Virus record (IMG/VR): IMGVR_UViG_3300050500_000054
Coordinates: 9,788-73,787 of that record
Reading direction: 5' to 3' (one strand)
From: a virus
Length of the DNA stretch: 64,000 nucleotides
Both the position numbers and the translations under genes were made by a program. A model generated the notes under the pieces. It made no database searches and was not told the DNA's origin. It saw only the letters and a program-made list of their open reading frames with translations. Of the stretch, positions 1 to 64,000 are shown piece by piece (within the stretch, counting starts at the first letter, position 1; every line of letters begins with the position of its first letter).

Positions 1-51
1 CACGCCCATAGTAAAGGGATTGACCACAGTGTGGACACGGAATGGCTAGCA

Positions 52-759
52 TTAGATTGGTCTTGGATCGTGTCTTGAAGTCTTACGTTCAGGAACACCT
101 GAGCGGGACCAACGACCACAATCCATACACTGGAATCTGCGATACTTGTTACCTTCAGTCCAGTGGAATCCACGGGATTGAAGCTTGCTGCTACCACAGA
201 CCTTACAGTCACCGTGCTCACGGCGGGGGTGCTGGATGATAAGAGGACGGAGTTTGTTGTAAACTTCCTCTAGTGCCAGAACATCCTTACGGCAGTGGTT
301 GATGACATACTGCAAGGCTTTCTTGTCACCCGAAATAGCCTTAATCCAGATTGGACCCTTCACAGAATCCTTCGCGGTATCTGTTTCAAAGAACTCCTGA
401 ATTGTGACCAGTCGGTTGTTACGTAGCTTCAGACGGTTACGCGATGTTCTCCAAGTATCAATGTGTGCATGTGTTGGAGGAACAGGGGGTAGACCGTGGT
501 AGAGCAGTCGGGTGTTCAGGAATGGGATGTCGAAGAACGTCCCATAGTGAGTTAGCCAACAGTCTGCCTTTAGAAGCCTTTCAGAGATGTCCTTACACAG
601 TTGCTTGTCGTCTGTGCAGTCTTTCTCATAGCGAGGGTAGTCAGCAATACTGATAACCTCGGGCTTTCCCTTCCCGACAATCTTGAATCCGGCACAAAGG
701 ATGATACCGTAGTCCGCATTCAACGACGATGTTTCCAAGTCCCAAGAGAGAATTTCCAC
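52..759 (-). CDS. DEDD-family 3'-5' exonuclease (DnaQ/RNase H-like) with C-terminal C4 zinc ribbon
   Basis: N-terminal 'WDLETSSL' Exo I motif; later 'HNxxFD'-like and 'HCRKD' motifs; C-terminal CKVCG...CMDCG zinc ribbon. Confidence 0.5.
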   Translation of the reverse strand: MEILSWDLETSSLNADYGIILCAGFKIVGKGKPEVISIADYPRYEKDCTDDKQLCKDISERLLKADCWLTHYGTFFDIPFLNTRLLYHGLPPVPPTHAHIDTWRTSRNRLKLRNNRLVTIQEFFETDTAKDSVKGPIWIKAISGDKKALQYVINHCRKDVLALEEVYNKLRPLIIQHPRREHGDCKVCGSSKLQSRGFHWTEGNKYRRFQCMDCGRWSRSGVPERKTSRHDPRPI

Positions 760-822
760 TCAGCCTCCTAGCTAGTTGTTTTCCGGGATGTGCTACGATA
801 CTACCACAATTTGGCCGAATTG

Positions 823-1260
823 TCAACGAGGGAGTTCAATATCCTGAGGATTTCGGAGCTTGTAGAGCTTGTTTTCTACGTCGAATGCCTCGGATTCTAG
901 TAGACCCTGCCCGTAGGGGCTGAATTGCTCCTTAGCAGTAGCTAGGAGGCCTCCTAGAGGTCCTCTAGCCTTGCTCTGGCGGGCATGCTGGTATTCATGT
1001 GCTAGGAGGGTGTGAGGATCCATGCCTTGCATATTGGATGGTTCGTAGCGGATACCCCCTGTGAGAGGGTTGAAACCACCTACAGCATCCCTACCCTTGT
1101 AAATCATTGACTGGAGCCAGTTTGTGGGCTTTACAGGCACATCAGAGATGGAAGGATCCATGATCTGATGGAACGCTACTGCCTGTTGGACCTTTGGATT
1201 CCCCTCATTAGGGTCCCCTGGTTGGAAGATATTACGAAGGTAGTCGAGTGGCCCCGGCAT
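823..1260 (-). CDS. hypothetical protein with HExxH (HEYQH) metallopeptidase-like motif
   Basis: 'LLAHEYQHARQ' zinc-binding-like motif; 145 aa; fits the minus-strand gene string. Confidence 0.3.
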   Translation of the reverse strand: MPGPLDYLRNIFQPGDPNEGNPKVQQAVAFHQIMDPSISDVPVKPTNWLQSMIYKGRDAVGGFNPLTGGIRYEPSNMQGMDPHTLLAHEYQHARQSKARGPLGGLLATAKEQFSPYGQGLLESEAFDVENKLYKLRNPQDIELPR

Positions 1261-1329
1261 CCTTGACCTTCTTACCTAGGAGGTATGTTTGAATAGCGGA
1301 TTTGGCTACGGAGAAGATTGATTTCCAGT

Positions 1330-1899
1330 TCATTTGGCCTCCATGATATGGCACTGGTAGATGTATCGGTGTTCGTCGTGCTTCGGTGCTCCGTGGAGAG
1401 CATTGGGAGTGTTCACGAACGCGACGAAGGTGTTGGGAGCTGTTGGGATGGTGTTGGTGAGCACACAATCACTCTCCCTAAAGTAGATTGTGGAAGATTC
1501 GGCATCCTGCAAACTGGGTCTGTGGGTCTTGTAGAGGCAGAGTTGTCCACCGCCTCCGATGTAGTAGAGGCACGTAATTGCAAAATGTGCTGAATCAAGA
1601 TGGGGTTGCAGCTCATAGCCTGGATATCTTACCATTAAGCGACCATCCGTGACCTTGTAGGACTTGGATTGGTCGATGTAGGTTCCAAAGCGTTCCACCA
1701 ATGCCAGCATGTCTTTACGGTATTGATCAAACTGGATGTTTGTCTTCAGGTTCTTCGCATCAAGGAAGTTTGGGATGATGATGTGAGGAAACGGAAGGAG
1801 GTGGATTGGTGCTTCTAGGATCTTATTTGAGGAACTCTGTGGCATTGAGGTAAGCCTTGAATTTGTCAAGCATGTGTTCATTCTTTTCGTAGTGACCAA
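1330..1899 (-). CDS. 2OG-Fe(II) oxygenase (prolyl-4-hydroxylase-like)
   Basis: HxD...H triad ('PHLDSAH' ... 'ALHGAPKHDEHRY'); start may be an internal Met because the listed start overlaps the upstream HNH gene. Confidence 0.5.
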   Translation of the reverse strand: MVTTKRMNTCLTNSRLTSMPQSSSNKILEAPIHLLPFPHIIIPNFLDAKNLKTNIQFDQYRKDMLALVERFGTYIDQSKSYKVTDGRLMVRYPGYELQPHLDSAHFAITCLYYIGGGGQLCLYKTHRPSLQDAESSTIYFRESDCVLTNTIPTAPNTFVAFVNTPNALHGAPKHDEHRYIYQCHIMEAK

Positions 1900-2284
1900 G
1901 AAACAGATTACACCTTGAGCACAATAAACCTCTAAGATATCCTGTTTGATGACTATGATCTACACATGTTGGTGGAACGTTGCCACAGATTGCACACAGT
2001 CCATTTTGATGATCGTAGATCATCTGGTATCCGTCTGGTGTAAGTCCGTATGCCTGCTTAAGTTTCCAAGCCCTTGCTTTATCTTTATTATTGGAATACC
2101 ACTGCTTACCGTATGCCCGCTTCTTATCTGGATTTCTAGCATACGCTCTGCGTTCTTTGGCAAGTCGTCTAGCCCTAAAATCAGGGTCATTGTGCCACTT
2201 GTCTTTATTGTAGCAGGACTTGCACATACCTTTAGCAAAGTGGCTGCGTTCTGGATGACAGTCGGAATTACGTTTTGGCATCAT
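1823..2284 (-). CDS. HNH endonuclease, endonuclease VII-like
   Basis: 'CAICG...CVDHSHQTGYLRGLLCSRCNLFLG' CxxC...DHxH...CxxCN signature. Confidence 0.7.
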   Translation of the reverse strand: MMPKRNSDCHPERSHFAKGMCKSCYNKDKWHNDPDFRARRLAKERRAYARNPDKKRAYGKQWYSNNKDKARAWKLKQAYGLTPDGYQMIYDHQNGLCAICGNVPPTCVDHSHQTGYLRGLLCSRCNLFLGHYEKNEHMLDKFKAYLNATEFLK

Positions 2285-2763
2285 TTCAAAAACTCAGTGG
2301 CACGATTGATCCATCCAGCGATGAAAGCGGCTTGGGATTTGTTACGGGCTACGATTCGACCGAACATACGGAGACGCTCAACCATGAGGAGGTTGTTAAC
2401 CTCACGAGGATCACGAGCAGCCAAAGCTGCGAGGGTCTGAGGACCTAGTTCACCATCTACATTGACTTTTAACACTCTCTGAAGTGCCTGGATGGCAATT
2501 GCGGGACCAGAATTGACACCGTAGTCCACGAGCTGTGACATGAGGGGGTAGTCAGTAACCTGATGAAACCCTGGACCATTGACATACTTCTTCAAGTAGA
2601 TGTCTCTGGCTTCCTCCTCGGTAACTTTGTTGTCTTTCCATGCTTCAGGGTGATCACGTTCTGTGATTCCCTTGTCGGTGCGACCACCTTTGTCAGCAGG
2701 GTGGTTGACATAACCACCCTCCTTCTTCAAGATGTCATCGATTAGCTTATCTGTGTCTGCCAT
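2281..2763 (-). CDS. endolysin, GH108-type lysozyme with peptidoglycan-binding C-terminal region
   Basis: N-terminal 'KKEGGYVNHPADKGGRTDKGIT' matches the GH108 catalytic motif; last gene of the structural arm next to a holin-like ORF. Confidence 0.7.
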   Translation of the reverse strand: MADTDKLIDDILKKEGGYVNHPADKGGRTDKGITERDHPEAWKDNKVTEEEARDIYLKKYVNGPGFHQVTDYPLMSQLVDYGVNSGPAIAIQALQRVLKVNVDGELGPQTLAALAARDPREVNNLLMVERLRMFGRIVARNKSQAAFIAGWINRATEFLK

Positions 2764-2989
2764 GGCTAGGTTCTCTCATGTAGCCGTTGAGTGCTGTTTC
2801 GATACGTCCGAGGCGCTGATCTAGGAACTCGAATTTAGTCTCGAATAGCTCTTTGATTGAGTCGAGACGTTCATCCTTGACTTTTTCTAGTCCCTGAACG
2901 CGCTGGTTAAGTTTTCCTCCCCAGTAGATGCCACCTACGATTGAAGTGGCAACTACGGGGATAAGAGCGGCGACGATTGCTTCAAGCAT
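2747..2989 (-). CDS. holin or spanin-like small membrane protein
   Basis: 80 aa; N-terminal TM segment (AIVAALIPVVATSIVGGIYWGG) then charged coiled coil; overlaps endolysin start. Confidence 0.4.
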   Translation of the reverse strand: MLEAIVAALIPVVATSIVGGIYWGGKLNQRVQGLEKVKDERLDSIKELFETKFEFLDQRLGRIETALNGYMREPSHGRHR

Positions 2990-5900
2990 TATTCTTCCCT
3001 TTGACGACGACGAGCCTTAGCCCGACGACGAGGGCTTTGTTGTGCTCTTGGCTGGTTAATTGCGTTGGCTTCTTCCATTCCTAGAAGATCACGTAGCGAA
3101 TCCATCTGCAAGAATCCGCGTCCTGGGATCATACCAGCGGGTAGACTTGGATTACCGCGTAGGAGGTTCTCAGTTGCGTTCAGATACTGACTTGGAAGGC
3201 CCACGCTTGGCATAGGCATCTCTGTTAGAGGTGTCTGAAGCATCTTGAACCCAACGTCAATTGCATCATCTCCACGCTGTGCAGCTTGACCACCTACGAA
3301 TCCAGCACCCGCTAGGAGCGCAGTAGGACCGGATAGGTTTGTCACACCACCAGCTAGGAGGCGATTCCAGAATGGATCATCAGGCGCTGCATAACCGGCT
3401 CCGAAACCAATGGCTCCGGCACCAGCACCCATAGCCTGTTGGAGGATCTGGGTTTTGATTGGATCGATCTTATCAGCTGGACGGAGCATCTGAGCGATGC
3501 TTCCGATTCCTGGGATTCTACGGATACCCTGTTCGTTAACGTTGACCAGGGTTTTTAGGAACGGAGCGAGGAAGTTTCCAACAGGAGCTGGCATACCTCT
3601 CTTTACGTTAACGATAGCCCTTCCTGTTGCTGTTTCAGGCTCGTTAGTGAACGTAAAGTTACGCATCTCGTCATTAGAGAAGCCTGCACGCTTACCGAGG
3701 TTACGAATAGCAACGTCGGAAGCCGTTAGAGCAGTTCCAGGCGCAGCAGCGTATGTTTCGATAGGGCCACCGGCATGACCAAGCATCTTACCACCTGAAC
3801 GCTCAGCTTCACCAATAAGCATCTTCGCTTCAGACCATGCGTTTGGTAGCTCATCGAGATAGTTCTTTGGGTTGCTTAGAAGCTCCATAAGAATCTTTCC
3901 ACGAGGATCACCTGTTAGGTGAGCTTCAACGGCACGGATGTAAGCGCTTGAGTAAGGAGCTAGGAAGTTGGCTGCGAAGTTTGGGTTGATCAGCATGTTG
4001 GAACGCATGATCTCTGGTGCAGTATTTACAGCCTGTGTGATGATGTTACGGACACCTTCGGGAGATCCGAGATGCTGCAACACAGAGTCTGCTGTAACGG
4101 ATACCGATGCATCTTGAGTAGCAATGGGTCCAAGTTCTCCGAGCTTCTTGATTAGGGTAGGAGCAAACGCTCCCGCAGCCCCGCCCGCGAGCACGGACAT
4201 GAAAGGATCCCCGAGCGGGTCGGTTGCGCCTCCAATTGCAGCACCGATACCACCCATACCGATACGTGCGAGAGGCATAATTGCAGCCTGACCACGTTCG
4301 GATGATAGGTTGTTCCAGATTGAACCACCTGGACGACCCTTTGCAGCGTCGGCCTTAGCTAGTTCTTCCTCGAGGTTGAATGGCTTAGCAGGAGCGGCAG
4401 GCGCAGTTGGAGGAGCAGGTTGTCCTGCCTCGAATGCAGCCTTGGCTTCTGGAGACTGTTCCGCACCTTCACGTCGAAGTGCCTGTCCAGCTGTCTTATA
4501 GCCTTCCTTAACAGCACCAGCTTGGGTAGGAGGAACATCACCTGTCTTTAGGAGGTTCTTTAGATTACGGTAGTGTTCACCTGAGACATCTGCACGGGTG
4601 CGAGTTAGGGATTCTGGGGAGATCAGCGGTTCTGTAGGTTGCTTTGGCTGACCCATCGTAGCGAAGATGGCGTCAATCTTTTCTCTAAAGCCTGGAGGAG
4701 ATTGAGCACCTTCACGTAGGGCCTCAACTTCAGGCGCACCTGTCCCTACACCAGCCCCAACTGGGCGGTTCATAACCTGCTCAGTGTGGAACTCGTCTAG
4801 GATGTCGTCAGCTAGGGTTGCTGGAGGCGGTCCTGGGAGTCCTGCTGTGCCCATTTCACGGGTTACGGCATCGGCTGCTTCCTGGAAGGGGTTAATTGCC
4901 CCCTGTGGAGCCACTGTAGCCCCTGTAGCGACATCTGATGCAGCGGCTAGGGGTTGGGTAGCCGTCTGGGCCGCACCACGCGTAGAAAGGCGCTGAGCCA
5001 TCTCCTGAGCCATGTCGGCTGGGATGCCCTGAGCGACCAGTTCTTCGGGGGTAATGTGCCCTGTTGGACCTAGGACCTTGGCAAGGGCTTCTACACCCTC
5101 ATCAATCTCGCTAGCACGGGCTGTTCTGGCTAGACCACTTACGAGGTTTCCACCACCTTCGGCAGCATCATCGGCCTCTGCTGGTAGCCAACGACGTGTT
5201 AGTGTTTCAGTTCCACCGGCTACTGGAGCACGGTAGGTTTCTGTGATGCTGTCCTTTGGAACGTATTCGCCACTTTCACGAGCAGCTGTAAGATGTTCTG
5301 AGGCAATTGCGTCCTTTTCAGCCTGAGCAGCAATCTTAGCCTGACGCTCAGCTTCACGGGCAGCTGATGCTTCTGTTCTAGCTGCCTTTTCGGTAGCTCT
5401 AGTTTCGTTTGTGATAGAACGCTGAACGCTTGGGGATGTTAGACCTGATGCGGCATCTTCATGCTGTGGATAGGCTACAGCACCACGAGTGTCCTGACCT
5501 GGGTGAACACCTTCATCAACTAGGCCAGCAACGCCGCCCTTAGCTTTGATGGGTGCTACAGATCCTACACCGATTGTGCTCTTGCCATCAGGTGCAAACG
5601 TTGTTCCACCCTTACGGGCAGTTGGGATAACTTCAAATGTCTCATCAACAGCCTTCGGAGCCTTACCAAGTCCAGGTGCTCCTAGGAATTGTCCTAGCTT
5701 ACCAGCAAGGGCACCAGTTCCGATACCTACGGCAGCCTTGGTTGCTACACCAAGTGGGTCGTCGATGTCAATACCGTCACCTTCTGGATCACGGAGGACA
5801 CTTTCAGCAAGAGGTTGTGCAACAGCCCATGGAGCGGCTGCAACGGCACCCTTAGACAGGCTACCGCCACCGCCGAGAGACTTTGCAATACTCCCGGCCA

Positions 5901-6228
5901 TACCACCGCCAAGTCCACCAAGGATACCAGCTGTTCCGATCTCTGAGAGATCGAAGCCATCTCGGTTTCCATAGGCTTGTTCAACACCCTGAGCAATACC
6001 TTCTGTAACCGCGCTAGCACCGGCACCACGGAGTGGTGTTAGTCCTAGGAGGACTCCGAGCGCACGAATACCTGTAGGACCATATTTTTCAAATAGTCCA
6101 TCCTGTTCTGGCTGCTCGATGGGTTCCAACTCAGGGAGTGGAGCCACATTACGCTGGCGTCGTCTACTTCCGGCACCCATAGGTGCTGGAGTTGGGTTAT
6201 AGGTTGGTTCCCAGTATTGGTTTGGCAT
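2989..6228 (-). CDS. large Gly/Ala-rich virion protein (tape-measure-like or internal/ejection protein)
   Basis: 1079 aa; long Gly/Ala-rich low-complexity tracts; last and largest structural gene before the lysis cassette. Confidence 0.4.
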   Translation of the reverse strand: MPNQYWEPTYNPTPAPMGAGSRRRQRNVAPLPELEPIEQPEQDGLFEKYGPTGIRALGVLLGLTPLRGAGASAVTEGIAQGVEQAYGNRDGFDLSEIGTAGILGGLGGGMAGSIAKSLGGGGSLSKGAVAAAPWAVAQPLAESVLRDPEGDGIDIDDPLGVATKAAVGIGTGALAGKLGQFLGAPGLGKAPKAVDETFEVIPTARKGGTTFAPDGKSTIGVGSVAPIKAKGGVAGLVDEGVHPGQDTRGAVAYPQHEDAASGLTSPSVQRSITNETRATEKAARTEASAAREAERQAKIAAQAEKDAIASEHLTAARESGEYVPKDSITETYRAPVAGGTETLTRRWLPAEADDAAEGGGNLVSGLARTARASEIDEGVEALAKVLGPTGHITPEELVAQGIPADMAQEMAQRLSTRGAAQTATQPLAAASDVATGATVAPQGAINPFQEAADAVTREMGTAGLPGPPPATLADDILDEFHTEQVMNRPVGAGVGTGAPEVEALREGAQSPPGFREKIDAIFATMGQPKQPTEPLISPESLTRTRADVSGEHYRNLKNLLKTGDVPPTQAGAVKEGYKTAGQALRREGAEQSPEAKAAFEAGQPAPPTAPAAPAKPFNLEEELAKADAAKGRPGGSIWNNLSSERGQAAIMPLARIGMGGIGAAIGGATDPLGDPFMSVLAGGAAGAFAPTLIKKLGELGPIATQDASVSVTADSVLQHLGSPEGVRNIITQAVNTAPEIMRSNMLINPNFAANFLAPYSSAYIRAVEAHLTGDPRGKILMELLSNPKNYLDELPNAWSEAKMLIGEAERSGGKMLGHAGGPIETYAAAPGTALTASDVAIRNLGKRAGFSNDEMRNFTFTNEPETATGRAIVNVKRGMPAPVGNFLAPFLKTLVNVNEQGIRRIPGIGSIAQMLRPADKIDPIKTQILQQAMGAGAGAIGFGAGYAAPDDPFWNRLLAGGVTNLSGPTALLAGAGFVGGQAAQRGDDAIDVGFKMLQTPLTEMPMPSVGLPSQYLNATENLLRGNPSLPAGMIPGRGFLQMDSLRDLLGMEEANAINQPRAQQSPRRRAKARRRQREE

Positions 6229-7160
6229 TAACGAACTCCGTTGAGTCCTCTAAGAGCGGGTGAATTTGTAATGGACTGTTCCATTCCACCACCGCCTCGC
6301 TGTCTAAGCTGCTGTAGGTAGTCGAGCAATAGTTGCTGACGCTGCATAGCTTCTGGTGAGTCTGGATCTTCGTTCTCGAATGGTTGTGATAGACCAGGGA
6401 TTTCCTGAAGGAGACGGTTAAGGACTTCACGATCCAAATTTGTCTCAGCTTCATCCACATCAGCTTGATCCATACCCTGCTGACGCTGTAGAGCGTAGAG
6501 AGCCTGTTGGGTCATAGCTGTTCCCTGTGCTACAGATGGATAAGCAGCACGACGGGCTGTTTGCTCTAGACCACCCTGCACTGCTGGGTGCTGGGCTGTC
6601 AGAGCCTTGGAGATTGTTTCCTGGTTGGCGTTACCTAGGATGCGGTTGAAGTCTGAGTCGGCTTCGATATCCTGTAGGGAACTTAGTGCAGCCTTTGACT
6701 GCCAGTTACCTCCGGTGTGAGCCTGTCGGAACATTTCCTCACGGCTACCGAATCCGGCACGCTGGTATTGATCCATCTGAGGTGCTTGACGCCCCTGTAG
6801 ACCTTGTAGAACAGCATCACGATTACCAGCAGATACTCTCTGGCTACCTGGTCCTGCCATCCAGCCTGGAGCCTCAGCATTGGCGTTGAAGCCACTCTGG
6901 TAGTTTCCAAACTTCAGACCTTCAGGCGGCTGTGTGCTCATACCTGATGGTGTGCGTGGTGGTAGGTTAATAGGAACAGGAAGTGTTCTGCTCTGGTCTG
7001 GATAGATACCACCAGGTCCTTGAGGGAGTTCAGGAGGTGTGATACCTTCTAGCTCCTCAGGAGTGACCGTGTTAAGCGATCTACCTACTCCTGGACGGGG
7101 GTCAAGAATTCCGACTGTTCTACCATTTACAATTCTTGCGCCTGATGTTGGATATGGCAT
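6228..7160 (-). CDS. virion structural protein (Gln-rich)
   Basis: 310 aa ORF, start/stop coupled with neighbours in the structural operon. Confidence 0.3.
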   Translation of the reverse strand: MPYPTSGARIVNGRTVGILDPRPGVGRSLNTVTPEELEGITPPELPQGPGGIYPDQSRTLPVPINLPPRTPSGMSTQPPEGLKFGNYQSGFNANAEAPGWMAGPGSQRVSAGNRDAVLQGLQGRQAPQMDQYQRAGFGSREEMFRQAHTGGNWQSKAALSSLQDIEADSDFNRILGNANQETISKALTAQHPAVQGGLEQTARRAAYPSVAQGTAMTQQALYALQRQQGMDQADVDEAETNLDREVLNRLLQEIPGLSQPFENEDPDSPEAMQRQQLLLDYLQQLRQRGGGGMEQSITNSPALRGLNGVR

Positions 7161-7162
7161 TG

Positions 7163-7636
7163 TTATCTCTGTGGCGGTAGGAGGGCACGAAGTCCCCCTA
7201 GTGGTGAACCAATTTGGTTAGAAGGGTTTCTTTCAGCTACGTTCAAGCCAACTGGCTTGCCGCCTTTGAAAGCTACAGATGTGTTGTAGCGCCAATCATT
7301 TGCTTGACGCTCGCCTGTATCATAAGGATTGAAAGTAGGTTGGAAAGGTGCTGGACCTGACCACATACCCTTAGCTGCTCCTACAGAGGAATCAGCCATC
7401 TTGTCAACGCCTTGGTCTGCAAGGGACTGGAACCACGCTGCCATGTTGGGATTGCTCATATGCATTGGCAGCATATTGATTGGCTTGTGGGAATCGTAGT
7501 ATGGATCCTTCTCACGCATGGAAATCTCATAATTATCGTGAGTTTCCCTAGCACGATTTAGAAGATCACCAAACTGTGGGAGTCCACCAGGTTGGATAAT
7601 TCCTGAATATGGAGGTGTTCGTCCGTATGCTGGCAT
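7163..7636 (-). CDS. virion structural protein
   Basis: 157 aa ORF in a tightly packed operon. Confidence 0.3.
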   Translation of the reverse strand: MPAYGRTPPYSGIIQPGGLPQFGDLLNRARETHDNYEISMREKDPYYDSHKPINMLPMHMSNPNMAAWFQSLADQGVDKMADSSVGAAKGMWSGPAPFQPTFNPYDTGERQANDWRYNTSVAFKGGKPVGLNVAERNPSNQIGSPLGGLRALLPPQR

Positions 7637-8160
7637 TAGTAAGCTCTCACTTGCAGTAGTCCTGCTAGGGATGGCGGCATTCGCTGTCCAAGGTTAGATC
7701 GAGGTTGCTGAAACATTGTTCCAACACCCTGTGGAGCACCTTGTGTGGGTTGCTGAACTGGTCCACCAGACATGAGGCCGGATAGGGCTGCATTGCTGGT
7801 TCCAGATGGGCCTTGGTAGGTTGCAATTTGTCCGAGTGGAGCACCGGAACCGGATGCTCCTGAGCCTGTGCCGCCAGTATCTACTGGACCTGCTGGACTT
7901 GCTGGCTGTGATGATGAAGCAGCTGCTAGGCTGGCATTATATGCGGCTGTATCGCGAGCGCTATCAGCACGCTGTCTTGCCATCAATTCTTCGTCATGCC
8001 CAGCCCAGATTCCAGTCTTCTGTGGCGGACCTACATATTGAATAGGTTGGGGCTGTTGTGGTTGCGGTTGCTGCTTAAAGGAAGACGTTGGAGGCGCATT
8101 GATAGGAACAGGCTTTATATAGCTCTCGCCTGGATTCGTACGTGCAGGTACCCAAGCCAT
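7636..8160 (-). CDS. virion structural protein (Pro/Gln/Gly-rich)
   Basis: 174 aa; overlapping start/stop with neighbours. Confidence 0.3.
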   Translation of the reverse strand: MAWVPARTNPGESYIKPVPINAPPTSSFKQQPQPQQPQPIQYVGPPQKTGIWAGHDEELMARQRADSARDTAAYNASLAAASSSQPASPAGPVDTGGTGSGASGSGAPLGQIATYQGPSGTSNAALSGLMSGGPVQQPTQGAPQGVGTMFQQPRSNLGQRMPPSLAGLLQVRAY

Positions 8161-8161
8161 A

Positions 8162-8881
8162 TTAGTATCTCAACCCAGCAATGATTGCATTCTTAAGCGA
8201 AGTCTGGGCATTGAGAGTCTGATCACGCTGAGCAATACGACCAGAGTAGATAGTGTTAGCTCTATCCTGGATTGCCTGTGCATCATTGATGGCCTGACCT
8301 CTAACCACATCCTGTAGGCCACCGGCGGCTCCACCGATGATGTCACCAATGGCTCCGCGTTCGATAGATGAACCTTGTGTGCCACGGCCGGATGATGTGG
8401 ATAGAGTATTTCTCAGTGCTGCGGTAGCGAGTCTTCCAGCCTGTTGCTTGGCGTTGGTAAAGGCTGCTGCTCGTGCGGCATCTGCGGATGCTGCGTCGTA
8501 TTGAACTTCTGGCGCAGATCCTCCACCACTGCTCATGCTTCCAAGTAGTCCTTGGAGTGCAGCATTATTAGCCTTAGAGCGATCAGTTGCATACTGATTC
8601 TGTAGAGCTAGGAGACGTTCCTGCTCATACTGATTTTGGCTGATAGATGGTCCATAAGGATTGAGGGCTGCATTGTTGCCTCCGTAGTTTGGACCTGGAA
8701 CCGTAGCGTTTGGAGCACGCTGATTTCCTGGGTCTGGAACGTTTGGAGGTGCAGTCTGTCCGTATGCATTTGGCTTAGGCTTGGATTTGTAGGATACGAT
8801 TTGGCCGAAGGAGTCGTAAACTGGATCCATTCCAGGAGGTGCAGCTCCAACCCATCCTGATGATACTCCTGCTGCTGGCAT
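8162..8881 (-). CDS. virion structural protein (Gly/Ala/Asn-rich)
   Basis: 239 aa in structural operon. Confidence 0.3.
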   Translation of the reverse strand: MPAAGVSSGWVGAAPPGMDPVYDSFGQIVSYKSKPKPNAYGQTAPPNVPDPGNQRAPNATVPGPNYGGNNAALNPYGPSISQNQYEQERLLALQNQYATDRSKANNAALQGLLGSMSSGGGSAPEVQYDAASADAARAAAFTNAKQQAGRLATAALRNTLSTSSGRGTQGSSIERGAIGDIIGGAAGGLQDVVRGQAINDAQAIQDRANTIYSGRIAQRDQTLNAQTSLKNAIIAGLRY

Positions 8882-8890
8882 GTTTATTCC

Positions 8891-9652
8891 TTAAGGTAGT
8901 GTAGAGTTGATTACGTAGTAGATGAAAGTAATGACTGCCGTGCATGTTGATGCACTGGCATCGCCCTGGTCGTAGACGTTAATAGCAACAGCCTTGTTAC
9001 GTGGGTCACGGCTAGAGTAGCCTGTGTAACCACCGCTAAGGTCAGCGAGATTCCAGGTAATCTTCGTTCTGACGTTATTGTCGTCAGATAGGATTGAAGG
9101 CAGCAACGTGAATCCGCCGAAGTCTGCGTGGTCGTAGTGCAGGGCAATCTCTGTTGATGGCAGAGGACCCGCAATTGTAGTATTAATCTCAGCACTCCAC
9201 TGGAGTGGAACGATAATCTTATCGGCTCCAGGAGCAGCAACTAACTCAATCGGAGTAGTCCCGAACTGTCCAGCACCTGCTGGAGCACCAAGACTCTGCC
9301 ACTCTGCTATAGACAAGCTTCTAGTTACGATATGAACTACTCCAACATCACCAGGGGCGAAACTTCCACTTTGCTCATCAGCACTGAGAATACCGTTTTG
9401 ATCAAGTGTTAGGTTATCGCCAATTCTGATGGATTGAGATGGTCCTCTAGAGTTAGCAAACCTGCCTAGGAGGCGTTGACCGGCTAGAGTGATAGCAGTT
9501 CCCTTATCAAGTCTATTGTAGATGTCCTTGAACATCTCGTTCATTTGGGCAACCATCTCGGCGTTGATTTCACCGCCCAGCTCATAAGGCTGAACAATAC
9601 CATCACCGACAGTGCCCTCTTTATAGGTTTGATATGGATTAACTGTTGGCAT
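8891..9652 (-). CDS. tail/baseplate structural protein
   Basis: 253 aa in structural operon. Confidence 0.3.
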   Translation of the reverse strand: MPTVNPYQTYKEGTVGDGIVQPYELGGEINAEMVAQMNEMFKDIYNRLDKGTAITLAGQRLLGRFANSRGPSQSIRIGDNLTLDQNGILSADEQSGSFAPGDVGVVHIVTRSLSIAEWQSLGAPAGAGQFGTTPIELVAAPGADKIIVPLQWSAEINTTIAGPLPSTEIALHYDHADFGGFTLLPSILSDDNNVRTKITWNLADLSGGYTGYSSRDPRNKAVAINVYDQGDASASTCTAVITFIYYVINSTLP

Positions 9653-11253
9653 TAACGTCTTCCAACTTCATGGAACGGAATTTCGTAGCCGTAGATGCTG
9701 ACACCTTGGTTGACGGTAGCTTCTTGGAAACGAAGTCTAACCATTGGGCCTACACCGAGTCGGCGTAGACGTTCACGACCTGATGTAAGAGCGTGTGAGA
9801 TTGCGGAACCAGCAGAACTGGTAAATCTACCTACCGTTGGAGTGACTGTAAGAGTTCCGCTTGCTTCTACTCGACTGAACATGCTCAGCATACCCCAGAA
9901 GTGTTCGATGTCTGGGTTGTTGGCGTGGTGGAACGGTCCGATTACATCCATATCGATAAGTGTAGATGTACCATCTCGGAACGTAGTTTGGTTGCCGATG
10001 TAGAGGACTCCGTTTGTTCCACCTAGAATAGTAGCTGGAAGTCCTGAGCTATCGTCGCAAGTCATTCCAGCACTTGGAGTGAATAGGTCCGTCTTGTGAG
10101 GGCCATACCAAGTCTTGGCTGTGAGGTTGTATGCTACCCAGCGATCTTCGTTGCTCGATCCAGCCGCAGCCAAGTGAAGCTCATATTGGTTACGAGATTC
10201 GTTATACTTAGCAAAGGCATTAGCAAATCGGGTGCGGTTGAAGTAGGTTCCAGTGTTGAACCACGGCTTTGTAGAATCTTCTGAGATGGATGTTACTGTG
10301 TTGGCCTTTAGTTGATAGACACCATCTGTGCTTAGGAAGTAGACTGCATCGTCGATAGTTACAATGCTATCAGGGGATACACAGCCCTGCTCACTTACCT
10401 GAGTGATAGATACATTCTCAGTTGATGAACCAAGAGAGATCAACCATGTTCCATTGTCACGGAACACAGCTAGTTGATTCTTCATTGGACCGAAGCCCAC
10501 AACTCCTGTAGCTGACTGGCCTACAGGATTGATGTTAAGGCGATGAGGCCATTGGTAAGTTGAGCCATCCTCGGTGAAGAAAATGACATCTTGTAGTCCG
10601 TGACCTTCAGTAGCACCCCAGAGACGATTACGCCATGCTACGATATTCTTCAGGCGTGGAACACCTTCGATGGTAGCGGGAGGGGATGCGAAAGATGAGG
10701 CTAGAAGGGTTAGAAGTTCCAGGCTTTCATCAGCGAGGTTATTAGTAACTGTAACACCTGCTGTATTTCCAGGGATGTCGATTAGGCGGAAGAAGTCTGA
10801 TCCTCCAGCCGCTGTTCGGTAGATGCGGCGGGCATCGATCTCATCCTCAGATACTGGAAGTGGTCCAATTGAGAGGTCGTCGTCCGCTAGGCCAACTGTT
10901 ACGCTAGTTGGGGATAGTGGTGATTCAGCTAGAACCTGTCCATCATCGTCTAGGACTAGGAAGCTTACTCGAACCATATAGTCGCCAGTTAGACCAGTTG
11001 ATGAGCCAGCTGCTAGAGCTGGAGGTTCTACAGGTGCTCTTGGAACGAGAACTCTTACGTTAGCTTCTGCGTCAATAGCGATATTACGTGATGGGGAATT
11101 TACCATCACTACCTGTTCATCTAGGATGGCAAATCGAGGCTTACGAGTTGCTGAGAGCGTAACTCCAGTTGGAAGTGTGAGTTGGGTCCCAACACCTGTA
11201 GATGGATCTACCTTATATAGATTTGTGCCAGATTGTGCTAGGTAAAATGCCAT
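9652..11253 (-). CDS. tail structural protein
   Basis: 533 aa; start/stop coupled (ATGA overlaps) to neighbours. Confidence 0.35.
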   Translation of the reverse strand: MAFYLAQSGTNLYKVDPSTGVGTQLTLPTGVTLSATRKPRFAILDEQVVMVNSPSRNIAIDAEANVRVLVPRAPVEPPALAAGSSTGLTGDYMVRVSFLVLDDDGQVLAESPLSPTSVTVGLADDDLSIGPLPVSEDEIDARRIYRTAAGGSDFFRLIDIPGNTAGVTVTNNLADESLELLTLLASSFASPPATIEGVPRLKNIVAWRNRLWGATEGHGLQDVIFFTEDGSTYQWPHRLNINPVGQSATGVVGFGPMKNQLAVFRDNGTWLISLGSSTENVSITQVSEQGCVSPDSIVTIDDAVYFLSTDGVYQLKANTVTSISEDSTKPWFNTGTYFNRTRFANAFAKYNESRNQYELHLAAAGSSNEDRWVAYNLTAKTWYGPHKTDLFTPSAGMTCDDSSGLPATILGGTNGVLYIGNQTTFRDGTSTLIDMDVIGPFHHANNPDIEHFWGMLSMFSRVEASGTLTVTPTVGRFTSSAGSAISHALTSGRERLRRLGVGPMVRLRFQEATVNQGVSIYGYEIPFHEVGRR

Positions 11254-12623
11254 TAAGTTCGCTCAACGACCTGAACTAGTCGTCCGTTGATATTATCTGT
11301 GGCAACCTTGGTCCAAGTGCCACCGCTCTTACGTAGGATGAAGCCATCGGCTGCACCGGGTGTGCTTGAACGGAAAGTGTAGAAGAGAGCACCACCAAAG
11401 ACACATGGTTGACCTGGGTGGATTGCAAGGCCACCATTGTCTGATGTGGCAACGTTGCGGTCTGTAGTCCAGCTAGAACCATCGAACTTTCGGATTAGTG
11501 TAGTTCCACCAGAGTCGTCATCGGAGTAGACTACAGCATAAAGTTCATCGTTGTAGACAATGAGTGAGCTATAGTAGTCTTCAGTTACAGTTACAACAGT
11601 ATCACTAGATGCGTAAGCACCGCCTGCTGATGCTCGCTTGAAGACAGCAGCATCGTTGGAAGTTGTGCCGCGTAGGCCGAGGTAGAGATCCCCACGGAAG
11701 TCTACGATAGATGAAGCATAGCCTTGGAGGTCGTTCTTGTCGGCTGTCCAGACTGAATCGACTCCAGGGTAGCAACGCATGATGCGTGCAGCACCATTTG
11801 TGGCTACGCCTTGATCAAGTCCAACCCATAGTTGTCCTTGGAACCAGTGGAGACAAACCGGAGCACCTCCACCTTCGTCTGGGTCTACGGCGCTGAATGC
11901 CTCAGCTACTTGGTGCAGAACACCAGTAACGAGGTCTAGACTCAACACGCGGCCACGGAGAGTTCCTGCTGAGTTCGCAGGGTCGTGAACAGCTAGGTAG
12001 AGGATGCCGTCAGCAACTAGCATGTCTGTTACGCTAAATGCATAATGCTGGCTTGTTGCTCGTGATGATCTTGGGATGTCCAAGATGTTGGTATCCGTAG
12101 TCCCATCGAACGTGTGGATGGGCATAGCAGTATTGTTAGCCGGGGTAGAAAGGTCTGATGTGTAGTTGTCGCTGATGTAAATTAGACGATTGACCAGAGC
12201 GGCAGCTCTGCGGACCCCAACGTGGGAGAATGAACCCACTGTTCTGTAGTTGGCAGTATCAGGAGCAGCGTAGTCTAGAGCAGATGTAGCTACCCAGCTT
12301 GTGCCGTTAGTGCTTGTTAGCCAAGTGTCAGTATCAGAGTCTGCATCACCGAGTGAGGCGTAGAGCCTACGGACAATGTTTGAAAGTAGAGGGACGTGAT
12401 GAAGTCCGGTGATGGCGGCTCCACCGTTAAGAGGAGTGCCATTAACGATTGCTAGACCCCCTCGCTTAGAGAGTGCTCCTAGACCACCAGTGTTGGAGTC
12501 TAGGACATACTCAGCATTCTGAAGTTGTGTAGCTTCGTTGTCTTCGAGCTGTAGTGGGTCCTTAGTAAGCTGGACTCCTCCCGCTCCGACATCGTGAACG
12601 CTAACTTTTCCTTCTTCAGACAT
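11253..12623 (-). CDS. tail structural protein
   Basis: 456 aa; beta-rich, Ser/Thr/Gly-rich. Confidence 0.35.
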   Translation of the reverse strand: MSEEGKVSVHDVGAGGVQLTKDPLQLEDNEATQLQNAEYVLDSNTGGLGALSKRGGLAIVNGTPLNGGAAITGLHHVPLLSNIVRRLYASLGDADSDTDTWLTSTNGTSWVATSALDYAAPDTANYRTVGSFSHVGVRRAAALVNRLIYISDNYTSDLSTPANNTAMPIHTFDGTTDTNILDIPRSSRATSQHYAFSVTDMLVADGILYLAVHDPANSAGTLRGRVLSLDLVTGVLHQVAEAFSAVDPDEGGGAPVCLHWFQGQLWVGLDQGVATNGAARIMRCYPGVDSVWTADKNDLQGYASSIVDFRGDLYLGLRGTTSNDAAVFKRASAGGAYASSDTVVTVTEDYYSSLIVYNDELYAVVYSDDDSGGTTLIRKFDGSSWTTDRNVATSDNGGLAIHPGQPCVFGGALFYTFRSSTPGAADGFILRKSGGTWTKVATDNINGRLVQVVERT

Positions 12624-12632
12624 TATCTTCTC

Positions 12633-13349
12633 TTATGACCAATATGCGTCAAATGGGCCATCTACGTAGGTAGGTTCCTGTAGTTGGCGTAGACCTAGGG
12701 ACTGGAGTAGGTGCTGCTTTTCGGTAGCGTAAACGGTAAGCCAGTTTGGGTCTGGAGAACGGTCATCACGCTCCTTAGCGCGAGCGTAGGCTACGGTCCA
12801 AGCGATTAGGGCTTGGTCTGCCTCACCAGGGATTGGAACTGTTCCACCAGCGGCGAGGTCGGCTAGGACTGGAACGTAGACGAATGATAGTAGAACAGCC
12901 GAACGCACCTGGGGAGCTACGTAGATTACTGTAGACCCGCTTCCAGTTGGCGCTCCGGCACCTGTAATAGCGTAGTTGACTACGTTATAATTAGGTTCCA
13001 TGGGGTCAACCGCACGAGCTGACTGGAAGATTGGGTGGTTGTAGTCACGAGGAGCGAAAATTAGCTCACGGTTGGGGCTGTCTCCGCTTACATCTCGTGG
13101 TTCGATTAGGTAGACCTTGTGAACATCAGCTGGAACGCCAGTGAGGGTTGAGCTGTTAGCAGCCATCGAGACGTTGGTGTTATCCACCGTCATGAAGTGT
13201 TCTGCTTTCAGGTCAACGATGTCTCGCCAGCAATCCTTGATACCACGGTTGATGATATCAATTAGCTCGGCAGATGACCAGAACGAGGCTGATGATTCGA
13301 TCAGGTGTCTGCGGGATTGTGTTTCGATAGATGATAGGAGTGTTGCCAT
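12633..13349 (-). CDS. tail structural protein
   Basis: 238 aa in operon. Confidence 0.3.
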   Translation of the reverse strand: MATLLSSIETQSRRHLIESSASFWSSAELIDIINRGIKDCWRDIVDLKAEHFMTVDNTNVSMAANSSTLTGVPADVHKVYLIEPRDVSGDSPNRELIFAPRDYNHPIFQSARAVDPMEPNYNVVNYAITGAGAPTGSGSTVIYVAPQVRSAVLLSFVYVPVLADLAAGGTVPIPGEADQALIAWTVAYARAKERDDRSPDPNWLTVYATEKQHLLQSLGLRQLQEPTYVDGPFDAYWS

Positions 13350-13363
13350 TATTTGCTCTAAGG

Positions 13364-14659
13364 TTACTCAATAAGAAGATCAACACCTACAGCCAGATTT
13401 GTGTTATTTGTCCCTGTAGTCCAATTGCCACCAGCTAGCTTGTCGAACCCTAGCTTCGTATTGGTATCTGGATTAGTTCCGCCTGTTCCGGTGTTGAACG
13501 CTAGAGCAGTTGTCCGTGTGCCAGCATCATCTGAATAAACACCACCCTGTGTCACTGTCTGTTCAAATGTAAACGGTGCTGGAATATTGAAGCGTAGAGT
13601 TGTATTGGGTGTGCCGCCAACACTGCCACCAAACATGCCGAAGTGCAGCGTTAGAGTCTTACCTCGCTGCCTATACCATTCCCATGCCACATCTCCGCTT
13701 TCTACTGTTAGCGTCATCGAACCATTTGCCGTCCAGTCTCCTGCTGCAAATGTGATAGGAATAACAGCTCCAGGTTCAATACACTGGACCCGCCATCTAT
13801 CTGTGGTGTCATCATATACACCAATCATGCGTCCACCGGCTCCAACAATTTGGCCGTGGATGGATGGCGTGATAATACGATATGCAGCGGTAGAGTTATT
13901 ATCCTGATACGCAACTTTAACAGTAGACGATCCAACGTTATCAATGATAACGTAGTCACCAGCCTGTGGAGCAGTACTAGCTACTTGGAATCCACGAATC
14001 ACTAGGGCAGTGGCGTTGTTGCAACGTAGATAGGTTCTACGTGCTGACAGATTCAGGTCGTCCTGGTTTCCTGTAGCAGTAGTAGTTTGTTGAGTAGTAC
14101 TTGGATTTGGAACAGCTGACCAAGATGGATCTGCACCTACACCATTATCAGTAAGCACATTACCAGCTGTGCTCGGCACTAGGGCTGTATAACCGCCAGA
14201 ACCACGATAAATAAGGCTACCTCGTGTAGTTCCCAGTGAGTCAAGTAGACCTCTAATGTGAGTAGTTGTCCACTGCACCAACCCAAGAACCGAGTCGGAT
14301 GCCGTAGAGATCCAACTATCGAGCTTGCCAGTTCCGCTGGCCTTAGGAATAGCGTTGTTTGCGGGAGTAGCAGTTGCGATCTCGTCACTTCCACTGTGTT
14401 GGTGACTGGTTGCATGGGCAAGTGGAGTTTGCCCATCGGCCAGCAGTCCAGACAGACCAGCCACACTGATCTCATCGGCACCGTTGTTCTGATGGTCAGT
14501 AGCGTGTGCTGTCGGGTTCTGATCGTCAGCTAGTAGACCTGAGAGTCCTGCAACGTTGATCTCGTCGCTTCCACCATTTTGGTGCGATGTGGCGTGAGCA
14601 TCTGGCGTTCCACCACTACCACCACCAGGTGGGAATTGGATATCTAGGTTTCCCTGCAT
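13364..14659 (-). CDS. tail fiber protein with tandem HxH fibre repeats
   Basis: three consecutive copies of 'HAT(S/D)HQxxG(S/A)DEIxVAGLSGLLAD' near the N-terminus; Gly/Thr/Asn-rich C-terminus. Confidence 0.5.
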   Translation of the reverse strand: MQGNLDIQFPPGGGSGGTPDAHATSHQNGGSDEINVAGLSGLLADDQNPTAHATDHQNNGADEISVAGLSGLLADGQTPLAHATSHQHSGSDEIATATPANNAIPKASGTGKLDSWISTASDSVLGLVQWTTTHIRGLLDSLGTTRGSLIYRGSGGYTALVPSTAGNVLTDNGVGADPSWSAVPNPSTTQQTTTATGNQDDLNLSARRTYLRCNNATALVIRGFQVASTAPQAGDYVIIDNVGSSTVKVAYQDNNSTAAYRIITPSIHGQIVGAGGRMIGVYDDTTDRWRVQCIEPGAVIPITFAAGDWTANGSMTLTVESGDVAWEWYRQRGKTLTLHFGMFGGSVGGTPNTTLRFNIPAPFTFEQTVTQGGVYSDDAGTRTTALAFNTGTGGTNPDTNTKLGFDKLAGGNWTTGTNNTNLAVGVDLLIE

Positions 14660-14662
14660 GTA

Positions 14663-14932
14663 TTAGTCTCTTGCGAACCAGTTAACAGTTCCAGTCCCGG
14701 ATGCCATCTTGGCATAGATACGGGACAAACTGATGATAGGGACCGTCATTGATGCCCCTGGAGTTAGAACAATTGTTTGGGAGCTTACATCCCCTACGAG
14801 GACATTCGTAGAGTTTGCAGGATCCGCTTGAACCAACGTTTCACGGATAGCATGAGCCGTTGATGAAATCGGAGCGGCGTTGGTGTCAAGATTTGTAGAA
14901 CCGGCAATGAGTCTGCCTGATGTGTATGGCAT
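14663..14932 (-). CDS. small virion-associated protein
   Basis: 89 aa ORF immediately downstream of the tail fiber. Confidence 0.25.
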   Translation of the reverse strand: MPYTSGRLIAGSTNLDTNAAPISSTAHAIRETLVQADPANSTNVLVGDVSSQTIVLTPGASMTVPIISLSRIYAKMASGTGTVNWFARD

Positions 14933-15192
14933 AGGAAGGTTTCTTCGTTGAAGTTAATTGACTCGCCGGGTTGGTAGACTCTGAACATTATTCAATGGAT
15001 GCTGTAAGCTTGTCTGGGAGTGTTCCGGTGAGCCGTAGCATTCCTAGTTTGAGTTCGTAGAACCTATCGGCCCGCACATCTAGGAGGATAATCTTGCGCT
15101 CCTCCTCGGTTTCTGTGTGCATCCAACCGGATGCAGCATCCGAATCTTCCCTGATTGAATACCAGGGGCAGCTTAGATCAATCATGTGACAC

Positions 15193-15783
15193 CTACTTTA
15201 GTAGATGTGGAATTACGTATTCCTTGAAAAGTTCAGCTTTGGTGATGGTTGAAGTGTGGCCTGCACCCTTGATGTGGATGTTTTCATCAGCAAGAGGGTG
15301 GGATCTGGGATTCTGAAACCACTTGAGAGGGTTCCAAGTATCGAACCAGCCCCCTAGGCCGTTCATGTAGTCTCTCCACCAGTCACCATGGAAGTGAACC
15401 CACTGGTAGATATTTACTCTAGCATTAGCGGATACCTTTTTGAGGTCCCTACGGAAGGGTCCGCTGATGTCGAGGAGCTTATGAACCACTAGCCCACGTT
15501 CGGCTGCATAAAGCACAACCTGAAGTCCGTGGGAGTGGGTGATAATGATGCACTCGTCTTCTGGGCCTAGATGGATGGCAGCAAAATCCTTTAGAGCGTA
15601 TGCACTGGCTTTCCAGTTACGAAGGTCATTACTACCGAATCCAATTCCGCCGAGGTCTGTGCTCCAAGGGAAAAATAGAGGCTCGTAGCCAGCCGCTTTG
15701 AGGTCTTCAATAACGCCTTCGTAGCGGCTGTATTTGCTATCATCATCCCAACCCCATGTTCCAGGAATTAGAATTACTTTCAT
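15193..15783 (-). CDS. alpha/beta-hydrolase (lipase/esterase-like)
   Basis: 'IIITHSHG' nucleophile-elbow-like motif and later His/Asp candidates; translationally coupled to the BNR tailspike gene. Confidence 0.45.
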   Translation of the reverse strand: MKVILIPGTWGWDDDSKYSRYEGVIEDLKAAGYEPLFFPWSTDLGGIGFGSNDLRNWKASAYALKDFAAIHLGPEDECIIITHSHGLQVVLYAAERGLVVHKLLDISGPFRRDLKKVSANARVNIYQWVHFHGDWWRDYMNGLGGWFDTWNPLKWFQNPRSHPLADENIHIKGAGHTSTITKAELFKEYVIPHLLK

Positions 15784-17801
15784 TATTTTCTTCTACGTGA
15801 GTCAAGAAGCAGGAAATCTGTTTCGTCGCCGTCGGCAGCCCCACCACTCTGAACAAGGGCGTTGTATGTTCCAAGGAACTGACCACGAAGCAAATCTAGT
15901 GCAAGGCCATATGCATCTGGCTCTGCACCCCACCCAACTAGAGCCGCGTGAATTTCACCAGCGAAGGCTCCAGATGCAGCTGCTCGTAGAAGACATCCAA
16001 TGGCACCGCGATCGAATGTAACAGCACCAGTTGTAATTGAGCTGGATGCTACAACACCATCTACTGTGCGATTAGCGGCAGCTAAAGCTGTCTTGGATAC
16101 CGTAAGAACGTGGAACTCACCATCGTTGCTTCCTGCACTTGCTGCGCTTGGTGTGCTGGTTGCCCCAGCAGTGTCTCTCCACTGTCCTGCCATGACAGTC
16201 TGACCACCATTATTACTAAGAGCTTGGAAGAGTGGGTTATTTGTTCCGCTGTTGCCGATACCAACAAGATTCTGTGCTGTTGTGCCGGTAGATGTTGTCT
16301 TGTAAAGGACAGCTATCCAAATAGGATAGTTAGTCACCTGTGCAGATAATGCAGCTGCTAGCGCATTGATCTGAACATAGTTGGAAGTATCAAAACCATT
16401 CAGGTAAGGTCCAAAGTCCCCGCTATCACCAACATTCCAAGCCGGAGTTCCGACGAATGTCCCATCTCGGTTGTTAGCCAAGTCATCCAATGATGTTCCG
16501 CTTCCTTCATTGATGAGATAGTAAGCTTGGATACCCGGAGGAGCTAGAGAAGCCGTCCATGAAGGTGTTACAGGCTTAGCCTTACGCCAAGGGAACGATG
16601 GGGATACGCGGATTCGTGTAAAGTAGTTAGTAAAGGATGTATAAGTGCCCTCCCACCAGAGGACATCCCCTGGAGATGAACCTCGAGGACAGAAAGGACG
16701 AGCATTGACTGTAGCAGTGTTACCTGATGTATCAGCAACTTTAGCCCATGTGCCGTTCGGAAAGCTGCCAGTATGTGACCACTTCTCGATACGGAAGTCT
16801 CCTGCTCCATACTTAACCGACACATAAACTGAATTAATGTCGTTCGGATCTAGACAGACACCTGGAGAGTAGTATACTTCAGATGCATATAAATAGTTAG
16901 GAGTAGTTCCGGCTGTGGTAATCTCATCCGATTCCCAAGCTGAGCCTGACCAACGTGCCTGATGATAGTGATGAACCTCGTTGCTGTCTGTAAAGGTAGC
17001 GTAGGTAATCACTGGGTTACCATTGAACATGGCAAGGTCCCAGTTCCAAGATTCAGATGTCGCACCGCTGTAGACAAGCGTTACATCAGCTGGTTCTAGA
17101 GGAAGGACAGCATCCCCACCAATAAGAGTTCCATCAGATTTGTAGTATGAACGCGTCCCGTTGGCAGCAACTTCCATATACCAGTGGTAGATACTACACC
17201 CTGTAACTTCGTTTGGGTGTCCCTGTGTGGATACAAAATCTACGCGGTTGGAAGCCGTCTTTTCAGCGATAAGATATGGACGCTCTGAGCCGTTGCGGAA
17301 GAACTCAGTAGAGCTGGCCCAAGTGTCTCCTCGATCTGTAGATGTGCGGAAGTTGAATGGTCCATTAGGATTCCCACGACGGAAGAACCAGTAGCAGGTC
17401 CCAGCTGTATCGCCCATTTGCATGAGGCTAGCATAGGTATCATCATCACTGCCTGAGTTAACCTGAACAGGTGCATCCCATGTACGAATATCGTAGGCGT
17501 TGGCAGAGCGCGCAGAGAAGCCGTCTCCGTTGTGAACGGAGTAAGCTACAAGCACCTCTCCATTGTCCAAAACGATGATAGCTGGATTTACGTGGTCATC
17601 AACCTGGAGAACAGCTGTGCGTGGTGTGCCGTATTGGAAAATTCGATTATTGTAGTCTAGGGATGCTACTGAAATCACTCCAGTTGAGCGCACGAAAGCA
17701 TAGAAAAGTTTCCCAGTTACTGAGGAATAAACTGCTCTAGGATTGTTGAACCATGTCCAAGTGCCGTTAAGTCCAGCAATTGGATCTGCAAGTGCGGCCA
17801 T
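15783..17801 (-). CDS. tailspike/tail fiber with BNR (Asp-box) sialidase-like beta-propeller
   Basis: Asp-box 'STDRGDTW' (SxDxGxTW); 672 aa beta-rich protein in the tail module. Confidence 0.5.
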   Translation of the reverse strand: MAALADPIAGLNGTWTWFNNPRAVYSSVTGKLFYAFVRSTGVISVASLDYNNRIFQYGTPRTAVLQVDDHVNPAIIVLDNGEVLVAYSVHNGDGFSARSANAYDIRTWDAPVQVNSGSDDDTYASLMQMGDTAGTCYWFFRRGNPNGPFNFRTSTDRGDTWASSTEFFRNGSERPYLIAEKTASNRVDFVSTQGHPNEVTGCSIYHWYMEVAANGTRSYYKSDGTLIGGDAVLPLEPADVTLVYSGATSESWNWDLAMFNGNPVITYATFTDSNEVHHYHQARWSGSAWESDEITTAGTTPNYLYASEVYYSPGVCLDPNDINSVYVSVKYGAGDFRIEKWSHTGSFPNGTWAKVADTSGNTATVNARPFCPRGSSPGDVLWWEGTYTSFTNYFTRIRVSPSFPWRKAKPVTPSWTASLAPPGIQAYYLINEGSGTSLDDLANNRDGTFVGTPAWNVGDSGDFGPYLNGFDTSNYVQINALAAALSAQVTNYPIWIAVLYKTTSTGTTAQNLVGIGNSGTNNPLFQALSNNGGQTVMAGQWRDTAGATSTPSAASAGSNDGEFHVLTVSKTALAAANRTVDGVVASSSITTGAVTFDRGAIGCLLRAAASGAFAGEIHAALVGWGAEPDAYGLALDLLRGQFLGTYNALVQSGGAADGDETDFLLLDSRRRK

Positions 17802-17804
17802 TTA

Positions 17805-18209
17805 TTATGCCTTTGACTGTGCTTCTGTCTGAACTGCGTTAGGTCGCTGATAGGCTTCAACAATAACTTGAGCAGCCAAACCAGCACCTGAAATTACCAT
17901 ATCCAGACCCTCACCGGCTGTCAGGATTCGACCCTCTGGGCCGTAGTCCCCAACTAGTTCAATTCCAAGTCCTGGACTTGCTGCTGACTTACCAACTACT
18001 ACTGTTCCAGAATCGTCCTGGAAGGTTAGAGACTGGGCTGCATCGGTTGTAACAGCTAGGAGGATGCGCTGGATGTATAGAGTCCAGTTGGCGTTCTTAG
18101 CTTCAATCAACTCGACTGTGCCTGTGTCAGCTGCGCCAAGCTGATATCTAACCGACTTATCAGTATAGATTGTTCTGTAGAAATCATAACTCTTGGAAAT
18201 TACTGTCAT
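17805..18209 (-). CDS. tail-associated protein
   Basis: 134 aa ORF in operon. Confidence 0.3.
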   Translation of the reverse strand: MTVISKSYDFYRTIYTDKSVRYQLGAADTGTVELIEAKNANWTLYIQRILLAVTTDAAQSLTFQDDSGTVVVGKSAASPGLGIELVGDYGPEGRILTAGEGLDMVISGAGLAAQVIVEAYQRPNAVQTEAQSKA

Positions 18210-18212
18210 GAA

Positions 18213-18818
18213 TTATTCCTCCGGCTTTGTTTCATACCCATAAAGTGTGCCGTCGTAGGAGTCTGGGGATCCAGGCTCGAAGGGTAGTTTGTGGATTTCT
18301 TCTTGGTAGGTTACTTCGATACCACGTCTCTGAGCCTCTTGGACCCAGTAGAAGAAGCATGGACGCTCCCAGGAGTAGGCATCTTTGATGCGCTTCCTGT
18401 CGGTTAGCGCAAAGCCCCATAGTTCAATTCGCTCAAAGCCAAGCATGATGGCGAACGCAATGAACCATGCGACGGAGCAGGTAAAGTAACGATTAGGTTT
18501 CCCGTTGATGGAGAAGTAGTCCTGGATTGCAGGACCTGGAAACTCTACGCTGCCTGGAATGTCTGGTTGGTGTTTCTGGAAGTAGAGAGTATGCCCATCA
18601 CCGTTATCTTGATACCACTTGACACCAGCCGGGTAGGTGGAGTCCATGTGTTTACGAGAATGGAGATTGAACCATCTAGTCCACTCGTTGAGAGCTTGTG
18701 GATGACGGATCTGGTATCCTCTGGGGGCGTTTGAACACCATACTTCCACACCTGGTGGGGCAGGGGGAGTTCGACCAAGATTCTTGGCCATCCCGTAGAT
18801 ACGAACAGTTTTTGGCAT
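18213..18818 (-). CDS. hypothetical structural protein (start revised to an internal Met downstream of the terminator hairpin)
   Basis: ORF track gives 18213..18902 but a strong hairpin terminator sits at 18831-18847; Met 'MPKTVRIYG' at 18818 follows it. Confidence 0.3.
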   Translation of the reverse strand: MPKTVRIYGMAKNLGRTPPAPPGVEVWCSNAPRGYQIRHPQALNEWTRWFNLHSRKHMDSTYPAGVKWYQDNGDGHTLYFQKHQPDIPGSVEFPGPAIQDYFSINGKPNRYFTCSVAWFIAFAIMLGFERIELWGFALTDRKRIKDAYSWERPCFFYWVQEAQRRGIEVTYQEEIHKLPFEPGSPDSYDGTLYGYETKPEE

Positions 18819-18830
18819 GAAGGAAGGGAA

Positions 18831-18847
18831 GGGGGGCAAAGCCCCCC
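18831..18847 (-). terminator. rho-independent terminator-like hairpin (GGGGGGC-AAA-GCCCCCC) followed by a pyrimidine-rich run
   Basis: perfect 7-bp GC stem 7 nt downstream of the stop of gene 18854..19411; minus sense continues TTCCCTTCCTTC. Confidence 0.5.
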
Positions 18848-18853
18848 TGGGTA

Positions 18854-19411
18854 TTACGAACCAGAGAACGGAGTTGCAGGATCGAGCACGCCCGACTGCC
18901 AACCTCTAACGAGCCATAGACCAGTCTTGATGTCTTCGGCTTCGAAGAAGTTACCGATTTCACCACCACCGCCTGTGAAGGCGTCAGTCCATGTATCGGT
19001 TGTTCCGTTAACTGTTGGGAATACACCTGCGAGCGCGGGAGTTGTGTCTCCAGCGTCATCCTGGATTGAGTATCCAGTAAAGGTGTCTGTTCCAGCCGCT
19101 GCCACGGATACTGAGGCTGAAGTTAGGGCTGTTCCGAGAACAACCTTATACTTTACACCTGAACCAGTTGCGGCAGGGAGAACGAAGGCACCACCAGCGA
19201 CAGCATCAATACGAACTGTGCGGTTGCCGTGTGTTGTGGGGGAAAGAGTTGCACCGGCTGTCACTGCAACGACTTCACTTGCGTTTACTGGAACAACAGC
19301 TGAGCCGTTGTTGTAAACGAGTGTTCCGTTGAGGATACCGATACCACCAGCGTTCTGGCGGTTTTCGACTTCAGCAGATGAGGAAACCTTGTCGATGTAT
19401 TTTGTAGCCAT
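18854..19411 (-). CDS. abundant structural protein (tail tube or decoration candidate)
   Basis: 185 aa Gly/Ala/Thr-rich beta protein bracketed by hairpin terminators on both sides. Confidence 0.35.
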   Translation of the reverse strand: MATKYIDKVSSSAEVENRQNAGGIGILNGTLVYNNGSAVVPVNASEVVAVTAGATLSPTTHGNRTVRIDAVAGGAFVLPAATGSGVKYKVVLGTALTSASVSVAAAGTDTFTGYSIQDDAGDTTPALAGVFPTVNGTTDTWTDAFTGGGGEIGNFFEAEDIKTGLWLVRGWQSGVLDPATPFSGS

Positions 19412-19431
19412 TAGGGGTCCTTTTTAGAGAA

Positions 19432-19451
19432 GGGGCAGCCCCTGCCGCCCC
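19432..19451 (-). terminator. rho-independent terminator-like hairpin
   Basis: minus sense GGGGCGGCAG-GGG-CTGCCCC then TTCTCTAAAAAGG; lies between stop of 19462..19968 and start of 18854..19411. Confidence 0.4.
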
Positions 19452-19461
19452 TCCAGGTCAA

Positions 19462-19968
19462 TTAGTTGCCGAGAATTAGGAAGCCGTTTCCAGCGTCCGC
19501 AGCAGCACTCTCTGTTTCACCCTTCGATGTTGTAGTGAAGGACGATACAGCACCAGCTGCTAGAGGCAGACCATTTGGATAGAAGACAATCGCGTAGTCT
19601 CCGGCCTCAAGTAGCGCAAGCACCACTCGACCGTCACCAGCGATTTCTGAGTCCGCATCTGCATCATCAGCTAGGTTGTAGTAAGAGTCAGTAGCCGTTG
19701 CTGTCTTCTTGACGAAGATAGCGTAGACCTGACATGCTGCGTCGATTCCGTGATCTTCACCCTGGCCAGTTGTGGCACCGGCAGCAGTGATTGGAACGAA
19801 CTGTAGGTCAGGGTTTCCCTTGTTTGCAGCCTGGTTCAAGAAGAATGACTTGAACGCATACTGAAGTGATGGGTCGCCTGAGCCTGCTGTAGTTCCAACG
19901 CCAAGTGCGCCTAGGGCGTTCTTGACACGGTTGCGAACGTTGAGAGCATTTTCAAGAGCTAGAGCCAT
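19462..19968 (-). CDS. abundant structural protein (major tail or head decoration candidate)
   Basis: 168 aa, Ala/Gly-rich; terminator hairpin immediately downstream. Confidence 0.35.
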   Translation of the reverse strand: MALALENALNVRNRVKNALGALGVGTTAGSGDPSLQYAFKSFFLNQAANKGNPDLQFVPITAAGATTGQGEDHGIDAACQVYAIFVKKTATATDSYYNLADDADADSEIAGDGRVVLALLEAGDYAIVFYPNGLPLAAGAVSSFTTTSKGETESAAADAGNGFLILGN

Positions 19969-20044
19969 TGTTTGAGTCTCGCCCCATTCCGAGGAGCATC
20001 GGCCAGCGCACGTTAGGTGGGCGCTGGATCACCGTCTTGATGTG

Positions 20045-20536
20045 TTACTTGCCGGGTGCGTCGTGGATAGTTCGGCCGAGGCCAATCTTCTTACGATACA
20101 GATTCCAACCATCCTTCCCGAGGGCCGTCTGGTATTCGTCAATCTCCTGGCGCTTCTTTTCCTCAGCTGCCGCTTCTTGTTTCTGGATGTGATCCATAAC
20201 TTTATCGGCACCACCCTGACGCCAAGGTGCTCGCTCAGCGAGGTCTTGGAACATTAGGGGGTTGTCCCATCTAGCAGTTGCTAGAATGGTTGTGACTGGG
20301 ACGAGGCCGTAGGATGCCAGCATTTGAGTATCTGATTCTTTGAATAGGACATCATTGACGATCTCCGCTGAAAGATTCAGCTTACGACGCTGGGCAAGAC
20401 GGTAGCAGAAGGTCTGACGAGACGGAACCACTACGAGGGAGCTATCAAATTCCCACAGCTGGCGTAGCCAGTAGGCGGGTGGACCTGATAGTCGGAAGGG
20501 ATTCCTATCCTCGATGTAGTTGGGAAGTCTAGACAT
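20045..20536 (-). CDS. head-tail connector/completion protein candidate
   Basis: 163 aa ORF between capsid and tail genes. Confidence 0.3.
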   Translation of the reverse strand: MSRLPNYIEDRNPFRLSGPPAYWLRQLWEFDSSLVVVPSRQTFCYRLAQRRKLNLSAEIVNDVLFKESDTQMLASYGLVPVTTILATARWDNPLMFQDLAERAPWRQGGADKVMDHIQKQEAAAEEKKRQEIDEYQTALGKDGWNLYRKKIGLGRTIHDAPGK

Positions 20537-20925
20537 TAGCTGTTAGGGTTAACGAATCCTTCGCGTCCGTTGTTAAGTGGTAGAGTGCCTGAACCAACTG
20601 TGCGCCCCATCTGGTAGAGGCCATTGTCGCCTCGAACTACCTCTGTTGGTCGTGCGCCAGCTAGCTTGCTGCGATCCCAACGTTCAACGCTCTCTTCAAA
20701 TGATCCAAGGTCGTCTGTCGGGTCGCGGTCTTCTTCAATACCGAGCTTATAAATCATGTCCCCAGTGCGCGGATCTTCGGAACCCATAACTGGATTCTGT
20801 TCCTTGAATTTACGGGCCTGGATTTCTGGGAAAGAGTGCTTACCGGGGGAGATACGATGATGAACACCGTCCCAGACACCTTCTAGAGTGTCGTTGGTGC
20901 GGTTAACGAGTGTAACAAATCTCAT
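20536..20925 (-). CDS. head completion protein candidate (start revised to internal Met MRFVTLV)
   Basis: ORF track start at 21060 overlaps the capsid gene; Met at 20925 removes the overlap. Confidence 0.3.
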   Translation of the reverse strand: MRFVTLVNRTNDTLEGVWDGVHHRISPGKHSFPEIQARKFKEQNPVMGSEDPRTGDMIYKLGIEEDRDPTDDLGSFEESVERWDRSKLAGARPTEVVRGDNGLYQMGRTVGSGTLPLNNGREGFVNPNS

Positions 20926-20996
20926 ACGAATCCTTTTCAACCCTGTGAAGGGTGAGGACCAGAACGGCCCCCACCCAAACACAAGAATTAGACGAA

Positions 20997-22301
20997 TTAC
21001 GAACCAGCTGCGCGGACAACCACGAGTGACTGTCCTGTGATACCGTCTAGGCGGGCGCAATATGCTGGGAATTCCAGGAAGTATTGCTTACGCACACGGT
21101 ATAGAGCCTCGAAGGCGTCACGGGCTGTTGAGCCTGTTCCGACTAGTCGAAGCACCTGGCCGTCCTCGTCTACCCACTTACCTGGCTCAGAAACGTATTC
21201 CTTGAAGCCAGCGTTCTTGATGTCCAAGAACATCATAACGTCTAGAGGGAAGTCGCGGACTGCGCGAACTGGGACGTTACCGAACGGAATGTCACCCTGC
21301 TTGAAGGCCACTGTTCCAGAATCTGGCTTCATCAGGTTCGCACCGCTGTAACGACGGTCAGCATCTGTCAGCTGGATAACCAGGCGACGAACGCTGTGGT
21401 GGCATAGGATAATGTCGATCTGACCGTTTAGCTTCTGATCGACGATATCCGAAACACGCTGCATCAGGTCTGTTGAAAGAGCACCTGTTGAGGCGTTTAC
21501 GTATGAGCTTGCGTATGGCACCTGTGTGCGGTCAGCACCGAAGAAGTTGGCGCGGTAGGTTCCGTCGTCAACAAGGGCCATTAGGCCCCACCATGCGTGC
21601 TCGTATGAGCTGTGGAGAACGTCTGAGACAGCTGTGTTCGCTACCTGGACTAGGTAGTCGTTATCTGCCCAACCTGTTAGGGTTGAGTCGTTCAGGGTGA
21701 TTTCTGATCCAGCACCTGAAACGCCCACGACGCGGCTGACAGTTGTTCGAAGCTGCCCAGTTGCTGGGTTTACAGCTCCTACTGTCATACCAACAGACAC
21801 GAAACGGTTTCCGAAGTTGTCGTTTGTGATACCACCAGGGGCATCTAGAGCAACAACGGGACCTGTAACGTCAGTGTCTAGGAGGGCTAGAACACCACGT
21901 CCATCAGATGAAAGAGCATACTCGTCACGACGAGCGATGTCGTCGATCAGATACTGCATTTCGCTCTTACGAGCTGAAATGAAGGCTCCTTCGCTTGATG
22001 TTGAGTCTGTCATTACCTCGTATGTCATACGGATACGTGCCATCAGCTTGCGCTGATCCACGAACTGACGTGTGTATCCCTGCTGACCGGCGTCAGCAAT
22101 CGCACCGTCTTCCGTAGTGAACATAGGAGACTGGTTACGTGAAGTGTGTGCGAGCTTTACGATCTCGCGCCCCTTGAATGGAGACGATTCAGTCTTGATG
22201 ATGTCTCGAAGGGGATTCTTCTGGTTGACACCCTCGGCAACGCCCTCTTCGAAGACTTCCTTGAAGATTGCGTCCAGGGCCTGCTTGTCTGCACCAGCCA
22301 T
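20997..22301 (-). CDS. major capsid protein candidate (HK97-like by size and position)
   Basis: 434 aa; immediately follows scaffold-like and portal-sized genes; no Cys-rich or enzymatic motifs. Confidence 0.55.
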   Translation of the reverse strand: MAGADKQALDAIFKEVFEEGVAEGVNQKNPLRDIIKTESSPFKGREIVKLAHTSRNQSPMFTTEDGAIADAGQQGYTRQFVDQRKLMARIRMTYEVMTDSTSSEGAFISARKSEMQYLIDDIARRDEYALSSDGRGVLALLDTDVTGPVVALDAPGGITNDNFGNRFVSVGMTVGAVNPATGQLRTTVSRVVGVSGAGSEITLNDSTLTGWADNDYLVQVANTAVSDVLHSSYEHAWWGLMALVDDGTYRANFFGADRTQVPYASSYVNASTGALSTDLMQRVSDIVDQKLNGQIDIILCHHSVRRLVIQLTDADRRYSGANLMKPDSGTVAFKQGDIPFGNVPVRAVRDFPLDVMMFLDIKNAGFKEYVSEPGKWVDEDGQVLRLVGTGSTARDAFEALYRVRKQYFLEFPAYCARLDGITGQSLVVVRAAGS

Positions 22302-22332
22302 TGATTATTACCTACTTGTGTGAGTTTGGGAG

Positions 22333-23163
22333 TTACTTTCTCCCTGTGTTATAGCCTGCCCATGCAGCGGCAGCACGCTCATCAAGGGACTTGAACTGTG
22401 GCTGCTGAGACTGCAAAACTGGTGCTCCTGGCGCAGTGTCCTGAGGTAGGGCTTGGCGGAGTGGACCTGTCTGCTGCTCAACTGTAGCCGCAGCCTGCCG
22501 ACGAACTGGGTCGATGAGGTTGGACGCAAAGCGATCCCAATACTCATCTACAATTGTCGGGTCCTTTGAATAACGCTCGGTCAAAGTTGGACTTGATGCA
22601 ACATAACCGGAGAAGGCTGCTAGGAGAGCTTCCTTACCGTCTTTCGACAGAGGACCTCCTAGAGACTGCTCGGCCTTTGCATACAGACGATCCATCGTCT
22701 GTCGTCCGTAGCTTGTCCAGTAATGCTGGGACTGTTGTTCCAGATCACCTGAACGCTCCTGTAGGGCTGCAATCTGGTCCGCGATGGATTCCAGCTTTGA
22801 CAGTCCTGGGAAGAGTCGGTTGAACTGCGCCTTGACGGCGGCAATTTCAGGATCTTCCTGTGGAGTGACTCCTACGATTGCATGGAGTTGACGTTGAACT
22901 GCTTCATACTGCTGACGCATCTGCTGCTCGCGCTGAGCATACTCAGTCTGAGCTTGGCGGATAGCTGCCGCACGAGTTTCCTCGAGACGACCCTTTAGCC
23001 ATGATGGTTCAACAGGCGGCGTTGTCGGTGCCGCAGACGGTGCCGGTGTTGGTGTCGCTGTTGGCGCAGCGGAAGGAGCCGGTGTCGCAGGCTCTGGCGA
23101 AGGCGTTGGTGTCGCAGGCGCTGCTGCGGGGGTTGCGGATGCTACTGTGCCGTCGAATTCCAT
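22333..23163 (-). CDS. scaffolding protein candidate
   Basis: Pro/Ala/Thr-rich N-terminus (repeated PAPSAAPT) then long charged coiled coil; between portal and capsid. Confidence 0.5.
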   Translation of the reverse strand: MEFDGTVASATPAAAPATPTPSPEPATPAPSAAPTATPTPAPSAAPTTPPVEPSWLKGRLEETRAAAIRQAQTEYAQREQQMRQQYEAVQRQLHAIVGVTPQEDPEIAAVKAQFNRLFPGLSKLESIADQIAALQERSGDLEQQSQHYWTSYGRQTMDRLYAKAEQSLGGPLSKDGKEALLAAFSGYVASSPTLTERYSKDPTIVDEYWDRFASNLIDPVRRQAAATVEQQTGPLRQALPQDTAPGAPVLQSQQPQFKSLDERAAAAWAGYNTGRK

Positions 23164-23278
23164 TCTCTATTACCCTTTGTGTCGCGGTAGGTGCCGCGTT
23201 TAGAGCCGGATGGGTAGGCACTGAAGGAGGTTTGATCCCCTGCCAGTGCCTACATGACACAGGAGATCCAGACGAATG

Positions 23279-25573
23279 TTACTTAGGTGCTCGTTCCCCA
23301 GCGGGGTTCGACTTCTCGATTGTTGGGCTTCCAGAGTTGCTGTTTGAGCGGTCCATACTCTGACCACCACCAGCTGCGCCTTGGCCTCTTACGCCTGGGC
23401 CTGGGGGCGCGGGCGGATTAGGTTGACCGGGCGTTGGAACTCCCATCAGCATTGGCATCATTGCCATGTTTAGTTCTTCGAGGTGAAGTTGGATAACCTG
23501 CTCGACCTCGGGGAACTGTTGCATAGCGTCTCTCATGGTGTCGCCGTTGAGCCACTTGATACGTTCGCCCCAGTGGATCTGAGGATTATACCAAGGCTTG
23601 ACGTTGAGAGGTGGGGGTCCTTCAGGGCTTGCCATCCAACGTTCGAAGGCGTCCTGCATTTGCAGAGCGGCCTGGACATGAACGTCTAGGGATGGAACCA
23701 AGTCGGACAAGCCTAGCTGTGATAGGATTGCGTATTTCTGTTCAGGATCCTCAGGTGTTAGAAGACGGAGCTGGTTGGCGTGCTCAATAGCGGCTCGCTT
23801 ACCTAGACCTGTCTTCGGCATGTCAGTTCCATCCTCGATGTGGATGTTGACGTTGCCTGTTAGAGATGCCTTTTGGAATGTCTCAAACGTGTAGCCGTGG
23901 TTTGGGCTAAGTACTGAGATTACTCGTTCTTGTGGTCCGAACGCTCGCTCTAGTTCGAGAGCTACGTTGAACCAGGTGCGATACATCTCGCCTCTTGCGT
24001 GGAAGGCAGATGTGAATCGAGCCTGTGAACGCTCAACTAGGAGTTGCATAGTTGAGAAGGCGCTGACACCTTGTGGGCGTTGGCCCTTGAGGATGTCGAA
24101 TGTTCCTGATAGTTCTTCGAGGTCCTGCAAGTGCTGTGCGCGAAGCTGGAAGAGGGTTGTTGGAACCTGTTCTCCAGCGATACGCTCAGGCTTGGCAGAG
24201 CCACCAGCGGCAAGTGGATTCCACTTCATCACTAGGCCGGGATCGCCGGTAAAGTGATCTAGACCAGCACCTTCTGGAACTACCCAGACAGGGTTGGCCA
24301 TGCGCTGAACGATCATCTGGATTAGGGAGTCGAGCTGGTTTAGCTGATCCTGCTTCTGGATGAGTGGCGCTAGGGCGCTGCGACCGTATAGACGACCACC
24401 GATTTGCTCGAAGGCTGCGTGTGAGAACGGGAAGAGAGGCATTCCTTCCTTATCCTTGAAGGGGATAGGACCGGGGATTGCTTCTTCTTCAGTTCGTAGG
24501 AGAATTTGATTCTTCTCCCCAATCACTCGCATTACGAGTCCTTCTGGGAACTCGTCAGTTGGCTTCATCCATAGCTCATACTCTGTTACACCTTCAACGG
24601 ACCCGGTTCCAGATGCCCCAAACATTGTGTTGTGGGCAGAGCCGGTTGCGAGGTCGTTGGTGTAGGCGAGAGATTTGAGAATCTGTAGAGAGCGATCTGC
24701 CGGAGTTGTTTCCCAGACGATTCGTGTTAGGAGATCAGGGTGGTTTGCCTCGTAGTAGTGCTTATCGCGCCAGCGGAGGCGGATAATGTATGGGACATCC
24801 TCGAAGTGAGTGATGTTGTGTGGGAAGGCGTATTCGAAGGGCGATAGGGCACGAGTGTGTCCCTTACCGTGGCTTCTCCATTCCCCAGCAGGCTTACCTG
24901 TTAGGGGGTCTGTTGCCTTACCGAATTGTGCTCCACCACATCCTGGGCACATGTTGTTGGCCTCAATGATTGTGGCAGGAGATGAAACCAGTCCGCACAT
25001 CTGGCAGGCTTCGTGGGCGATGAACACGCGGTTGTGGCGCTTGTCCATGTCCCAGGAAATCTGAAGACAGGCGTTTCCAGTTACGATGAACCAGAAGTCA
25101 GCATCACGCATGACTCCTCGCATACGGTGCTCATCGTGGATGAGTGGTGCGAGCTTGTCTACGATCTCTGCTGTTGCTACTGATTGAGGGTTGTGGCCGA
25201 TTGGACGGGCTACAACGCCTAGGTCTACGTCACCGAAGTTAGACTTCAGCGCCTGGACGATTTCAGCGATCTTATTTGTTGTTGGTCGAGGGACGTTCTT
25301 GTTTAGACGCTTATCGACCCATTCACGACGAGTGGGGTGGTAGTAAATCCACTGTCGGTTGATGGTATAGAAGATATCGCGCAGCCATTCACGCTCCCAG
25401 ATCCATCTATTGTCAAACGATTCCTTCTTTAGGCGTTCGAAGATGGTTAGAAGCTTACGATCATCGCTGTAAGGGTCTACTGCATCTGGAGCTTGCGGAA
25501 GGGCATCATCTGTCCCTGTTGCGGACAGACTGTTTGTCATCGTTTGTGATAGTGACTCAAAAGGCTGGGCCAT
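23279..25573 (-). CDS. portal protein candidate
   Basis: 764 aa; directly downstream of the large terminase; Gly/Pro-rich C-terminal tail. Confidence 0.5.
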   Translation of the reverse strand: MAQPFESLSQTMTNSLSATGTDDALPQAPDAVDPYSDDRKLLTIFERLKKESFDNRWIWEREWLRDIFYTINRQWIYYHPTRREWVDKRLNKNVPRPTTNKIAEIVQALKSNFGDVDLGVVARPIGHNPQSVATAEIVDKLAPLIHDEHRMRGVMRDADFWFIVTGNACLQISWDMDKRHNRVFIAHEACQMCGLVSSPATIIEANNMCPGCGGAQFGKATDPLTGKPAGEWRSHGKGHTRALSPFEYAFPHNITHFEDVPYIIRLRWRDKHYYEANHPDLLTRIVWETTPADRSLQILKSLAYTNDLATGSAHNTMFGASGTGSVEGVTEYELWMKPTDEFPEGLVMRVIGEKNQILLRTEEEAIPGPIPFKDKEGMPLFPFSHAAFEQIGGRLYGRSALAPLIQKQDQLNQLDSLIQMIVQRMANPVWVVPEGAGLDHFTGDPGLVMKWNPLAAGGSAKPERIAGEQVPTTLFQLRAQHLQDLEELSGTFDILKGQRPQGVSAFSTMQLLVERSQARFTSAFHARGEMYRTWFNVALELERAFGPQERVISVLSPNHGYTFETFQKASLTGNVNIHIEDGTDMPKTGLGKRAAIEHANQLRLLTPEDPEQKYAILSQLGLSDLVPSLDVHVQAALQMQDAFERWMASPEGPPPLNVKPWYNPQIHWGERIKWLNGDTMRDAMQQFPEVEQVIQLHLEELNMAMMPMLMGVPTPGQPNPPAPPGPGVRGQGAAGGGQSMDRSNSNSGSPTIEKSNPAGERAPK

Positions 25574-25575
25574 CT

Positions 25576-25914
25576 TTACCTATCTGCGTGAGTTGGAAGT
25601 CCGATTGCCTTCGCTAGCTCGTCTCCGATGTCGTCGAAGCCGAATTCGGGAGGAGTGAAAGGCTCGGATGGTGTTCTAATGAGTTCTGGGATCGCTGGAA
25701 GCTTGATTTGGTAAGCTCGTTCGATCAGACCAGCTCTTTCCATCTCTAGCTGGTTAACTTTGGCTCGAAGCCAGTCAAAATTGGTCTTGTCGATGACTGA
25801 TTGGAGCTTTAGGGTGTCTCGTTCGGCCTTTATGACTGTAAGTTCAGCCTTTAGGTCGTCTACAACGGACTTTGAAGCTTGGAGATACTCTACAATTGAC
25901 TTTGGAAGCCACAT
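25576..25914 (-). CDS. hypothetical coiled-coil protein
   Basis: 112 aa between terminase and portal. Confidence 0.25.
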   Translation of the reverse strand: MWLPKSIVEYLQASKSVVDDLKAELTVIKAERDTLKLQSVIDKTNFDWLRAKVNQLEMERAGLIERAYQIKLPAIPELIRTPSEPFTPPEFGFDDIGDELAKAIGLPTHADR

Positions 25915-25972
25915 GAGGTGTTATTTTCCTCCCGAACAACGTTTACAGGGGCGTTTTGGGGACATAAAGGAC

Positions 25973-26269
25973 TTACAGACGGGGCAAGGTCGGCCGGGAC
26001 GGAAGAAATACACCATAAATGAAGGATTTGGTTAGTGATAGCTTCTGTAGGAGGCTATATTTGAACCGTTTAACAACATATCGACGCCAGATGTTGTCCC
26101 ACTTCCATGCCCAAACAATACCCCATACGTGAAGGCTATCATTGGAAGGAAGTCTGTATTGCGGGTTCTGTTTCTGCCATAGTTTGAAGCGTTCTTCACT
26201 CCAAAGCTCTGTAATGACGGTATCCGATGCGATGTCGCGAGGAATAACGGGAACGAATTTGTGATTCAT
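25973..26269 (-). CDS. hypothetical protein (start revised to Met MNHKF just downstream of the TerL stop)
   Basis: ORF track 25973..26374 overlaps TerL; internal Met gives a non-overlapping gene. Confidence 0.25.
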   Translation of the reverse strand: MNHKFVPVIPRDIASDTVITELWSEERFKLWQKQNPQYRLPSNDSLHVWGIVWAWKWDNIWRRYVVKRFKYSLLQKLSLTKSFIYGVFLPSRPTLPRL

Positions 26270-26270
26270 A

Positions 26271-27770
26271 TCAGAGCCAAAAGTCATCCACATAGGTTGG
26301 AGGCTTCTCAGAGTCATCTTGCATCTTCTTTTCGATTGATCGGATGCGTTGGATGGTTGCCTGAGTCTCTCCATCGTAGGCAGAGATGTCTACTTGCTTC
26401 TCTTGAGCCTTTTTCGGCTCCGGAAGCTGCGGCCATGTCATCAAGGCATAGCGAATGCAGTCCGGAAGTTCATCGTCCTTCTTGTAGACGAGTGTTACAC
26501 CGCGATTTTGACCATCTTTGCGAGGATCCGCATAGCGGAGGGCCTGCATTTGCTTGATAGTCTTGGGAACTCGGCTCTCTACGAAGAACAATTGACCGTT
26601 GTGAAGCCAGGAACGGACTCTTTCGATGCCCGATTGCTGGTCATTCTCGGCTTTGTTGCACATAATGCCGTGTTGAGCAAGCTCAATCATCGGCTGGCGT
26701 TCGTTTTTGTTGATGGCCCAGCGTGTTTGGTGGCCACCTTGGAGACGAATGAGTCCATTCTTGTGTTGAATGAACGCTTTGTCTCGTTCTAGATACTCTC
26801 CAACGACCACGAGGCCCTTTTCGGTTGATACGAGCTTGACAGCACCGAAGGGGTGGTCAGCTCCAGTATCGAGTCCGATAGTTGCAGCACGGGTTGGGTC
26901 GATGTTTGGCCATTCAGGGATGAGCTTCTTAACCTGATCATCTGTTCGTAGGATGGCAGGGAGGATCAGATCACCGTAAACAGCTCCCGTGAAGGTAACG
27001 AAGTCGGCTTCGTATTCCTGACGATACATAACGTCAGTCATGGAAGCGCGTTCGCGGGCTAGGAACTCAACTCCATCCTTTGTTTGGAAGAGAGGAGAGT
27101 TGGCTGTCTTAGCTAGAGCAGCCCAGTAGCCTGGTTGTTCGTCTTCAGCGGGCTTGTAGAGTTCTTCGTAGACCCAATCGTAGCCTCGAGGGGATGTTGT
27201 GAAGAATGCAATCCCACGTTTGTCAGCTAGAGATGGGCGGATAACGTCCCAGTGAGCCTTGGTAAGCTCGCAGACCTCATCAATCCACAACCAGTCAAGT
27301 CCCTGTCCTCGTCCTTGGTCAGGATGCTCCAGGGTCTGGAAGTGGATAAGTGAGCCGTTCTTGAGACGTAGGTCGAGAAATTCGGATGACCAGTCTTCAA
27401 CCCAATCTTCTGGAATGAGTTTTTGGAAGGCTGGAATTACGTAGCGGTGGAGCTTAGGGTTGGTAGGAGCACATGCCCATCCTACGCTGTTTGGGATGGT
27501 AGCTTCTTCTACGCCTGCGATGCTGCCGAATCGGGACTTACCGAAACGACGGCCAGCGATAATTGTTAGTCGGTCGAAGGTGCGCTTGCCGTTGATGAGG
27601 CACTTTGGGCAGGATAGACCGGCTGGATTCTCGTAGACTGCTTCGTAACGGAAGGGTCTTCCCTTTTCGTCCTTGCAATATTCACATACACGCTCACGAC
27701 GGGCGGAAAGGAACTTCGCCTGCGTTGGCTGTTGGAAGATTGGGTCGTTGGGGAGGGAGATCCACTTCAT
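26271..27770 (-). CDS. terL: terminase large subunit
   Basis: Walker A 'AGRRFGKSRFG', Walker B 'LDWLWIDEV', C-terminal RNase H-like nuclease region with conserved Asp ('IGLDTGADHPFGAVKL'); 499 aa. Confidence 0.8.
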   Translation of the reverse strand: MKWISLPNDPIFQQPTQAKFLSARRERVCEYCKDEKGRPFRYEAVYENPAGLSCPKCLINGKRTFDRLTIIAGRRFGKSRFGSIAGVEEATIPNSVGWACAPTNPKLHRYVIPAFQKLIPEDWVEDWSSEFLDLRLKNGSLIHFQTLEHPDQGRGQGLDWLWIDEVCELTKAHWDVIRPSLADKRGIAFFTTSPRGYDWVYEELYKPAEDEQPGYWAALAKTANSPLFQTKDGVEFLARERASMTDVMYRQEYEADFVTFTGAVYGDLILPAILRTDDQVKKLIPEWPNIDPTRAATIGLDTGADHPFGAVKLVSTEKGLVVVGEYLERDKAFIQHKNGLIRLQGGHQTRWAINKNERQPMIELAQHGIMCNKAENDQQSGIERVRSWLHNGQLFFVESRVPKTIKQMQALRYADPRKDGQNRGVTLVYKKDDELPDCIRYALMTWPQLPEPKKAQEKQVDISAYDGETQATIQRIRSIEKKMQDDSEKPPTYVDDFWL

Positions 27771-27970
27771 TAGGGTTTAGCGTTCCGTAGTCCTTCTAGT
27801 GAGCGATGGGTGCCACGCTTGTAGCCGCCCTTTTTCTTGAGATACTCTGACCTAGCACTTCCTTCGTTCTCTTGTAGGAACTCATCGAAGTCCATGATGG
27901 ACTCTTTGTACTTATCAAGGTTGGCTGGAAGGCCAAGTTTCTTGAACTCGGCGTCAGACATTCTAGGCAT
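27770..27970 (-). CDS. small hypothetical protein
   Basis: 66 aa ORF translationally coupled to TerL start. Confidence 0.25.
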   Translation of the reverse strand: MPRMSDAEFKKLGLPANLDKYKESIMDFDEFLQENEGSARSEYLKKKGGYKRGTHRSLEGLRNAKP

Positions 27971-27972
27971 TG

Positions 27973-28203
27973 TTAGACTTTATAGCAGACGATATTTGGT
28001 TGGGTTTGCCAGTGAGGCCAGTATCCGCCGTGCCCACAAGTTGGGCAGCGTCCGCAAGTTGGACAGGGAGAGGGATGGACAGGGTAATGCTGGATGAAGC
28101 CAGATGTTTGTGGAGTTGTTGTTACTGTGGATTCGTTTTTGTCTTTGAAGATGTTAGCGATATCCTTCAACATCTCGATCTCATTCTGATTCATCTTCAC
28201 CAC
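27973..28203 (-). CDS. small Cys-rich protein
   Basis: 76 aa with CPTCGRCPTCGHG motif. Confidence 0.25.
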   Translation of the reverse strand: MVKMNQNEIEMLKDIANIFKDKNESTVTTTPQTSGFIQHYPVHPSPCPTCGRCPTCGHGGYWPHWQTQPNIVCYKV

Positions 28204-28843
28204 CTGGAAGCCGAGCGCGGCCTACTACCATTCCTTCTACGACTTTGATGTTATCTGGCAGGGCGGGAGCTTCAATCTTAAGAGCCAACACCATTGGAGG
28301 GTTCTGGTTCTCAACCTTGACAGCTTGGTGGGCCTTGAATAGCCCAATACCCTGTGCTGCTCTGACCGTCATTTCACGGTCTTTCTTTTCGAGCCAGTAT
28401 TTCACGTTATCAACAATCAGTGGGGCGAGTTCGAACTCAAGCCTCTCAGCTGCGTTGTCGAATGTCAGCCACCCCTCACGGGTAGCCTTAGAAACCATTG
28501 AGTGTAGGGATGCTACTGTCATGCCCAGCTTTGGGGCAATCTCAGTGTTTGGCATTCCCTGTGCTCTGAATAGAATCCATTGAGCAACCTTATCACGGCG
28601 CTCCTTGGAAGGTGCTACTAGAACTGGATCGGCGTTTAGCGGACTTTCCGATGGCTTGCCGATGAGGACAGGCTGCCCAACGGGGACCAGCTCTTGCCCT
28701 CCAACTCCTGTTGTCCCATCGTCGGACGCTTCCTGCCGCTTGCGTGCAGCCTTGCAGGCAATACAGTTGCATCCGGGCTTGTGAGAGAGATACCCCGGTC
28801 TGCGTCGAGGTTTTGTTGGATTCTCAGGATTTGGAGTCTGCAC
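28181..28843 (-). CDS. HTH DNA-binding protein, putative terminase small subunit
   Basis: sigma-70 region-4-like HTH 'NTEIAPKLGMTVASLHSMVSKA'; N-terminal CNCIAC; first gene of the late arm upstream of TerL. Confidence 0.4.
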   Translation of the reverse strand: MQTPNPENPTKPRRRPGYLSHKPGCNCIACKAARKRQEASDDGTTGVGGQELVPVGQPVLIGKPSESPLNADPVLVAPSKERRDKVAQWILFRAQGMPNTEIAPKLGMTVASLHSMVSKATREGWLTFDNAAERLEFELAPLIVDNVKYWLEKKDREMTVRAAQGIGLFKAHQAVKVENQNPPMVLALKIEAPALPDNIKVVEGMVVGRARLPGGEDESE

Positions 28844-28919
28844 CAGTGGTCAAAACTTTCAAGTGACGAGGGGCTATAGCTAGGCGTTTCAGGGAGGGCC
28901 GGTTCGGAGGGGGCTAAAG

Positions 28920-28942
28920 CCACCTGTCGGGTGGGTTTTTCG
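28920..28942 (+). terminator. plus-sense intrinsic terminator-like hairpin (CCACC-TGTCG-GGTGG then GTTTTTCG)
   Basis: 5-bp GC-rich stem followed by a T-run; lies between the tRNA array and the late operon. Confidence 0.3.
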
Positions 28943-28963
28943 TGTTCCAAGGTATGCTTTAAG

Positions 28964-29037
28964 TGGAAGACGCTCTGGGAGTCGAACCCAGTTTGGTTGG
29001 GTTGCAGCCAACTGCCGAACCGTCTGGCTCAGCGCCT
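28964..29037 (-). tRNA. tRNA-Cys(GCA): tRNA-Cys (GCA), CCA encoded
   Basis: acceptor AGGCGCT/AGCGTCT, anticodon arm GTTGG-CTGCAAC-CCAAC, T-arm CTGGG-TTCGACT-CCCAG. Confidence 0.7.
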
Positions 29038-29116
29038 GTTGGGAGGGACGAAAGTATTATCGCTCGGTTCAGCGCGGACCTGCCGGAACCGATGGTTTTA
29101 AGTCACACGATAATTT

Positions 29117-29190
29117 TGGTGCGGGTGGAGGGAATCGCACCCCCATCATCCGGGTGGAAGCCGGAGATAATGCTCTTATACGACACCAGC
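29117..29190 (-). tRNA. tRNA-Gly(TCC): tRNA-Gly (TCC), CCA encoded
   Basis: anticodon arm TCCGG-CTTCCAC-CCGGA; T-arm GGGGG-TGCGATT-CCCTC; acceptor with one mismatch. Confidence 0.55.
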
Positions 29191-29195
29191 GTGAA

Positions 29196-29272
29196 TGGCG
29201 GGCCGGGGAGGAGTTGCACCCCCACCTAGCTGTTTTGGAGACAGTAATGCTGCTATTACACTACCAACCCGC
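29196..29272 (-). tRNA. tRNA-Trp(CCA): probable tRNA-Trp (CCA), non-canonical T-arm spacing
   Basis: acceptor GCGGGTT/GGCCCGC (two GU pairs), anticodon arm CTGT-CTCCAAA-ACAG; T-arm region GGGGG-TGCAACT-CCTCC leaves 2 extra nt, so the call is tentative. Confidence 0.35.
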
Positions 29273-29275
29273 GAG

Positions 29276-29349
29276 TGGCGGTCCCAAGGGGAATTGAACC
29301 CCTGCCGCTCGGTAGACAGCCGAGCATTCTTCCACTAAACCATGGAACC
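29276..29349 (-). tRNA. tRNA-Asp(GTC): tRNA-Asp (GTC), CCA encoded
   Basis: acceptor GGTTCCA/TGGGACC, anticodon arm CTCGG-CTGTCTA-CCGAG, T-arm GGGG-TTCAATT-CCCC. Confidence 0.65.
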
Positions 29350-29354
29350 GTATG

Positions 29355-29431
29355 TGGCGCTACGAGCAGGAGTTGAACCTGCAACCTTCTGCTTACAAGG
29401 CAGCTGCTCTGCCAGATTGAGCTACCATAGC
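29355..29431 (-). tRNA. tRNA-Thr(TGT): tRNA-Thr (TGT), CCA encoded
   Basis: D-arm TA-GCTC-AATCTGGCA-GAGC, anticodon loop CTTGTAA, T-arm GCAGG-TTCAACT-CCTGC. Confidence 0.65.
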
Positions 29432-29437
29432 GTAAAA

Positions 29438-29512
29438 TGGCGATGAGTGTTGGAATCGAACCAACGCCTGGAGGGTCAAAGCCTCCGGTCCTACCATTAA
29501 ACGAACTCACAC
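29438..29512 (-). tRNA. tRNA-Gln(TTG): tRNA-Gln (TTG), CCA encoded; 5' boundary approximate
   Basis: anticodon arm GGAGG-CTTTGAC-CCTCC, T-arm GTTGG-TTCGATT-CCAAC; acceptor pairing imperfect. Confidence 0.5.
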
Positions 29513-29519
29513 TTAATAT

Positions 29520-29594
29520 TGGCTGCCCTGCGAGGGTTCGGACCTCGATTACCTGTGTCAGAGACAGGCGTCCTTCCAGTTGAACGAAAGGGCA
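29520..29594 (-). tRNA. tRNA-Gln(CTG): tRNA-Gln (CTG), CCA encoded
   Basis: anticodon arm CCTGT-CTCTGAC-ACAGG, T-arm CGAGG-TCCGAAC-CCTCG, acceptor TGCCCTT/CAGGGCA. Confidence 0.6.
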
Positions 29595-29716
29595 TCATGA
29601 GACTAGAATTTCACTAGTCTGGCGTTGACCTACAGCGCCTAGGTTGTGGTGGGTTCCCACTCTCAGTGTCTCGGACTATCACTAAGTTAGTTTACGTCCT
29701 GTGGGAGTTCCCTATG

Positions 29717-29790
29717 TGGTGGGTTCTGAAGGACTCGAACCTTCATCCATCTGCTTAAAAGGCAGCGATTCTTCGTTGAACTAAGAACCC
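29717..29790 (-). tRNA. tRNA-Lys(TTT): tRNA-Lys (TTT), CCA encoded
   Basis: acceptor GGGTTCT/AGAACCC, anticodon loop CTTTTAA, T-arm GAAGG-TTCGAGT-CCTTC. Confidence 0.65.
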
Positions 29791-29793
29791 GAT

Positions 29794-29871
29794 TGGTAGC
29801 GCATGAGGGAATCGAACCCTCGGCCTCCTGATTGAAAGTCAGGCAAACGTGCCAACACAGTCTGATGCGCC
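29794..29871 (-). tRNA. tRNA-Glu(TTC): tRNA-Glu (TTC), CCA encoded; enlarged D region
   Basis: anticodon arm CCTGA-CTTTCAA-TCAGG, T-arm GAGGG-TTCGATT-CCCTC. Confidence 0.55.
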
Positions 29872-29874
29872 GTA

Positions 29875-29948
29875 TGGTCCAAGGTGATAGAGTCGAACTA
29901 CCACAGCACACTAATCAGGTGTGCGTCCTGCCATTAGACGAACCTTGG
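29875..29948 (-). tRNA. tRNA-Ile(GAT): tRNA-Ile (GAT), CCA encoded
   Basis: anticodon arm CACAC-CTGATTA-GTGTG, T-arm GGTAG-TTCGACT-CTATC, acceptor CCAAGGT/ACCTTGG. Confidence 0.65.
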
Positions 29949-29949
29949 A

Positions 29950-30038
29950 TGGTCGAGAGAGATGGAGTTGCGCCATCGGGGGTTTTAAGACCATCCGTTT
30001 TACAGACGGCTCTCGCCCTACTACGAGCCTACCTCTCG
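29950..30038 (-). tRNA. tRNA-Tyr(GTA): tRNA-Tyr (GTA), type II (long variable arm), CCA encoded
   Basis: acceptor CGAGAGG/TCTCTCG, anticodon loop CTGTAAA, variable arm GGTC-TTAAAA-CC, T-arm GATGG-CGCAACT-CCATC. Confidence 0.55.
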
Positions 30039-30043
30039 ATAAA

Positions 30044-30117
30044 TGGTCCTCTCGGTGGGAATCGAACCCACATTGCCATGCTTAAGAGGCATGTGTTCTG
30101 CGTTGAACTACGAGAGA
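30044..30117 (-). tRNA. tRNA-Lys(CTT): tRNA-Lys (CTT), CCA encoded
   Basis: anticodon arm CATGC-CTCTTAA-GCATG, T-arm GTGGG-TTCGATT-CCCAC. Confidence 0.65.
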
Positions 30118-30121
30118 ATAT

Positions 30122-30196
30122 TGGCTCCCCAGGCAGGGATCGAACCTGCGACTACTCGGTTAACAGCCGAGCGTTCTACCGCTGAACTACCGAGGA
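30122..30196 (-). tRNA. tRNA-Asn(GTT): tRNA-Asn (GTT), CCA encoded
   Basis: D-arm TA-GTTC-AGCGGTAGAAC, anticodon arm CTCGG-CTGTTAA-CCGAG, T-arm GCAGG-TTCGATC-CCTGC. Confidence 0.7.
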
Positions 30197-30204
30197 ACAA
30201 AAAG

Positions 30205-30281
30205 TGGTCTTGCTAGCAGGGGTCGAACCCGCATAGTCCTGTTTAGAAGACAGGTGCCTGATCCATTCGAGCCATAGCAAG
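30205..30281 (-). tRNA. tRNA-Arg(TCT): tRNA-Arg (TCT), CCA encoded
   Basis: anticodon arm CCTGT-CTTCTAA-ACAGG, T-arm GCGGG-TTCGACC-CCTGC, acceptor CTTGCTA/TAGCAAG. Confidence 0.65.
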
Positions 30282-30282
30282 A

Positions 30283-30358
30283 TGGTAGTCCCAAGAGGAG
30301 TCGAACCTCCAACCTGCCCGGTGTAAACGGGATGCTCTGCCAATTGAGCTACAGGACC
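30283..30358 (-). tRNA. tRNA-Val(TAC): tRNA-Val (TAC), CCA encoded
   Basis: D-arm TA-GCTC-AATTGGCAGAGC, anticodon loop TTTACAC, T-arm GGAGG-TTCGACT-CCTCT. Confidence 0.65.
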
Positions 30359-30362
30359 GTAT

Positions 30363-30437
30363 TGGGTGGACTGGCGGGATTCGAACCCGGCTACCGAGCG
30401 TTCACAGCGCCCTCAGCATCCCTTGCTGATCAGTCAA
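30363..30437 (-). tRNA. tRNA-His(GTG): tRNA-His (GTG), CCA encoded
   Basis: D-arm CAGC-AAGGGAT-GCTG, anticodon arm GGGCG-CTGTGAA-CGCTC, T-loop TTCGAAT. Confidence 0.6.
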
Positions 30438-30439
30438 CG

Positions 30440-30524
30440 TGGCGGAGAACCTGGGACTTGAACCCAGAAACCTTTCGGGTCACATGTTTAGCAAACATGC
30501 TCCTCGTCCTGCCGGACGCTCTCC
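30440..30524 (-). tRNA. tRNA-Ser(GCT): tRNA-Ser (GCT), type II, CCA encoded
   Basis: anticodon arm CATGT-TTGCTAA-ACATG, long variable arm TGACCCGAAAGGTTTC, T-arm CTGGG-TTCAAGT-CCCAG. Confidence 0.65.
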
Positions 30525-30525
30525 A

Positions 30526-30602
30526 TGGTCACGGTCGAAGGAGTCGAACCTTCAAGAAACCGCTTTTGAGGCGGTCGTGTCTGCCAGTTGCACCAGACCG
30601 TG
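30526..30602 (-). tRNA. tRNA-Leu(CAA)?: tRNA with anticodon CAA (Leu-type) but type-I architecture (5-nt variable loop), CCA encoded
   Basis: acceptor CACGGTC/GACCGTG, anticodon arm ACCGC-CTCAAAA-GCGGT, variable TTCTT, T-arm GAAGG-TTCGACT-CCTTC, discriminator A. Confidence 0.5.
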
Positions 30603-30662
30603 AGAAACTTGTAGCAGGCATCTCACCTACTTAGTCTACCGCGAGGGTTATTTATGGTCGAA

Positions 30663-30755
30663 ATGGCGGAAAGGGAGGGGATCGAACCCCCAAGGCTTTT
30701 TAAGCTCGCTTGTTTTCAAGACAAGTGCCGTCGCCAGCCGTCGGCTTGCCCATCC
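30663..30755 (-). tRNA. tRNA-Ser(TGA): tRNA-Ser (TGA), type II; 5' boundary approximate
   Basis: anticodon arm CTTGT-CTTGAAA-ACAAG, variable arm GCTT-AAA-AAGC, T-arm GGGGG-TTCGATC-CCCTC. Confidence 0.5.
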
Positions 30756-30756
30756 G

Positions 30757-30831
30757 TGGTCCAGAACTTAGGGATTGCACCTAACTCTCCTCCTTTTCAG
30801 GGAGGCGCTAATCTATCTCAGCTACTTCCGG
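30757..30831 (-). tRNA. tRNA-Phe(GAA): tRNA-Phe (GAA), CCA encoded
   Basis: anticodon arm CCTCC-CTGAAAA-GGAGG, T-arm TTAGG-TGCAATC-CCTAA. Confidence 0.6.
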
Positions 30832-30841
30832 ACGAAATGGA

Positions 30842-30859
30842 GGCCATCTTTCGATGGCC
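30842..30859 (-). terminator. terminator-like hairpin GGCCATC-TTTC-GATGGCC downstream of the intra-array small ORF
   Basis: perfect 7-bp stem 10 nt after the stop of 30869..31150. Confidence 0.4.
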
Positions 30860-30868
30860 CCCAAGGTG

Positions 30869-31150
30869 TTACTCTACAGGTGGTTCGACTGGATTCTGGA
30901 TTGCGTCCAGAGCGTCAGCCGCCGCACCTAGCTGCTGAATAACCGCAGCCTCTTCCTCACCCGAAAGACCACCGTTGGCTAGCTGATCCTTTAGGTCACG
31001 AACTAGCTGTGCAGTCTCTGCGATTTCAGAGAATACGCGATCAAGTGCAGCAGTAAACTCAGCCTGTGTTGCCATTATTCCTCCTAGCAGTCTGTTAGTG
31101 TTAAATTGTGCTACAGCTAGCACAATCAGCAGTAGCACGGCCATCATCAT
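30869..31150 (-). CDS. small membrane-anchored protein embedded in the tRNA array
   Basis: 93 aa; strong SD (GGAGGA, 6 nt) before ATG at 31150; N-terminal TM (MMMAVLLLIVLAVA) then acidic/Ala-rich helix; followed by hairpin. Confidence 0.5.
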   Translation of the reverse strand: MMMAVLLLIVLAVAQFNTNRLLGGIMATQAEFTAALDRVFSEIAETAQLVRDLKDQLANGGLSGEEEAAVIQQLGAAADALDAIQNPVEPPVE

Positions 31151-31212
31151 TCCGGTTCCTCCTAAGACAAACCGATTGACGGATTGGACGAATCACAGCA
31201 GGCGATTCAGAA

Positions 31213-31288
31213 TGGTGCTCCAACGAGGATTTGAACCCCGACTTAGGCGTTCGTAGCGCCTTGACCTGTCCAGTTAGTCGATCAGAGC
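31213..31288 (-). tRNA. tRNA-Arg(ACG): tRNA-Arg (ACG), CCA encoded
   Basis: anticodon arm AGGCG-CTACGAA-CGCCT, T-arm CGGGG-TTCAAAT-CCTCG. Confidence 0.6.
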
Positions 31289-31292
31289 AAAG

Positions 31293-31376
31293 TGGTGCCC
31301 CGCGTAGGAGTCGAACCTACACGTCTTGCGACACTGATTTCTAAGACCAGCGCGTCTGCCATTCCGCCAGCAGGGC
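31293..31376 (-). tRNA. tRNA-Leu(TAG): tRNA-Leu (TAG), type II, CCA encoded
   Basis: anticodon arm CTGGT-CTTAGAA-ATCAG, variable arm TGTCGCAAGACGT, T-arm GTAGG-TTCGACT-CCTAC. Confidence 0.6.
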
Positions 31377-31381
31377 ACAAA

Positions 31382-31456
31382 TGGTGGATTCCAGGGGAAT
31401 CGAACCCCTACTTTCTGCTTGCAAAACAGAAGTGCTCCCTTTATCACTAGGAACCC
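31382..31456 (-). tRNA. tRNA-Ala(TGC): tRNA-Ala (TGC), CCA encoded
   Basis: anticodon arm TCTGT-TTTGCAA-GCAGA, T-arm AGGGG-TTCGATT-CCCCT, acceptor GGGTTCC/GGAATCC. Confidence 0.6.
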
Positions 31457-31457
31457 A

Positions 31458-31532
31458 TGGTAGCGGATTAGGGAGTCGAACCCTACTGTCCCAGCTTATG
31501 AGACTGGCACCTACCCGGTCGGTCTATCCGCA
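31458..31532 (-). tRNA. tRNA-Met(CAT): tRNA-Met (CAT) (elongator, or Ile-lysidine type), CCA encoded
   Basis: anticodon arm CCAGT-CTCATAA-GCTGG; T-arm TAGGG-TTCGACT-CCCTA; 1-72 mismatch but no three consecutive G-C pairs in the anticodon stem, so not an initiator. Confidence 0.55.
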
Positions 31533-31538
31533 ACAAAG

Positions 31539-31617
31539 TGGTCGGGAATGCTGGATTTGAACCAGCGACCCCTCGTTTCCAAAACGAGTGGGAACGGCCA
31601 GACTTCCCCAATTCCCG
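31539..31617 (-). tRNA. tRNA-Pro(TGG): tRNA-Pro (TGG), CCA encoded
   Basis: acceptor CGGGAAT/ATTCCCG exact, anticodon arm CTCGT-TTTGGAA-ACGAG, T-arm GCTGG-TTCAAAT-CCAGC. Confidence 0.6.
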
Positions 31618-31898
31618 ATGGTGGCGCATGTTAACGTCGGTGCGCCAAGACGGATGCTACATCTCTACATCACGAGGCTCAATAAAGACCAGTTGTGTTG
31701 CGCTTCTGTGAGAGGCTCAACTGGTATGCTAAATGGAGCGAGTTATTAACCCAGACTCGCAAGCTGGGAAGATTTGGACCGATTACCCCGGTTTGCCTAT
31801 TGTATCGGTCGCCACTAATTTGCCCAGGTCAGGAGCGGAGGGAAAGGAGGACTCACTGAGCGGTGGCGGGGTTGGTGTTTATAAGTGCCAGTAATTCA

Positions 31899-31927
31899 AT
31901 CCTATCATAGACTTACGAGATTGTCAA
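31899..31927 (-). promoter_or_regulatory. sigma70-like promoter for the tRNA array (TTGACA-17nt-TAGGAT)
   Basis: minus-sense cTTGACAATctcgtaagtctatgaTAGGAT, about 270 nt upstream of the first tRNA (Pro). Confidence 0.55.
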
Positions 31928-31935
31928 GAACTATT

Positions 31936-32259
31936 TTACCCGAAGTGCCATTTTCCCTTAAACCAGACCCACAACTCGTGAACATAAGGGCGACTTTCGC
32001 CGTTGTGGTAGGGCTGGAACTTACCGAAAAGCTGCTTTACTCCGTTGGCGGTCTTGGTCCTCTTAATCTGGATGCACCGAACCTTGTCATCGCCTCGGAC
32101 GGCCATGAGATCCCATGGTCCGTGTGACCCAGCTGCTCTAATCACCGTGTAGCCTTCCTCCTCCAGGAGCTTCTTAGCTTTGTATTCGTAGGCGCGGCCG
32201 GTGATGTAGTTCTTGTTGGGCACGAAGAACAGTCTACCATAGATATCCCGGATTGTCAA
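31936..32259 (-). CDS. Holliday junction resolvase, archaeal Hjc-like
   Basis: 'GRAYEYKAKKLLEEEGYTVIRAAGSHGPWDLMAV' matches the Hjc catalytic core; listed start is a TTG inside the promoter -35 element, so the real start may be GTG at about 32223. Confidence 0.55.
   Translation of the reverse strand: MTIRDIYGRLFFVPNKNYITGRAYEYKAKKLLEEEGYTVIRAAGSHGPWDLMAVRGDDKVRCIQIKRTKTANGVKQLFGKFQPYHNGESRPYVHELWVWFKGKWHFG
32231..32259 (-). promoter_or_regulatory. sigma70-like promoter (TTGACA-17nt-TAGACT) for the Hjc gene
   Basis: same cTTGACAATc -35 box as the other copies; -10 TAGACT. Confidence 0.4.
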
Positions 32260-32342
32260 GTGTCCGTAATTTTACGGCCAGCTCGGAGTCAGGCCGGGTG
32301 GGGCAGTCAAGGCTCCCAAAATGACATAAAAGAGGCAAAATC

Positions 32343-32760
32343 CCGTGACCCAGTTGATTCTAAAGGACTTACGGGATCGGAGGGTCGATTTTGAGGGTCA
32401 AAAATGGCTGTAAGTTGTTGATTCTAAAGGCTGACCCAGGCTTTTGAGTAGTATAAAACCGCTAAATCCCTTGTTTTCAAGCATTTAGGGGCAAGTGGGT
32501 CGCGGGTCAAATTCCCTATATAAGAGTAATAGACCCACCTAGGCATCCAGGACACCCCAACCTGAGGGGTTTGGGGGTGTAGCCTGTTTGGAACATTGTA
32601 AAAGTGGGTCAGAGGTAAGTTGTTGATTCTAAACGAGTTAGGTTTGGTTATTGGAGGATTGGGTCAGGTGGGTCAAGTTGGGAGGCCCACTGTTTTGTTA
32701 GGAAAATGGTCATATTCCTCGTAAGTTGTTGGGTCATAAGGACTTATGCGATAGTCAAGC
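32343..32760 (+). repeat. iteron-like repeat block A: at least 3 copies of GTAAGTTGTTGATTCTAAAG-like 20-mer plus at least 4 GTGGGTCA boxes
   Basis: copies at about 32411, 32611, 32729 (GTAAGTTGTTG...) and a partial copy at 32352; GGGTCA/GTGGGTCA at about 32489, 32530 (rc), 32607, 32661; ORF-poor. Confidence 0.6.
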
Positions 32761-32789
32761 CCTGATTTCAAAATTTTTCTAGCGAGGAC

Positions 32790-33100
32790 CACCCCGGCCC
32801 GGTTGGCATGAGTTTTGAATCTGCCATCCCCCATCCCTGGGGAGGTCGGCATGGTCCTTGCCGAGGGAGAATAGAGGATTGGCATGGTTCTTGGCGAGGC
32901 CTCGCGGAACGCGGGCACGTTCTTTGTATGCGGGCGCGACCGGGCGGGTCGGAAAATCTGACAATCCGTGGTAAACCTTACAAAAGTCTCCCAAAGCGCG
33001 GATTATGAGTGTGCAAAAGCGGGCAAATACGTGCAAAACCGGGAAGGCACGGGCCTTGCGAGCGAGTGCGGTGCGGGCCGGAGTGCGCCACTACTGGCCC
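32790..33100 (+). other. GC-rich non-coding island with short direct repeats, possible ncRNA or foreign insert
   Basis: direct repeats ggcatggtccttgccgagg / ggcatggttcttggcgagg and gtgcaaaagcggg / gtgcaaaaccggg; composition distinct from flanks. Confidence 0.3.
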
Positions 33101-33223
33101 TTACTCAACCGATACGGGCACCTTAGCAGTATCGGCAGGCTCTTTGACAACAGGCGAAACGATCTGCCATGAAGTGCTACCATTGGGCAGAGCGTAAATC
33201 ACGTAGCACAAGGGGAAACTCAA

Positions 33224-33709
33224 ATGCCAAAAGTAGTCGAAGTCATCATCGGTGGTCAGACCATGAAGGTTTCCGAAGAAGTCGCAGCACAGATTGCGGC
33301 GCTTCAGGCGGAGAACCAGAAGCTGGCCCAGGTGGCGGCGGCGCGGACCCGAAAGGCCGGATTCAGCATCGCAACCAACGCGAAAGGCGCGATGCAGATT
33401 TACGGTGCTTTCGATTCGTGGGGCCGATACCCGATCACGGTCCATCCGGATCAGTGGGCTGTCATCAAAGCTCACAGTGCCGAGATCGACGCCTACATCG
33501 CCGACAACAGGGCCGATCTGGTGAAGATGGAGTCGATCATCGCGGACTGGAAAGCCAAGAATCCGCAGCGCGCAAAGACTGGCGCGGCACGGGCGGCAGC
33601 CCCAGTCATGAGCATCGCAGAACGGGCGCGGCAGGCGGCGGCAGCCACCATGCGGGAACGTGATGAGGCCGAGATCACGGAAGAATTGCACCGACAGGCA
33701 GAACGGTAA
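33224..33709 (+). CDS. hypothetical Ala/Arg-rich coiled-coil protein in GC-rich island
   Basis: 161 aa; SD AAGGGGA; GC about 60 percent versus about 50 percent genome background; hairpin cgcaaggt...accttgcg after stop. Confidence 0.45.
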   Translation: MPKVVEVIIGGQTMKVSEEVAAQIAALQAENQKLAQVAAARTRKAGFSIATNAKGAMQIYGAFDSWGRYPITVHPDQWAVIKAHSAEIDAYIADNRADLVKMESIIADWKAKNPQRAKTGAARAAAPVMSIAERARQAAAATMRERDEAEITEELHRQAER

Positions 33710-34122
33710 GCACTCAATCGCAGAGTGACGCAAGGTTCAGAACATCGGACCTTGCGGGAATGCGGCAGGCCGGGTCACAAGCCCCGGCCACGGACACCAA
33801 ACCGATTTTGGGCGGTAACGACGGGTGCTAGGATGGTCCGGCAAGGCCCCTAGCAGGCCCCAGGAGCCACGAACGGGGCACCGGCAAGGGGCAACTACCG
33901 GCCCCCGCGAAAGGCGAGCGAAAGTGGGGCCGCAAACGGGCCGGACGGGTAGCAGGGTTTAGAGCATGTTGAGTGCTGAGTAACAGACTGGACGAATGAG
34001 TTAGCAGACTGGACACTAATGAGACTACAGAGACGGACTAGAGTGCTCTGTAAGCCCACAAGCCAGATAGTTAGCCTGCTAGTCTGTTGCTGAGCACTTG
34101 AGCAAACTGAGGAGGAGCACAA

Positions 34123-34329
34123 TTGGGGAAGAATGCAAGAGCCGTCAACTACACTGCAGTATGCGCTATCTGCGGTGAAATGCTGGACACAAACGAGTCC
34201 AGCGTGGACGATGTGTTCTCTGCTGATGGCATGATGACGCCTGAACTTCATGTTGACATCAATCATGAGTGTTTCACGGCTGTTGCTGTGAATCCATTTG
34301 CTGAGAACATCAACGATAAGGTGCAATAA
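34123..34329 (+). CDS. small hypothetical protein (TTG start in ORF track)
   Basis: 68 aa; preceded by GAGGAGGAG. Confidence 0.3.
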   Translation: MGKNARAVNYTAVCAICGEMLDTNESSVDDVFSADGMMTPELHVDINHECFTAVAVNPFAENINDKVQ

Positions 34330-34508
34330 TGATACTCAGGATCACTATTGCACTCTACACAGTGGGCCTTTGGGTAAGGCAACTACTGTGCAAGCACTCA
34401 GAGCGTATGTTCAGAACTGATGAACAGTCTGTGTATACTGAGTGTTTACACTGTGGTCATACCACTGAGGGCTGGGAGTGCAATGTGGGTATGCGGAGGG
34501 CACAGTGA
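34329..34508 (+). CDS. small Cys/His-containing protein
   Basis: about 59 aa MILRITIALYTVGLW...CLHCGHTTEGWEC; ATG overlaps previous stop; below the ORF-track size cutoff, translated by hand. Confidence 0.25.
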   Translation: MILRITIALYTVGLWVRQLLCKHSERMFRTDEQSVYTECLHCGHTTEGWECNVGMRRAQ

Positions 34509-34657
34509 CCACAAGGTTCTGGCGAACCATTACACAGATTCTGTGTGGTGACTGCCTGAAGCACAGAGACTCTGCCATACTGAACAGACTGTTTGGGAAT
34601 GGTGAACTGACCTGTAACCGCTGTGGCGTCAAGGCCAATAACTGAGAGGATAGGGCA

Positions 34658-34849
34658 ATGTGGAGAGTAATCGTAATGCTCAATAACACAATGGCTGAGA
34701 GCAAGGGTGTATACAGCACATACGCCAAGGCATATGCTGCTGGCGTGGCGTTGGGCAATACCACATGGAAGCTGATCCCTGTGGCCAACTGGCATATGGC
34801 GCATGGCGAACGTCACATGCCCACGAATGCTGTAACTCACAGGTTCTAG
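34658..34849 (+). CDS. small hypothetical protein
   Basis: 63 aa. Confidence 0.25.
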   Translation: MWRVIVMLNNTMAESKGVYSTYAKAYAAGVALGNTTWKLIPVANWHMAHGERHMPTNAVTHRF

Positions 34850-35014
34850 GCCATGTGGGTTCTAGTCACTAGTCGCAGTCAGTATGGTGAGGAGAGCATA
34901 TTCACCTACCCAAGTGCTGAGGCTGCTCTTGCTGCTGCGTATCAGCGGTGTATGCACTGTGAGTGGTGGGCTATTGAGCCTGTCCTAACTGGGGGAAACG
35001 GATTACCGTAGGTC

Positions 35015-35605
35015 ATGGGCTGGAAAGAGACTCTAGAGAACGGTGATACAGTGTTCTGTGCCAAGATGCCTGAGCACATTGCCGAACTGCCATCTGTCAT
35101 ACATTGGAAGAAGTTTGTTGCTGACAGAGGACTCTACATGACTACATACACTCAGAGAGGAGTGCAAGGTAGTAAACAGAACAACGCAATCAAGGGCACT
35201 GAGCAGATTGCCAGGGTAGAGAATGGGCAAGTGGTCATCAACTGCGTAGCCTGTGGTATTGCTGTTGTGGGCAATCACCTGGGCATGAGGCGTATACAGA
35301 TTGGCACACTCGTTAGAATGTCCTATCTGGATAGGATTAGTGCTACTGAGTATGTGAAGAAGTGGAGGAGAGTTCCTGTGCAGTTGAGTGGTCTGGGTTG
35401 TAGAGACTGCCAAGTGCTAATGGACTGTGAACAAGAGCTAGTGAATATCGAGAACAAGAGGCGTGAGGAGTTAGGCAAGCTGATGGCTGAGATAGCTCTA
35501 CAGAACGGCAAGACTGTAAGGCTTCCTGAGCCATTGAAGGCTTACATTGAGGTTGGAGAGCTTGTAAGAGCTGTTCAATTACCCAAAGAGGTGACCAATG
35601 ATTGA
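35015..35605 (+). CDS. hypothetical protein
   Basis: 196 aa, first sizeable gene of the plus-strand early arm. Confidence 0.4.
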   Translation: MGWKETLENGDTVFCAKMPEHIAELPSVIHWKKFVADRGLYMTTYTQRGVQGSKQNNAIKGTEQIARVENGQVVINCVACGIAVVGNHLGMRRIQIGTLVRMSYLDRISATEYVKKWRRVPVQLSGLGCRDCQVLMDCEQELVNIENKRREELGKLMAEIALQNGKTVRLPEPLKAYIEVGELVRAVQLPKEVTND

Positions 35606-35948
35606 GATCCCTGTCGGCAAGAACATCGACACTACCTTCGACATGGCGAGGTTCAGGGCTATGGCTGAGGGCGCTGATGTGCTGGTCATGCGGAAGGACC
35701 GACATGGGACGGACATCCCAATCATGCATTTCAACAAGTTTGGTGACATGGCTGAGGTTCTCGCACCCACGTTGCGTCCTCAGTTCGTGGACCACATCTC
35801 CGAGAAGTGGGTGGATGCTGCTGCTGCACTAAATCAGCGGCATACGACACAGCGGTCGAGGCGTGCTGGTGCCTACTTCAACCTCGGCTCACTGGTTGAA
35901 TGGGCTGGGCAGATGCTGGCGGCTGAGCGGAAAGCGAGGAAGCACTGA
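35598..35948 (+). CDS. hypothetical protein
   Basis: 116 aa; ATGA overlap with the upstream gene. Confidence 0.35.
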   Translation: MIEIPVGKNIDTTFDMARFRAMAEGADVLVMRKDRHGTDIPIMHFNKFGDMAEVLAPTLRPQFVDHISEKWVDAAAALNQRHTTQRSRRAGAYFNLGSLVEWAGQMLAAERKARKH

Positions 35949-36078
35949 TGTTCCACTTGCTGCTATGGTTCCTCGGCTGGTATTTCTACGGCTGGGGAGG
36001 ACTCGCGTTAGTCGTGCTTGCGTCGATTCAGGTAGTGAAGAGGTAAATGCAGCCGCAATGCTGCCTTGAGGTAGTGAA

Positions 36079-36441
36079 GTGAAGCGCAGATTCATGTTCG
36101 AGACAACCAATCGGGAGGTGTTCGCAAAGGCCCTCGGATACATCGCTGAGCTGGCAAAGGTGTATGGCGAGGACGAAATGGACCTGACCATCGCGGGTGA
36201 GGTTCCTGCCGACCAGTCGAGGGCGAAGGTTCGGTATCGTGCCATCGCGGGCAACGATGCACTGAAGGCGCTGGGGAATCGCACGGTCATAGGCACGCTG
36301 TTTGCCCATCTACTCAGTGAGGGGCCTTGCACGGTGCCGGACCTGAGGACGAAGTTCAACTACACCGACAAGTCGGTGCAGTCGGGCCTCCAGAAGCTGA
36401 GGACGATGGCTCTGGTGGAGAGTGAGGAGATCCCGGCGTGA
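36079..36441 (+). CDS. winged-helix DNA-binding protein (putative transcriptional regulator)
   Basis: C-terminal 'TVPDLRTKFNYTDKSVQSGLQKLRTMALVE' wHTH-like segment. Confidence 0.35.
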   Translation: MKRRFMFETTNREVFAKALGYIAELAKVYGEDEMDLTIAGEVPADQSRAKVRYRAIAGNDALKALGNRTVIGTLFAHLLSEGPCTVPDLRTKFNYTDKSVQSGLQKLRTMALVESEEIPA

Positions 36442-36582
36442 AGGCCCTCCTGATGGTCATCTTCATTGCACTGTGGGTTGTGGCGTGTCATGACGCCCCC
36501 ACAAGCCCACTGGCACCAACCATGTGCATCTCAGGGACCAACAGCGATGTGTTTCCTCAGGTGTGGAAGGAGTGCAAGTGAA
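36439..36582 (+). CDS. small lipoprotein-like peptide
   Basis: GTG start; MKALLMVIFIALWVVAC lipobox-like signal; 47 aa; hand-translated. Confidence 0.25.
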
Positions 36583-36777
36583 CAACAACGGAGCTACTGC
36601 TGTGATCGTGAGGCAGGCCGGGTAACGTGAAGGTGACGTTCTACCTGTATGGTGAGGTCACTGAGGAACGCTTCCAGGCTGAGGCCAAGATCGCAGAGCA
36701 TCGGCTGGAACAACTGAAGTAAGTTCTCTGGGTAGGCCACCTTAGGGTGGCCCTCCCTGGGCACTTAACGAGGTGAT

Positions 36778-37230
36778 ATGAAACGCTTGATGTGCAACAT
36801 GAAGTTTCTCATTGACAGAAAGACGTGGTTCAGGGGCAAGAGTATGGGCAGCAGGCTCATTGTGACCCAGAGCACCGTCGAGGACATGAAGGACCATGAC
36901 TCACCCCGTCAAAAGGCAACATCTGAGGACATCGGCAAGATGTGCTGCCTAGGTCAGATCCTCTGCCAGGCTGGTGTGCCGCGTGAGTATCTGGAGGATA
37001 TTGGCTCACCGGCTGCTGCTGCTGGGAAGATGATCGCTCGCGGCAAAGCTCTACCTGAGACTCTCACTAAGCTGATCAGTTTTGGTGTGGGTTACTACAC
37101 TTTCAACAATCTCAATGCTAGTAATGCAATGGCATCCAACGACAGGGTAGGCATAGATGACAGCATCCGTGAGGCTGAAATCACAAAGGACCTGTCCGAG
37201 ATCGGCATCACGGTAGAGTTCATCAACTGA
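36778..37230 (+). CDS. hypothetical protein, paralog A of the EFIN pair (KMCC[LM]G motif)
   Basis: shares DRxxW(F/I)RG...KMCCxG...AGxxRExL...(I/V)xxEFIN-stop with 39428..39790. Confidence 0.45.
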   Translation: MKRLMCNMKFLIDRKTWFRGKSMGSRLIVTQSTVEDMKDHDSPRQKATSEDIGKMCCLGQILCQAGVPREYLEDIGSPAAAAGKMIARGKALPETLTKLISFGVGYYTFNNLNASNAMASNDRVGIDDSIREAEITKDLSEIGITVEFIN

Positions 37231-37237
37231 GGTTCAC

Positions 37238-37489
37238 ATGAACATCCGTCAACTACTTCATCGCTGGTCCTCACCACACAGGCGAGTGCGTGGTGTGAAT
37301 GGCGGTATCAGTATCATCATGCAGCCTGAACCGTCCAATCGTATGGGTCCTCGCTACCGTCGGCGCTGTCAACGTCGCGCTGTGGTCAACGAGGCCAACA
37401 GTCTCAAACTGAGAACTGGATCAGGCTACTTGCCTCCAGCCTCTGGTCTTCGGCGTCCTGAGTTCTGTGCTCCTGAGGTGACGGCATGA
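37238..37489 (+). CDS. small basic protein
   Basis: 83 aa Arg-rich. Confidence 0.25.
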   Translation: MNIRQLLHRWSSPHRRVRGVNGGISIIMQPEPSNRMGPRYRRRCQRRAVVNEANSLKLRTGSGYLPPASGLRRPEFCAPEVTA

Positions 37490-37638
37490 AGGACATCATG
37501 ATTGGCACTGGGACGGGTGCCCTCATCTGGTATTTGGTTGCCATGTTGATTGGCGATCCAATGGGCGTTGCTGTGTTCAGTTCGATCTGTGCTTTCGTCA
37601 TCGGCACCACGCTGATGATGATCCTCACATACAGATGA
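37486..37638 (+). CDS. small two-TM membrane peptide
   Basis: about 50 aa MKDIMIGTGTGALIWYLVAMLIG...; hand-translated. Confidence 0.25.
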   Translation: MKDIMIGTGTGALIWYLVAMLIGDPMGVAVFSSICAFVIGTTLMMILTYR

Positions 37639-37874
37639 TCATGCACTGGCGTCATGGCACTACCGCCTCGAAGGATGTGGTCAAACAACAGCTTGAGTTG
37701 ATGGCCTCGAAGCGCCTCGGTTGTTGTGTGGTCATAACTCGGTGGGTAGGTGTGACTACACCTGTGTATCGGATCCCCAACAATACTGAGGTGTTGGAGA
37801 GAGCGAGGCTGTATGGTTTCGCTGTTGAGGTTGCTCCCGATGATGAGTTCCCGAATGATTCGTTGGGAGGCTGA
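37635..37874 (+). CDS. hypothetical protein
   Basis: 79 aa; overlapping start/stop. Confidence 0.3.
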   Translation: MIMHWRHGTTASKDVVKQQLELMASKRLGCCVVITRWVGVTTPVYRIPNNTEVLERARLYGFAVEVAPDDEFPNDSLGG

Positions 37875-38009
37875 TGTGGCATTCGAGAAGTGTTGCCGCT
37901 GTGGCGAGAAGATGGCGTTCTTGAGGGACCACATGCACAGGTGGTGGTGTTCGAGGTGTTTCATGAACGATGAGTCAATCAGGGAAAAGCTGAGGAAGGC
38001 GATTGGGCT

Positions 38010-38294
38010 ATGAACATATTCATTGAGCGTGCGAAGCGAGGTGCTGAGCTGCTGGATCGAGTAGCTCCTGGCTGGTTCAAGAAGATCGACACATCCACCT
38101 TGAACATGGGTGACTGCTGGCTCTGCGTCCTCGGTCAGGTGTATGGTGGATACGTCGAGGGGCTTTGGGAGATAGACAAACTGAATAGTGTCTACCACGG
38201 CTTCTCTCTGTTCAGCACAGACGAACCACTCTGGGATGACCTCAAGGCTGCATGGCTTCCTGAGATCACCGAGCGACAGGCAAGTAACCTCTAA
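38010..38294 (+). CDS. hypothetical protein
   Basis: 94 aa. Confidence 0.3.
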   Translation: MNIFIERAKRGAELLDRVAPGWFKKIDTSTLNMGDCWLCVLGQVYGGYVEGLWEIDKLNSVYHGFSLFSTDEPLWDDLKAAWLPEITERQASNL

Positions 38295-38305
38295 CAGGAG
38301 ACAAC

Positions 38306-39148
38306 ATGAAACTGAAGCACGCGCTGCTCATCGTCCTCGCGGTCCTCAACACTGCCTGTATCTGGCGTGTCACACCAGACGCAGGTCAGGAGGCTGTCCT
38401 CACACGCAAGCCCTGGTTCTTTGGTAGTGGAGGCGTGGCGAGCACACCTGTGGAGACTGGGAGCAAGTGGATCTTCCAGTCCACCAATGTGGACTACGTG
38501 GGCATGCAGCCTCGCACCCTGGTCACTCACTTCGATGACATGATGTCGAGGGACGGCGTGCCTCTCGACTTCAATGCTGCATTCACCTATCGCGTGAATG
38601 ACAGTGTGTGTATGGTTGAGAAGTTTGGTGTGGCTGAGTACGAGTTCACCAACGCTGGACAGAAACTCTCTTGGCCTACGTGGTTCGGGAACAACCTCTA
38701 CAAACCACTGGAGACTGCCATCAGGCAGGCTGTGAGGAAGCATGGCATGAATGAGACTGCCATCGACACCACGGCCATCACGGATATCGACGCTGAGGTC
38801 ACAGCGCAGCTTATTGCTGAGCTGAAACAGACTGGCCTCTGCATCAATCTGTTGGAGTTCACGGTCGGCAAGGCCAACCCTCCCGATAGCGTGAAGAATC
38901 AGCGCATTGAGACTGCCGCACAGCAGCAGCGTGTGGAGACTGAGAAGCAGCGCAAGTTGGCTGAGGATCAGCGCCGTATGGGTGAGCTGGCGAGGGCTGA
39001 GGCTGACAACGCCTATCGACAGAACATGAACCTCACACCTGAACAGTTCGTCACTCTCCAGGCTATTCAAACACAGCGTGAAGTCTGCCTCAAGGGTGGA
39101 TGCACATTCGTAGCGAATGGTGTGAATGCTGTAGTTGGCGTGAGGTAG
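38306..39148 (+). CDS. SPFH/band-7 (stomatin/HflK/prohibitin-like) membrane protein
   Basis: N-terminal signal/anchor with Cys (LAVLNTAC); SPFH-like core ('TRKPWFFGSGG...DGVPLDFNAAFTYRV'); Gln/Arg/Glu-rich coiled-coil C-terminus. Confidence 0.5.
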   Translation: MKLKHALLIVLAVLNTACIWRVTPDAGQEAVLTRKPWFFGSGGVASTPVETGSKWIFQSTNVDYVGMQPRTLVTHFDDMMSRDGVPLDFNAAFTYRVNDSVCMVEKFGVAEYEFTNAGQKLSWPTWFGNNLYKPLETAIRQAVRKHGMNETAIDTTAITDIDAEVTAQLIAELKQTGLCINLLEFTVGKANPPDSVKNQRIETAAQQQRVETEKQRKLAEDQRRMGELARAEADNAYRQNMNLTPEQFVTLQAIQTQREVCLKGGCTFVANGVNAVVGVR

Positions 39149-39427
39149 GGATCGGATGGAGGTGAGTCATGTAACCCCTTTACATGCCTCGCAATAGGGT
39201 GTGTAGCCCTGTAGGTAGGTCACTGGTGCTGGGAGCACTAGTGATCCTCCTAGAGTGCTTCAACTGAACGGTAACAGGGGCTTGGACCACAATCAACTGA
39301 GCTGAGCTGGTGAGGCACTCTACAGGCGTATACAGACGGCGTAGGGACTATCTGTAGCTGTGCTCAATGCAGTTGTCCTATATCATGAGTAAAAGGACTG
39401 GCCTACGCAATTTTCTGAGGTGTTGTA

Positions 39428-39790
39428 ATGCTTAAGGTCATTGTTGATCGGCTGAAGTGGATCAGGGGTGAGGGTGTAAAAGCGTCGTTCCTCCTGAGGC
39501 CCGGTGATTACAAGATGTGCTGCATGGGATTTGCCTGTGAGGCTGCTGGTATTAGTAGAGAGAATCTCCTGAACAAAAAGGTTGTGACCGATGTAATTGA
39601 CGCGAGATGCGAAATCTCACACCCATTGCACGGGTTCTGCTCTCACTTAATGGTTGATGCCTTCGACAACACGGTTGCTGGTATTATTTACATGATCAAC
39701 GACAACGAGGCATTGACAGACTCCAAGCGTGAGTCCAGACTGATTGAGCTTGGTCGGATGGTAGACATCGACTTTGAGTTCATCAACTGA
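39428..39790 (+). CDS. hypothetical protein, paralog B of the EFIN pair
   Basis: 'DRLKWIRGEG...YKMCCMGFACEAAGISRENL...IDFEFIN'. Confidence 0.45.
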   Translation: MLKVIVDRLKWIRGEGVKASFLLRPGDYKMCCMGFACEAAGISRENLLNKKVVTDVIDARCEISHPLHGFCSHLMVDAFDNTVAGIIYMINDNEALTDSKRESRLIELGRMVDIDFEFIN

Positions 39791-40065
39791 TGCCCAAGGT
39801 CCTCAACATGCGTAACCTCAAAGGTCCTCCTGACTTGCAGGGGATCTATGTAGGTAGGCCCTCAGAGTGGGGCAACCCATTCTCGATTGGTAAGAATGGG
39901 ACGAGGGAAGAGGTCATGCAGCTGTTCAGGACATGGGTCATGCTAGATGCACAGACCCGCCTGAGGGAGAAGGCACGCACTCAACTACGAGGTAAGAACC
40001 TCATCTGCTGGTGCTGGCCTGCCGATTGCCATGCTGCTGTGTGGTTGGAGATAGCCAACTCATGA
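39790..40065 (+). CDS. DUF4326-family protein
   Basis: 'IYVGRPSEWGNPF...LICWCWPADCHA' pattern typical of DUF4326. Confidence 0.5.
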   Translation: MPKVLNMRNLKGPPDLQGIYVGRPSEWGNPFSIGKNGTREEVMQLFRTWVMLDAQTRLREKARTQLRGKNLICWCWPADCHAAVWLEIANS

Positions 40066-40204
40066 AAACAATCCTCATGCTCCACTTCGGCCCTCACGTT
40101 AATTGCATATTAGTGGGCAGTTGGAAGAAGGTGTTTGAACTGCTGAGGGCACTGGACACGCTGCAACGTGCAACGTCTGTCCGTGTGAGGTGGGGAGCTG
40201 AGAT

Positions 40205-40654
40205 ATGATTGAGGTAAAGGGCAACCTGTGGACCTACAGCCCTGTTGATGTTCGTATCATCACTACCAATGGCTTTGTCAAGAAGAATGGCGAGGCTGTG
40301 ATGGGCAGGGGGTGTGCGCTTGAGGCAAAGCAACTATTCCCTGAGATAGCTAAGACACTAGGTGATCACATCACCAAGCAAGGTAACATCCCTGCCATCC
40401 TCATGACTGTCGAGGGTGAGTTTGAAACTTATCAGCTTGTATCTATGCCAGTGAAGCACACTTGGCATGAGGCTGCTGATCCACTGTTGATTGAAACCAG
40501 TGCGAAGATTCTCCGAGCATGGGCTGATTTGAATGACTGGGACACGATTGTGCTCCCTCGCCCAGGCTGTGGAAACGGTCAACTGCGGTGGGAGGACGTG
40601 AGGCCCGTGCTGGAACCCATCCTCGATGACAGGTTCCATGTGATTAGCTTTTGA
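40205..40654 (+). CDS. macro-domain protein (ADP-ribose binding/processing)
   Basis: 'VDVRIITTNGFVKKNGEAVMGRGCALEA' resembles the macro 'DAIVNAANxxLxGGGGVxxAIxxAAG' loop; C-terminal 'IVLPRPGCGNGQL' resembles 'IAFPxISTGxYG'. Confidence 0.45.
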   Translation: MIEVKGNLWTYSPVDVRIITTNGFVKKNGEAVMGRGCALEAKQLFPEIAKTLGDHITKQGNIPAILMTVEGEFETYQLVSMPVKHTWHEAADPLLIETSAKILRAWADLNDWDTIVLPRPGCGNGQLRWEDVRPVLEPILDDRFHVISF

Positions 40655-40774
40655 AAGCGGAGGACCAGGGTAGACAACCCTGATCCCCCAACCCTCACAG
40701 AATGCGAATCACTTGTTCGATGACTGCTTCTGTGAGAGGTGTTCCGTCTACTGGTCGTTACAAGCTGATCCCGG

Positions 40775-41086
40775 TTGAGGAGCGTCGAAATGAAAGACAA
40801 CGGTAAAGTCATCTTCAGTTCGCTCAGTGGCAAGTCTGATGAGGAGGTTGCAGAGAACTCTCCTGTCAAGGATTATGACAAGATCCGAGAAGGAATGATG
40901 GCCTGCCTGATTGTCCTCAATGGTTTTAGTGGTGAGGAGCAGATATCTGTCATGAACTCACTGCTGGGGATGATGACGTTGCAGGTTCCGTTCGGTCCAG
41001 AGAGGGACAAGCTGTTCGCTGCGCTGAGAAATGGCTGTGACAAGCTACTCCTCTCTGAGACTCAGCCGAGTGGGAAGGTGTCATGA
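40775..41086 (+). CDS. hypothetical protein
   Basis: 103 aa. Confidence 0.3.
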   Translation: MRSVEMKDNGKVIFSSLSGKSDEEVAENSPVKDYDKIREGMMACLIVLNGFSGEEQISVMNSLLGMMTLQVPFGPERDKLFAALRNGCDKLLLSETQPSGKVS

Positions 41087-41292
41087 TCGGCCATCTAAGG
41101 CGAGCACAGATAGAGGGCAAGCGTGAAATGCTCATTGATGAGTGTGATCAGTTCATGATAGACCAGAAGAAGCGCATCCTTGGTGAACTCTACGGAGGGC
41201 TGAAAGACACGCGGTTCTACGAAGATGTTGGCCTCGACGTGGACATGAGCTACAAGGAACGCACTGAACTGAATATGGAGGTGAGGCGATGA
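41083..41292 (+). CDS. hypothetical protein
   Basis: 69 aa, ATGA-coupled. Confidence 0.3.
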   Translation: MIGHLRRAQIEGKREMLIDECDQFMIDQKKRILGELYGGLKDTRFYEDVGLDVDMSYKERTELNMEVRR

Positions 41293-41421
41293 AGCTGGTT
41301 CCATTCGTCATTGGTGCTGTCCTATGCTTCATTCATGGCGTCCTCTTCAGCCTCGCTGGCATGGATCCCGTGTTCACTATTCTGAACATAGTAATCCTCG
41401 GTCCTGCCAGTATCTTGCTGT

Positions 41422-41634
41422 ATGAGGGACTCAGTGCCTAACAGTGCAAAGCACTTCCCACTTGGGAACAGACAGGGCAGTGCCCTCCACATCTTCAGGT
41501 GCGTCTACTGCAAGATCCGCATCAACGACCGCATGAAGATTGCTGCACATGAGGCACAGTGCAGTATGAGGGATGCTGTTAAGGCCATGTGGCAACACAG
41601 CATCAACAAGTCGATGAGGAACATCAATGCCTGA
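41422..41634 (+). CDS. small Cys/His protein
   Basis: 70 aa. Confidence 0.25.
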   Translation: MRDSVPNSAKHFPLGNRQGSALHIFRCVYCKIRINDRMKIAAHEAQCSMRDAVKAMWQHSINKSMRNINA

Positions 41635-41836
41635 CCATGCGTATATTGATAACGAGTATGAGGATATCGACATTCCAGTCCTCGACTATCGCATTCGACG
41701 CTCACCCTATACGGGTAACTGGTGGGTAGAGACAGCTGAGAGGAAGCTCCTCATGTTTGTTCCAGATGAGAAGGCTGCTCACGAATACATTGCTGTGCTG
41801 GCTGCGAAGAGGAAGCGAGAGACTGCGAATCAGTAG
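41627..41836 (+). CDS. hypothetical protein
   Basis: 69 aa. Confidence 0.3.
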   Translation: MPDHAYIDNEYEDIDIPVLDYRIRRSPYTGNWWVETAERKLLMFVPDEKAAHEYIAVLAAKRKRETANQ

Positions 41837-41869
41837 GTCGAGGCAGGGACACCTGGGTGGTGCCTCTTC

Positions 41870-42187
41870 TTGGACCTAATGGTCCGCGATCGGTCGGTCT
41901 GTTCACATCTATGGGACTTCGCTGCATGTTGGCCTCAGGGTCCGGCCGGACCTGTAATAGCCACTTGTGGGATGTATCCCATAGCCCTGGGCAGCCGACC
42001 TGTTTTGTTCAACTATGGAGGCTTAGGTATGAAGACGTTCCTCGGACTCTGCACTGCTACGGTGGGACTTGTGATTCTGACACACCCGACAGACTTCAGT
42101 AGTGGACCTGCCCTCATGGTTGCTTTCCTGGGAGGCATCGGCCTCTTCGCTGCTGGTGTTTCTAACGTCCTGGAGGAATGGATTTGA
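41870..42187 (+). CDS. small membrane protein
   Basis: C-terminal two hydrophobic helices; probable real start MKTFLGLC at about 42027. Confidence 0.3.
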   Translation: MDLMVRDRSVCSHLWDFAACWPQGPAGPVIATCGMYPIALGSRPVLFNYGGLGMKTFLGLCTATVGLVILTHPTDFSSGPALMVAFLGGIGLFAAGVSNVLEEWI

Positions 42188-42411
42188 CATCACAAGAACG
42201 TGACCTCGCCCTCATGTGGCTCCACTTGGTAATGCTCGAAGGTGGAGTGCAGATCAACAGCGAGAAGGTTCCAGTGGAGGAAGTGCAGAAGGCCGTTGAG
42301 TCAATCAAACCAGAGGATCCTCCACTCATTATCGAAACAACAGCTGTTCCACCTCCTATGGCTGTGGATCAAGCTGATGGCGTGGCTGAGGAGATTTGCG
42401 GCGCGGAGTAG
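42178..42411 (+). CDS. hypothetical acidic protein
   Basis: 77 aa. Confidence 0.3.
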   Translation: MDLTSQERDLALMWLHLVMLEGGVQINSEKVPVEEVQKAVESIKPEDPPLIIETTAVPPPMAVDQADGVAEEICGAE

Positions 42412-42426
42412 TTAGCGAAGTTGCTA

Positions 42427-42499
42427 GGACAGGTAGCTCAGCGGTAGAGCGCCCAGCTTGAGAGCTGGGAGGTCGGTGGTCCGAATCCACCCTAGTCCT
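42427..42499 (+). tRNA. isolated plus-strand tRNA-like gene with an 8-nt anticodon loop (CUUGAGAG) and an A-A acceptor mismatch
   Basis: canonical D-arm TA-GCTC-AGCGGTA-GAGC, fully paired anticodon stem CCCAG/CTGGG enclosing 8 nt, T-arm GGTGG-TCCGAAT-CCACC, acceptor GGACAGG/CTAGTCC. Confidence 0.4.
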
Positions 42500-42619
42500 A
42501 GCAACAATGTTGGGGGGCAGCTTAACATTCCCAGCGAGGCACTGCACACCTCACAGTGTAGTAGCGGTCGTAGTGTGGAGTTGCCTCCCAACGCCATTTC
42601 CCAATTCGGAGAGGTTAGC

Positions 42620-42916
42620 ATGACTGATGGCGCACGTCGCATTATCAAGAGGGCTGCCGCGATCATCCGTAGACGAGGGTGGTGCAAGAACGTCCTATCG
42701 CGTAATGGCAGGGTCTGTGCTCAGTATGCACTGGGAATTGCTCGTTCAGAGCTTAAGGTGTATTTTGGGGCACATGAAGATGCCATTAACGCTGTTTTAA
42801 GAGGCCTCGACCACAGATATTCCTTCGTGTCACAGTGGAATGATGACCCTGAAACCAAACGTTCTGATGTCCTCCGTCTCCTCGATCGCCTAGGGAGGAA
42901 GAAGCGTGCGTCATAA
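42620..42916 (+). CDS. hypothetical protein (start revised downstream of the tRNA-like gene)
   Basis: ORF 42458..42916 overlaps the tRNA; Met MTDGARRIIK at 42620 follows SD-like GGAGAGG. Confidence 0.35.
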   Translation: MTDGARRIIKRAAAIIRRRGWCKNVLSRNGRVCAQYALGIARSELKVYFGAHEDAINAVLRGLDHRYSFVSQWNDDPETKRSDVLRLLDRLGRKKRAS

Positions 42917-43063
42917 CGGTTACGTTCCTCTCAAGTGCAGGATGTCCTGGTTCGACAGCGAAGGTGCTGAACACTCAATGGGCGTCCTCAATGCGACTGA
43001 GGCACTCAGATGGGCTACCATCCTCAACATCAGCAAGTTCACGGTCAGCGACAGGGTGATGTG

Positions 43064-43240
43064 ATGTTCGACAGAGACGAATTCGTGAAGGATGTCAACG
43101 ATTACCTCGAGGACAACTACGGTGAGGATCCCCTCGAGAAACACGAGGAAGAAGAAGCTGTAGAGTCAGCTCTAGAATCTGGCAACTACAGCATCAAGGA
43201 CATCGCTGAGCACATCCTCGACATCCGGTGGGAGATATGA
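43064..43240 (+). CDS. small acidic protein
   Basis: MFDRDEFVKDVNDYLEDNYGEDPLEKHEEEE...; internal Met of ORF 43010..43240. Confidence 0.3.
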   Translation: MFDRDEFVKDVNDYLEDNYGEDPLEKHEEEEAVESALESGNYSIKDIAEHILDIRWEI

Positions 43241-44220
43241 GAGACACAGTGCCTTCGATGCTCATTCTCAGTGGCCTCCCTGCTAGTGGCAAATCGACCT
43301 ATGCCAAGAAGTGGGTGGCTGAGGAGCCAGGCGGTCGCTATCGCCTGAACTATGACGACCTCCGTCGAGAGATGTATGGCCCAGAGTTTGTGTGGAACCG
43401 TCTCCAGGAGGATCTCATGAAGGTCGAAGCAGTCAAGAGGGTGACTGCTGCGATAAACCTCGGGCATGATGTTGTGATTGACAATTGCAACCTCACCCCG
43501 AGGGTTCGAGATCACTGGCGCAACATTGCCAACAACCTCAGCGTCACCAATGTTGAGGAGCATGAACTGGACGTGCCTGTCAGAGAGTGTGTTCAGCGTG
43601 ACGAGCTGAGAGGTGACAACCGTGTGGGGAGAGCTGTCATTGAGAGGATGGCACTGTTCAATGGGCACATTGACTGGAAGGATCCAGAACAGTATGCCCA
43701 GAACATCAAGTTCGTAGTCGTGGATATGGATGGCACCCTCGCCAGCTGTCAGCATCGGGTGAAGTATCTCGATAAGAACTGGTGCCTCGCATGTGACCGT
43801 GCGAGTGAGCCAAAGTTCATGTCAGACAAGTGTGCTTGGTGTGGGACTGGCAACCTCAGGGGGAAGAAAGACTACCGTGGGTTCTTCGCTGGAGTAGCAC
43901 AGGATCCTCCAATCCCGGAGATTGTGGATCTGGTCCGCCTCCTAAGCATGGAGCACTACATCCTCATCGTCAGCGGTCGTCCCACTAGCGATGCGGGTAT
44001 CAGCACTGAGGAGTGGCTGAAGACAAACAACATCTCTTACAAGCACCTCTTCATGCGTAACGGTGGGGATCATCGTGATGATTTCATCGTCAAGCAGGAG
44101 ATTTGCGACCTCCTCCCAAAGGATCGAATCGCGTTTGTCCTCGACGATAGGGATCAAGTTGTGAAGATGTGGAGGGACAATGGAATCAAGTGCTTGCAGG
44201 TGGCTGATGGAAACTTCTAA
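43228..44220 (+). CDS. pnk: polynucleotide 5'-kinase/3'-phosphatase (T4 Pnk-like bifunctional)
   Basis: N-terminal P-loop 'ILSGLPASGKST'; C-terminal HAD phosphatase motif I 'VVVDMDGTLA' and later 'LDDRD'. Confidence 0.7.
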   Translation: MGDMRDTVPSMLILSGLPASGKSTYAKKWVAEEPGGRYRLNYDDLRREMYGPEFVWNRLQEDLMKVEAVKRVTAAINLGHDVVIDNCNLTPRVRDHWRNIANNLSVTNVEEHELDVPVRECVQRDELRGDNRVGRAVIERMALFNGHIDWKDPEQYAQNIKFVVVDMDGTLASCQHRVKYLDKNWCLACDRASEPKFMSDKCAWCGTGNLRGKKDYRGFFAGVAQDPPIPEIVDLVRLLSMEHYILIVSGRPTSDAGISTEEWLKTNNISYKHLFMRNGGDHRDDFIVKQEICDLLPKDRIAFVLDDRDQVVKMWRDNGIKCLQVADGNF

Positions 44221-44282
44221 GCCTGGCTCGTCCCGCTCCGCGTGGGAAGAGATCCGCGCCCTAATCTACAAGTGGCGAACGA

Positions 44283-44590
44283 TGGCGCTCAACCAGGCGT
44301 CATGGCACACCCCGCTGGGCCGTGGGTACGAGATATGCGCTGACGATCTCGACGCGCTCCTGGCGCGGCACACGCCGGAGGAGATGCCGGAAAGTCTGTG
44401 GGGACCCAATGGCAGGAATGCGATGACCGCCGTGGATTATGCCGAGGGGGATCCCATCCGCTGCATCTGCGGCCACCCAGGCGACACCCCAAGCTGCCCT
44501 GTTGACCACGATCAGATTCAACACGAGCGGGACAAGGGCGATCCGCCCGCCGTCCCAGTGGAGACAAGTGAACCGTATCAGCCACGGTAG
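44283..44590 (+). CDS. hypothetical protein inside GC-rich insert
   Basis: about 102 aa, GC-rich codon usage unlike neighbours; internal Met of ORF 44180..44590. Confidence 0.3.
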
Positions 44591-45017
44591 GAGGACTAAA
44601 GTATTCGTAAAGGTCCTCCACCAAGATCCATGCTGCTACTGTGGTAGCACATCAGGAACCATAGACCATATCGTGCCTCTGCATCCGAGGCGTAAGATTC
44701 AGTGGCAACCCGAGCAACGTCGAAGCTGGCCTAACCTGACTGCTGCTTGTATTCCTTGTAACAAGGCTAAGGGCAATCGTGAATTGGTAGAGTTCCTCGT
44801 TCGACAACGACGACAAGAGGTAAAGAAGGAAATCCATGAGCAAAGTATTAACCCTCAAGCGAACCGTTACCCAGAAAGAATGCCCGTGGCTCGATGCGGA
44901 CCTCCCAGCAGGGGCACAGGTGTGGTCATACGAAGGCTGCACATATGGCTGCACATCTCCAAGTGGTGTCGCCGTCTCCGCGAAAGCTGCGGAGGCACCT
45001 TTCTTCGAGCTTCCTAA
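44580..45017 (+). CDS. HNH endonuclease (start codon uncertain)
   Basis: 'CCYCGSTSGTIDHIVPL...NLTAACIPCNKAKGN' HNH motif; upstream GGTAGGAGGA SD-like but no ATG in frame nearby. Confidence 0.5.
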   Translation, partial: SHGRRTKVFVKVLHQDPCCYCGSTSGTIDHIVPLHPRRKIQWQPEQRRSWPNLTAACIPCNKAKGNRELVEFLVRQRRQEVKKEIHEQSINPQANRYPERMPVARCGPPSRGTGVVIRRLHIWLHISKWCRRLRESCGGTFLRAS

Positions 45018-45029
45018 GGATGCAGTCGA

Positions 45030-45944
45030 ATGAGTAAACCAACCCTCGCTGCCATCGTGGCACGGATGCAGGTTCCTGAGCTGACTGAAGGACACAAGGC
45101 AATCATCAATCGTGCCCTCAAGCAGTATGACACTGCTATCGTCCTCTTGGGAATCAGTGGTGCCCAACAGCCAACCGTAAACAACCCCTACTCGTTCGCT
45201 CAGAGGGTGTCTGTCATTCGGAGGCATGCACCTCACATCCACATCTACCCACTGCTGGACCACCCGAGCAATGAGCAGTGGACGAGGAACCTCGACAGAT
45301 TCCTCAGCCTGACGTTCCCTGGATACGAGGTATCTCTACTCTGTGGTCACAATAGTGGTGCTGAGAATGCCTACAAGGCACATGGAGGTAGATTCACGGT
45401 AGACGCATTCGCTGAGAACAGTGGGCAGCGAGGAACCGCAGTCCGTGAAAGCATCAGAGAGAACAACAGTGTGGACTTCCTCCGTGGTATGGCATATGCT
45501 CTGAACCAGCAATTCCACAACCCGTACCCCACTGTAGATATCGCTCTCATCGAGGGTGAAAGTGTGTGGATGGGGCGGAAGGCTGAGGATCCACACAATC
45601 TGTGGAGATTCCCTGGTGGGTTCGTAGAACCAGGCATGAGCCTCGAAGCCACTGTTCGTAAGGAGGCGTGGGAGGAACTTGGAGTGTCGAACCTGACTGA
45701 TCCAGTCTACCTCGGATCTACGATGATCGATGACTACCGCTACAAAGATTCTCCTGAGAGCATCCTCACCAGCATCTTCGCATGCAGTCAGATGAGTGGT
45801 CCTCGACCGAAGGCTGGAGACGACTTGGACGAAGCCCTTGCCATTCCGCTAGAGAACATCTTCGCTGACCCGAAGAGGTTCGTGATCTCAAACCACATCC
45901 CACTGGTCCATATCATCAAACAGAAAACGGGAGCCGCACTGTGA
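45030..45944 (+). CDS. bifunctional NMN adenylyltransferase / Nudix hydrolase (NadM-Nudix, NatV-like)
   Basis: N-terminal nucleotidyltransferase 'TEGHKAII' (HxGH-like); C-terminal Nudix box 'GGFVEPGMSLEATVRKEAWEELGV'. Confidence 0.65.
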   Translation: MSKPTLAAIVARMQVPELTEGHKAIINRALKQYDTAIVLLGISGAQQPTVNNPYSFAQRVSVIRRHAPHIHIYPLLDHPSNEQWTRNLDRFLSLTFPGYEVSLLCGHNSGAENAYKAHGGRFTVDAFAENSGQRGTAVRESIRENNSVDFLRGMAYALNQQFHNPYPTVDIALIEGESVWMGRKAEDPHNLWRFPGGFVEPGMSLEATVRKEAWEELGVSNLTDPVYLGSTMIDDYRYKDSPESILTSIFACSQMSGPRPKAGDDLDEALAIPLENIFADPKRFVISNHIPLVHIIKQKTGAAL

Positions 45945-47305
45945 CAAACCTCCTCCTGACCGATAGCTACAAGCACAGCCACGCAGAGCAGTATCCTCCT
46001 GGCACCAGCAAGGTCTACTCCTACTTCGAGAGTCGAGGTGGGAAGTATGACGAGACTGTGTTCTTCGGGCTGCAATATCTCCTCAAGAAATACCTCCAGG
46101 GAGCATTCGTCAAGCTCGATGACATCTTCGCTGCTGACAAGATGCTGTCCTCACACTTCGGGAAGAAGTTCGACAAAGCCAAGTGGCTGCACATCGTCGA
46201 GGCACACGCGGGCAGGCTCCCTGTAAGCATCCGTGCGCTGCCTGAGGGAACCGTGTGTGGAAACGGCAACGCGATGATGACGGTAGAGAATACCTGTCCT
46301 CAGTGCTACTGGGTGACGAACTGGATTGAAACACTCCTCGTCCAGACGTGGTATCCCACTACCGTAGCAACACAGTCCCGATACATCCGTAAGATGATCT
46401 TCGACTTCCTCCAGGCCAACGGCACGCCTGAGGGAATCGGGTTCAAACTCCACGACTTCGGCTTCCGTGGTGTGTCCAGTGTCGAGTCAGCTGGCCTGGG
46501 AGGTGCTGCCCATCTGGTGAACTTCTCAGGAACCGACACCTTGGCTGCCCTCTACATCGCCAGTGAATACTACGGTGAGGCATGTGCTGGGTTCAGCATC
46601 CCAGCATCCGAGCACTCTACCATCACAAGCTGGGGCAGGGAGCACGAGGTTGACGCCTTCCGCAACATGCTGGAGAAGTATCCAGAGGGCCTCGTTGCCT
46701 GCGTGAGTGACAGCTTCGACATCTTCAAGGCATGTGACGACCTGTGGGGAACGCAACTGAAGGATCGCATCCTCGCTCGTCCAGGCACTCTTGTCATCCG
46801 TCCTGACAGCGGTGATCCAATCTCCGTCATCATGACGATGCTGAGCATCCTCGGAGAACGGTTCGGGTATGAACTCAACAGCAAGGGATTCAAGTCCCTC
46901 GACCCGCATGTCCGCATCATCCAGGGTGATGGCGTGAATGCAGTCACCATCATGAACATCATCAGTGCCATGCACGACCAGGGCTGGTCGGCTGACAACA
47001 TCGCATTCGGGATGGGTGGAGCACTGTTGCAGGACCTCAACCGCGACACCAACAGGTTCGCATTCAAGTGCTCCTCGGTGACTGTCAACGGGGAGGAACG
47101 CGACGTGTGGAAGGATCCAACCACTGATGCTGGGAAGATCAGCAAGCGTGGGAGGTTGGTGGTTCTGCCTACGGCTCATGGGTTGGCGACATTCCGAGAG
47201 AATGCAGCGAACATCACAGACAACCAGTTGCATGAGGTGTTCCGCGATGGACGGTTGTTGGTGGATCAGAAGTTCTCCGACGTTCGAACGAGAGCGAGGG
47301 GCTGA
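45941..47305 (+). CDS. nadV: nicotinamide phosphoribosyltransferase (NAMPT/NadV)
   Basis: N-terminal 'TDSYKHSHAEQYP' and 'GFRGVSS', 'GTDT' motifs typical of NAMPT; 454 aa; ATGA-coupled to upstream NMNAT gene. Confidence 0.7.
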   Translation: MTNLLLTDSYKHSHAEQYPPGTSKVYSYFESRGGKYDETVFFGLQYLLKKYLQGAFVKLDDIFAADKMLSSHFGKKFDKAKWLHIVEAHAGRLPVSIRALPEGTVCGNGNAMMTVENTCPQCYWVTNWIETLLVQTWYPTTVATQSRYIRKMIFDFLQANGTPEGIGFKLHDFGFRGVSSVESAGLGGAAHLVNFSGTDTLAALYIASEYYGEACAGFSIPASEHSTITSWGREHEVDAFRNMLEKYPEGLVACVSDSFDIFKACDDLWGTQLKDRILARPGTLVIRPDSGDPISVIMTMLSILGERFGYELNSKGFKSLDPHVRIIQGDGVNAVTIMNIISAMHDQGWSADNIAFGMGGALLQDLNRDTNRFAFKCSSVTVNGEERDVWKDPTTDAGKISKRGRLVVLPTAHGLATFRENAANITDNQLHEVFRDGRLLVDQKFSDVRTRARG

Positions 47306-47508
47306 TGACTCCCAAAGAGAAGTATCTGTGTCGTGTTCTTGCTAGGCTGATTGATACCAAGTTCGATGGTGAGGTATACCAATTTGAAGAAGCGAACGAG
47401 GTGGTAGAGAGGTTCATTGAAGTTCACAACGAGGATACGCCTTGTCGCTACGAATACGAATGCGTAATGACAGGCCGGTGCCCTCGTGATCCGGTTTGTA
47501 ACAACTGA
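47305..47508 (+). CDS. small hypothetical protein
   Basis: 67 aa, ATGA-coupled. Confidence 0.3.
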   Translation: MTPKEKYLCRVLARLIDTKFDGEVYQFEEANEVVERFIEVHNEDTPCRYEYECVMTGRCPRDPVCNN

Positions 47509-47517
47509 GGAGTTGAG

Positions 47518-48003
47518 ATGATGACACTACCACTTTCCCTAGTAATTATCCACTTTCTGGGTGATTTCCTCGCCCAGAACGATTGGATGGCGATCCACAA
47601 GTCCAAGCGGTTGGATGCCCTCACGCTCCACGTCTTGGCCTACACGTCTGTCCTCTTTGTGGTCCTCATCTCCTTGGACTACAGGAGTGACTTGGCTCTA
47701 TTGTTCGCTGTGACCACCTTCCTCGCTCACTGGGTGACGGATTTCTTCACGTCCAAGCTGAGTAGGAAGCTGTTCTGGATGACTGGTCCATACACCGGAG
47801 TTACCCAGCTGAGGATGGGACAGCCAGAGAATGTTGAGGGTGCTACTACCATGCACTTCCCAACAGGTGAAACCGTCTACATCGACCACGAGGGCCAAGG
47901 CATACAGTCCCGCCACTGGTTCTTCTGCTGGATTGGATTCGATCAGGTCCTCCACTACGTCCAGCTGGCTGTGACGTATCAGTGGTTGTTTGGAGGCGTG
48001 TGA
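47518..48003 (+). CDS. multi-pass membrane protein (DUF3307-like HxxxDxxxQ motif)
   Basis: 'HFLGDFLAQNDW' and three or more hydrophobic helices. Confidence 0.35.
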   Translation: MMTLPLSLVIIHFLGDFLAQNDWMAIHKSKRLDALTLHVLAYTSVLFVVLISLDYRSDLALLFAVTTFLAHWVTDFFTSKLSRKLFWMTGPYTGVTQLRMGQPENVEGATTMHFPTGETVYIDHEGQGIQSRHWFFCWIGFDQVLHYVQLAVTYQWLFGGV

Positions 48004-48158
48004 TGTTCATGTGCAAGAACTGCCACGACGAGAATGCACACTTCGGATTTTTCAAAAGCATCGGTCCATGTGAAGGCTGCGGTAAGACAGCTGCTTGCAT
48101 TGACTGCCACAACATGAACTGCTGTCCTCGAAAGAAAGAAGCAGGCCAAGAAGACTAA
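48003..48158 (+). CDS. small Cys-rich protein
   Basis: MFMCKNCHDENAHFGFFKSIGPCEGCGKTAACIDCHNMNCCPRKK; about 51 aa; hand-translated. Confidence 0.3.
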   Translation: MFMCKNCHDENAHFGFFKSIGPCEGCGKTAACIDCHNMNCCPRKKEAGQED

Positions 48159-48200
48159 GAAACCGTAACGAAGATTTCCCCCTCGACCCTAGGAGCATCA

Positions 48201-49157
48201 ATGAAACTACGCCACCTCACCCTTCTCGCACTGCTGATCGCAACTCCCGCATCAGGTCAGCAGCTGTTCTGGGATCAGCCATCAATGTCACCATCGGAGG
48301 CCCAGGTAGCAACCTACCACATCCTCCTCAACGGTGCTCAGGCAGCATCACCTCTCATCCAGGTGTGTTCTGCAACCGACGTGACCACTTGTTCAGCTGC
48401 CCTCCCAGGTGCTCAGGCTCCTGGCACCTATCAGCTGGGGCTACGTGTCACAACTCCAACTGGAACTGCCCTCAGCTCAACTATCCCGTGGGTTGTTGGC
48501 AATCAGCAGCCACCTCCTGAACCTGTAAAGCCAACCACACCTGTGCTGACAGCAACAGTGACTGGACCTAACAGTGTGCGCCTCTCTTGGATCGACGTAT
48601 CCAACGGTGCTGGTGGTGTAGCAAGTTATAACCTACGACAGTCACCGCCTCCTCATGCCTGGGGCCTAGGTCCTGGTAGCCCTGTCATCGACCTCGGACT
48701 AGTGGCTGGGTTGAGTGTAGGACAGACACGCACGTTCGATGTAACCACCCTCGCATCTAACACTGTGTACGACTTCCAGATGGTCGCCTACCGTGCTAAC
48801 CCTGCTGGTTCAGCACAGCAATTCAGTGACCTCAGCAATGTGGTGCAGATCAAGACACCTGCTGTAACTACACCACCTGTGCCTCCTGTGGATCCCATCA
48901 CAAAGGCAAGTATCACCAATCGTCGCTGTGACATCACGCTAGTAGTCGAAGTTCCTCTCTCCTACAACGGAGTCGGTAGACTACAGGTTCAACAACTGGT
49001 AGGCTCTACGTGGACGAACGTCAGCTCTCCCATCCAGAGAGCACCGTATAGCCTCACCCGTGACAACATCAACCACGGGACGAAGTTCCGAGGTTCGTGG
49101 TCAAAGACTGGTGCCAATGGGCAACTGTCTCAGGAAGCAACCGTTAATTGCCCATAA
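48201..49157 (+). CDS. secreted beta-rich protein (FN3/Ig-like repeats)
   Basis: signal peptide MKLRHLTLLALLIATPASG; Thr/Pro/Val-rich beta pattern. Confidence 0.4.
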   Translation: MKLRHLTLLALLIATPASGQQLFWDQPSMSPSEAQVATYHILLNGAQAASPLIQVCSATDVTTCSAALPGAQAPGTYQLGLRVTTPTGTALSSTIPWVVGNQQPPPEPVKPTTPVLTATVTGPNSVRLSWIDVSNGAGGVASYNLRQSPPPHAWGLGPGSPVIDLGLVAGLSVGQTRTFDVTTLASNTVYDFQMVAYRANPAGSAQQFSDLSNVVQIKTPAVTTPPVPPVDPITKASITNRRCDITLVVEVPLSYNGVGRLQVQQLVGSTWTNVSSPIQRAPYSLTRDNINHGTKFRGSWSKTGANGQLSQEATVNCP

Positions 49158-49320
49158 TGGGATCAACACCTGGAGCTAACAAGGAGCGAAAGGCTCTGTT
49201 AGACAAGAACAAGGAAATCAATTGCGGCCACTGTCCATACAACCGTGGAGAGAACCGTAAACGAGTCCCTCGTGAACGAGTCGAGAAGTATCGTAAACTC
49301 TACGAAAGGAAGAGGAAACC

Positions 49321-49749
49321 GTGAAAACAATCAACAGCAGCTCAACCATCGCCCGTTTCGCCTATCGTCAGACATGGCCATTCAACGTCCTAGGATGGGA
49401 AGCGAGGATGCCATCTCAGACATCACTCTGCCCTCTGTTCTGGCGCACAGCTGTCGGTAGCCCTGTGATATGGCTGCTGGGTGTGGTTTGCATCGCTACG
49501 CTGATTCCTCTGTTCTATGTGACTACCTACCCTGTTGTAGTGGGTGTGATGGCATTGAAGAAGAAAATCAACAGGGCAAAGCACGCACGCTGGGAGAAAC
49601 TTACAAGCCTCTCTCCAGAGGAATACCGTGCCCGTAAAGAGGCCAGCATCGGTTACAAGCTGGATCAGTTCATGTCCCTCCTCTTCGACTTCGTTGCTGC
49701 GAAGAAGGAAAAGGTCTGCCCAACAATTCGTATCAATTACAAGAAGTAG
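49321..49749 (+). CDS. membrane protein
   Basis: two TM helices then basic tail. Confidence 0.3.
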   Translation: MKTINSSSTIARFAYRQTWPFNVLGWEARMPSQTSLCPLFWRTAVGSPVIWLLGVVCIATLIPLFYVTTYPVVVGVMALKKKINRAKHARWEKLTSLSPEEYRARKEASIGYKLDQFMSLLFDFVAAKKEKVCPTIRINYKK

Positions 49750-49757
49750 GAGAACAC

Positions 49758-49994
49758 ATGAAACTGTTCCTCTTCATGATGTGGATCATTGCGATCCTCG
49801 CAGCCATTAGCTGCACCCCAGTAACTCAGCCATCAGATGCTGTGGACGCACCACGACAACCAAGAAACTCACTTGGTGTTAGATACCTAGGTGATGGAAT
49901 CTACCTCATGGAGACTCCTCATCGTTGCATCTTCACAATCTTTGGTAATGGTATTGCTGTAGTAGACCACAACCCTGCCATTGGATGTCTATAA
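49758..49994 (+). CDS. small lipoprotein
   Basis: signal with lipobox-like 'LAAISC'. Confidence 0.35.
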   Translation: MKLFLFMMWIIAILAAISCTPVTQPSDAVDAPRQPRNSLGVRYLGDGIYLMETPHRCIFTIFGNGIAVVDHNPAIGCL

Positions 49995-50003
49995 GGAGAA
50001 AAC

Positions 50004-50525
50004 ATGGACCGCACAATCTCAATCATCGCTGGCCTCATCATCGCTGCCGCCGTAGTCAAGGGCTGCTCGTCGTCTACGCCTGCGGCTCCGACTCCTCCAT
50101 CCCAGCAAACCGCCGTGGATGCCGTCCCAGCACCTGAGCCGTTCTGCCTCTCCTTCGCTCCGAAGCTGGAGGAACCCAATGTCCAGCAGAGTCAGGCTGG
50201 CCCGAGAGTTGAACTGGAGTATTACCCGATCCTCAACACCGTCACTGGTAAGCTGATCTCCCGCTACGAGGTCCTCTTCCAGCGAATGAGTTTTCAGAAC
50301 GTCTGGGAAGATGTATCCATCCCATACGTCCAAGTTGAGGTCGATCCAAACAGAGACAAGCATTTCATCTCATGGCTGATTCGCAACGACCCTGACGGTG
50401 AGGGACGTGGTGGACCGAATGGCACCTACCGTGCTCTAGTTCGTGCTCACCTGGGTGAGGAATGCCACCCTGCTCGTCGTCTAACTGACTGGGCAACCTC
50501 AGAGACATTCTCGGTAAGCCAATGA
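50004..50525 (+). CDS. lipoprotein
   Basis: 'AAVVKGC' lipobox then Pro/Ala-rich linker. Confidence 0.35.
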   Translation: MDRTISIIAGLIIAAAVVKGCSSSTPAAPTPPSQQTAVDAVPAPEPFCLSFAPKLEEPNVQQSQAGPRVELEYYPILNTVTGKLISRYEVLFQRMSFQNVWEDVSIPYVQVEVDPNRDKHFISWLIRNDPDGEGRGGPNGTYRALVRAHLGEECHPARRLTDWATSETFSVSQ

Positions 50526-51571
50526 CAAGCCCATACGGAACACTACACCTCGTAGCCAAGAACGGAGAAGTCGTGACCAGTTGGCACAGCTATCCATCGA
50601 TCTACAACCTCGGCCACAAGGCTATTGACAAGCTCCTCGACCGCCCTGTTCTGGTAGAGGAGAAAGTCGATGGCAGCCAGTTCAGCTTCGGTTACTTCCC
50701 CGATGCAGAACCCGGCCTCGAACTGAAAGTGAAGTCAAAGGGAGCTATCATCCATGTGGACGCGCCTCCAGCAATGTTCCGCAAAGCTGTGGAAACGGTT
50801 AAGAGGATCGCCACAGAGGTGGGACTACGCAGCGGGTGGACATACCGTGGAGAGGTCCTGGCGAATCCACACCACAACACTCTCGCTTACGATCGTGCGC
50901 CCACTGGGAACATCATCATCTTCGACATCAACACTGGGGAAGAGGCATACCTGGATTACGATTCGAAGGCCGAGGAAGCAAAGCGCCTTGGTCTGGAAGT
51001 CGTCCCGCTCGTGTTTCGAGGTATCGTTCCAAGTATTGAAGCCTTTCGAGAACTGATCGACAAGCCCTCGATCCTTGGCGGTCAGAAGATGGAAGGTGTC
51101 GTGATCAAGCCAGAGGATTACCTCTACTTTGGTCTTGACAAGAAAGTCCTCATGGGCAAGTTCGTGAGTGAAAAGTTCCGTGAGGTCCACGGAGCAAGTT
51201 GGAGGGCAGCGAATCCGACCACTGGAGATATCATCCAGGTTCTCGGAGAACGCTACCGCACCCCTGCACGGTGGAACAAGGCTATTCAGCATCTCGACGA
51301 GGCTGGTAAGCTGGAATACTCCGTGCGGGACATTGGTAAGCTGATTGGTGAGATCGGTCCTGACATCGAGCGTGAGTGCAAGGATGAAATCATGGAAGAC
51401 CTCTATGCCTACGCTCGTAAGCACCTCATCCGTCACTGGACCAGAGGGTTCCCCGAGCACTACAAGGAACTCCTCCTGGAGCGTCAGTTCGAGAAGTATC
51501 AGGAACCCCCAGACATCGCACCTCCTGGGGTGGAAGTGTTTGAACAATTCCCGGAGGAACCCAAGTCATGA
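50522..51571 (+). CDS. RNA ligase (Rnl2/DRB0094-like nucleotidyltransferase)
   Basis: adenylylation motif I 'EEKVDGSQF' (KxDG), downstream 'WTYRGEVL', 'EGVVIK', 'KFVSEKFRE' fit ligase motifs III-V. Confidence 0.6.
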   Translation: MTSPYGTLHLVAKNGEVVTSWHSYPSIYNLGHKAIDKLLDRPVLVEEKVDGSQFSFGYFPDAEPGLELKVKSKGAIIHVDAPPAMFRKAVETVKRIATEVGLRSGWTYRGEVLANPHHNTLAYDRAPTGNIIIFDINTGEEAYLDYDSKAEEAKRLGLEVVPLVFRGIVPSIEAFRELIDKPSILGGQKMEGVVIKPEDYLYFGLDKKVLMGKFVSEKFREVHGASWRAANPTTGDIIQVLGERYRTPARWNKAIQHLDEAGKLEYSVRDIGKLIGEIGPDIERECKDEIMEDLYAYARKHLIRHWTRGFPEHYKELLLERQFEKYQEPPDIAPPGVEVFEQFPEEPKS

Positions 51572-51774
51572 AGCTGAGAGAACTACTGGAACGACTGGAA
51601 GGATACGGACCTGAGACGGAAATCCTCGTTCCCAGTTTCGATCACTCCTACCGAAGCCTCACCGTTGTCGATGGCATCGGTAAGGTGGTCAATCGCGGTG
51701 GTGAGTGGACGGACGAAAACGACAACCTCGAATCCGATGTCAAGAGAGCCGTTGACGGCATCTGCTTGGAGTGA
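51568..51774 (+). CDS. small hypothetical protein
   Basis: 68 aa, ATGA-coupled. Confidence 0.3.
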   Translation: MKLRELLERLEGYGPETEILVPSFDHSYRSLTVVDGIGKVVNRGGEWTDENDNLESDVKRAVDGICLE

Positions 51775-51912
51775 TGATGACACCAGAAGTATCGAACGCG
51801 CTGGCTGATCTGCTCTACACGCTGAACTTCGCCCTGAAGGCTGGGATGGTTGTTTTCCTCCTCGCTTTTCTAGCAGGCGTCATCTCCGGTGCTGTTGGTG
51901 GGGCTGCAGAAG

Positions 51913-52320
51913 ATGGAAAGAAAGGAGACGTTCGTGGCTAACCTCAACCCTGTCAAGGACTGCTGTGGGATTACGGAGATCGGGAATATCTCCATGCATG
52001 AAGATCCAGAGGATGTCCTCAAGGATATCTATCATCGGATCATCAACGGAGTGAACTACGACAACCCAGTCCAATACTCCAGGAAGAGGCGTCCGTTTTT
52101 CCTCTTCTCCGGTGTGACCACTCGGCATGTCATGGATCATGCCTCAAACCGACCTGACAACTACGGTCAGGCGCTGGAGGACTACATCCGTTCTCATGGG
52201 CTGGGTAAGGTCGTCTCCACCACACCCACCAAGAACTGGTCTGGGAATGATCTCAAGGTGTGGATCTGGACTGCTGATCTGTTTGCTCTGGAGATGTGGG
52301 GAAAGGAACGAGGACTCTGA
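51913..52320 (+). CDS. hypothetical protein
   Basis: internal Met MERKETFVANLNP of ORF 51889..52320. Confidence 0.3.
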   Translation: MERKETFVANLNPVKDCCGITEIGNISMHEDPEDVLKDIYHRIINGVNYDNPVQYSRKRRPFFLFSGVTTRHVMDHASNRPDNYGQALEDYIRSHGLGKVVSTTPTKNWSGNDLKVWIWTADLFALEMWGKERGL

Positions 52321-52571
52321 TGTATACCAAGACTGTCACAAACTTCAACACATGGCACAAGTATAAAGTGCCGTGGTGGAGGTTCGGACCATTCGCAGTC
52401 CAACTTGGCAATAGCAGCTGTGTAAACGGACAGTTCGTTACTACCTACGCCTCACCTGGTGATGAGGTAGCCAGGGTGCTGGGTTACTACATGTGTGACT
52501 GGCGCTACAGGAAACTCAATGATCCATACGTCAAGATGGGTCATGAGGAAACCGGAATACTTCCACGATAG
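52320..52571 (+). CDS. hypothetical protein
   Basis: about 84 aa MYTKTVTNFNTWHKYKVPWW... Confidence 0.3.
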   Translation: MYTKTVTNFNTWHKYKVPWWRFGPFAVQLGNSSCVNGQFVTTYASPGDEVARVLGYYMCDWRYRKLNDPYVKMGHEETGILPR

Positions 52572-52579
52572 GAGTCACG

Positions 52580-52948
52580 ATGCACAAGATTTTCGTATAC
52601 GGCACTCTCATGGCAGGCTGTGGCAATCACCGCCTCCTGAAGGACTCGAAGTTCCTCCAGGGCGGCCGAACGCTACCGCACTTCACAATGATCTCCCTCG
52701 GTGGGTTCCCTGGTGTCCTCCCAGACGGCAAGAATGCCATCGAAGGTGAGGTCTACGAGGTATCCGATCAGGACCTCATCCATCTGGATCAACTGGAAGG
52801 GCATCCAGACTGGTATCGTAGAACGCCGACACGACTGCAAGACGGCACGGAGGTGGAAATTTACCTCTACCCGGAAGCACCGCCTCGGGTTCATGTAATC
52901 GAATCAGGCAGTTGGAGACAGTATCGAGGAGGAGTGCATGGCCGTTAG
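52580..52948 (+). CDS. gamma-glutamyl cyclotransferase-like (AIG2/GGCT fold)
   Basis: 'KIFVYGTLMAGCGNHRLL' (YGTL...G) plus catalytic Glu candidate 'IEGEVYEV'. Confidence 0.6.
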   Translation: MHKIFVYGTLMAGCGNHRLLKDSKFLQGGRTLPHFTMISLGGFPGVLPDGKNAIEGEVYEVSDQDLIHLDQLEGHPDWYRRTPTRLQDGTEVEIYLYPEAPPRVHVIESGSWRQYRGGVHGR

Positions 52949-54146
52949 CAAACCCATGATGATCTACAGCGATAACGCCACTATCGGCTGTGATCCAGAA
53001 GTATTCGCCAGAGACAAGGAGGGCACGGTTGTGGCATCCGATGTCCTCATCCCTGCGAAGGGACTGTTAGTGGATGGAGGTTACGGTCTAGCATCTGTGG
53101 TTCGTGATGGTGTTCAGATTGAACTGCACCCTTCACCGACCTCGTGCCGAGCAAATGTCAGCAATAGTCTCCAGAAGTGCTTCAGGACACTTGCCAAGGC
53201 GGCCACTGAGAAGGGCCTCCAAATCTCCTTCGATCAGGTCGTGACACTGGACAAGAAGGCACTCGCTGGGATGTCTGAGGATGCTCAGCGCCTCCGGTGT
53301 CTCCCAAGCTTCAACGCCTACAACGCTGTCGGTCAGACAGTGGATGGCAAGAAGTATCGGAAGCGTAGTGGTGCTGGTCATATCCACGTCGGGTCCGGTG
53401 TTTTCGGTCCTGACAAGACTTACATCGATCACAACAAGGGCATCAAGGCATTCGACATGCTTGTTGGCATCCCTGCTGTCCTCTGCGATCGTGATCCAGG
53501 TGCTGCGGAACGTCGTAAGGTGTATGGCCTGGCTGGTGAATATCGCCTCCCAAGTCACGGTGTGGAATACCGCACCTTGTCGAACTTCTGGCTTCGCAAC
53601 TATGCCCTGTTCAGCCTCTTCGCTGGGATGGCAAAGATTGCACATGGGGTGGCGATAACTGAATACTACGTCAAGCGGCATGCATACATCTTCAAGGCAA
53701 CTGGGATGTATGACCGCTACCACGACAGGCCGATGGAAATCCTCATGGACGGTGTGGATGAGATGGACTTGCAGGATGCCATCAACCACAACGACTTTGA
53801 CCTCGCCCTGAAAATCTACGATAAGCACGTAGAGCCATTCCTCAAGACCGTAAAGTCTGAGTATGGCATCATGGGACAGCGGCAGTTTTCTCCGTCGAGT
53901 GGAAACCTCGACGAGTTCCGTCACTTTTTCACGAAGATCAAGGAAGAGGGCCTCGGTTACTGGTTCAAGGAAGAACCACTTCAGCACTGGCTTACGAAGC
54001 GTGAAGGGCACGGCACCGGATGGGAGGATGGCTTTGTACCCACAATCCGTGCTGACATGGCAGCTACGAAGAAGAAAATCATCAAGGTCGGAGCCAACGT
54101 GGCGAGGCTCCGAGATGCTCGTGGTCGATTCGCCAAAGTTGCATAG
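52938..54146 (+). CDS. glutamine-synthetase-like carboxylate-amine ligase (GCS2/YbdK-type amidoligase)
   Basis: N-terminal 'IGCDPEVF' (GxExE-like) and central 'GAGHIHVGSG' matching the YbdK 'GxHVHVG' motif. Confidence 0.5.
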   Translation: MAVSKPMMIYSDNATIGCDPEVFARDKEGTVVASDVLIPAKGLLVDGGYGLASVVRDGVQIELHPSPTSCRANVSNSLQKCFRTLAKAATEKGLQISFDQVVTLDKKALAGMSEDAQRLRCLPSFNAYNAVGQTVDGKKYRKRSGAGHIHVGSGVFGPDKTYIDHNKGIKAFDMLVGIPAVLCDRDPGAAERRKVYGLAGEYRLPSHGVEYRTLSNFWLRNYALFSLFAGMAKIAHGVAITEYYVKRHAYIFKATGMYDRYHDRPMEILMDGVDEMDLQDAINHNDFDLALKIYDKHVEPFLKTVKSEYGIMGQRQFSPSSGNLDEFRHFFTKIKEEGLGYWFKEEPLQHWLTKREGHGTGWEDGFVPTIRADMAATKKKIIKVGANVARLRDARGRFAKVA

Positions 54147-54155
54147 GGAGGTCAG

Positions 54156-54650
54156 ATGGAAACAAACGTAGTTGCAGAGGGTGGAGATGTGGTTATCTCC
54201 ACACGCCTTCGACGCACCAAAGATGGTCTGATGGTGAATGTCAAGGTTTCCCCAGAGGTGGAGGAACTATTCCGCACCTGGGGTGGGGCACGGACGGAGG
54301 AGTGTAAGCTCTATGGCAGGATGTGGAAGCCTGTCACTGAGACTCAGCAGCTCCAGCTGTGGCGATGCTTCCAGACGCATCACAACACCGGAGGACACTC
54401 ATCAACCCCAATCTTCTGGAAGGGCGGACGGCTGCCTATGGAGGATGGAATTGTTGACATCTCGTTCATTCGACTCGTAGGAGCGAGCAACCCTGAGGGA
54501 GTTACCTTCTACGTAGATACCCTCATTGGCTACTCTGAACTTGATTCCGTCGCGGATAAGATCAAGACAGCCACTGGATGGTTCTATGGCGAATTCGTCA
54601 AGCCTGTGGAACTGAAGATTGACGTGCAACTGTTGAATGGAGGACGCTAG
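54156..54650 (+). CDS. hypothetical protein within the amidoligase cluster
   Basis: 164 aa, ATG 8 nt after previous stop. Confidence 0.3.
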   Translation: METNVVAEGGDVVISTRLRRTKDGLMVNVKVSPEVEELFRTWGGARTEECKLYGRMWKPVTETQQLQLWRCFQTHHNTGGHSSTPIFWKGGRLPMEDGIVDISFIRLVGASNPEGVTFYVDTLIGYSELDSVADKIKTATGWFYGEFVKPVELKIDVQLLNGGR

Positions 54651-54655
54651 TTGCC

Positions 54656-55423
54656 ATGCCGAAGAATCGTGTCAAGAATGTAGGTGTTGAACTGGAGGGT
54701 GGTTGGATTAAGCCTCCCCAGCCACTACAGCGAGATGGTAGCCTGAAATTCCACGACATCGTGCATTACGAGGCAGGTCGTGGACTTGCTGGACCTGCTC
54801 CTGCTGTAGCTGCATTCAAGAAGCTCTACGTCACTGGTGCAGTGTTGGAGGAACACAAGATCCCTCAGGTAGGTGAGATCGTCAGTCCAATTCTGGAAGT
54901 TCCAGAAGTGGAGGACTACATCAGGACCAACTACCCTAATATCGTAAACGAAACCTGTGGCCTCCACGTCCACATGAGCTTCAAATACAAGCTGAACTAC
55001 CAGCGGCTGATGACGGAGGACTACACTCGGAAGATGGTAGTAGGGCTGATTGACTGGGCGAAGAGGAATGACCTCCCGAAGGATCACCCTCTCTGGCCAC
55101 GGTTGATGAAGCCAAACCACAACCACTGTGCTCATGTTTACCTCGGTGATAACCAGGTGACTATCGCCGGAAAGGATTACAACAGTCGAGGAACCAACTA
55201 CAGCCGGTATACAGCAATCAACTACTGTTGGGCACAGCACAAGACAGTCGAGTGTCGCCTACTCAGTATGTTTGACACGGCTGACCAAGCGGTGAGTGCG
55301 GTGGGTGAGGTGATTCGTATCACGAACCTCTTCCTCAGCAAGATCAAGAGTCGGGAGAAGAAGTTCAGTGTGGTGATCAAGCGCGGTGCAACCCTTGTGG
55401 ATCACCGTCGGATTCGAGTTTGA
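54656..55423 (+). CDS. second GS-like amidoligase (Amidoligase_2-type)
   Basis: N-terminal 'VGVELEGGW' (GxExE) and 'CGLHVHMSF' (HxH) motifs. Confidence 0.45.
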   Translation: MPKNRVKNVGVELEGGWIKPPQPLQRDGSLKFHDIVHYEAGRGLAGPAPAVAAFKKLYVTGAVLEEHKIPQVGEIVSPILEVPEVEDYIRTNYPNIVNETCGLHVHMSFKYKLNYQRLMTEDYTRKMVVGLIDWAKRNDLPKDHPLWPRLMKPNHNHCAHVYLGDNQVTIAGKDYNSRGTNYSRYTAINYCWAQHKTVECRLLSMFDTADQAVSAVGEVIRITNLFLSKIKSREKKFSVVIKRGATLVDHRRIRV

Positions 55424-55436
55424 GAGGAGACTGTCA

Positions 55437-56660
55437 ATGTGTGTGATTCTCGTAGCGCGTAAGGACATTCGGCCGTCGGAGGAAATGATCCAGTTGTCGT
55501 GGGATGCCAATCCACAGGGTGCTGGTGCAGCATGGAAGGATCCTGAGGGGCTGGTGAACTGGCGGAAGGGAATGACGCTGGAAGAGGTGCAGGAACTGAA
55601 CAAGAAGCTGCCCTTCCCGTATGTTCTACACTTCCGTGTGGCATCTGCTGGAATGCTGAAGATCCCTGGCCTCAACCACCCGTTCCCGGTGGAGAAAGAT
55701 GCGTCGATCTCCACTGTGGGTCGATTCGTCGGTGATGTCGTGTTCCACAATGGCCACTGGGCCAGCTGGAAGCACGAAATGAAGGACCTCGCTGCTAAGG
55801 GTGGTTGGAAGATCCCGGAGGATCCGTGGTCTGACAGTCGTGCAATGGCCTGGGTTGCGAGCCAGATCGGTGTCGGATTCCTCGAATTGCTCGATGAGAA
55901 GATCGTCCGTTTCGGTCCTGATGGTGTCCATATCATGGGTCATATGGGTCACGGTGGGTGGGACGAGGTGGATGGGATCCTCGTGTCGAATAGGGGGTGG
56001 GAAAAAAGAGTCACTCACTCGAACTATACGACGCCTCCTGCGTCCATGTGTGGGGTAGAGAGGGCCGGGGGTACCTCTCGCAACACGACCTTTCAGAGAT
56101 CGACAGGAGAGCTTGCTCAAACAGAAGGAAGCGAGGGAAATCAGCAAAAAGCAGTACAAGCGACGAATCAAGCTGCTACGGGCGGAGATCAAAACGGCCA
56201 AGAAACGGTAGACACTTACGAGAACGAGGAACTCCAGAAGTGGCTTCGGGATCATCCTCACAACGCTCACAGACGGCATGTGGCGTTGAATGAGGAGAAG
56301 TGCCAGGTGTGCTTCACAAAGGCTGCAAACGTGTTCGATGGTCCGAATCAGAGATTCGGCCGTTGCTGGAGCTGCTATGATCGGCAGAAGAAGGCTCCGA
56401 TCATCGAGGCAGCTATCGTGGTTCCTGCTAGTGTGGCGATTGCAGCGAAGTATCACCGCTGTGAGCAGTGCAAGATCAACAGTGCTGCAACACAGTTGAC
56501 AGACGGGAGCAAGAAGAGGATCTGTGGAACCTGCTGGAGGCAGTTGGGGAAGCCGGATGTGGAATACAACGGTATGAAGATCACAGAAGGCAACAACAAC
56601 ACAGAGTTGGAACGTCGCAGGGCTGATGCAGCACGAGGTATCAGTCGAGTGGTTGGGTAG
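55437..56660 (+). CDS. class-II (Ntn) glutamine amidotransferase-like protein with C-terminal zinc ribbons
   Basis: start 'MCVILVA' (Cys2 nucleophile after Met removal) with SD GAGAGGAGA; C-terminus has four CxxC pairs. Confidence 0.5.
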   Translation: MCVILVARKDIRPSEEMIQLSWDANPQGAGAAWKDPEGLVNWRKGMTLEEVQELNKKLPFPYVLHFRVASAGMLKIPGLNHPFPVEKDASISTVGRFVGDVVFHNGHWASWKHEMKDLAAKGGWKIPEDPWSDSRAMAWVASQIGVGFLELLDEKIVRFGPDGVHIMGHMGHGGWDEVDGILVSNRGWEKRVTHSNYTTPPASMCGVERAGGTSRNTTFQRSTGELAQTEGSEGNQQKAVQATNQAATGGDQNGQETVDTYENEELQKWLRDHPHNAHRRHVALNEEKCQVCFTKAANVFDGPNQRFGRCWSCYDRQKKAPIIEAAIVVPASVAIAAKYHRCEQCKINSAATQLTDGSKKRICGTCWRQLGKPDVEYNGMKITEGNNNTELERRRADAARGISRVVG

Positions 56661-56668
56661 GAGGAACA

Positions 56669-57517
56669 GTGATCAGAATCGACGAACAGGAAGCAGGAGT
56701 CATCAAAGCTCTCCTCATCGCACGAGGGGATCAGTATGACTTGGATCTGGTAGAGAAGATGGACCAGAGGCGGAAGTTCAACGACGAGACACTTCTGGAT
56801 GTTCTGGTCAAGCTGGTCAGTGGTCGGTTTGTCACCAATAGGGTGAGTAACGCCACTGTCAAGGCGCTCAGAGGTGCGCTGTTGACTCCGAAGGAGTTGG
56901 TGGAGGCGATAGCACAGGATGAGAGCTTCAAGTGTGCAGGATGTGCTCAGGAGCTGTCTGAGGCAGAGATGGTCAGCGTGGATGGCACGTTGCTCTACTG
57001 TGCCGCCTGTGTGAGTCCTCTCACCGTGCGTTGCCCAGGTCACGGTAAGCCTATTGCACTTCCAGAAGGTGCAATTAAGCGAATCGTGAGGAAGACAATC
57101 AAGGAGTGTGCTCAGTGTGCTAATCCTGAGAGGACACCTGCTCCTGAGGTTCAGGATGGTCCTGATAACAGAGAGCCGCCCGTGTTTAACGCTGCACCTG
57201 GATTTGGTGGCTGGTTGGGAGTAGGCACGCCAGCACCGCTTGATGAAGGATTGCGGGATGCAATAGAGCGGCAGAATCGGTTGGATGAGGAGTTCTTCAG
57301 ACGTGAACAGGAACGTGAGGAGCTGAGACGTAGGGTTGTCATTGGTGGCAGGCGTATGGGTCGTGGTGCGCGTGATCATGCGGAGCCTGAGCCTCAGACG
57401 CTTCGTCCTCCAGATCGTGCATGGGCTACCATCGCAATGCAGCATCGTACAGAACCATTGGCCTACGATATTGAAACCCCGGAGCCAGCAGCACAGCCGC
57501 CGGAGGAGCGAGAGTAA
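56669..57517 (+). CDS. zinc-ribbon protein (CAGCAQ...CAAC, CPGHG, CAQC)
   Basis: 282 aa with central Cys cluster and Arg/Glu-rich C-terminus. Confidence 0.3.
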   Translation: MIRIDEQEAGVIKALLIARGDQYDLDLVEKMDQRRKFNDETLLDVLVKLVSGRFVTNRVSNATVKALRGALLTPKELVEAIAQDESFKCAGCAQELSEAEMVSVDGTLLYCAACVSPLTVRCPGHGKPIALPEGAIKRIVRKTIKECAQCANPERTPAPEVQDGPDNREPPVFNAAPGFGGWLGVGTPAPLDEGLRDAIERQNRLDEEFFRREQEREELRRRVVIGGRRMGRGARDHAEPEPQTLRPPDRAWATIAMQHRTEPLAYDIETPEPAAQPPEERE

Positions 57518-57912
57518 TGCGGATAGAGCAGTTCGATCAGATCCTCAACTCTCGAACAGTTCCTCCGAATGAGTTGATGGAGCAAAACCTGGATGAACTT
57601 GAGAAGCGTGTAGAGGAATATCTCAAGGAGGCAAAGAAGAGGGAAGCGGAGGAGGAGCAGGAGGATCTCCAACAGATCAGGGAAGGCAAGGAGAAGGACG
57701 AGTTCGAGGATGACTTCTTCGATCCAGAGGATTTCTACGAAGCCCTGGATCTGTTGGAGAGTTGTGCAAAGGTCCTGAAGAAGCTCATGAGTGATGATCC
57801 GAATGAGGAATATCCGCCAGCGTTCCTGAACAAGCTGTCGAACCTCTCTACGGATTGTTACTCGTTCGTCAATCGTTTCATCGTCAACAAGGATGAGGAG
57901 TCAGAGGTATGA
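57517..57912 (+). CDS. acidic coiled-coil protein
   Basis: 131 aa, Glu/Asp-rich. Confidence 0.3.
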   Translation: MRIEQFDQILNSRTVPPNELMEQNLDELEKRVEEYLKEAKKREAEEEQEDLQQIREGKEKDEFEDDFFDPEDFYEALDLLESCAKVLKKLMSDDPNEEYPPAFLNKLSNLSTDCYSFVNRFIVNKDEESEV

Positions 57913-58796
57913 TCTACGTATTTCGTCAGGCCAGCAGCAAGGGTGCTCGTGAGTTGTCGGAGAGTATCGCATGGGGACGACGGGCACGGAATGAGGATCT
58001 CCTCCGCCGTCGGGTGAAGGCTGGGGATCTGGTCATCGCGTGGGGCGATCATGTGAACCTACCGGATGGCGTGTTGGCGTTGAACAACGTCCCTCTCTCG
58101 AACAAGTTCACGGATGCGGAGAAGCTGAAGGCTGCCGGTGTGCCTACGGTGGAAGTGTCGAGGGTGATGCCTCAGCCAGTTCGCCAGACGGCTCCTCCTG
58201 ATCCTGCGCTGAACGCATTCGCTCGGTTGCTCAACACTGTAGACCTCCGTGGTTTGGGCCACAGGAGTTTGGAGGTAATCCGACAGATCACTGATGTTCA
58301 GGAAAGGATCAACACCTATCTGGAAGCTGTTGCTCAGCCTGCTCCTGTTGCTCCGCCTCCACAGGTAGTGGGCGAGTGGGTTGGCCGTAACAACAACCAC
58401 GTCGGTGGGAATGATCTCCTCAATCCACCCCGTCTGCCTGACTTCTACGTGAAGAAGGAAGTCCTGAAGGGTGAGGTTCGTATCCACAGCTTCCTCGGCA
58501 AGTCAATTCGAGCGGGTGTGAAGGCTCCTCGTGAAGGTGTCGAGCAGCATCCGTGGGTGCGGAGTTTTGACGGAGGTTGGCGTATCGTGTATGACAACTT
58601 CAAGTCAAAGGGTGCCCAGCGTGAACTCGCAGCGAAGGCTGTGGAGGCACTTGGGTTGCAGTTCGGTGCAGTGGACATCGGGATCAAGGAGGATGGCAGT
58701 CTGATCGTGCTGGAAGTGAACAGAGCGCCCGGTCTTGAAGGTGGGACGGTTACGGCCTATGCGGGTGCAATTCAGCAGCATCTGGAGACGGTATGA
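57909..58796 (+). CDS. ATP-grasp ligase (RimK/GshB-like)
   Basis: C-terminal 'FGAVDIGIKEDGSLIVLEVNRAPGLEG' is the classic ATP-grasp Mg/ATP-binding segment. Confidence 0.6.
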   Translation: MIYVFRQASSKGARELSESIAWGRRARNEDLLRRRVKAGDLVIAWGDHVNLPDGVLALNNVPLSNKFTDAEKLKAAGVPTVEVSRVMPQPVRQTAPPDPALNAFARLLNTVDLRGLGHRSLEVIRQITDVQERINTYLEAVAQPAPVAPPPQVVGEWVGRNNNHVGGNDLLNPPRLPDFYVKKEVLKGEVRIHSFLGKSIRAGVKAPREGVEQHPWVRSFDGGWRIVYDNFKSKGAQRELAAKAVEALGLQFGAVDIGIKEDGSLIVLEVNRAPGLEGGTVTAYAGAIQQHLETV

Positions 58797-58951
58797 ACGA
58801 GTCCAAGACGAGGAAGATTCGTCAGTGTTGGGAGTGTGGAGGCAAAAGCCTCCGCACTGCCGCAGAGTTGATGGACCATGCGAAGGTCTGTAAACGCGTG
58901 AAGGCGCTGGGGTTGGAGGTTCCTCAGATTGTCCTCACGGATGGAGATCAG
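58793..58951 (+). CDS. small zinc-ribbon protein
   Basis: MNESKTRKIRQCWECGGKS...CKRVK; about 52 aa; hand-translated. Confidence 0.25.
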
Positions 58952-58953
58952 CA

Positions 58954-59172
58954 GTGAGAGCATTCCGGTTAGTGCGGAAAGAGGATGTTTCAGGAGTGTC
59001 TGGAACTGGAGTTGTTGCGGAGGGAGTGGAGTTCCATGATGGACAGGTTGCAGTGAGCTGGTATGGACGCTATCACTGCGTTAGTATTTGGCCGTCTATC
59101 AAGGATGTAGAGGCCATTCATGGGCATGAAGGCAGGACCACTGTAGAGTGGGCAGAGAGGGAGATGTCATAA
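58954..59172 (+). CDS. hypothetical protein
   Basis: 72 aa. Confidence 0.3.
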   Translation: MRAFRLVRKEDVSGVSGTGVVAEGVEFHDGQVAVSWYGRYHCVSIWPSIKDVEAIHGHEGRTTVEWAEREMS

Positions 59173-59369
59173 TGGCAGAGGTTGATATCACGCTTTCAAA
59201 GCTGAAGTATCGTAACCCAGACTCACGCCTGAACAAGCGTCAGTTTGACCCGCCTGAGGGGACGTATACCTTCCAAGGTGGGAAGTTCGGTGCCAAGAGC
59301 AGCAACCAGGGCACCAAGTCCAAGAAGAAGACCATCGCGCCTCGTAAGCGGGCGTATGGGCCGTTCTGA
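59172..59369 (+). CDS. small basic protein
   Basis: MAEVDITLSK...; internal Met of ORF 59148..59369. Confidence 0.3.
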   Translation: MAEVDITLSKLKYRNPDSRLNKRQFDPPEGTYTFQGGKFGAKSSNQGTKSKKKTIAPRKRAYGPF

Positions 59370-59566
59370 TGACAACCAAGAAACAACTCCTCCATATAGC
59401 AGGACAGATTGATGCATTGATGAGGACTTTGGATGCCATGAACAAAGATGCCCAGAACGTATTTGGTGATTATTCCATCTCTGGGCAACACGAGACAGGT
59501 AACATCATCGTTATCTTGGGAGGCTGTGCTAGACGGCTAACCAAACTGGCAGGAGTCATCAAGTGA
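59369..59566 (+). CDS. hypothetical protein
   Basis: 65 aa, ATGA-coupled. Confidence 0.3.
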   Translation: MTTKKQLLHIAGQIDALMRTLDAMNKDAQNVFGDYSISGQHETGNIIVILGGCARRLTKLAGVIK

Positions 59567-59811
59567 CACTAGAGCAGATCCTCCGAATGCAAGGTCAGGG
59601 GCACTATAAGCCTCAGGAAACAAAGGACTTGACAGTCGTGTGGAGTGGTGGTGAATTGCTTCCAGACCGAGAGGAACACACCGACACGCGATACGAAAGT
59701 GCGGAACCCTACGGGGACGATGAGGATGCACGACCGAAGCGTAAATACACCTTGACAGGGCGTTACAAGAAGGAGGGCACAGATGGCGACGGACTACGTG
59801 AAGATGCTTAA
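59563..59811 (+). CDS. hypothetical protein
   Basis: 82 aa. Confidence 0.3.
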   Translation: MTLEQILRMQGQGHYKPQETKDLTVVWSGGELLPDREEHTDTRYESAEPYGDDEDARPKRKYTLTGRYKKEGTDGDGLREDA

Positions 59812-59919
59812 GGATCTTGAGGACCGCTTGATTGAGCGGATTGATGCTCTACAGGAAGCTCTTGCAGAACAGCATGAGGAGTTCAACGATAGACTGGATC
59901 GGATGGAGAGGGAAATCTA

Positions 59920-60137
59920 TGCCGACCGTGAAACTTACGATTAGAGAGCGGTGGAGGGACCTCCAGTGCTGGTGGAAAGAACACCAGTGGGTGAAGGTAG
60001 GCCCATCTGGGAGGCGCTACTGTAGGCGCTGTGGGCTAGCACAGAAGCGAGTGTTCATTGCTAAGGTAGGCAAGGCTGGAATCTACTTCAAGTATAAGGA
60101 CATGGGTAGGCTCCAGATACCCCGTAGGAAGCCCTAG
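59920..60137 (+). CDS. small basic Cys-containing protein
   Basis: MPTVKLTIRERWRDLQCWW...CRRCG; internal Met of ORF 59832..60137. Confidence 0.3.
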
Positions 60138-60289
60138 AATGCCCCAGGATCGATTTTCTTTCCTCGCCTATGGGTCAGGCCGCCCTCGGGACGGCACGGC
60201 CCCTAGAGCGGGGGGCAAGGCTGGAGCGCCAAGCGGAAGCCGCAGGCTCCGCCTCCCTACGTTAGGGTGGGTTACTTACTCTTTATTAG

Positions 60290-60440
60290 TAGAATTGACC
60301 CACCCACTGCAATTTGAGGTAAACCCTTTGGAATCAGTGATTTACAGTGGGTCATGCGTTTTTTGTGAGAATCTGCCCTCGACCCTTTAGAATCAACGAC
60401 TTACGGTGGGTCATGGGGTGGGTCATTGGGGTTTTTGAGG
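60290..60440 (+). repeat. iteron-like repeat block B (inverted relative to block A): 2 copies of the 20-mer in reverse orientation plus 4 GTGGGTCA boxes
   Basis: 'ctttagaatcaacgacttac' and 'ctttggaatcagtgatttacag' are rc of the GTAAGT(T/C)GTTGATTCTAAAG repeat; cagtgggtca, cggtgggtcatggggtgggtca, and rc gcagtgggtgggtcaa. Confidence 0.6.
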
Positions 60441-60466
60441 TTTTTGGAACTTGACAATCTGGGAGG

Positions 60467-60770
60467 AATGTGCATGAGAATCGAAATTGCCATCACGATT
60501 CATCACGAGAGCGGGAAGGAGAACCTGAAGCAGATGAGGGATAAGTATCTAAACTTCAGGGACCATGTGGAGGACATGCAATTGGCGGGGTGGCTACCCC
60601 GAGGGACCATTGACTGGACCCTCAGGGCAAAAGGCGTGAGTGTGAATGTTACCCGACCTCCTAAGTCTGCTGAAACCATCGGGCCAGTTGTTCCTCCTGG
60701 CGATTCTCGACAGGGTGTTCTTCTACTCCCTTCGGGACGGCCAGACGATAGCCAGCCCTACGGAGTATAG
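60467..60770 (+). CDS. possible small protein convergent with and overlapping the helicase gene 3' end
   Basis: ATG preceded by GGAGGA; about 100 aa; overlaps the C-terminus of the minus-strand gene by about 110 nt, so the call is doubtful. Confidence 0.2.
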
Positions 60771-61620
60771 ACCTTGCAGCCTCAGGTGACTTCCCAATGA
60801 GAGGAGCCAGTGCTCTGGCTTTGGCCCTGTCTCCCACCAGGTCGTCATTGTTTAGAATAGAATCAATGGCTGCCCGGTATTCGTCAGGATCTGGCATCCA
60901 CAGGAGGGCATCGTCGCAATCCTGCCGGATCATCTTGATGCTTCCCTCTTCGATATTGCGTCCAGCGTAGTAGAGTCTAGACTTGGTTAGGCGCAAGATC
61001 GCATCCATCTCACCAACGACTGCTGTTGAGCCTCGGTGGTCAGCCATGATATCCTTATCCATGTCTGGAGAAGGTTTCTTATCGTGGCTAATGACTAGGA
61101 CTGCTGCCGGGTGACAGGCCGACACCAGATTCGTCATCACATTCGACATCACAGTTGAGGAATTCTCGTCCCCACTGTGTAGCTTTCGGATAGTGTCAAT
61201 AATTACCAGCACTGGCCGATGAGGCTGGATAATTGAGTGTAGGTAATGCACATGCCCTGGTTGGAGGATGTCAAATGGAAACTTCTCCAGAGTGGTCATG
61301 TCAGCTAGGAGGATCTTCTCATCCGGAAGCTTGAGGCCAAACTTCCTAAGAGCGTCGAACCTCAACGCCCACGTCGTTCCGGGCGTATCTAGCTGCAAAT
61401 AAAGGACTTTACCCGGCTGTCCGACTGGGAAGCCCATCCAATCCGTCCCCGTGGCAACGGCCTCGGCGAGCTGGATTGCCAGCGCCGACTTGCCAACTTT
61501 TGGAGGAGAATAAAGGAGTCCCTTCCCCGAGGCCGGAATCAAAGGCTCGATCAGCCAAGTTTCGGGTCCTCTTGGGAGGGTAAGGTAGGTAGAAACGGGA
61601 ATGAAACCAGGAAATGACAT
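60661..61620 (-). CDS. RecA-fold replicative helicase/loader (AAA_25, RepA-like) with C-terminal HTH
   Basis: Walker A 'SPPKVGKSALAIQLAEA', Walker B 'LVIIDTIRKL'; C-terminal 'GDRAKARALAPLIGKSPEAARSILRRAGY' HTH-like. Confidence 0.6.
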   Translation of the reverse strand: MSFPGFIPVSTYLTLPRGPETWLIEPLIPASGKGLLYSPPKVGKSALAIQLAEAVATGTDWMGFPVGQPGKVLYLQLDTPGTTWALRFDALRKFGLKLPDEKILLADMTTLEKFPFDILQPGHVHYLHSIIQPHRPVLVIIDTIRKLHSGDENSSTVMSNVMTNLVSACHPAAVLVISHDKKPSPDMDKDIMADHRGSTAVVGEMDAILRLTKSRLYYAGRNIEEGSIKMIRQDCDDALLWMPDPDEYRAAIDSILNNDDLVGDRAKARALAPLIGKSPEAARSILRRAGYRLAVPKGVEEHPVENRQEEQLARWFQQT

Positions 61621-61716
61621 ATACCTCCACTGAATTTGCGTTCTGCCGGAATGGTATGAACGCGGGAGGCCGAAACCCCTGCACGGCCGTTGGGTAATTA
61701 TTTGAATGGATTTCAG

Positions 61717-61746
61717 ATCCTACCACGAGGAAAGGGAGATTGTCAA
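61717..61746 (-). promoter_or_regulatory. sigma70-like promoter (TTGACA-18nt-TAGGAT) for the helicase gene
   Basis: cTTGACAATc box conserved with the tRNA-array promoter; about 95 nt upstream of the helicase ATG. Confidence 0.45.
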
Positions 61747-61944
61747 GTGATAAGTGAGAAAACCCTAAAGAAAATCATCGAACACGTTTGGAAGCATGGA
61801 TGGGAGGATGGTTATTATAATGGTGGCGAACATGATTGTCGGATGTTCGAACCTTCAGCTAAGAGGCATTGGAAGTTCTCAGAAAAACACATGGTAGCTG
61901 TAGCTCATAAGATTATGAGAATGGAGGCGAAGGATGCACACTGA
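61747..61944 (+). CDS. small hypothetical protein (GTG start)
   Basis: SD GAGGAAAGGGAG then GTG; VISEKTLKKIIEHVWKHGWEDG... Confidence 0.3.
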   Translation: MISEKTLKKIIEHVWKHGWEDGYYNGGEHDCRMFEPSAKRHWKFSEKHMVAVAHKIMRMEAKDAH

Positions 61945-62188
61945 ATGTAAATTGGACCTAGAGATGTGGCATGAATACACAGTGCCTGCCCGTAAGATGG
62001 TGCTATCCTCTAGGATCCAGGTTGATGAGAAGCGCAAAGGTAATATGATTTGCAGGACGTATGCCGATCCTGGTGATGTGATCATGCGGAGGCGTCGTGT
62101 CAGATCAAGCTGGGGCGGTGATATTGATTATGAGTGGGAATACCAGACTGTAGAGGCTTACAAAGAATGGCTTAACAATCCATTCTAA
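61934..62188 (+). CDS. hypothetical protein
   Basis: 84 aa. Confidence 0.3.
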   Translation: MHTECKLDLEMWHEYTVPARKMVLSSRIQVDEKRKGNMICRTYADPGDVIMRRRRVRSSWGGDIDYEWEYQTVEAYKEWLNNPF

Positions 62189-62272
62189 CACTCCCTACCC
62201 AAAGGGAACGCACGCGCACGCCTGTGCGCGGAAACGGGGGTTCGCGGGCGAGCGAAACCTCTGCGAATCGGG

Positions 62273-62301
62273 TTGACAATCCGCCATTTTCGTGGTAGGA
62301 T
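62273..62301 (+). promoter_or_regulatory. sigma70-like promoter TTGACA-17nt-TAGGAT
   Basis: gTTGACAATccgccattttcgtggTAGGAT; precedes two tiny hydrophobic peptides (62372..62449, 62446..62547); upstream 7-bp palindrome cgcgcac-gcct-gtgcgcg. Confidence 0.5.
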
Positions 62302-62534
62302 CTAAAAACTCGCCCACATTTTCAATTTTTCTTAACAATTTACCACCTTTTCAAGAGGAGGGAGGAACTCCTATGGCCCTAATCGGCTTTCTGTTCCTAC
62401 TCGCTGCCTTCCTGCCTCTCATTCTTCTTATGGGAGGCGAACGGGAATGACAGGAGCGATGGTGTTAGCGGTCCTCATGGCCTTTGTGCTACTGATGATC
62501 GGAACTGTGATTTCTCGTTTCGGAGGGGACGACG

Positions 62535-62723
62535 ATGGATACTGCTAATAACAGACTAGAAGTTGAACGCATCCGAGGTAGGATGGACCAGAAGATTTAC
62601 ACTCTGGAGGATATGAGGATTCTATTGAGGATCTGTGACGAACAGGTAATCGAGTTGGAGGGATTGCGTGAGCACATGAACAACCTGTATGAACTCTCAG
62701 AGGAAACACGAATTGGACACTAA
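62535..62723 (+). CDS. small hypothetical protein
   Basis: 62 aa. Confidence 0.25.
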   Translation: MDTANNRLEVERIRGRMDQKIYTLEDMRILLRICDEQVIELEGLREHMNNLYELSEETRIGH

Positions 62724-63786
62724 GCTACGCTTCTACTCTCAATCCTCAGTCGTTCAAGACTGGAAGTGCCCTAGATCCTTCTACTGGGGCTACGAATACG
62801 GTGGCACTGGCCTAAGTGGCACTACCCAACAGCTAGAGCTCCTCATCGGACAGATTCTACACGACGGCCTAGCAGCTATCGCTAAGGGCTTGGATATCAA
62901 CGAGATAGCGCCTCTTGGTGCTAAGCAGTTGAAGGATGCCATTATGGCTGCAACTGTCAGTGAGCCTGATGCTGAGCACTTCGCTAATGAACAGGCCGCA
63001 CTGGTAGAGGGTCTATTGCGTGGTTACGTCCGTGCTGTGTGGCCTATCTTTCAGAAGCAGTATCCTGAGATCCTCCATGTCGAGAAGGAGATGATCTACA
63101 AACACGGCAATGGGCTGGTGTTCATGTGTAAGCCTGACCTTGTGGTTCGTGACCATGAGGGTGCCCTGTGGTATGTGGAGTATAAGTCTACGTCTAGCAA
63201 CAAGGATCAGTGGATTAACTCTTGGGCTACAGCTATTCAGTTGCACTCTGCATCTAGAGCCATTCGTGAGACGATTGGTGAGGACATCACAGGTGTGATT
63301 GTTCAGGGCCTGTATAAGGGCTATGTGAGCTATGGCAAGCAGGGTAGTCCGTTCTGCTATGGCTACTACAAGCAGGGTAATCCTCCCTTCACCCAGAACC
63401 AGTGGCAATACAACTATGTCGCTGGGTGGAAGAAGTTCCCCATCTGGGAACGCGAGGGTGGAGTGGAGAAGTGGGTTGCTGAGATGCCGGAAGCCCTTTT
63501 GGCAGAACAGTTTCCACAGGCACCACCTATCTTTGTGAGGGAGCACCTTGTGGATGCTTTCTTCAATCAACAGGAACATAGACAACAAAGGATTGCAAAC
63601 GCTGGTGCTATCACTGTTACTAGTCTGGACGATGTTTTTCCGCAGAGGTTCGACCAGTGTCAGCCATCCTTCGGTAAGCCCTGTCAGTTCAGGCAGTTGT
63701 GTCATGGGAACGTATCTGACCCATTGACGCATGGGTTTGTGCAGAGGACTACTGAGCATAGGGAGGCGTATGAGAAGTTGGCATAG
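62689..63786 (+). CDS. PD-(D/E)xK nuclease with C-terminal 4-Cys cluster (Cas4/RecB-family-like)
   Basis: 'CKPDLVVRD...WYVEYKST' (D...ExK) and 'C-x5-C...C-x5-C' (CQPSFGKPCQFRQLC) Fe-S-type cluster. Confidence 0.5.
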   Translation: MNSQRKHELDTKLRFYSQSSVVQDWKCPRSFYWGYEYGGTGLSGTTQQLELLIGQILHDGLAAIAKGLDINEIAPLGAKQLKDAIMAATVSEPDAEHFANEQAALVEGLLRGYVRAVWPIFQKQYPEILHVEKEMIYKHGNGLVFMCKPDLVVRDHEGALWYVEYKSTSSNKDQWINSWATAIQLHSASRAIRETIGEDITGVIVQGLYKGYVSYGKQGSPFCYGYYKQGNPPFTQNQWQYNYVAGWKKFPIWEREGGVEKWVAEMPEALLAEQFPQAPPIFVREHLVDAFFNQQEHRQQRIANAGAITVTSLDDVFPQRFDQCQPSFGKPCQFRQLCHGNVSDPLTHGFVQRTTEHREAYEKLA

Positions 63787-64000
63787 GCATTGGAAGGTGC
63801 TCCCGTTGGGCATACCTTTGGTAGCTGGTCTTATTACATTAGCGGTCTACCAGCCATTTATCATACCGATAGGTGGATTATTCCTCTACCTGCTGTGGGC
63901 ACTCAATTTGTTTTTCGATTACATTGGGGCTTGACAATGGTAATCTCAGAACTCAATCGGCGTCCCTACAGCGGTAGTTCGTTCCAAACTGGTGATGACA

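Follow-up and report, generated by a model that had tools for sequence, protein, structure and literature searches.

A 25-gene phage tRNA array behind an older promoter and leader RNA, and late genes matched to its anticodons

The window analysed here is a 64,000-nucleotide stretch of DNA from an uncultivated phage of about 77 kb (IMG/VR record IMGVR_UViG_3300050500_000054), and all coordinates refer to it. It contains 25 tightly packed tRNA genes on the minus strand between 28964 and 31617, with all 20 amino acids represented. ARAGORN identified 23 of them with default settings and two more, Tyr-GTA (29950-30038) and Phe-GAA (30757-30831), with a relaxed threshold. The initial annotation, which counted at least 24, had thus slightly understated the array. 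Every amino acid that it listed is present, as are its probable tRNA-Trp and its CAA-anticodon tRNA. The tRNA finders also bear out most of the genes individually: 21 of the 25 exceed the gathering score of the Rfam tRNA model (29 bits), at 35.8-65.7 bits, Phe scoring 40.2. The other four (Ser-TGA, Ser-GCT, His and Tyr) are below the gathering score for every Rfam tRNA-clan model, and are identified by ARAGORN together with cloverleaf-like minimum-energy folds. The 3' CCA, earlier ascribed to nearly all genes, is encoded in all 25. Intergenic spacers measure 1-8 nt, except for four of 61, 79, 122 and 381 nt. From promoter-proximal to distal, the features are as follows; tRNA genes were called by ARAGORN at default settings unless indicated, and bit scores are from Rfam.

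31899..31927, minus: sigma-70-like promoter, TTGACA-17-TAGGAT, with a TG extended -10
31769..31877, minus: conserved pseudoknotted leader RNA, matched by covariance model R1 at 68.6 bits
31681..31725, minus: hairpin ACCAGUUG...CAACUGGU followed by UCUUUAUU, from sequence and fold, between the leader motif and tRNA-Pro
31539..31617, minus: tRNA-Pro (UGG), 55.7 bits
31458..31532, minus: tRNA-Met (CAU), 35.8 bits
31382..31456, minus: tRNA-Ala (UGC), 53.2 bits
31293..31376, minus: tRNA-Leu (UAG) with a long variable arm, 51.8 bits
31213..31288, minus: tRNA-Arg (ACG), 48.6 bits
30869..31150, minus: 93-aa open reading frame (ORF93) with an AGGAGG Shine-Dalgarno sequence
30838..30863, minus: 11-bp hairpin after ORF93, -21.6 kcal/mol, z = -4.08
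30757..30831, minus: tRNA-Phe (GAA), relaxed ARAGORN, 40.2 bits, non-canonical T-loop UGCAAUC
30664..30755, minus: tRNA-Ser (UGA); its sole Rfam match is the clan member tRNA-Sec, at 36.4 bits, under that model's gathering score
30526..30602, minus: tRNA with a CAA anticodon (Leu codon UUG), 49.1 bits
30440..30524, minus: tRNA-Ser (GCU), no Rfam match at E<=1, cloverleaf minimum-energy fold with z = -3.5
30363..30438, minus: tRNA-His (GUG), no match in the Rfam search, supported by its minimum-energy fold
30283..30358, minus: tRNA-Val (UAC), 58.5 bits
30205..30281, minus: tRNA-Arg (UCU), 44.8 bits
30122..30196, minus: tRNA-Asn (GUU), 65.7 bits
30044..30117, minus: tRNA-Lys (CUU), 59.0 bits
29950..30038, minus: tRNA-Tyr (GUA), relaxed ARAGORN threshold only, cloverleaf fold with z = -2.4
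29875..29948, minus: tRNA-Ile (GAU), 48.6 bits
29794..29871, minus: tRNA-Glu (UUC), 37.8 bits
29717..29790, minus: tRNA-Lys (UUU), 60.9 bits
29595..29716, minus: 122-nt spacer with a copy of the tRNA-Lys 3' end (GAACCCACCA) and a 7-bp hairpin, fold z = -1.7
29520..29594, minus: tRNA-Gln (CUG), 42.3 bits
29438..29511, minus: tRNA-Gln (UUG), 48.5 bits
29355..29431, minus: tRNA-Thr (UGU), 62.7 bits
29276..29349, minus: tRNA-Asp (GUC), 59.7 bits
29196..29270, minus: tRNA-Trp (CCA), 46.0 bits
29117..29190, minus: tRNA-Gly (UCC), 44.9 bits
28964..29037, minus: tRNA-Cys (GCA), the last gene of the array, 42.9 bits
28181..28843, minus: probable small terminase subunit (TerS), a 220-aa HTH protein; downstream of the array, conserved protein genes begin here
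26271-27770: large terminase subunit (TerL), after the TerS-like gene
23279-25573: portal gene, after the TerS-like gene

Several of the tRNAs have unusual features. Non-canonical T-loops recur, as in tRNA-Tyr (CGCAACU), which also has a long variable arm. tRNA-His encodes a G-1 that pairs with C73, and its D-arm and T-stem are degenerate. The CAA-anticodon tRNA is 77 nt long with a variable loop of 4 nt, an A73 discriminator, a Leu-like D-stem of 3 bp and a large D-loop; it looks like a tRNA-Leu minus its long arm. The single tRNA-Met has a U1.U72 mismatch, but not the three anticodon-stem G-C pairs characteristic of bacterial initiator tRNAs. The 122-nt spacer, which gave no match in the Rfam search, possibly represents a tRNA remnant or a small RNA.

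The anticodons form a minimal set. Every four-codon box is served by a U34 anticodon, with ACG for Arg, and the pyrimidine-ending two-codon boxes by G34. Gln and Lys each have both U34 and C34 anticodons. The full set of 25 can decode 58 of the 61 codons, which make up 99.7% of codon occurrences in the late genes. The three that it cannot read are CGG, ATA and TTA.

Arranged head to tail, the 25 tRNAs occupy the 5' untranslated portion of an ORF93/TerS-like/TerL/portal operon. We compared this slot in 40 distinct relatives, whose TerL proteins are 55-68% identical to that of this phage. It contains no tRNA in 33 of them, one in six and four in one, indicating a lineage-specific array. The order Hjc-like gene, promoter, leader, TerS-like gene and TerL is conserved in the relatives, where homologs of the 220-aa protein directly follow the leader. 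The promoter reported earlier is present, but it does not belong to the array. Its motif TTGACA-N13-16-TGnTAGnnT occurs five times in the window, compared to 0.03 expected by chance, and recurs at the equivalent position in relatives L001, L003, L015, L021, L148, L162 and L166. In tRNA-free relatives it is found just after the Hjc-like gene, ahead of the ORF93/TerS-like/TerL operon. It is therefore the ancestral, family-wide promoter of this operon.

The distance from the end of the -10 element to tRNA-Pro is 281 nt, close to the 270 nt given before, and this interval is not empty. It contains a previously undescribed leader RNA, with no matching Rfam family. From 5' to 3', the RNA consists of Box1 (CCCCG), a hairpin S0 with a C/U-rich CCCUCC loop, a linker GGCAAAUU and a hairpin S1 (GACCGAU/AUCGGUC). 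The loop of S1 ends in a G-box (CGGGG), which pairs with Box1. This helix was recovered by RNAalifold, and a self-versus-cross duplex test also supports the pairing. Covariance model R1 has 31 matches among the relatives, and the RNA is kept with compensatory covariation in at least 25 of them. Its covariation score is 0.374 compared to 0.124 in shuffles, none of 500 shuffles scoring as high. Both promoter and leader RNA are older than the tRNAs. The hairpin at 31681..31725, which matches the Rfam abiF motif below threshold (20.6 bits, gathering score 37), may be a weak terminator or attenuator.

ORF93 had been described as a gene embedded in and splitting the array. The gene and its Shine-Dalgarno sequence are there, with AGGAGG preceding two possible starts, 31150 and about 31075. 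Its homologs P0002 and P0003 (70-72% identical) are located upstream of the TerS-like gene in tRNA-free relatives, however. ORF93 is thus a resident gene of the lineage with tRNAs inserted on either side, not tRNA cargo. The protein begins with a short hydrophobic stretch, ends in an acidic, helical region and had no match in Pfam and PHROG searches. The hairpin that follows it is strong, but it is not the canonical terminator proposed earlier: its U-tract is poor (AUUUCGU), a terminator scan did not call it, and tRNA-Phe begins 7 nt downstream. It might nevertheless halt transcription ahead of the distal 20 tRNAs.

The late genes comprise packaging, head and tail genes. Compensation for their codon usage had been proposed as a role of the array, and direct computational support for this was found in comparisons with early genes and 36 relatives. 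In four-codon boxes, the A-ending share is 0.33 in late and 0.20 in early genes, and the G-ending share 0.10 and 0.25. The fraction of codons cognate to the array is 0.53 in late and 0.46 in early genes (p = 7.5e-8), and the late-gene value is the highest among all compared. Relative to late genes of the 36 relatives, depletion among the 61 codons is strongest for CGG, ATA and TTA, which together make up 0.10% of late codons compared to 1.1-2.9%. The most enriched are CTA, GTA, ACA, CGT and TCA, Watson-Crick cognates of phage tRNAs. No such pattern was found in the early genes or in the orthologous late genes of the relatives. The late genes have co-evolved with the anticodon set: its cognates are enriched, and the three unreadable codons almost eliminated. 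That they avoid exactly the three codons the tRNAs cannot read argues that the array is real and well adapted.

Late genes of the array-free relatives L031, L024 and L013 likewise avoid G-ending codons, so some of the bias is older than the array or arises otherwise. Late and early genes are on opposite strands, and mutation that differs between the strands could underlie some of the A/G contrast at third positions. It would not account for the loss of ATA, TTA and CGG compared to orthologous genes. C-ending codons are still common in the late genes (CTC is 0.26 of Leu codons), so that full autonomy needs U34 to read them.

These sequence comparisons suggest that the array is likely a functional tRNA operon, with which the phage would translate its late genes largely using its own tRNAs. 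Array and late mRNA would be transcribed as one precursor. Host RNase P would cut each 5' end, and 3' exonucleases would trim the 1-8-nt spacers to the encoded CCA, making a CCA-adding enzyme unnecessary. Charging would be by host synthetases, and host modification enzymes would be needed, such as TadA for the ACG anticodon. The phage may gain by not depending on host tRNAs, whose pool would either be a poor match or run low late in infection, through host anticodon nucleases or phage-induced shut-off. Elongation into this long operon, which is partly untranslated, is probably under the control of the leader RNA, acting by antitermination or attenuation. Such control could explain why untranslated tRNA genes piled up just behind it.

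Three further genes lie elsewhere in the window.

42427..42500, plus: atypical tRNA-like gene, the 26th, not part of the array, from ARAGORN and fold, 51.6 bits
43228..44220, plus: Pnkp with P-loop kinase and HAD phosphatase domains (Pfam HAD_PNKP 5.6e-33, AAA_33; PHROG 1.7e-68)
50522..51571, plus: RNA ligase of the PF09414 family (Pfam 3.4e-15; PHROG RNA ligase 9.5e-22)

The 26th gene has a good tRNA body without an encoded CCA. Its anticodon arm is predicted to be closed, with a 7-bp stem and a UGAG tetraloop, where ARAGORN reports an 8-nt loop and the 'anticodon' UGAG. No closed arm like it was found in IMG/VR or GTDB genomes, and the rest of the 76.8-kb genome beyond the window contains no further tRNAs. 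Pnkp and the RNA ligase, noted before, were both found; Pnkp matches the T4 Pnk structure 1LTQ (E = 4.7e-24), and the ligase has no close sequence in the PDB.

Counter-defence by phage tRNAs has been proposed or shown (PMC10264068, PMC11555353), and resupply of tRNAs cut by anticodon nucleases is plausible here. The array could even be purely counter-defensive, replacing host tRNAs cut by PrrC, RloC, VapC, colicin-like, retron or PARIS effectors, with the late-codon match secondary. The co-encoded repair enzymes favor this, as do NAMPT, a Nudix protein and an Acb5-family match, which look like further counter-defence genes. We nevertheless consider it improbable. Known anticodon nucleases hit few isoacceptors, whereas the array serves each codon box exactly once and leaves out no amino acid. 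The near-total loss of the unreadable codons alone and the enrichment of cognates suggest that late translation has long relied on the array as a matter of routine. In addition, the anticodon loops of Lys-UUU (CUUUUAA) and Tyr-GUA (CUGUAAA) are ordinary, with no obvious evasive change compared to E. coli.

It is far less probable still that the array arrived recently as mobile cargo, largely neutral or selfish, in a permissive intergenic slot and plays little role for the phage. Among about 40 relatives only this phage has it, the slot varies, and the few tRNAs of the relatives have no orthologs among those in the window. L-arrays of bacteria, to which such cargo may be likened, spread horizontally and can be silent (PMC8421152). 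However, no homing endonuclease, transposase or integrase adjoins the array, and 50,697 phage records yielded no homologous array. Recent duplicates within it are absent, the highest identity between any two tRNAs being 70%. Cloverleaf and CCA are kept in all 25 genes, and reshaping late codon usage around the set needs time and selection.

An artefact, be it a chimera made in metagenome assembly or a row of tRNA pseudogenes, is hardly credible: four tRNAs are under every Rfam tRNA-clan threshold, two were called only at the relaxed setting and all available copies are 100% identical, hence without population variation, but the same 5.2-kb region was recovered by different assemblers in five assemblies (ENA, JGI, Logan), including a 76,821-bp contig with syntenic flanks, 21 of the 25 genes pass the curated threshold, and one gene per codon box with a uniform CCA is unlike decay.

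The array, which we take as a probable late-translation operon, is a phage tRNA gene cluster, an already known kind of feature. The mobile-cargo reading would liken it to the T4 tRNA region, which is linked to homing endonucleases, as well as to L-arrays. Outside the array, Pnkp and the RNA ligase provide both activities of the T4 tRNA-repair pathway, and may give this phage a second, repair-based protection.

The late operon of this phage is headed by an intact and complete set of tRNA genes. The set stands behind an ancestral promoter and leader RNA, late-gene codon usage is co-adapted with it, and genes for Pnkp and an RNA ligase are found elsewhere in the genome. ARAGORN at default settings found 23 minus-strand tRNA genes in 28964-31617. 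A slightly relaxed threshold added Tyr-GTA (29950-30038) and Phe-GAA (30757-30831), giving an array of 25 genes with 25 distinct anticodons. ARAGORN and Rfam together place all 20 amino acids in the array (20/20), and the isotype list in the initial annotation was right, if slightly conservative. Local scanning with Rfam gave 21 of the 25 tRNAs scores of 35.8-65.7 bits, above the curated gathering score of the tRNA model RF00005 (29 bits); the Phe tRNA gene scored 40.2 bits. His, Tyr, Ser-GCU and Ser-UGA are under this threshold, and their assignment is based on ARAGORN cloverleafs and cloverleaf-like minimum-energy folds. All 25 ARAGORN cloverleafs show the canonical 7-nt anticodon loop, U33, purine 37, acceptor stem and discriminator, and all 25 genes encode CCA at the 3' end. 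The tRNA-His has the bacterial G-1:C73 pair. The T-loops are non-canonical in the Gly, Trp, Tyr, Phe and Gln-CUG tRNAs. Four gaps in the array measure 61, 79, 122 and 381 nt; all other spacers are 1-8 nt long, and the density is 9.4 genes per kb (25 genes in 2,654 bp).

Two elements of the array are atypical. The tRNA with the CAA anticodon (30526-30602, minus strand) is 77 nt long, has a 4-nt variable loop and resembles a tRNA-Leu without the long variable arm. Its D-arm is of the Leu type, closely resembling that of the neighboring Leu-UAG, and its discriminator is A73. Such a short-armed tRNA is unusual for a bacterial-type tRNA-Leu. UUA codons, which it does not read, are almost missing from the late genes. 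The 122-nt spacer (29595-29716, minus strand) contains a repeat of the last 10 nt of tRNA-Lys(UUU) (GAACCCACCA) and a hairpin with seven perfect base pairs, AGACUAG...CUAGUCU. A decayed tRNA is one possible identity of the spacer, and a small stable RNA of the kind found in the T4 tRNA cluster is another.

The array is located on the minus strand, and its flanks encode the large terminase, a P22-like portal and tail genes, as expected of a virus genome. The neighboring genes are as follows.

31936-32223, Hjc-like resolvase gene, upstream of the array
28181-28843, 220-aa HTH protein, probably the small terminase (TerS-like), downstream of the array
26271-27770, large terminase (TerL), after the TerS-like gene
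23279-25573, P22-like portal gene, followed by head, tail and lysis genes

From 33.2 kb on, plus-strand genes encode replication, nucleotide-metabolism and auxiliary functions. A match to the type-P5 twister ribozyme (33719-33786, plus strand; 54.8 bits against a gathering score of 37.6) is located directly 3' of the first plus-strand ORF (33224-33709). In the rest of the phage's own genome, outside the window (loci L171 and L169), DNA polymerase A appears to be encoded in separate pieces, and the genes between them are for a UDG-domain protein and an endonuclease VII. These loci also encode ThyX, dCMP deaminase, MazG and a protein with a dGTP-diphosphohydrolase-like N-terminal domain, nucleotide genes that may hint at modified DNA nucleotides.

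An assembly chimera was rejected as the source of the array. Five assemblies (ENA, JGI, Logan) encode a TerL protein identical to that of the window, one of them being a 76,821-bp contig, and the 5.2 kb around the array are 100% identical in all five. No further tRNAs were found in the genome parts outside the window, so the whole complement consists of the 25-gene array and one atypical tRNA-like gene (42427-42500). TerL is about 23% identical to that of T5-like phages. No close cultured relative of the phage was found, nor did scanning GTDB genomes with TerL yield a close relative or a clue to the host.

The phage belongs to a well-sampled family. TerL-based scans of IMG/VR and of JGI/ENA metagenome contigs retrieved about 100 loci whose TerL is 55-68% identical; groundwater, soil and sediment were the main sources. 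The gene order Hjc-like, TerS-like, TerL, small gene, portal is kept among them. We compared the slot occupied by the array in 40 distinct relatives with at least 2 kb upstream of TerL. It holds no tRNA in 33, one in six and four in one, and none of the roughly 100 TerL relatives (best 68% identity) has more than four. The distance between the Hjc-like and TerS-like genes is about 190-330 nt in relatives L001 and L003, compared with 3,092 nt in the window. Where relatives carry one to four tRNAs (L162:7181-7623, L015:7050-7124, L021:8778-8852, L013:940-1015), these always lie just downstream of a conserved leader motif, at a distance of 40-110 nt. Of the ten tRNAs examined in relatives, at least nine encode CCA; the His call in L162 ends in CCC. 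The slot thus acts as a site where tRNA genes have landed repeatedly in the phage family.

Orthology between the relatives' tRNAs and those of the array was rejected, their identity of about 60-65% being the tRNA background. Internal duplication was rejected as the origin of the array as well, the most similar pair of its genes being 70% identical. A blastn search of 50,697 phage records with the 3.5-kb region found no homologous array, only single-tRNA matches covering at most 6% of the query. Together with the slot comparison, these results indicate that the array is lineage-specific and did not arise by recent duplication. No endonuclease gene is located within or adjoining the array.

The promoter upstream of the array has the sequence TTGACA-17-TAGGAT with a TG extended -10 (31927-31899). 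The window contains five matches to TTGACA-N13-16-TGnTAGnnT, compared with 0.03 expected by chance. This phage-specific motif has the form TTGACAAT...TG(G/A)TAGnnT, with the extended -10, and is found at the following positions.

798-826, minus strand, promoter motif
31899-31927, minus strand, promoter motif upstream of the array
32231-32259, minus strand, promoter motif
61717-61746, minus strand, promoter motif
62273-62301, plus strand, promoter motif

The other four copies are found upstream of the Hjc-like gene, of a gene resembling RNase H and of two divergently oriented replication or recombination genes. Relatives, with or without tRNAs, have the motif on either side of the Hjc-like gene as in the window, once ahead of it and once just behind it. 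Since its position is kept regardless of tRNAs, the copy at 31899-31927 is the ancestral promoter of the ORF93/TerS-like/TerL operon. The initial annotation assigned the array a promoter of its own; the promoter is there, but it did not arrive with the array, as tRNA-free relatives have the motif. For the copy at 32259, the -35 hexamer overlaps the TTG that automated gene calling took as the start of the Hjc-like ORF. Translation probably begins at the GTG at 32223 instead, some 8 nt past the -10, which would leave the mRNA with little or no leader.

A similar conclusion was reached for ORF93, a 93-aa ORF inside the array (30869-31150) with five tRNAs upstream and twenty downstream. It had been described as the gene of a membrane-anchored protein that splits the array and is followed by its own hairpin terminator. 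Only two homologs were found among 5.8 billion proteins, at 70-72% identity. Both come from the phage's relatives, where they lie between the same promoter and the TerS-like gene at loci without tRNAs. Hence ORF93 is the resident of the locus, and the tRNAs came in on both sides of it. ORF93 has no match in Pfam or PHROG, which give no function, and no relatives of it were found in IMG/VR. An in-frame hydrophobic stretch upstream of a conserved internal Met is present in all three homologous sequences, which lends some support to the membrane anchor. The hairpin is strong (-21.6 kcal/mol, z = -4.1), but it lacks a U-tract and does not score as terminator-like.

We aligned the region from the promoter to the first tRNA with its counterpart in relatives, and the alignment revealed conserved blocks with compensating changes. 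The region contains a conserved element:

31877-31769, minus strand, pseudoknotted leader RNA of the terminase operon, single copy in the window

In 5'-to-3' order, the first part of the element is Box1, which is CCCCG in the window and CCGCC in most relatives. Hairpin S0 follows, whose loop is a C/U-rich CCCUCC(UC) box with an anti-Shine-Dalgarno-like CCUCC. A conserved linker, G(G/A)CAAAUU, of which CAAAUU is invariant, leads to hairpin S1. S1 has a large loop with ACAAUAG at its start and the G-box at its end (CGGGG here, GGCGG in most relatives). The long-range helix between Box1 and the G-box was predicted unaided by RNAalifold on a plain MAFFT alignment.

Several lines of evidence support the structure. 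We compared the pairing energy of each sequence's own strands with that of strands exchanged between sequences, using 5000 permutations. The S1 helix has -12.8 kcal/mol for own strands and -7.3 kcal/mol for swapped strands (0/5000 permutations as good), the S0 helix -8.1 and -6.7 kcal/mol (39/5000), and the Box1:G-box pseudoknot -11.5 and -10.6 kcal/mol (0/5000). On the alignment that results from the covariance model described below, the covariation score is 0.374, compared with 0.124 for shuffled alignments (0/500 as high) and 0.045-0.128 for slid partner registers. Compensatory covariation is present in all three helices. The pseudoknot helix is 95% paired and occurs in five compensating versions, CCGCC/GGCGG, CCCCG/CGGGG, CCGCU/AGCGG, GCGCC/GGCGC and UCGCC/GGCGA. 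A covariance model built from 12 sequences has 31 matches at E <= 0.01, all upstream of TerL on the coding strand (for example L006:6083-6197, L020:774-887 and L162:7018-7131), and at least 17 of them are outside the seed alignment. A scan of IMG/VR with a degenerate pattern gave 25 matches, of which seven are real, including one new (L199), and the rest are due to chance; the real ones are only in this phage family. No Rfam 15 family matches the motif (cmscan E <= 10, 31612-31935), and the array spacers and leader gave no Rfam match except a sub-threshold abiF-like hairpin. The leader is therefore a candidate for a new pseudoknotted RNA family, backed by compensatory covariation.

Processive antitermination and attenuation leaders are characterized by a conserved, structured RNA that immediately follows the promoter of a long operon, as is found here. 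We infer that the leader may act in cis on elongation into the operon, as an antitermination element or an attenuator, because it lies directly after a strong promoter, is unique to the long operon and is followed by a U-rich tract after S1 in about half of the relatives. Such control, if present, would also account for the untranslated genes that accumulate behind the leader.

The 25 anticodons form a minimal set. U34 is used in all seven non-Arg four-codon boxes, and Arg is served by ACG for CGN and UCU for AGR. All pyrimidine-ending two-codon boxes have G34. Gln and Lys have both U34 and C34, Glu has UUC, UUG is read by CAA, and CAU and CCA complete the set. On the assumption that U34 decodes all four codons of a box, 58 of the 61 codons are readable, the only exceptions being ATA, TTA and CGG. 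By occurrence, the array reads 99.7% of codons in the late genes (the minus-strand packaging, head and tail genes) and 98.8% in the early, plus-strand genes.

Codon usage differs between the two gene classes. In four-codon boxes, the share of A-ending codons is 0.33 in late and 0.20 in early genes (p = 3.2e-9), and that of G-ending codons is 0.10 and 0.25, respectively (p = 7.7e-11). Codons that are Watson-Crick cognate to the array make up 0.53 of late and 0.46 of early codons (p = 7.5e-8). G-ending codons are avoided in the late genes of some array-free relatives too, so this phage shares that part of the bias with others. Early genes keep CGG (0.13 of Arg codons) and ATA (0.06 of Ile codons).

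The decisive comparison was with the orthologous late genes (TerL and downstream genes) of 36 relatives. ATA, TTA and CGG together account for 0.10% of late codons here and for 1.1-2.9% in every relative. The cognate fraction is 0.55-0.57, the highest of all, compared with 0.37-0.52 in the relatives. The 61 codons were ranked by their synonymous fraction, taken relative to the median of the relatives. The three most depleted are CGG, ATA and TTA, exactly those that the array does not read. The most enriched are CTA, GTA, ACA, CGT and TCA, the cognates of Leu-UAG, Val-UAC, Thr-UGU, Arg-ACG and Ser-UGA. The suggested link between the anticodons and late-gene codon usage is thus supported, with cognate codons enriched and unreadable ones nearly gone. 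At the sequence level, this exact loss is unusually clean evidence that late genes can be tuned to a phage's own tRNAs, and the case for co-adaptation of late-gene codon usage and tRNA set is strong. The result also argues against the single CAU tRNA being a lysidine-modified tRNA-Ile2.

Additional genes of note are found on the plus strand.

42427-42500, plus strand, atypical tRNA-like gene
43228-44220, plus strand, Pnkp, with AAA_33 kinase and HAD_PNKP phosphatase domains (T4 Pnk 1LTQ, E = 4.7e-24)
45030-47305, plus strand, Nudix protein, then NAMPT (NAPRTase and NAMPT_N domains)
50522-51571, plus strand, RNA ligase (PF09414 RNA_ligase; PHROG 548)

The tRNA-like gene scores 51.6 bits with the Rfam tRNA model. 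It lies between genes, about 730 nt ahead of Pnkp, and a 98-aa ORF is also downstream of it. ARAGORN gives it an 8-nt anticodon loop, CU-UGAG-AG, with a four-base 'anticodon' UGAG. RNAfold instead predicts an arm with a perfect 7-bp stem, CCCAGCU/AGCUGGG, closed by a UGAG tetraloop. The gene lacks a canonical anticodon loop and an encoded CCA. The flanking GCUA/UAGC could lengthen its acceptor stem. A counterpart of the arm was not found in IMG/VR or in 185,579 GTDB species genomes, and our literature search found nothing specific on such a gene in phages. A quadruplet-decoding frameshift suppressor and a tRNA mimic that does not decode are both possible identities.

Pnkp and the RNA ligase had been reported as co-encoded, and both are confirmed by Pfam and PHROG, Pnkp also by its 1LTQ match. 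Pnkp has the 5'-kinase/3'-phosphatase domains of T4-type repair. No match placed the ligase in the Rnl1 family; PF09414 is its sole Pfam match at E <= 0.01 in a whole-library scan. Rnl1 has a Pfam family of its own, and PF09414 corresponds to the Rnl2-type fold. No close PDB sequence was found for the ligase. The relatives of Pnkp that were retrieved are distant (at most 35% identity), and none is from the long contigs of the phage family. The sequences are suggestive, not conclusive, of co-acquisition of Pnkp with the array. A precomputed Pfam match to Acb5 is found in a 72-aa product at about 58954-59172 (plus strand). The Nudix and NAMPT genes resemble the KVP40-type NAD+ salvage pair, now linked to counter-defence. 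Together, these two genes, the Acb5 match, Pnkp and the ligase suggest that the phage is rich in counter-defence genes.

Whether phage tRNAs compensate for codon usage or replace depleted host tRNAs has been debated for more than 50 years. The phage family provides a natural experiment, with about 40 relatives of the same gene order and 0-4 tRNAs in the slot, and one phage with a complete set. We propose that the array would be co-transcribed with the late mRNA, and that RNase P and 3' exonucleases would mature the tRNAs down to the encoded CCA. Host enzymes would charge and modify them, and they would serve mainly late translation. The selective reason may be freedom from mismatched or depleted host tRNAs, with either host codon bias or tRNA-targeting defence as the driver. 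A bolder reading goes further, and we think it rather improbable. It holds that late genes are confined to 58 codons readable by the phage's own 25 tRNAs since host tRNAs are unavailable late in infection, that the leader makes RNA polymerase termination-resistant and so provides, at the head of the late operon, a safe harbour for long untranslated inserts in which the array could be assembled, and that the sealed-arm tRNA mimic near Pnkp is a decoy for tRNA-targeting defence enzymes.

In a survey of virus tRNA clusters (PMC6409571, Morgado & Vicente 2019), clusters comprised 15-37 tRNAs with a density of 2-10 per kb, and the genomes measured 72-617 kb. Eight contained all 20 isotypes, with Cellulophaga phages of about 72 kb and Cluster M mycobacteriophages as examples (PMC6409571). 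The array belongs to this class, which is defined by at least 15 genes at two or more per kb in a virus genome. Like the surveyed clusters, it consists of dense, same-strand tRNA genes, here in a tailed-phage genome at the small end of the size range. It has no homology in sequence or gene order to any array in the 50,697 phage records. Unlike them, it is unique in its own family, and it is located in a terminase-operon leader behind a conserved structured RNA.

The T4 tRNA region consists of eight tRNAs and two small stable RNAs, and T4 Pnkp and Rnl1 repair tRNA-Lys cleaved by PrrC. This repair pathway is summarized in PMC10264068. As in T4, the tRNAs of the array are tightly spaced, mostly have U34 for A-ending codons and would be co-transcribed. 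The array also has unassigned spacers the size of small RNAs, and a T4-like Pnkp and an RNA ligase are co-encoded. Unlike T4, the array has three times as many tRNAs, a complete set and CCA in all; it has no segB-like homing endonuclease, and the ligase is of the PF09414 family. The T5 tRNA region, with about two dozen tRNAs interspersed with small ORFs, is likewise large, as is the array with a small protein gene between its blocks, and both may be interpreted as making the phage independent of host tRNAs. However, the genome is about 77 kb compared with about 121 kb in T5, and ORF93 has been at the locus for longer than the tRNAs. Among phage tRNA clusters, those of T4 and T5 are the classical examples. 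Replacement of host tRNAs depleted by tRNA-targeting defences is an established hypothesis on phage tRNAs, with experimental support (PMC10264068, PMC11555353).

Bacterial L-arrays (PMC8421152) also are non-periodic, contain up to dozens of different, supernumerary tRNAs and are present in one lineage only. The patchy distribution of L-arrays is found here, with 0-4 tRNAs in the same slot of 40 relatives. Evidence of horizontal transfer is not, since the phage records contain no homologous array and there is no endonuclease gene in or next to the array. Unlike L-arrays, the array is viral and without homing endonuclease, and the codon usage of the recipient has adapted rather than the array being kept silent.

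Leaders that control late or long operons include the lambda PR'-qut-6S RNA-tR' region, HK022 put RNA and the rrn boxA antitermination system. Similar to these, a structured RNA of about 110 nt directly follows a strong sigma-70 promoter, and the operon that it heads, of at least 30 kb, starts with untranslated, highly structured RNA. Unlike HK022 put and the others, the leader is a pseudoknot with a C/U-rich hairpin loop and not two simple stem-loops. The array itself is a known kind of feature, a phage tRNA cluster. Its uniqueness in a well-sampled family, the loss of unreadable codons, the new leader motif and the atypical tRNA-like gene go beyond the ordinary.

Follow-up and report, generated by a model that had tools for sequence, protein, structure and literature searches.

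Two inverted blocks of short boxes and IHF-like sites in an uncultured phage as candidate origins for a RepA-type helicase

The genome of an uncultured 77-kb phage carries two homologous non-coding blocks in inverted orientation, block A at 32.34-32.76 kb and block B at 60.26-60.43 kb of the 64,000-nt stretch of DNA analysed here (the window), and the question is which proteins read the repeats in them and whether they do so for replication or for transcription. The original prediction recognized two inverted blocks with 20-mers and short boxes, and considered the 20-mers either as iterons of a replication origin or as operators of a repressor. The enrichment of these repeats over chance and their opposite orientation were both confirmed. 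At up to three mismatches, the 20-mer GTAAGTyGTTGATTCTAAAG has three matches in the window (32410+ exact; 32615+ and 60385- with one mismatch each) and none in 100 shuffled windows; at up to four mismatches, 32721+ and 60326- join, and all five matches fall inside the blocks, on the plus strand in A and on the minus strand in B. A truncated copy was found at 32346/32353. The exact 8-mer GTGGGTCA is present in seven copies in 64 kb, six of them within the blocks (32604, 32668, 60296-, 60347, 60406, and 60418). The window has 32 copies of its core GGGTCA, eight in 32300-32800 and five in 60150-60450, and these 13 copies are packed into 1.25% of the sequence. Including G/T variants, the boxes have the consensus GT-GGGTCA and number ten in block A and seven in block B. 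At least four boxes were predicted for block A, which holds when variants are counted, but only two are exact copies of GTGGGTCA and the others are one base off.

Block A is located in an ORF-free gap of about 1 kb, with the Hjc-like gene and its TTGACA promoters (32259- and 31927-) on its left, in agreement with the prediction. The promoter at 32231..32259 on the minus strand is an outward early promoter of sigma70 type for the Hjc-like gene and the tRNA array, with the structure TTGACAATC-N-TGGTAGACT, and its second copy is at 31899-31927; other sites of the TTGACAATC class are at 826-, 61746-, 62273+, and 60451+. All elements inside block A are given in plus orientation unless stated. The block starts with an inverted box GTGACCCA joined to the truncated IHF-like site A1 (GTTGATTCTAAAGGACTTAC; 32346..32372), followed by weak boxes GGGTCG and GGGTCA (32382..32400). 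The exact 20-mer A2, GTAAGTTGTTGATTCTAAAG, is at 32410..32429, where TAA-GTTG-TTGATT inside it fits YAANNNNTTGATW, and an inverted box CTGACCCA follows on the minus strand (32431..32438). The core of the block, at 32495..32539, consists of GTGGGTCG and CGGGTCA, 22 nt of AT-rich sequence with CCCTATATAAGAG, and an inverted AGACCCAC. It is proposed as a melting and helicase-loading site or, alternatively, as a box-flanked -10 promoter. A G+C-rich hairpin is predicted 3' of the core at 32548..32588 on the plus strand (-22.6 kcal/mol, z -1.65); each relative has a hairpin of different sequence in the same position, with z from -0.4 to -2.35. Further to the right are a box GTGGGTCA (32604..32611), the 20-mer A3 with one mismatch (32615..32634), and a triplet formed by TTGGGTCA, GTGGGTCA, and a degenerate inverted GCCCAC (32659..32693), whose arrangement [box>][box>]N[<box] is also present in relatives. 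The last IHF-like site, A4 (32721..32746), is degenerate with four mismatches, and has a central GGGTCA box and the right arm ACTTAT.

Block B repeats this structure in mirror image. Its core, on the minus strand at 60267..60303, has GTGGGTTA, 21 nt of AT-rich sequence (cttactctttattagtagaat), and TGACCCAC; by alignment, the module common to A (plus strand) and B (reverse complement) is GGGTCAA-N6-CTATATAAGAG-N-GACCCAC, and six relatives also have the core module. The 20-mer B1 (60326..60345, minus strand, four mismatches), a box GTGGGTCA (60347..60354, plus strand), the 20-mer B2 (60385..60404, minus strand), which is GTAAGTCGTTGATTCTAAAG, the exact C variant, and a pair of plus-strand GTGGGTCA boxes spaced by 12 nt (60406..60425) complete the block. 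In both blocks one inverted pair of boxes flanks the AT-rich core of 21-22 bp. Further boxes are found within about 150 bp and are mostly on one side of the core, and two boxes lie to the left of the core in block A. A promoter-like element had been predicted beside block B, and an outward sigma70-type TTGACAATC site with a weak -10 was indeed found there at 60451..60481 on the plus strand; relatives L218 and L220 have stronger TTGACAATC-type equivalents after their block B.

The gene next to block B, at 60661..61620 on the minus strand, codes for a hexameric helicase of the AAA_25 family similar to RepA of RSF1010, as RepA-like proteins were the top matches in Foldseek and 1g8y was matched with E 5e-12. 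The family includes at least 263 homologues at E <= 1e-20. An additional three-helix HTH domain was modelled confidently (pLDDT 91) at the C-terminus, residues 249-294, coded by about 60739-60875, with KSPEAARSILRR as helix 3. A structural search with this domain alone gave nothing significant, the best E being 1.6. The seven boxes of block B are within 60172-60425, and the last one ends 235 nt from the helicase stop codon. The claim that block B adjoins the helicase gene holds here and in some distant relatives, but not in the closest ones, where small genes separate the two and the analogues of block B are 1-3.4 kb downstream of the helicase (L218, L219, and L220).

The 20-mer is the longest and most conspicuous repeat, and it is easily misread as the specific one. 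Exact copies occur in 86 unrelated viral contigs as well as in at least 120 stretches of genomes, with flanks that are unrelated, while about four occurrences would be expected by chance in 596 Gb of genome sequence. Among the genome matches listed, 72 of 80 belong to Acidobacteriota, from which we infer that the host of the phage is a member of this phylum. These contexts are phage, prophage, IS-like, and chromosomal, each with its own element-specific repeats, and in 117 non-redundant contexts the sequence information drops to zero no more than 3 nt outside the 20-mer. In 23 genome matches a tRNA is located at most 10 nt from the 20-mer, every time with the AAAG end toward the tRNA, and on the other side there are element-specific direct repeats and then integrase, CI-like, or Xis-like genes. 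The 20-mer in integrative elements is thus between the tRNA (att core) and the integrase arm repeats, and in the 86 viral contigs it is among element-specific repeats.

This placement resembles that of an IHF site. The reverse complement of the 20-mer, CTTTAGAATCAACAACTTAC, contains AATCAACAACTTA with CTTTAG 5' of it, in agreement with the IHF consensus WATCAANNNNTTR accompanied by an A/T-rich segment. As in lambda attP, the 20-mer contains YAANNNNTTGATW, and it is identical to lambda H1 (CTAAGTAGTTGATTCATAGT) at 14 of 20 positions. The acidobacterial elements run from core through A/T-rich segment, WATCAANNNNTTR, and arm repeats to int, which is the order of core, H', P' arm sites, and int in lambda, with the 20-mer in the position and orientation of H'. 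Because unrelated elements share it, and because of the consensus and the match to lambda H1, the 20-mer is most likely a binding site of a host bending factor of IHF type. Compared with E. coli IHF sites, the 20-mer varies far less between independent elements, and this holds for each of its 20 positions. Also, the presumed hosts are reported to lack IHF-alpha, and the only protein of this type reported for Acidobacteria is IHF-beta-like and of unknown specificity (10.1101/2024.06.24.600358). The original suggestion that a phage initiator or repressor binds the 20-mers as its own iterons or operators, specific to the phage, is hardly credible. They are indeed repeated and, in the window, confined to the two blocks, but an iteron is specific to its replicon and cognate initiator, and this sequence is found in more than 100 unrelated elements and in chromosomes. 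Moreover, close relatives differ freely in how many copies they have and in which orientation, and L213 and L216 have none.

Other identities of the 20-mer were considered and rejected. It has no hexamer pair at usable spacing for a sigma70 promoter and is as close as 1-8 nt to the 5' ends of mature tRNAs; a promoter of T7/SP6 type would call for a phage RNA polymerase, and none was found; stems pair inconsistently for a tRNA-like anticodon arm or an RNA hairpin; and as for a general palindrome, only a subset has the right arm ACTTAC and flank information is near zero. A full-text literature search for the motif sequence returned nothing relevant. A 31-nt motif query against cultured phages gave chiefly coding noise, with a few non-coding matches in phages of Sphaerotilus, Burkholderia, and Tunturiibacter.

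At attP, P1 parS, lambda cosB, and transposon ends, too, inverted repeats of multiple protein sites typically occur together with IHF sites, and the 20-mer sits in att sites of other elements. The blocks could on these grounds serve a transaction other than initiation, namely inversion or recombination, partition (similar to P1 parS with its central IHF), or recognition for packaging. We regard this as very improbable, since no integrase, recombinase, ParA/ParB, or transposase was found in the 64-kb window and 7.6 kb beyond it, and the terminase genes are 4.5 kb away, behind the tRNA array. Without an integrase the window does not qualify as an attP, and the identical gene order between the blocks in all relatives gives no sign of inversion.

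The genome comparison shows that it is the 8-mer boxes, and not the 20-mers, that are specific to the element: this phage has GTGGGTCA, its closest relatives GTGTGTCA. Six relatives, located via the Hjc-like gene, have GTGTGTCA boxes in matching architecture. Across the helicase family, box clusters are found at the 3' end of the helicase gene around an AT-rich palindromic core; in distant homologues L223, L225, L227, L231, L233, L237, L244, L263, and L268, the cluster lies at the stop codon of the helicase gene or directly behind it, and the core together with an IHF-like site recurs in distant loci of the family. The base preceding GTCA tracks a helix 3 residue of the C-terminal HTH. Arg at position 283 pairs with GGTCA boxes in six of six genomes (this phage, L223, L227, L273, L268, and L282), and Met, Ile, Leu, or Thr with TGTCA in ten of ten (L218, L219, L220, L225, L226, L244, L262, L263, L260, and L279), both being correlations among genomes that are not independent in phylogeny. 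Helicases with Tyr at this position (L231 and L237) have TGAATCA or GTGATAA boxes, and L233 with a different HTH has 13 copies of TGGCCAA. The helicase of this phage is of Arg type, whereas its closest homologues, with 62-71% identity, are all of Met type, which points to an independent switch. The C-terminal HTH of the helicase had been named among possible binders, and this comparison supports it: the boxes are apparently read by the helicase itself, with R283 in helix 3 as a candidate base-reading residue.

L268 at first sight is a counter-example, being of Arg type with three GTGTCA, but its true block has CCGGTCAA boxes and the GTGTCA copies are far downstream. No box cluster was recognized within the available sequence of seven Arg-type loci, the His-type L221, and several loci with unalignable HTH; L221, L224 and L228 (both Arg type), and several short contigs had no cluster in reach and carry no information on the pairing. 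The wHTH protein coded at 36079-36441, an alternative reader of the boxes, has orthologues in the relatives, but these are too divergent for a comparison of covariation.

Taken together, the blocks are probably iteron-type origins in inverted copies, loaded by a helicase that targets itself to them with the aid of IHF-like bends. An origin-type array of binding sites beside the helicase, perhaps paired, is thus the part of the original prediction with the best support, with the difference that the iterons would be the boxes, ten in block A and seven in block B, instead of the 20-mers. The three-helix HTH of the helicase encoded beside block B would read the 8-bp GTGGGTCA boxes, with Arg283 touching the G that sets them apart from GTGTGTCA of the relatives. 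The near-palindromic core with CCCTATATAAGAG, flanked by the opposed pair of boxes, would be the likely place of melting and helicase entry, and a host IHF-type protein bound at two to four 20-mers per block may fold the flanking boxes onto it, as suggested by consensus and context. IHF folds DNA in this way at the origins of pSC101 and R6K and at lambda attP. Block B would be the family-conserved element on the 3' side of the helicase gene, and block A, 28 kb off and beside the gene of the Hjc-like resolvase, its second inverted copy, which may act as a second origin or as a partner similar to crr of P4, able to loop to block B. Each block is flanked by an outward TTGACAATC early promoter and has an AT-rich core similar to a -10 element, so that transcription may activate the origin or may be regulated by the same protein.

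Several known systems share parts of this organization. Origins of pSC101 and R6K gamma likewise have arrays of initiator sites beside an AT-rich region and an IHF site that bends DNA, and the phage helicase has the fold of RSF1010 RepA. These plasmids have iterons of 17-22 bp and a separate initiator (RepA, pi, or RepC) that reads them, whereas the sites here are of 8 bp. To our knowledge, RSF1010 RepA itself is without a DNA-reading domain, and the phage helicase, unlike it, appears to read its sites itself. Alpha protein of P4 is a primase-helicase whose C-terminal origin-binding domain recognizes octamer repeats (TGTTCACC), and these repeats cluster at ori and crr, which are several kb apart and both required, with looping proposed between them. 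The work on alpha, ori, and crr is reportedly that of Flensburg and Calendar from 1987 and of Ziegelin and Lanka from 1995. A helicase with a C-terminal origin reader, octamer repeats, and two separate cis sites would be common to P4 and to this phage, but P4 alpha is an SF3 helicase fused to primase and the P4 sites are 4.5 kb apart in comparison to 28 kb here. We know of no role of IHF sites in P4.

The origin of SaPI elements resembles block B in layout. SaPI Rep reads iterons through its C-terminal domain, one protein being both helicase and origin reader (PMC9371898). The SaPI ori has 6-12 iterons of 5-6 nt directly downstream of rep, opposed around an AT-rich centre, and the specificity of Rep and ori differs among related elements (PMC9371898). 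The C-terminal reader, downstream iterons, AT-rich centre, and element-specific sites of SaPI and PICI Rep systems all have putative counterparts here. With its seven boxes, block B has at least six short iterons directly downstream of the helicase ORF, and from the covariation of residue 283, the DNA-binding domain of the helicase seems to be matched to its own iterons. Unlike the AAA+ Rep of SaPI, the phage helicase has a RecA fold of RepA/DnaB type (AAA_25, SF4-like), and its reader domain is a three-helix HTH by model, with no significant structural match that would support a winged helix. Host IHF-type sites interleaved with the boxes, the presence of two inverted blocks 28 kb apart, and boxes asymmetric about the core are further differences from SaPI. 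In an ori of SaPI type, two or more iterons per side would be directed against each other across the centre; here one inverted pair adjoins the core of each block, with two boxes to the left of the core in block A.

Some features of the blocks are at odds with a plain origin. The short core reads as a good -10 (TATAAG or TATAAT), which also fits an operator or activator site; one box per side is directly at the core and further boxes are one-sided, in comparison to the symmetric SaPI ori; and block A is upstream of sigma54-type promoters in the classical geometry of enhancer, IHF site, and promoter. Three tandem, partly degenerate -24/-12 motifs of this type, directed toward the early genes, are present at 32803..32896 on the plus strand (32803 TTGGCATGAGTTTTGA, 32847 CGGCATGGTCCTTGC, and 32881 TTGGCATGGTTCTTGG), and a fourth one at 33045. 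As for general searches, block A had no match in a DNA similarity search against 50,697 cultured phage records, Rfam gave no family for block A or B, whether the gathering threshold or a limit of E <= 5 was applied, and GC skew, used as an origin indicator, had no inflection at block A or B.

The boxes may instead be operators or activator sites and the blocks transcription control regions at both ends of the block of auxiliary genes at 33-60 kb, a rather unlikely reading but the main rival of the origin. The regulator would possibly be the helicase HTH itself, acting as a transcription factor. It would decide whether the outward TTGACAATC early promoters or an inward -10 promoter flanked by boxes (CCCTATATAAG) are in use, with IHF-type bends helping to form repression or activation loops. 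Divergent promoter-like elements are present on both sides of each block, and the region at 33-60 kb is without a TTGACAATC promoter. The conserved TATAAG/TATAAT in the core, with boxes at about -36 to -22 and +3 to +9, is arranged as in T4 MotA-type sites or operators, and a hairpin 3' of the core was found in every relative. On the other hand, the box clusters of the family are at the 3' end of the helicase gene and not at its promoter, which argues against simple autoregulation, and the inverted boxes around the palindromic core are about 28 bp apart from centre to centre, an unusual spacing for a dimeric regulator. At block B, transcripts from the inward 'promoter' would be antisense to the end of a convergent operon. 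A gene for a repressor or activator was not identified, and none similar to a repressor is next to either block. Control of transcription is also compatible with origin function and does not exclude it.

The sigma54-type motifs raise another explanation, in which block A is an enhancer, the boxes are upstream activating sequences for an enhancer-binding protein, and the 20-mer at 32721 is an IHF site bending the enhancer onto the -24/-12 promoters at 32803-32896. Tandem TTGGCACG-N4-TTGCW motifs with scores of 11-12 of 12 were found in the homologous place in six of six relatives, in two to four strong copies each and all toward the early genes, while about 0.02 are expected per intergenic region; the boxes are 130-200 nt upstream with an IHF-like site between, as is classical. 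In the window, however, the copies are degenerate, two of them without the GC of the -12 element, and only those at 32847 and 33045 keep GG-N10-GC. No Sigma54_activat protein was found, whether among the scanned proteins of the window and flanking loci or in the Pfam lists precomputed for the loci, although an activator could also come from the host. As block B has the same boxes with no sigma54 motif near, and the boxes covary with the helicase HTH, we consider an enhancer role improbable and prefer the reading of the blocks as origins.

Self-loading replicative helicases with an origin-reading domain are known mainly among proteins of AAA+/SF3 type, such as SaPI Rep, P4 alpha, papillomavirus E1, and SV40 T antigen, and a self-loading helicase of RepA/DnaB type, if true, would extend this principle to the bacterial SF4 fold. 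In a wider and more tentative picture, uncultured phages of about 70-79 kb may form a large family with an SF4 helicase of RepA type that recognizes its own origin, its C-terminal HTH reading 8-bp iterons by a simple code of one residue for one base (Arg for G, Met/Ile/Leu/Thr for T, and Tyr for A). The phage studied here would have two inverted origins on either side of its block of auxiliary genes. Assembly would depend on an IHF-like host factor with a site of about 22 bp, unusually rich in information and common to more than 100 unrelated acidobacterial mobile elements. The helicase family represents a natural series of specificities (Arg/G, Met/T, and Tyr/A) that is amenable to single substitutions. 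The 20-mer is a candidate recognition sequence for an IHF-like protein of Acidobacteriota, and in that case it would reveal the sequence specificity of their IHF-beta-like protein. It could also serve in practice to mark the att sites and origins that belong to mobile elements of this poorly studied phylum, and is a possible signal for host prediction of phages from soil and groundwater.

The window is a fragment of a phage genome. Structural genes, including a P22-type portal and a T4-type large terminase, occupy 1–28 kb on the minus strand, which also carries an array of 23 tRNA genes (28.9–31.6 kb) and a gene for a small Hjc-like nuclease (31936–32259). To the right of the latter is an ORF-free gap of about 1 kb (32260–33223), and then a 27 kb plus-strand auxiliary block coding for PNKP, RNA ligase, NAMPT, a NUDIX protein, an HNH endonuclease, a Band_7 protein and an Acb5 homologue. 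The AAA_25 helicase gene (60661–61620, minus) stands alone on its strand and is followed by replication genes on the plus strand. The same sequence is present in several soil/rhizosphere-type assemblies, with one contig of 76.8 kb, and continues beyond the window into DNA polymerase A, endonuclease VII and a UDG-fusion protein. No cultured phage with DNA-level similarity was found when block A was compared with 50,697 cultured phage records.

The auxiliary block includes a PNKP and RNA ligase pair (tRNA repair), NAMPT and NUDIX (NAD salvage), a phiEco32-like COOH-NH2 ligase and the Acb5 homologue; the coordinates given for this set are 43228–44220, 50522–51571 and 45030–47305 in the window and 12449–12667 on L208, a contig reaching beyond the window. 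Beside the 23-tRNA array, the set has the look of a counter-defence toolkit. A type-P5 twister ribozyme match (33719–33786, plus; Rfam RF02684, 54.8 bits, gathering score 37.6) lies directly 3' of the first early ORF (33224–33709), within the operon starting at block A. A tRNA-like gene at 42426–42500 (plus; Rfam tRNA, 51.6 bits), with a four-base anticodon (tgag) according to ARAGORN, is isolated in the auxiliary region, distant from the array. The large terminase of the relative L215 (8297–10639) has 780 aa versus about 485–500 aa in other relatives and a faint LAGLIDADG match; this suggests an intein or homing-endonuclease insertion.

The inverted repeat blocks of the original prediction, block A (32.34–32.76 kb) and block B (60.26–60.43 kb), were confirmed. 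The 20-mer GTAAGTyGTTGATTCTAAAG has three matches at up to three mismatches in the window versus none in shuffles, and all five matches at up to four mismatches fall within the two blocks; those of block A are plus-strand and those of block B minus-strand. The short box core GGGTCA occurs 32 times in 64 kb, and 13 of these copies are concentrated in the blocks, which total 0.8 kb; counted with variants (consensus GT-GGGTCA), there are 10 boxes in block A and seven in block B. When aligned, the blocks are homologous, inverted relative to each other, and share the module GGGTCAA-N6-CTATATAAGAG-N-GACCCAC. Sites for recombination, partition or packaging are a very improbable explanation of such arrays, as no cognate gene accompanies them in the sequence examined. 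Downstream of the box array but before the first sigma54-type promoter, an A-tract, AAAATTTTyC(C)CTCGCAG (32769–32785), precedes a palindrome rich in G+C (GGGACCCC-like); both recur at the equivalent position in five relatives (L001, L213, L215, L216 and L217) and may form a bend or unwinding element.

The 20-mer had been taken for a phage-specific repeat, which did not hold. Scanned for as an exact pattern with 19 bases specified, it turned up in 86 viral contigs with wholly unrelated flanks and in at least 120 stretches of species-representative genomes, where about four were expected by chance. Acidobacteriota account for 72 of the 80 genome matches listed, frequently with many copies per chromosome. 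Across 117 non-redundant contexts, information content falls to zero within three bases of the 20-mer, which is thus selected as a unit and not inherited with its flanks. In 23 genome cases a tRNA gene is no more than 10 nt away, with the AAAG end of the 20-mer always toward the tRNA; on the other side are two or three element-specific direct repeats and, past these, a tyrosine integrase, CI-like repressors or an Xis-like HTH protein. This layout is that of lambda attP, where, as read directly, core, A-tract, TATCAATTTGTTG (H') and P' arm sites are followed by the int 3' end. The Craig-Nash IHF consensus YAANNNNTTGATW is present within the 20-mer, which is identical to lambda H1 at 14 of 20 positions. 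Other viral contigs have the 20-mer amid repeats of their own, e.g., ATGTTACG, CCGGAACA, CGTTGACA and a 22-mer in contig L074, and secondary degenerate copies retain GTAAGTyGTTGA and the A/T-rich half. From these features we infer that the 20-mer is bound by an IHF-type architectural protein of the host. The binder has to be put as a type, because Acidobacteria reportedly have only an IHF-beta-like protein, of unknown specificity (preprint, 10.1101/2024.06.24.600358). The host assignment is likewise only indirect, because one related helicase is located in a Prosthecobacter MAG.

In Vicinamibacterales (GTDB genomes L088–L207, e.g., L092, L111, L113, L126, L133 and L137), the arrangement [GGCTGGCAGTAC x2]-N12-[20-mer]-N3-tRNA-Arg is kept across species, with the integrase on the repeat side and the 20-mer at the tRNA 5' end; at other loci the 20-mer adjoins 5' halves of tRNA-Ser. 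Integration that replaces the 5' part and promoter of the tRNA gene is hinted at, and would be atypical. Chromosomes of the same order (L089, L093, L095, L097, L102 and many others) also carry at least nine copies each of an element of about 150 nt in which the 20-mer precedes a TTGACG-N17-CATAAT promoter by about 10 nt. This element probably forms the terminus of an insertion sequence or of some other repeated mobile element. The widespread 20-mer is an unexpected by-product, worth separate follow-up.

Comparison with relatives indicates that the short boxes, not the 20-mers, are the specific element. Six relatives, found via their Hjc-like protein (61–78% identity), have the same intergenic architecture, with box GTGTGTCA/TGACACAC versus GTGGGTCA/TGACCCAC in the window, and zero to two IHF-like sites of variable orientation. 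In the same genomes, block B analogues with a mirrored core module lie 1–3.4 kb downstream of the helicase gene.

By sequence and fold, the helicase resembles RSF1010 RepA; it carries an extra C-terminal three-helix bundle, modelled confidently (helices 249–256, 264–275 and 279–294); a fold search with this domain alone gave no significant match. Helix 3 reads KSPEAARSILRR in the window phage, whereas the closest relatives have KSEEAAMSILRR. The position of R283 in this helix is occupied by Met in 45 and by Arg in five of 60 aligned homologues. Helicase loci were gathered from contig look-ups, IMG/VR and metagenomes, and the DNA at the helicase gene 3' end was read locus by locus. GGTCA boxes (GTGGGTCA, CCGGTCAA, TTGGTCAA) accompany Arg in six of six loci (window, L223, L227, L273, L268, L282), and TGTCA boxes accompany Met, Ile, Leu or Thr in 10 of 10 (L218, L219, L220, L225, L226, L244, L262, L263, L260, L279). 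The Fisher probability of this split is about 1e-4, ignoring phylogeny; the Arg type of the window is nested among Met-type nearest relatives and therefore represents an independent switch. An Arg-guanine contact and hydrophobic side chains on the thymine methyl are chemically sensible. Two loci with Tyr have TGAATCA or GTGATAA boxes (L231, L237), and one with an unrelated helix 3 has 13 copies of TGGCCAA (L233). The placement of the box clusters on the 3' side of the helicase gene is conserved. Distant loci keep an AT-rich near-palindromic core between inverted boxes, usually with an IHF-like site. No box cluster was found within the sequence at hand for seven Arg-type loci, one His-type locus and several with an unalignable HTH, which are uninformative because the reachable sequence is limited. 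The covariation suggests that the helicase HTH binds the boxes.

Each block lies between an outward early promoter of TTGACAATC-N12-TGGTAGGAT type and the inward-facing core. The core TATAAG may serve as a -10 element, in which case boxes would cover the -35 region and start site. The promoter family, cTTGACAATC-N11-12-TGGTAGGAT (extended -10), is near-identical and strong; its members are associated with the Hjc/tRNA unit, the helicase and the replication genes (826-, 31927-, 32259-, 60451+, 61746-, 62273+, and 64166+ on L208), and the 33–60 kb auxiliary block has none. A role of block A in sigma54-dependent control of the early genes is improbable, though its geometry is the classical enhancer/IHF/promoter arrangement. 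In relatives (L213–L217, L001), two to four strong tandem TTGGCACG-N4-TTGCW motifs downstream of block A are directed into the early genes, and degenerate plus-strand copies are at 32803–32896 and 33045 in the window. No enhancer-binding protein gene was found among the scanned proteins and precomputed Pfam lists of the window and relatives' loci. Sigma54 promoters seem unusual in a lytic-looking phage. Both transcriptional readings are less probable than an origin, although they may coexist with origin function. They account poorly for the box position 3' of the helicase, for the covariation with its domain and for a block B core that points antisense.

The P4 alpha system has two octamer clusters, ori and crr, recalling the two box clusters found here. 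In SaPI Rep origins, a cluster of short sites lies behind the rep helicase gene; the helicase reads these sites with a C-terminal domain of its own, and an AT-rich centre separates sites of opposite orientation (PMC9371898). The layout in the window largely corresponds, with one inverted box pair directly flanking each core and the further boxes mostly on one side. Block B is therefore read as an origin and block A as its second inverted copy. Block B would be the family-conserved origin, i.e., the helicase loading site, and block A either a further origin or a partner comparable to crr. Sites of the IHF type, presumably bound by IHF, would bend flanking boxes onto the core, where melting would take place, and the two blocks may cooperate. 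An origin is the best-supported reading of the blocks and a rather probable one; this idea of the original prediction stands, whereas the roles it gave to the 20-mers and the boxes have to be exchanged. The system would be an iteron origin with a self-targeting helicase, new here in combining a RepA/SF4-type motor with host IHF-like sites.

Follow-up and report, generated by a model that had tools for sequence, protein, structure and literature searches.

The window, a stretch of 64,000 nucleotides of an uncultivated phage contig of ~77 kb (IMG/VR record IMGVR_UViG_3300050500_000054), carries a T4-type polynucleotide kinase/phosphatase (Pnkp) and a divergent Rnl2-like RNA ligase; the catalytic residues of both are intact, and in related phages an RNA ligase is regularly found beside Pnkp. 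We believe, with a probability of about 0.7, that the two gene products constitute a heal-and-seal RNA repair pathway of this phage. No nucleotide similarity of the phage to GenBank phages was found.

Both open reading frames are on the plus strand with a gap of 6.3 kb occupied by unrelated genes, which agrees with the roughly 6 kb given by an earlier reading of the letters of the window (below, the sequence-only reading). The public gene call starts Pnkp at ATG 43237, which gives 327 aa. Among the candidates scored from public metagenomes, 1248 homologues of Pnkp and 4589 of the ligase were found at E <= 0.001; considering these numbers, both frames are conserved genes and not chance frames, and both are real and intact. 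Promoter and terminator scans of the window stayed at chance level, so that no operon structure is demonstrable for the pair; this and the gap between the genes weigh against the repair reading. The features of the two genes are as follows.

43228..44220, plus strand: Pnkp, predicted bifunctional polynucleotide 5'-kinase/3'-phosphatase of the T4 type (330 aa, GTG start)
43273..43299, plus strand: kinase P-loop GLPASGKST, Pnkp residues 16-24 (residue alignment to T4 Pnkp)
43723..43737, plus strand: phosphatase motif I DMDGT, Pnkp residues 166-170 (alignment to T4 Pnkp)
43768..43914, plus strand: Cys-rich insert in the HAD domain, Pnkp residues ~181-229 (alignment gap against T4 Pnkp)
50522..51571, plus strand: predicted ATP-dependent RNA ligase, divergent Rnl2-like (349 aa)
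50579..51166, plus strand: nucleotidyltransferase domain, ligase residues ~20-215 (invariant columns mapped onto T4 Rnl2)
50657..50680, plus strand: ligase motif I EEKVDGSQ, residues 46-53 (invariant columns and hhalign)
51167..51499, plus strand: all-helical C-terminal domain, ligase residues ~216-326, homologous to the Rnl2 C-domain (AF2 model and hhalign)

Identity and catalytic residues of the two products

The sequence-only reading described the first product as a P-loop kinase joined to a DxDGT HAD phosphatase and proposed HMM searches as a check. These searches agree with it: residues 11-141 match Pfam AAA_33 (E 2.7e-18), residues 221-330 match HAD_PNKP (E 5.6e-33), and the PHROG polynucleotide kinase is matched at E 1.7e-68. 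By phmmer the best PDB match is T4 Pnkp 1ltq (E 4.7e-24), with Pnkp1 4xrp second (E 1.9e-20). A Foldseek search with the AF2 model (pLDDT 93) gives T4 Pnkp 2ia5 as the best match over the full length (E 4e-18); all 12 best matches are T4 Pnkp (E ~4e-18, ~340 columns aligned), and Pnkp1 4xrp is matched at E 2.8e-17. The P-loop fits GxxxxGK(S/T). The kinase residues K22/S23/D43/R46/R128 align to T4 K15/S16/D35/R38/R126, and the phosphatase residues D166/D168/R177/R251/D285/D306/D307 align to T4 D165/D167/R176/R213/D254/D277/D278; we take these T4 residues to be the essential ones (the kinase set after the Shuman-lab literature). K22, D43, R46 and R128, as well as D166, D168, G169 and T170 of motif I, are invariant among 30 homologues; of the catalytic residues as a whole most are invariant there and the rest at least 90% conserved. 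Sequence, fold and all catalytic residues checked thus identify the product as a T4-type polynucleotide kinase/3'-phosphatase, with predicted 5'-kinase and 2',3'-cyclic/3'-phosphatase activities on RNA ends.

Between HAD motifs I and II this Pnkp has an insert: 49 residues lie between positions 180 and 230 versus 11 between 179 and 191 in T4, an excess of ~38 aa. Its cysteines C185, C188, C201 and C204 follow a CxxC...CxxC pattern, AF2 predicts short beta strands in this part (pLDDT 71-89), and the insert is probably a Zn ribbon. The spacer from motif I to SGR was measured in the 114 closest Pnkp homologues that could be parsed. It exceeds 50 aa in 97 of them, among which 85 have at least three cysteines and 78 a CxxC; the 17 homologues with a short spacer have fewer than three cysteines. 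The insert and its cysteine pattern are therefore kept in about three quarters of the Pnkp clade, and a Pnkp variant with a Zn-ribbon-like insert being common among environmental phages is an observation of modest value.

For the ligase, the Rnl2-like assignment of the sequence-only reading stands. Residues 42-201 match Pfam RNA_ligase PF09414 (E 3.4e-15) in the HMM search proposed there, and the PHROG RNA ligase is matched at E 9.5e-22. A PDB sequence search with the ligase, and then with its family profile, gave no match. Identity to T4 Rnl2 is ~20%; hhalign of the family profile against the T4 Rnl2 profile nonetheless aligns residues 20-320 to 1-331, C-terminal domain included (probability 96.4%, E 1e-9), and Foldseek with the AF2 model (pLDDT 81.5) finds T4 Rnl2 2hvr as the best match (E 1.1e-9, 319 of 319 residues covered). 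Membership in the Rnl1 family (T4 gp63 type, with its tRNA-specific C-domain) was considered and rejected: PF09511 (RNA_lig_T4_1) has no match to the ligase at E <= 0.01, and T4 Rnl1 is only 21st among the fold matches, over the nucleotidyltransferase core. Some members of the ligase's family carry weak precomputed PF09511 matches. The family is large, mostly phage-borne and apparently uncharacterised.

The sequence-only reading had named the absence of the motif I lysine as grounds for rejecting a ligase. The lysine is present: K48, the predicted adenylylated residue, aligns to T4 Rnl2 K35, and K48, D50 and G51 are invariant among 30 homologues and align to T4 REKIHGTN, which confirms KxDG. 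Motif Ia (S72-K73) maps onto T4 R55, motif III (E111) corresponds to E99, motif IIIa (F134/D135) to F119/D120 and motif IV (E191...K196) to E204/K209; across the same homologues the residues of motifs III, IIIa and IV either do not vary or are conserved to at least 90%. The register of motif V is ambiguous: hhalign places K213 opposite T4 K225 and V215 opposite K227. Two further lysines, K207 and K208, are invariant and stand shortly before K213, in a loop modelled with low confidence; in another register K208 would pair with T4 K225. In the C-terminal domain, helical in the AF2 model at 217-326, hhalign sets YRTPARWNKAI over YVTLNRVNNVI of T4 Rnl2 (R250 = R266) and DIGKLIGEIGPDIE over DFGKVMGLTVQDIL (D281 = D292). 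R250 and D281 are invariant within the family, and we take R266 and D292 to be functionally important in T4 Rnl2. The product is thus a divergent Rnl2 homologue of full length, C-terminal domain included, and is predicted to seal 3'-OH/5'-PO4 nicks in duplex RNA.

Linkage of Pnkp and RNA ligases in related phages

The sequence-only reading treated the two genes as a functional RNA repair pair. From the Pnkp side this holds. In 7 of 7 close relatives sampled (Pnkp identity 50-54%, contigs of 72-99 kb) an RNA ligase lies 0.7-5 kb downstream of Pnkp on the same strand, and a recognisable RNA ligase is within 10 kb of Pnkp in 20 of 27 full-length Pnkp loci. The type of the ligase varies: it belongs to the window ligase's family in three of the seven relatives (L164, L166, L169), is of the Rnl1 type (PF09511) in three (L165, L167, L170) and is PHA02142-like in one (L168). 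Such swapping indicates non-orthologous displacement within one slot; since the types exchanged there are unrelated, it argues that selection maintains an RNA ligase next to Pnkp. Functional coupling of the two genes is thereby supported. The Pnkp of relatives is also adjoined by further RNA repair genes (Ro60/TROVE, RlaP, Thg1).

From the ligase side the claim does not hold: a T4-type Pnkp is within 10 kb of a ligase of this family in 5 of 80 viral loci and in none of 38 genome loci (5 of 118 in total). It is this phage lineage, and not the ligase's family, that is marked by the pairing. In viral loci that lack Pnkp the ligase directly adjoins AAA_25, Prim-Pol, PD-(D/E)XK, DnaB and PolA genes, and the commonest neighbours of the family are AAA_25, Prim-Pol, PD-(D/E)XK/Cas4, RNase_H_2, DnaB and DNA_pol_A; because these are replication and recombination genes, the family may have another primary role.

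The proposed pathway and its alternatives

The surroundings of the pair include the following features.

28964-31617, minus strand: array of 23 tRNA genes, 11.6 kb from the repair pair (a large array, as the sequence-only reading had it)
33719-33786, same strand as the repair pair: full-length Twister-P5 ribozyme
42426-42500, plus strand: solitary odd tRNA beside Pnkp
60661-61620: AAA_25 gene, ~10 kb downstream of the repair pair
62689-63786: PD-(D/E)XK gene, ~10 kb downstream of the repair pair

The accessory region that holds Pnkp and the ligase also carries NAMPT and NMNAT-Nudix genes for NAD+ salvage, a set resembling NARP2 (bioRxiv 10.1101/2024.02.11.579819), and an Acb5-like frame. We count the company of these counter-defence genes, and of the tRNA array, in favour of the repair reading; taken together, they would give this mid-sized phage a compact counter-defence island with several prongs.

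We presume that the pathway would begin with RNA broken by a metal-independent ribonuclease, most plausibly a host tRNA cut in the anticodon loop by a defence nuclease, which may be of the PrrC, RloC, VapC or PARIS type. The C-terminal DxDxT phosphatase of Pnkp would strip the 2',3'-cyclic or 3'-phosphate via an acyl-phosphate on Asp166, and its N-terminal P-loop kinase would phosphorylate the 5'-OH. The ligase, adenylylated on Lys48, would then transfer AMP to the 5'-phosphate and seal the 3'-OH/5'-PO4 break. A substrate common to both enzymes, and a purpose in counter-defence, are likewise presumed.

The two genes may instead be independent, with the ligase sealing replication or recombination nicks (in DNA or RNA-DNA hybrids) and Pnkp cleaning DNA or RNA ends alone; T4 Pnkp acts on DNA ends too. 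The 75 of 80 viral and 38 of 38 genome ligase loci with no T4-type Pnkp within 10 kb favour this, as do the commonest neighbours of the ligase listed above and the AAA_25 and PD-(D/E)XK genes downstream in the window itself. We still consider it unlikely, for the slot by Pnkp is filled interchangeably by the Rnl1 type, to which the tRNA repair ligase of T4 belongs, and the window ligase has the Rnl2 C-domain and not the OB domain of DNA ligases. It is tempting to combine this with RNA repair: a clade whose usual home is a replication/recombination module, with no end-healing partner and a primary role other than classical RNA repair (e.g., the sealing of RNA-containing nicks as DNA is replicated), would have been recruited by this lineage to the Pnkp slot, in which defence nucleases would drive the exchange of one ligase type for another. 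The Zn-ribbon insert and the tRNA-like genes that stand alone beside the repair genes, with anticodon loops of 8 nt, could then be substrate-recognition or decoy elements. We give this combination slightly less credence again.

Processing of the phage's own RNAs (twister products and phage tRNAs, the odd tRNA included) rather than of host-inflicted damage appears doubtful to us, more so than either of the preceding proposals. The full-length twister on the same strand speaks for it; so does the 18-nt anticodon arm, which occurs in only 2 of 230 tRNAs (175 loci), both within 1 kb of a Pnkp or ligase gene, in two related phages. However, the twister core pattern was found in none of the 175 related loci, hence the twister does not accompany the repair genes; and the two odd tRNAs have no sequence homology to each other, with no sign that either needs ligation. 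Finally, one or both genes might be decayed, inactive remnants: at one position of its motif V the ligase has a non-canonical residue, and the HAD domain of Pnkp is interrupted by a large insert. This is very improbable: every other catalytic residue is in place and does not vary among homologues, the frames are of full length, the AF2 models are confident, and the insert is widely kept in the clade. Heal-and-seal repair remains our preferred reading.

Comparison with known systems

Phage heal-and-seal RNA repair is of a known kind, to which this phage adds an example; it adds little conceptually, since Pnkp with an RNA ligase is the textbook phage counter to anticodon nucleases. Of modest value is one syntenic slot holding an Rnl2-like, an Rnl1-like or a third ligase in sibling phages, by which nature itself tests how far ligases can replace one another in RNA repair. 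So is the existence of a very abundant Rnl2-like clade that apparently has neither a solved structure nor biochemistry and in most loci has no end-healing enzyme for a partner.

T4 Pnkp (PseT, 1ltq/2ia5) has the same order of domains, an N-terminal P-loop 5'-kinase followed by a C-terminal DxDxT 3'-phosphatase; it is the best match by sequence and fold, yet identity is only ~25%, and it lacks the CxxC...CxxC insert of ~38 aa. T4 Rnl2 (gp24.1, 2hvr/2hvq/1s68) is homologous end to end, from the N-terminal segment through motifs I, Ia, III, IIIa and IV to the C-domain, which is all helices; its motif I is KIHG whereas the window ligase has the canonical KxDG, and its R55 is replaced by K73. We know of no in vivo role of T4 Rnl2. 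The sequence-only reading held that in T4 this enzyme pair, Pnkp with an Rnl2-like ligase, heals tRNA cut by PrrC. The logic of the pathway, in which the phage supplies both an enzyme to heal the ends and an ATP-dependent RNA ligase, is indeed the same; however, in T4 PrrC-cut tRNA-Lys is resealed by Rnl1, not Rnl2 (PMC3400036), so the analogy extends to the pathway and not to the ligase type. The window has an Rnl2-type ligase instead, and relatives hold the Rnl1 type in the same slot.

Counter-defence suites of jumbo phages comprise PKN-HAD kinase-phosphatases, Rnl1/Rnl2, tRNA arrays, NAD+ salvage, TROVE, RlaP and Thg1 (Iyer et al. 2021, PMC7824862). The same families occur across the window and the relatives, although TROVE, RlaP and Thg1 are missing from the window itself, and this phage, with a contig of ~77 kb, is not a jumbo phage. 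The Pnkp1-Rnl-Hen1 complex of Capnocytophaga gingivalis (4xrp) provides the second-best PDB match to Pnkp; the window yielded no Hen1 methyltransferase, and the 50 best Foldseek matches of the ligase do not include the Rnl chain of the complex. Vibriophage KVP40 presumably has the same trio as the window with its Pnkp, Rnl2-like ligase and NAMPT/NMNAT-Nudix, namely Pnkp, a ligase of the Rnl2 type and NAD+ salvage by NadV/NatV.

Catalytic residues and folds of the two enzymes

A run of plus-strand genes extending from about 32 kb to 60 kb of the window contains both ORFs considered here, a polynucleotide kinase/phosphatase (Pnkp) and an RNA ligase, with a spacing of 6.3 kb. The sequence-only reading had placed such a pair about 6 kb apart on one strand and cited a large tRNA array in its support; the placement and the array are both confirmed, and the Pfam searches agree with the proposed identities.

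Pnkp, the RNA ligase and the tRNA array in the window
43228-44220, plus strand: Pnkp, 330 aa; Pfam AAA_33 (residues 11-141) and HAD_PNKP (221-330)
50522-51571, plus strand: RNA ligase, 349 aa; Pfam RNA_ligase PF09414 (residues 42-201)
28964-31617, minus strand: tRNA array, 23 tRNA genes

PHROGs describes the two ORFs in the same way (polynucleotide kinase, E 1.7e-68; RNA ligase, E 9.5e-22). Among the candidates scored, 1248 homologues of Pnkp and 4589 of the ligase had E <= 0.001. Exact copies of both proteins are found on a 76.8-kb ENA metagenome contig (k141_4192334); no GenBank phage matched the region at the nucleotide level, so the phage is uncultivated.

The phmmer search of PDB with Pnkp retrieved T4 Pnkp (1ltq, E 4.7e-24) and Pnkp1 of the bacterial Pnkp1-Rnl-Hen1 complex (4xrp, E 1.9e-20). 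In the residue-by-residue alignment with T4 Pnkp, K22/S23/D43/R46/R128 of the kinase domain correspond to T4 K15/S16/D35/R38/R126, and D166/D168/R177/R251/D285/D306/D307 of the phosphatase domain to D165/D167/R176/R213/D254/D277/D278; we take these T4 residues to be essential, following the Shuman-lab literature. Nearly all catalytic positions are invariant in the alignment of 30 homologues. The AlphaFold model (pLDDT 93, pTM 0.87) has T4 Pnkp chains as its best PDB fold matches, over the full length (E about 4e-18). The domains, the alignment and the fold thus bear out the proposed P-loop kinase with a HAD phosphatase. The T4 counterpart of D166, Asp165, is described in PMC3592404 as the acyl-phosphate nucleophile.

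The sole structural departure from T4 comes right after HAD motif I, ahead of the remainder of the domain, where an insert gives the window Pnkp 49 residues (T4 has 11), including C185-x2-C188 and C201-x2-C204. Judging by sequence, it looks like a Zn-ribbon module at the HAD cap position. The spacer is enlarged in 97 of the 114 closest Pnkp homologues that could be parsed, with at least three Cys in 85 of the 97 and CxxC in 78, while the other 17 have a short T4-like spacer and all carry fewer than three Cys. Such an insert is common in the environmental clade and missing from solved structures.

The ligase family is remote from the characterised ligases, since neither the single protein nor a 30-sequence family profile found a true match among PDB sequences. 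The family alignment nevertheless shows invariant motifs EEK48-V-D-G-S-Q (motif I), S72-K73, E111 and F134-D135, as well as the stretches E191-G-x-x-x-K196 and D206-K-K...K213. In the AF2 model (pLDDT 81.5), an alpha/beta nucleotidyltransferase domain leads into an all-helical one (residues 217-326), and the model's best Foldseek match in PDB is full-length T4 Rnl2 (2hvr, E 1.1e-9, 319 columns), ranked above Rnl3, Rnl5, REL1 and Rnl1, which match in the core only. In hhalign, the family is weakly related to T4 Rnl2 when that sequence is used alone (E 0.014; the sequence matches a T4 record at 100% identity), and significance is reached only with a profile of five Rnl2 sequences from diverse phages (probability 96.4%, E 1e-9), where query 20-320 aligns with T4 1-331, end to end. 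In this alignment K48 falls on T4 K35, K73 on R55, E111 on E99, F134/D135 on F119/D120, E191/K196 on E204/K209 and K213 on K225; in the C-domain, R250 and D281 fall on R266 and D292, two functionally important residues of T4 Rnl2. The motif I lysine, the loss of which would have unmade the ligase call, is therefore present and invariant. The only irregular motif is V, with V215 opposite T4 K227; the invariant K207/K208 just upstream may compensate for it, or the register may differ. Given the end-to-end match with its motif and C-domain mapping, the label "Rnl2-like" is correct, for what is by sequence a branch that has diverged to about 20% identity.

Linkage of Pnkp and the ligase in other genomes

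Seen from the Pnkp side, the two genes are paired. Seven contigs of 72-99 kb that carry some of the nearest Pnkp relatives (50-54% identity) were compared, and on every one an RNA ligase lies 0.7-5 kb downstream of Pnkp on the same strand. The ligase is of the window's family, PF09414, in three of these sibling phages (L164, L166, L169), Rnl1-type (PF09511) in L165, L167 and L170, and a 436-aa PHA02142-like protein in L168. In six of the seven, as in the window, a COOH-NH2 ligase gene lies 3' of the RNA ligase, usually preceded by GGACT. With IMG/VR loci added, a recognisable RNA ligase lies within 10 kb of Pnkp at 20 of 27 full-length loci; the count is a minimum, since all the queries came from the lineage. 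Annotated polynucleotide kinase also adjoins an RNA ligase gene in cultured Arthrobacter phages. The ligase has undergone non-orthologous displacement in a slot that stays fixed beside Pnkp, which we consider good evidence that healing and sealing enzymes are retained together in this lineage.

Other RNA-related genes lie beside Pnkp in the siblings: RlaP and Ro60/TROVE-vWA (L165, 7200-9616), Thg1 and Ro60/TROVE (L166, 1590-4768) and a permuted tmRNA (L167, 6906-7150; Rfam, 71.8 bits). All four types are absent from the window. Ro60/TROVE, RlaP and Thg1 are recognised RNA-repair accessories according to PMC7824862 and PMC12776372.

Seen from the ligase side, there is no such pairing. A T4-type Pnkp occurs within 10 kb of the ligase on only 5 of 80 viral contigs and at none of the 38 loci taken from genome assemblies of bacteria and archaea (exclusively MAGs, from many phyla). 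When the ORFs within 5 kb at 81 loci were clustered against one another, no conserved neighbour emerged except antisense artefacts. Pfam places most of 134 flanking ORFs in replication and recombination families (AAA_25, Prim-Pol, PD-(D/E)XK/Cas4, RNase_H_2, DnaB, PolA, ERF chief among them), and no end-healing enzyme, kinase or phosphatase is among the 25 commonest families. Copies at about 40% identity are present on megabase-scale contigs of Longimicrobiales/Gemmatimonadetes MAGs (L190-L196, L212), with no Pnkp nearby; these may be cellular or prophage genes.

Neighbouring genes and RNAs

Genes and RNAs around the pair (window positions unless stated)
33719-33786, plus strand: Type-P5 twister ribozyme, Rfam RF02684 (54.8 bits; gathering score 37.6)
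42426-42500, plus strand: odd tRNA-like gene, Rfam tRNA 51.6 bits, solitary, 0.73 kb upstream of Pnkp
44439-45017, plus strand: HNH endonuclease ORF, CxxC...DH...N...CxxCN, Pfam HNH 28.7 bits
45030-45944, plus strand: NMNAT(cytidylyltransferase-like)-Nudix fusion, overlapping the NAMPT gene
45941-47305, plus strand: NAMPT, between Pnkp and the ligase
50004-50525, plus strand: 173-aa ORF, 4-nt overlap (ATGA) with the ligase start codon
52580-52948, plus strand: GGACT gamma-glutamyl cyclotransferase, downstream of the ligase
52938-54146, plus strand: phiEco32-type COOH-NH2 ligase
54656-55423, plus strand: Amidoligase_2-like ORF, weak match
57909-58796, plus strand: ATP-grasp/R2K-like ORF, weak match
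about 58954-59172 (18433-18651 of locus L001), plus strand: Acb5-like ORF, 72 aa, precomputed Pfam match PF26761
13659-13732 of sibling phage L164, plus strand: odd tRNA, loop CAUUGUAG, 0.14 kb after its ligase

The HNH ORF is probably a homing-type gene inserted directly after Pnkp; it is missing from the public annotation of this contig, which has two overlapping small ORFs instead, and L166 has a weak HNH match between its Pnkp and ligase. NMNAT-Nudix and NAMPT resemble the NARP2 pathway, which reconstitutes NAD+ against NAD+-depleting defences (bioRxiv 10.1101/2024.02.11.579819); in relatives these genes lie upstream of Pnkp and not between Pnkp and the ligase. NAMPT is followed, still before the ligase, by a DUF3307 membrane protein and a secreted FN3-like protein. 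The 173-aa ORF has no Pfam or PHROG match; its N-terminus resembles a lipoprotein signal (…LIIAAAVVKGC), and among the first 83 loci it occurs only on the three contigs of the window phage itself. The genes at 52580-58796 look like a peptide/amide-ligase module, and the Acb5-like ORF suggests a further anti-defence gene (L166 has an Acb5 match at the same relative position). Promoter and terminator scans of 42-53 kb gave counts at or below shuffle expectation and are thus uninformative on operon structure. Given the NAD+-salvage, HNH, peptide-ligase and Acb5-like neighbours, we regard the region as variable accessory counter-defence rather than a dedicated RNA-repair operon.

The twister ribozyme is full-length (model positions 1-58); it is intergenic, lying behind ORF 33169-33663 and close to where the plus-strand block begins. 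That it travels with the repair genes was rejected, its core pattern being absent from 175 related loci.

The odd tRNAs of the window and L164 are the only two of this kind among 230 tRNAs in 175 loci. The 18-nt anticodon arm of the former can be read with an 8-nt loop (CUUGAGAG) or as a 6-bp stem with a 6-nt loop, and its T-loop is UCCGAAU; an exact search of IMG/VR for this arm gave no match. An 8-nt-loop tRNA could be a "pre-compensated" substrate of wobble-excising RloC-type nucleases, but we rejected this as unsupported: the two tRNAs are unlike in sequence, U33 is missing from the register in which the L164 loop would need it, and the variable arm of the window tRNA is short, at odds with tRNA-Leu.

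Interpretation and relation to known systems

We believe, with a probability of roughly 0.7, that Pnkp and the ligase form a classical heal-and-seal RNA repair pathway. Homology, intact catalytic residues and the lineage-level linkage of the two genes are shown; we infer that both proteins are active enzymes working on one substrate, that this substrate is tRNA, and that the repair serves counter-defence.

That the two enzymes are independent, the ligase serving replication, agrees with the usual company of the ligase family (replication and recombination genes); we consider it unlikely. Somewhat less probable still is that the pair processes the phage's own RNAs: the window does hold a twister, whose cleavage products would carry ends of the kind healed by Pnkp, and odd tRNAs, but elsewhere the twister does not co-occur with repair genes. 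Decay of one or both genes is very improbable.

A probable heal-and-seal repair pathway would not surprise a specialist. The sequence-only reading compared the pair with that of T4; the comparison is valid for the pathway and fails for the ligase type, because the ligase of the T4 precedent is Rnl1 (PMC3400036), whereas that of the window phage is Rnl2-type. The likeness to T4 is thus at the pathway level. The same gene families have been grouped as means by which phages adapt to attacks on translation (PMC7824862), and the window differs from that repertoire in minor variants: a Pnkp insert that looks from its sequence like a Zn ribbon, an Rnl2-like clade that is abundant and very divergent and has no solved structure, and a single slot in which ligase families are interchanged from one sibling phage to another.
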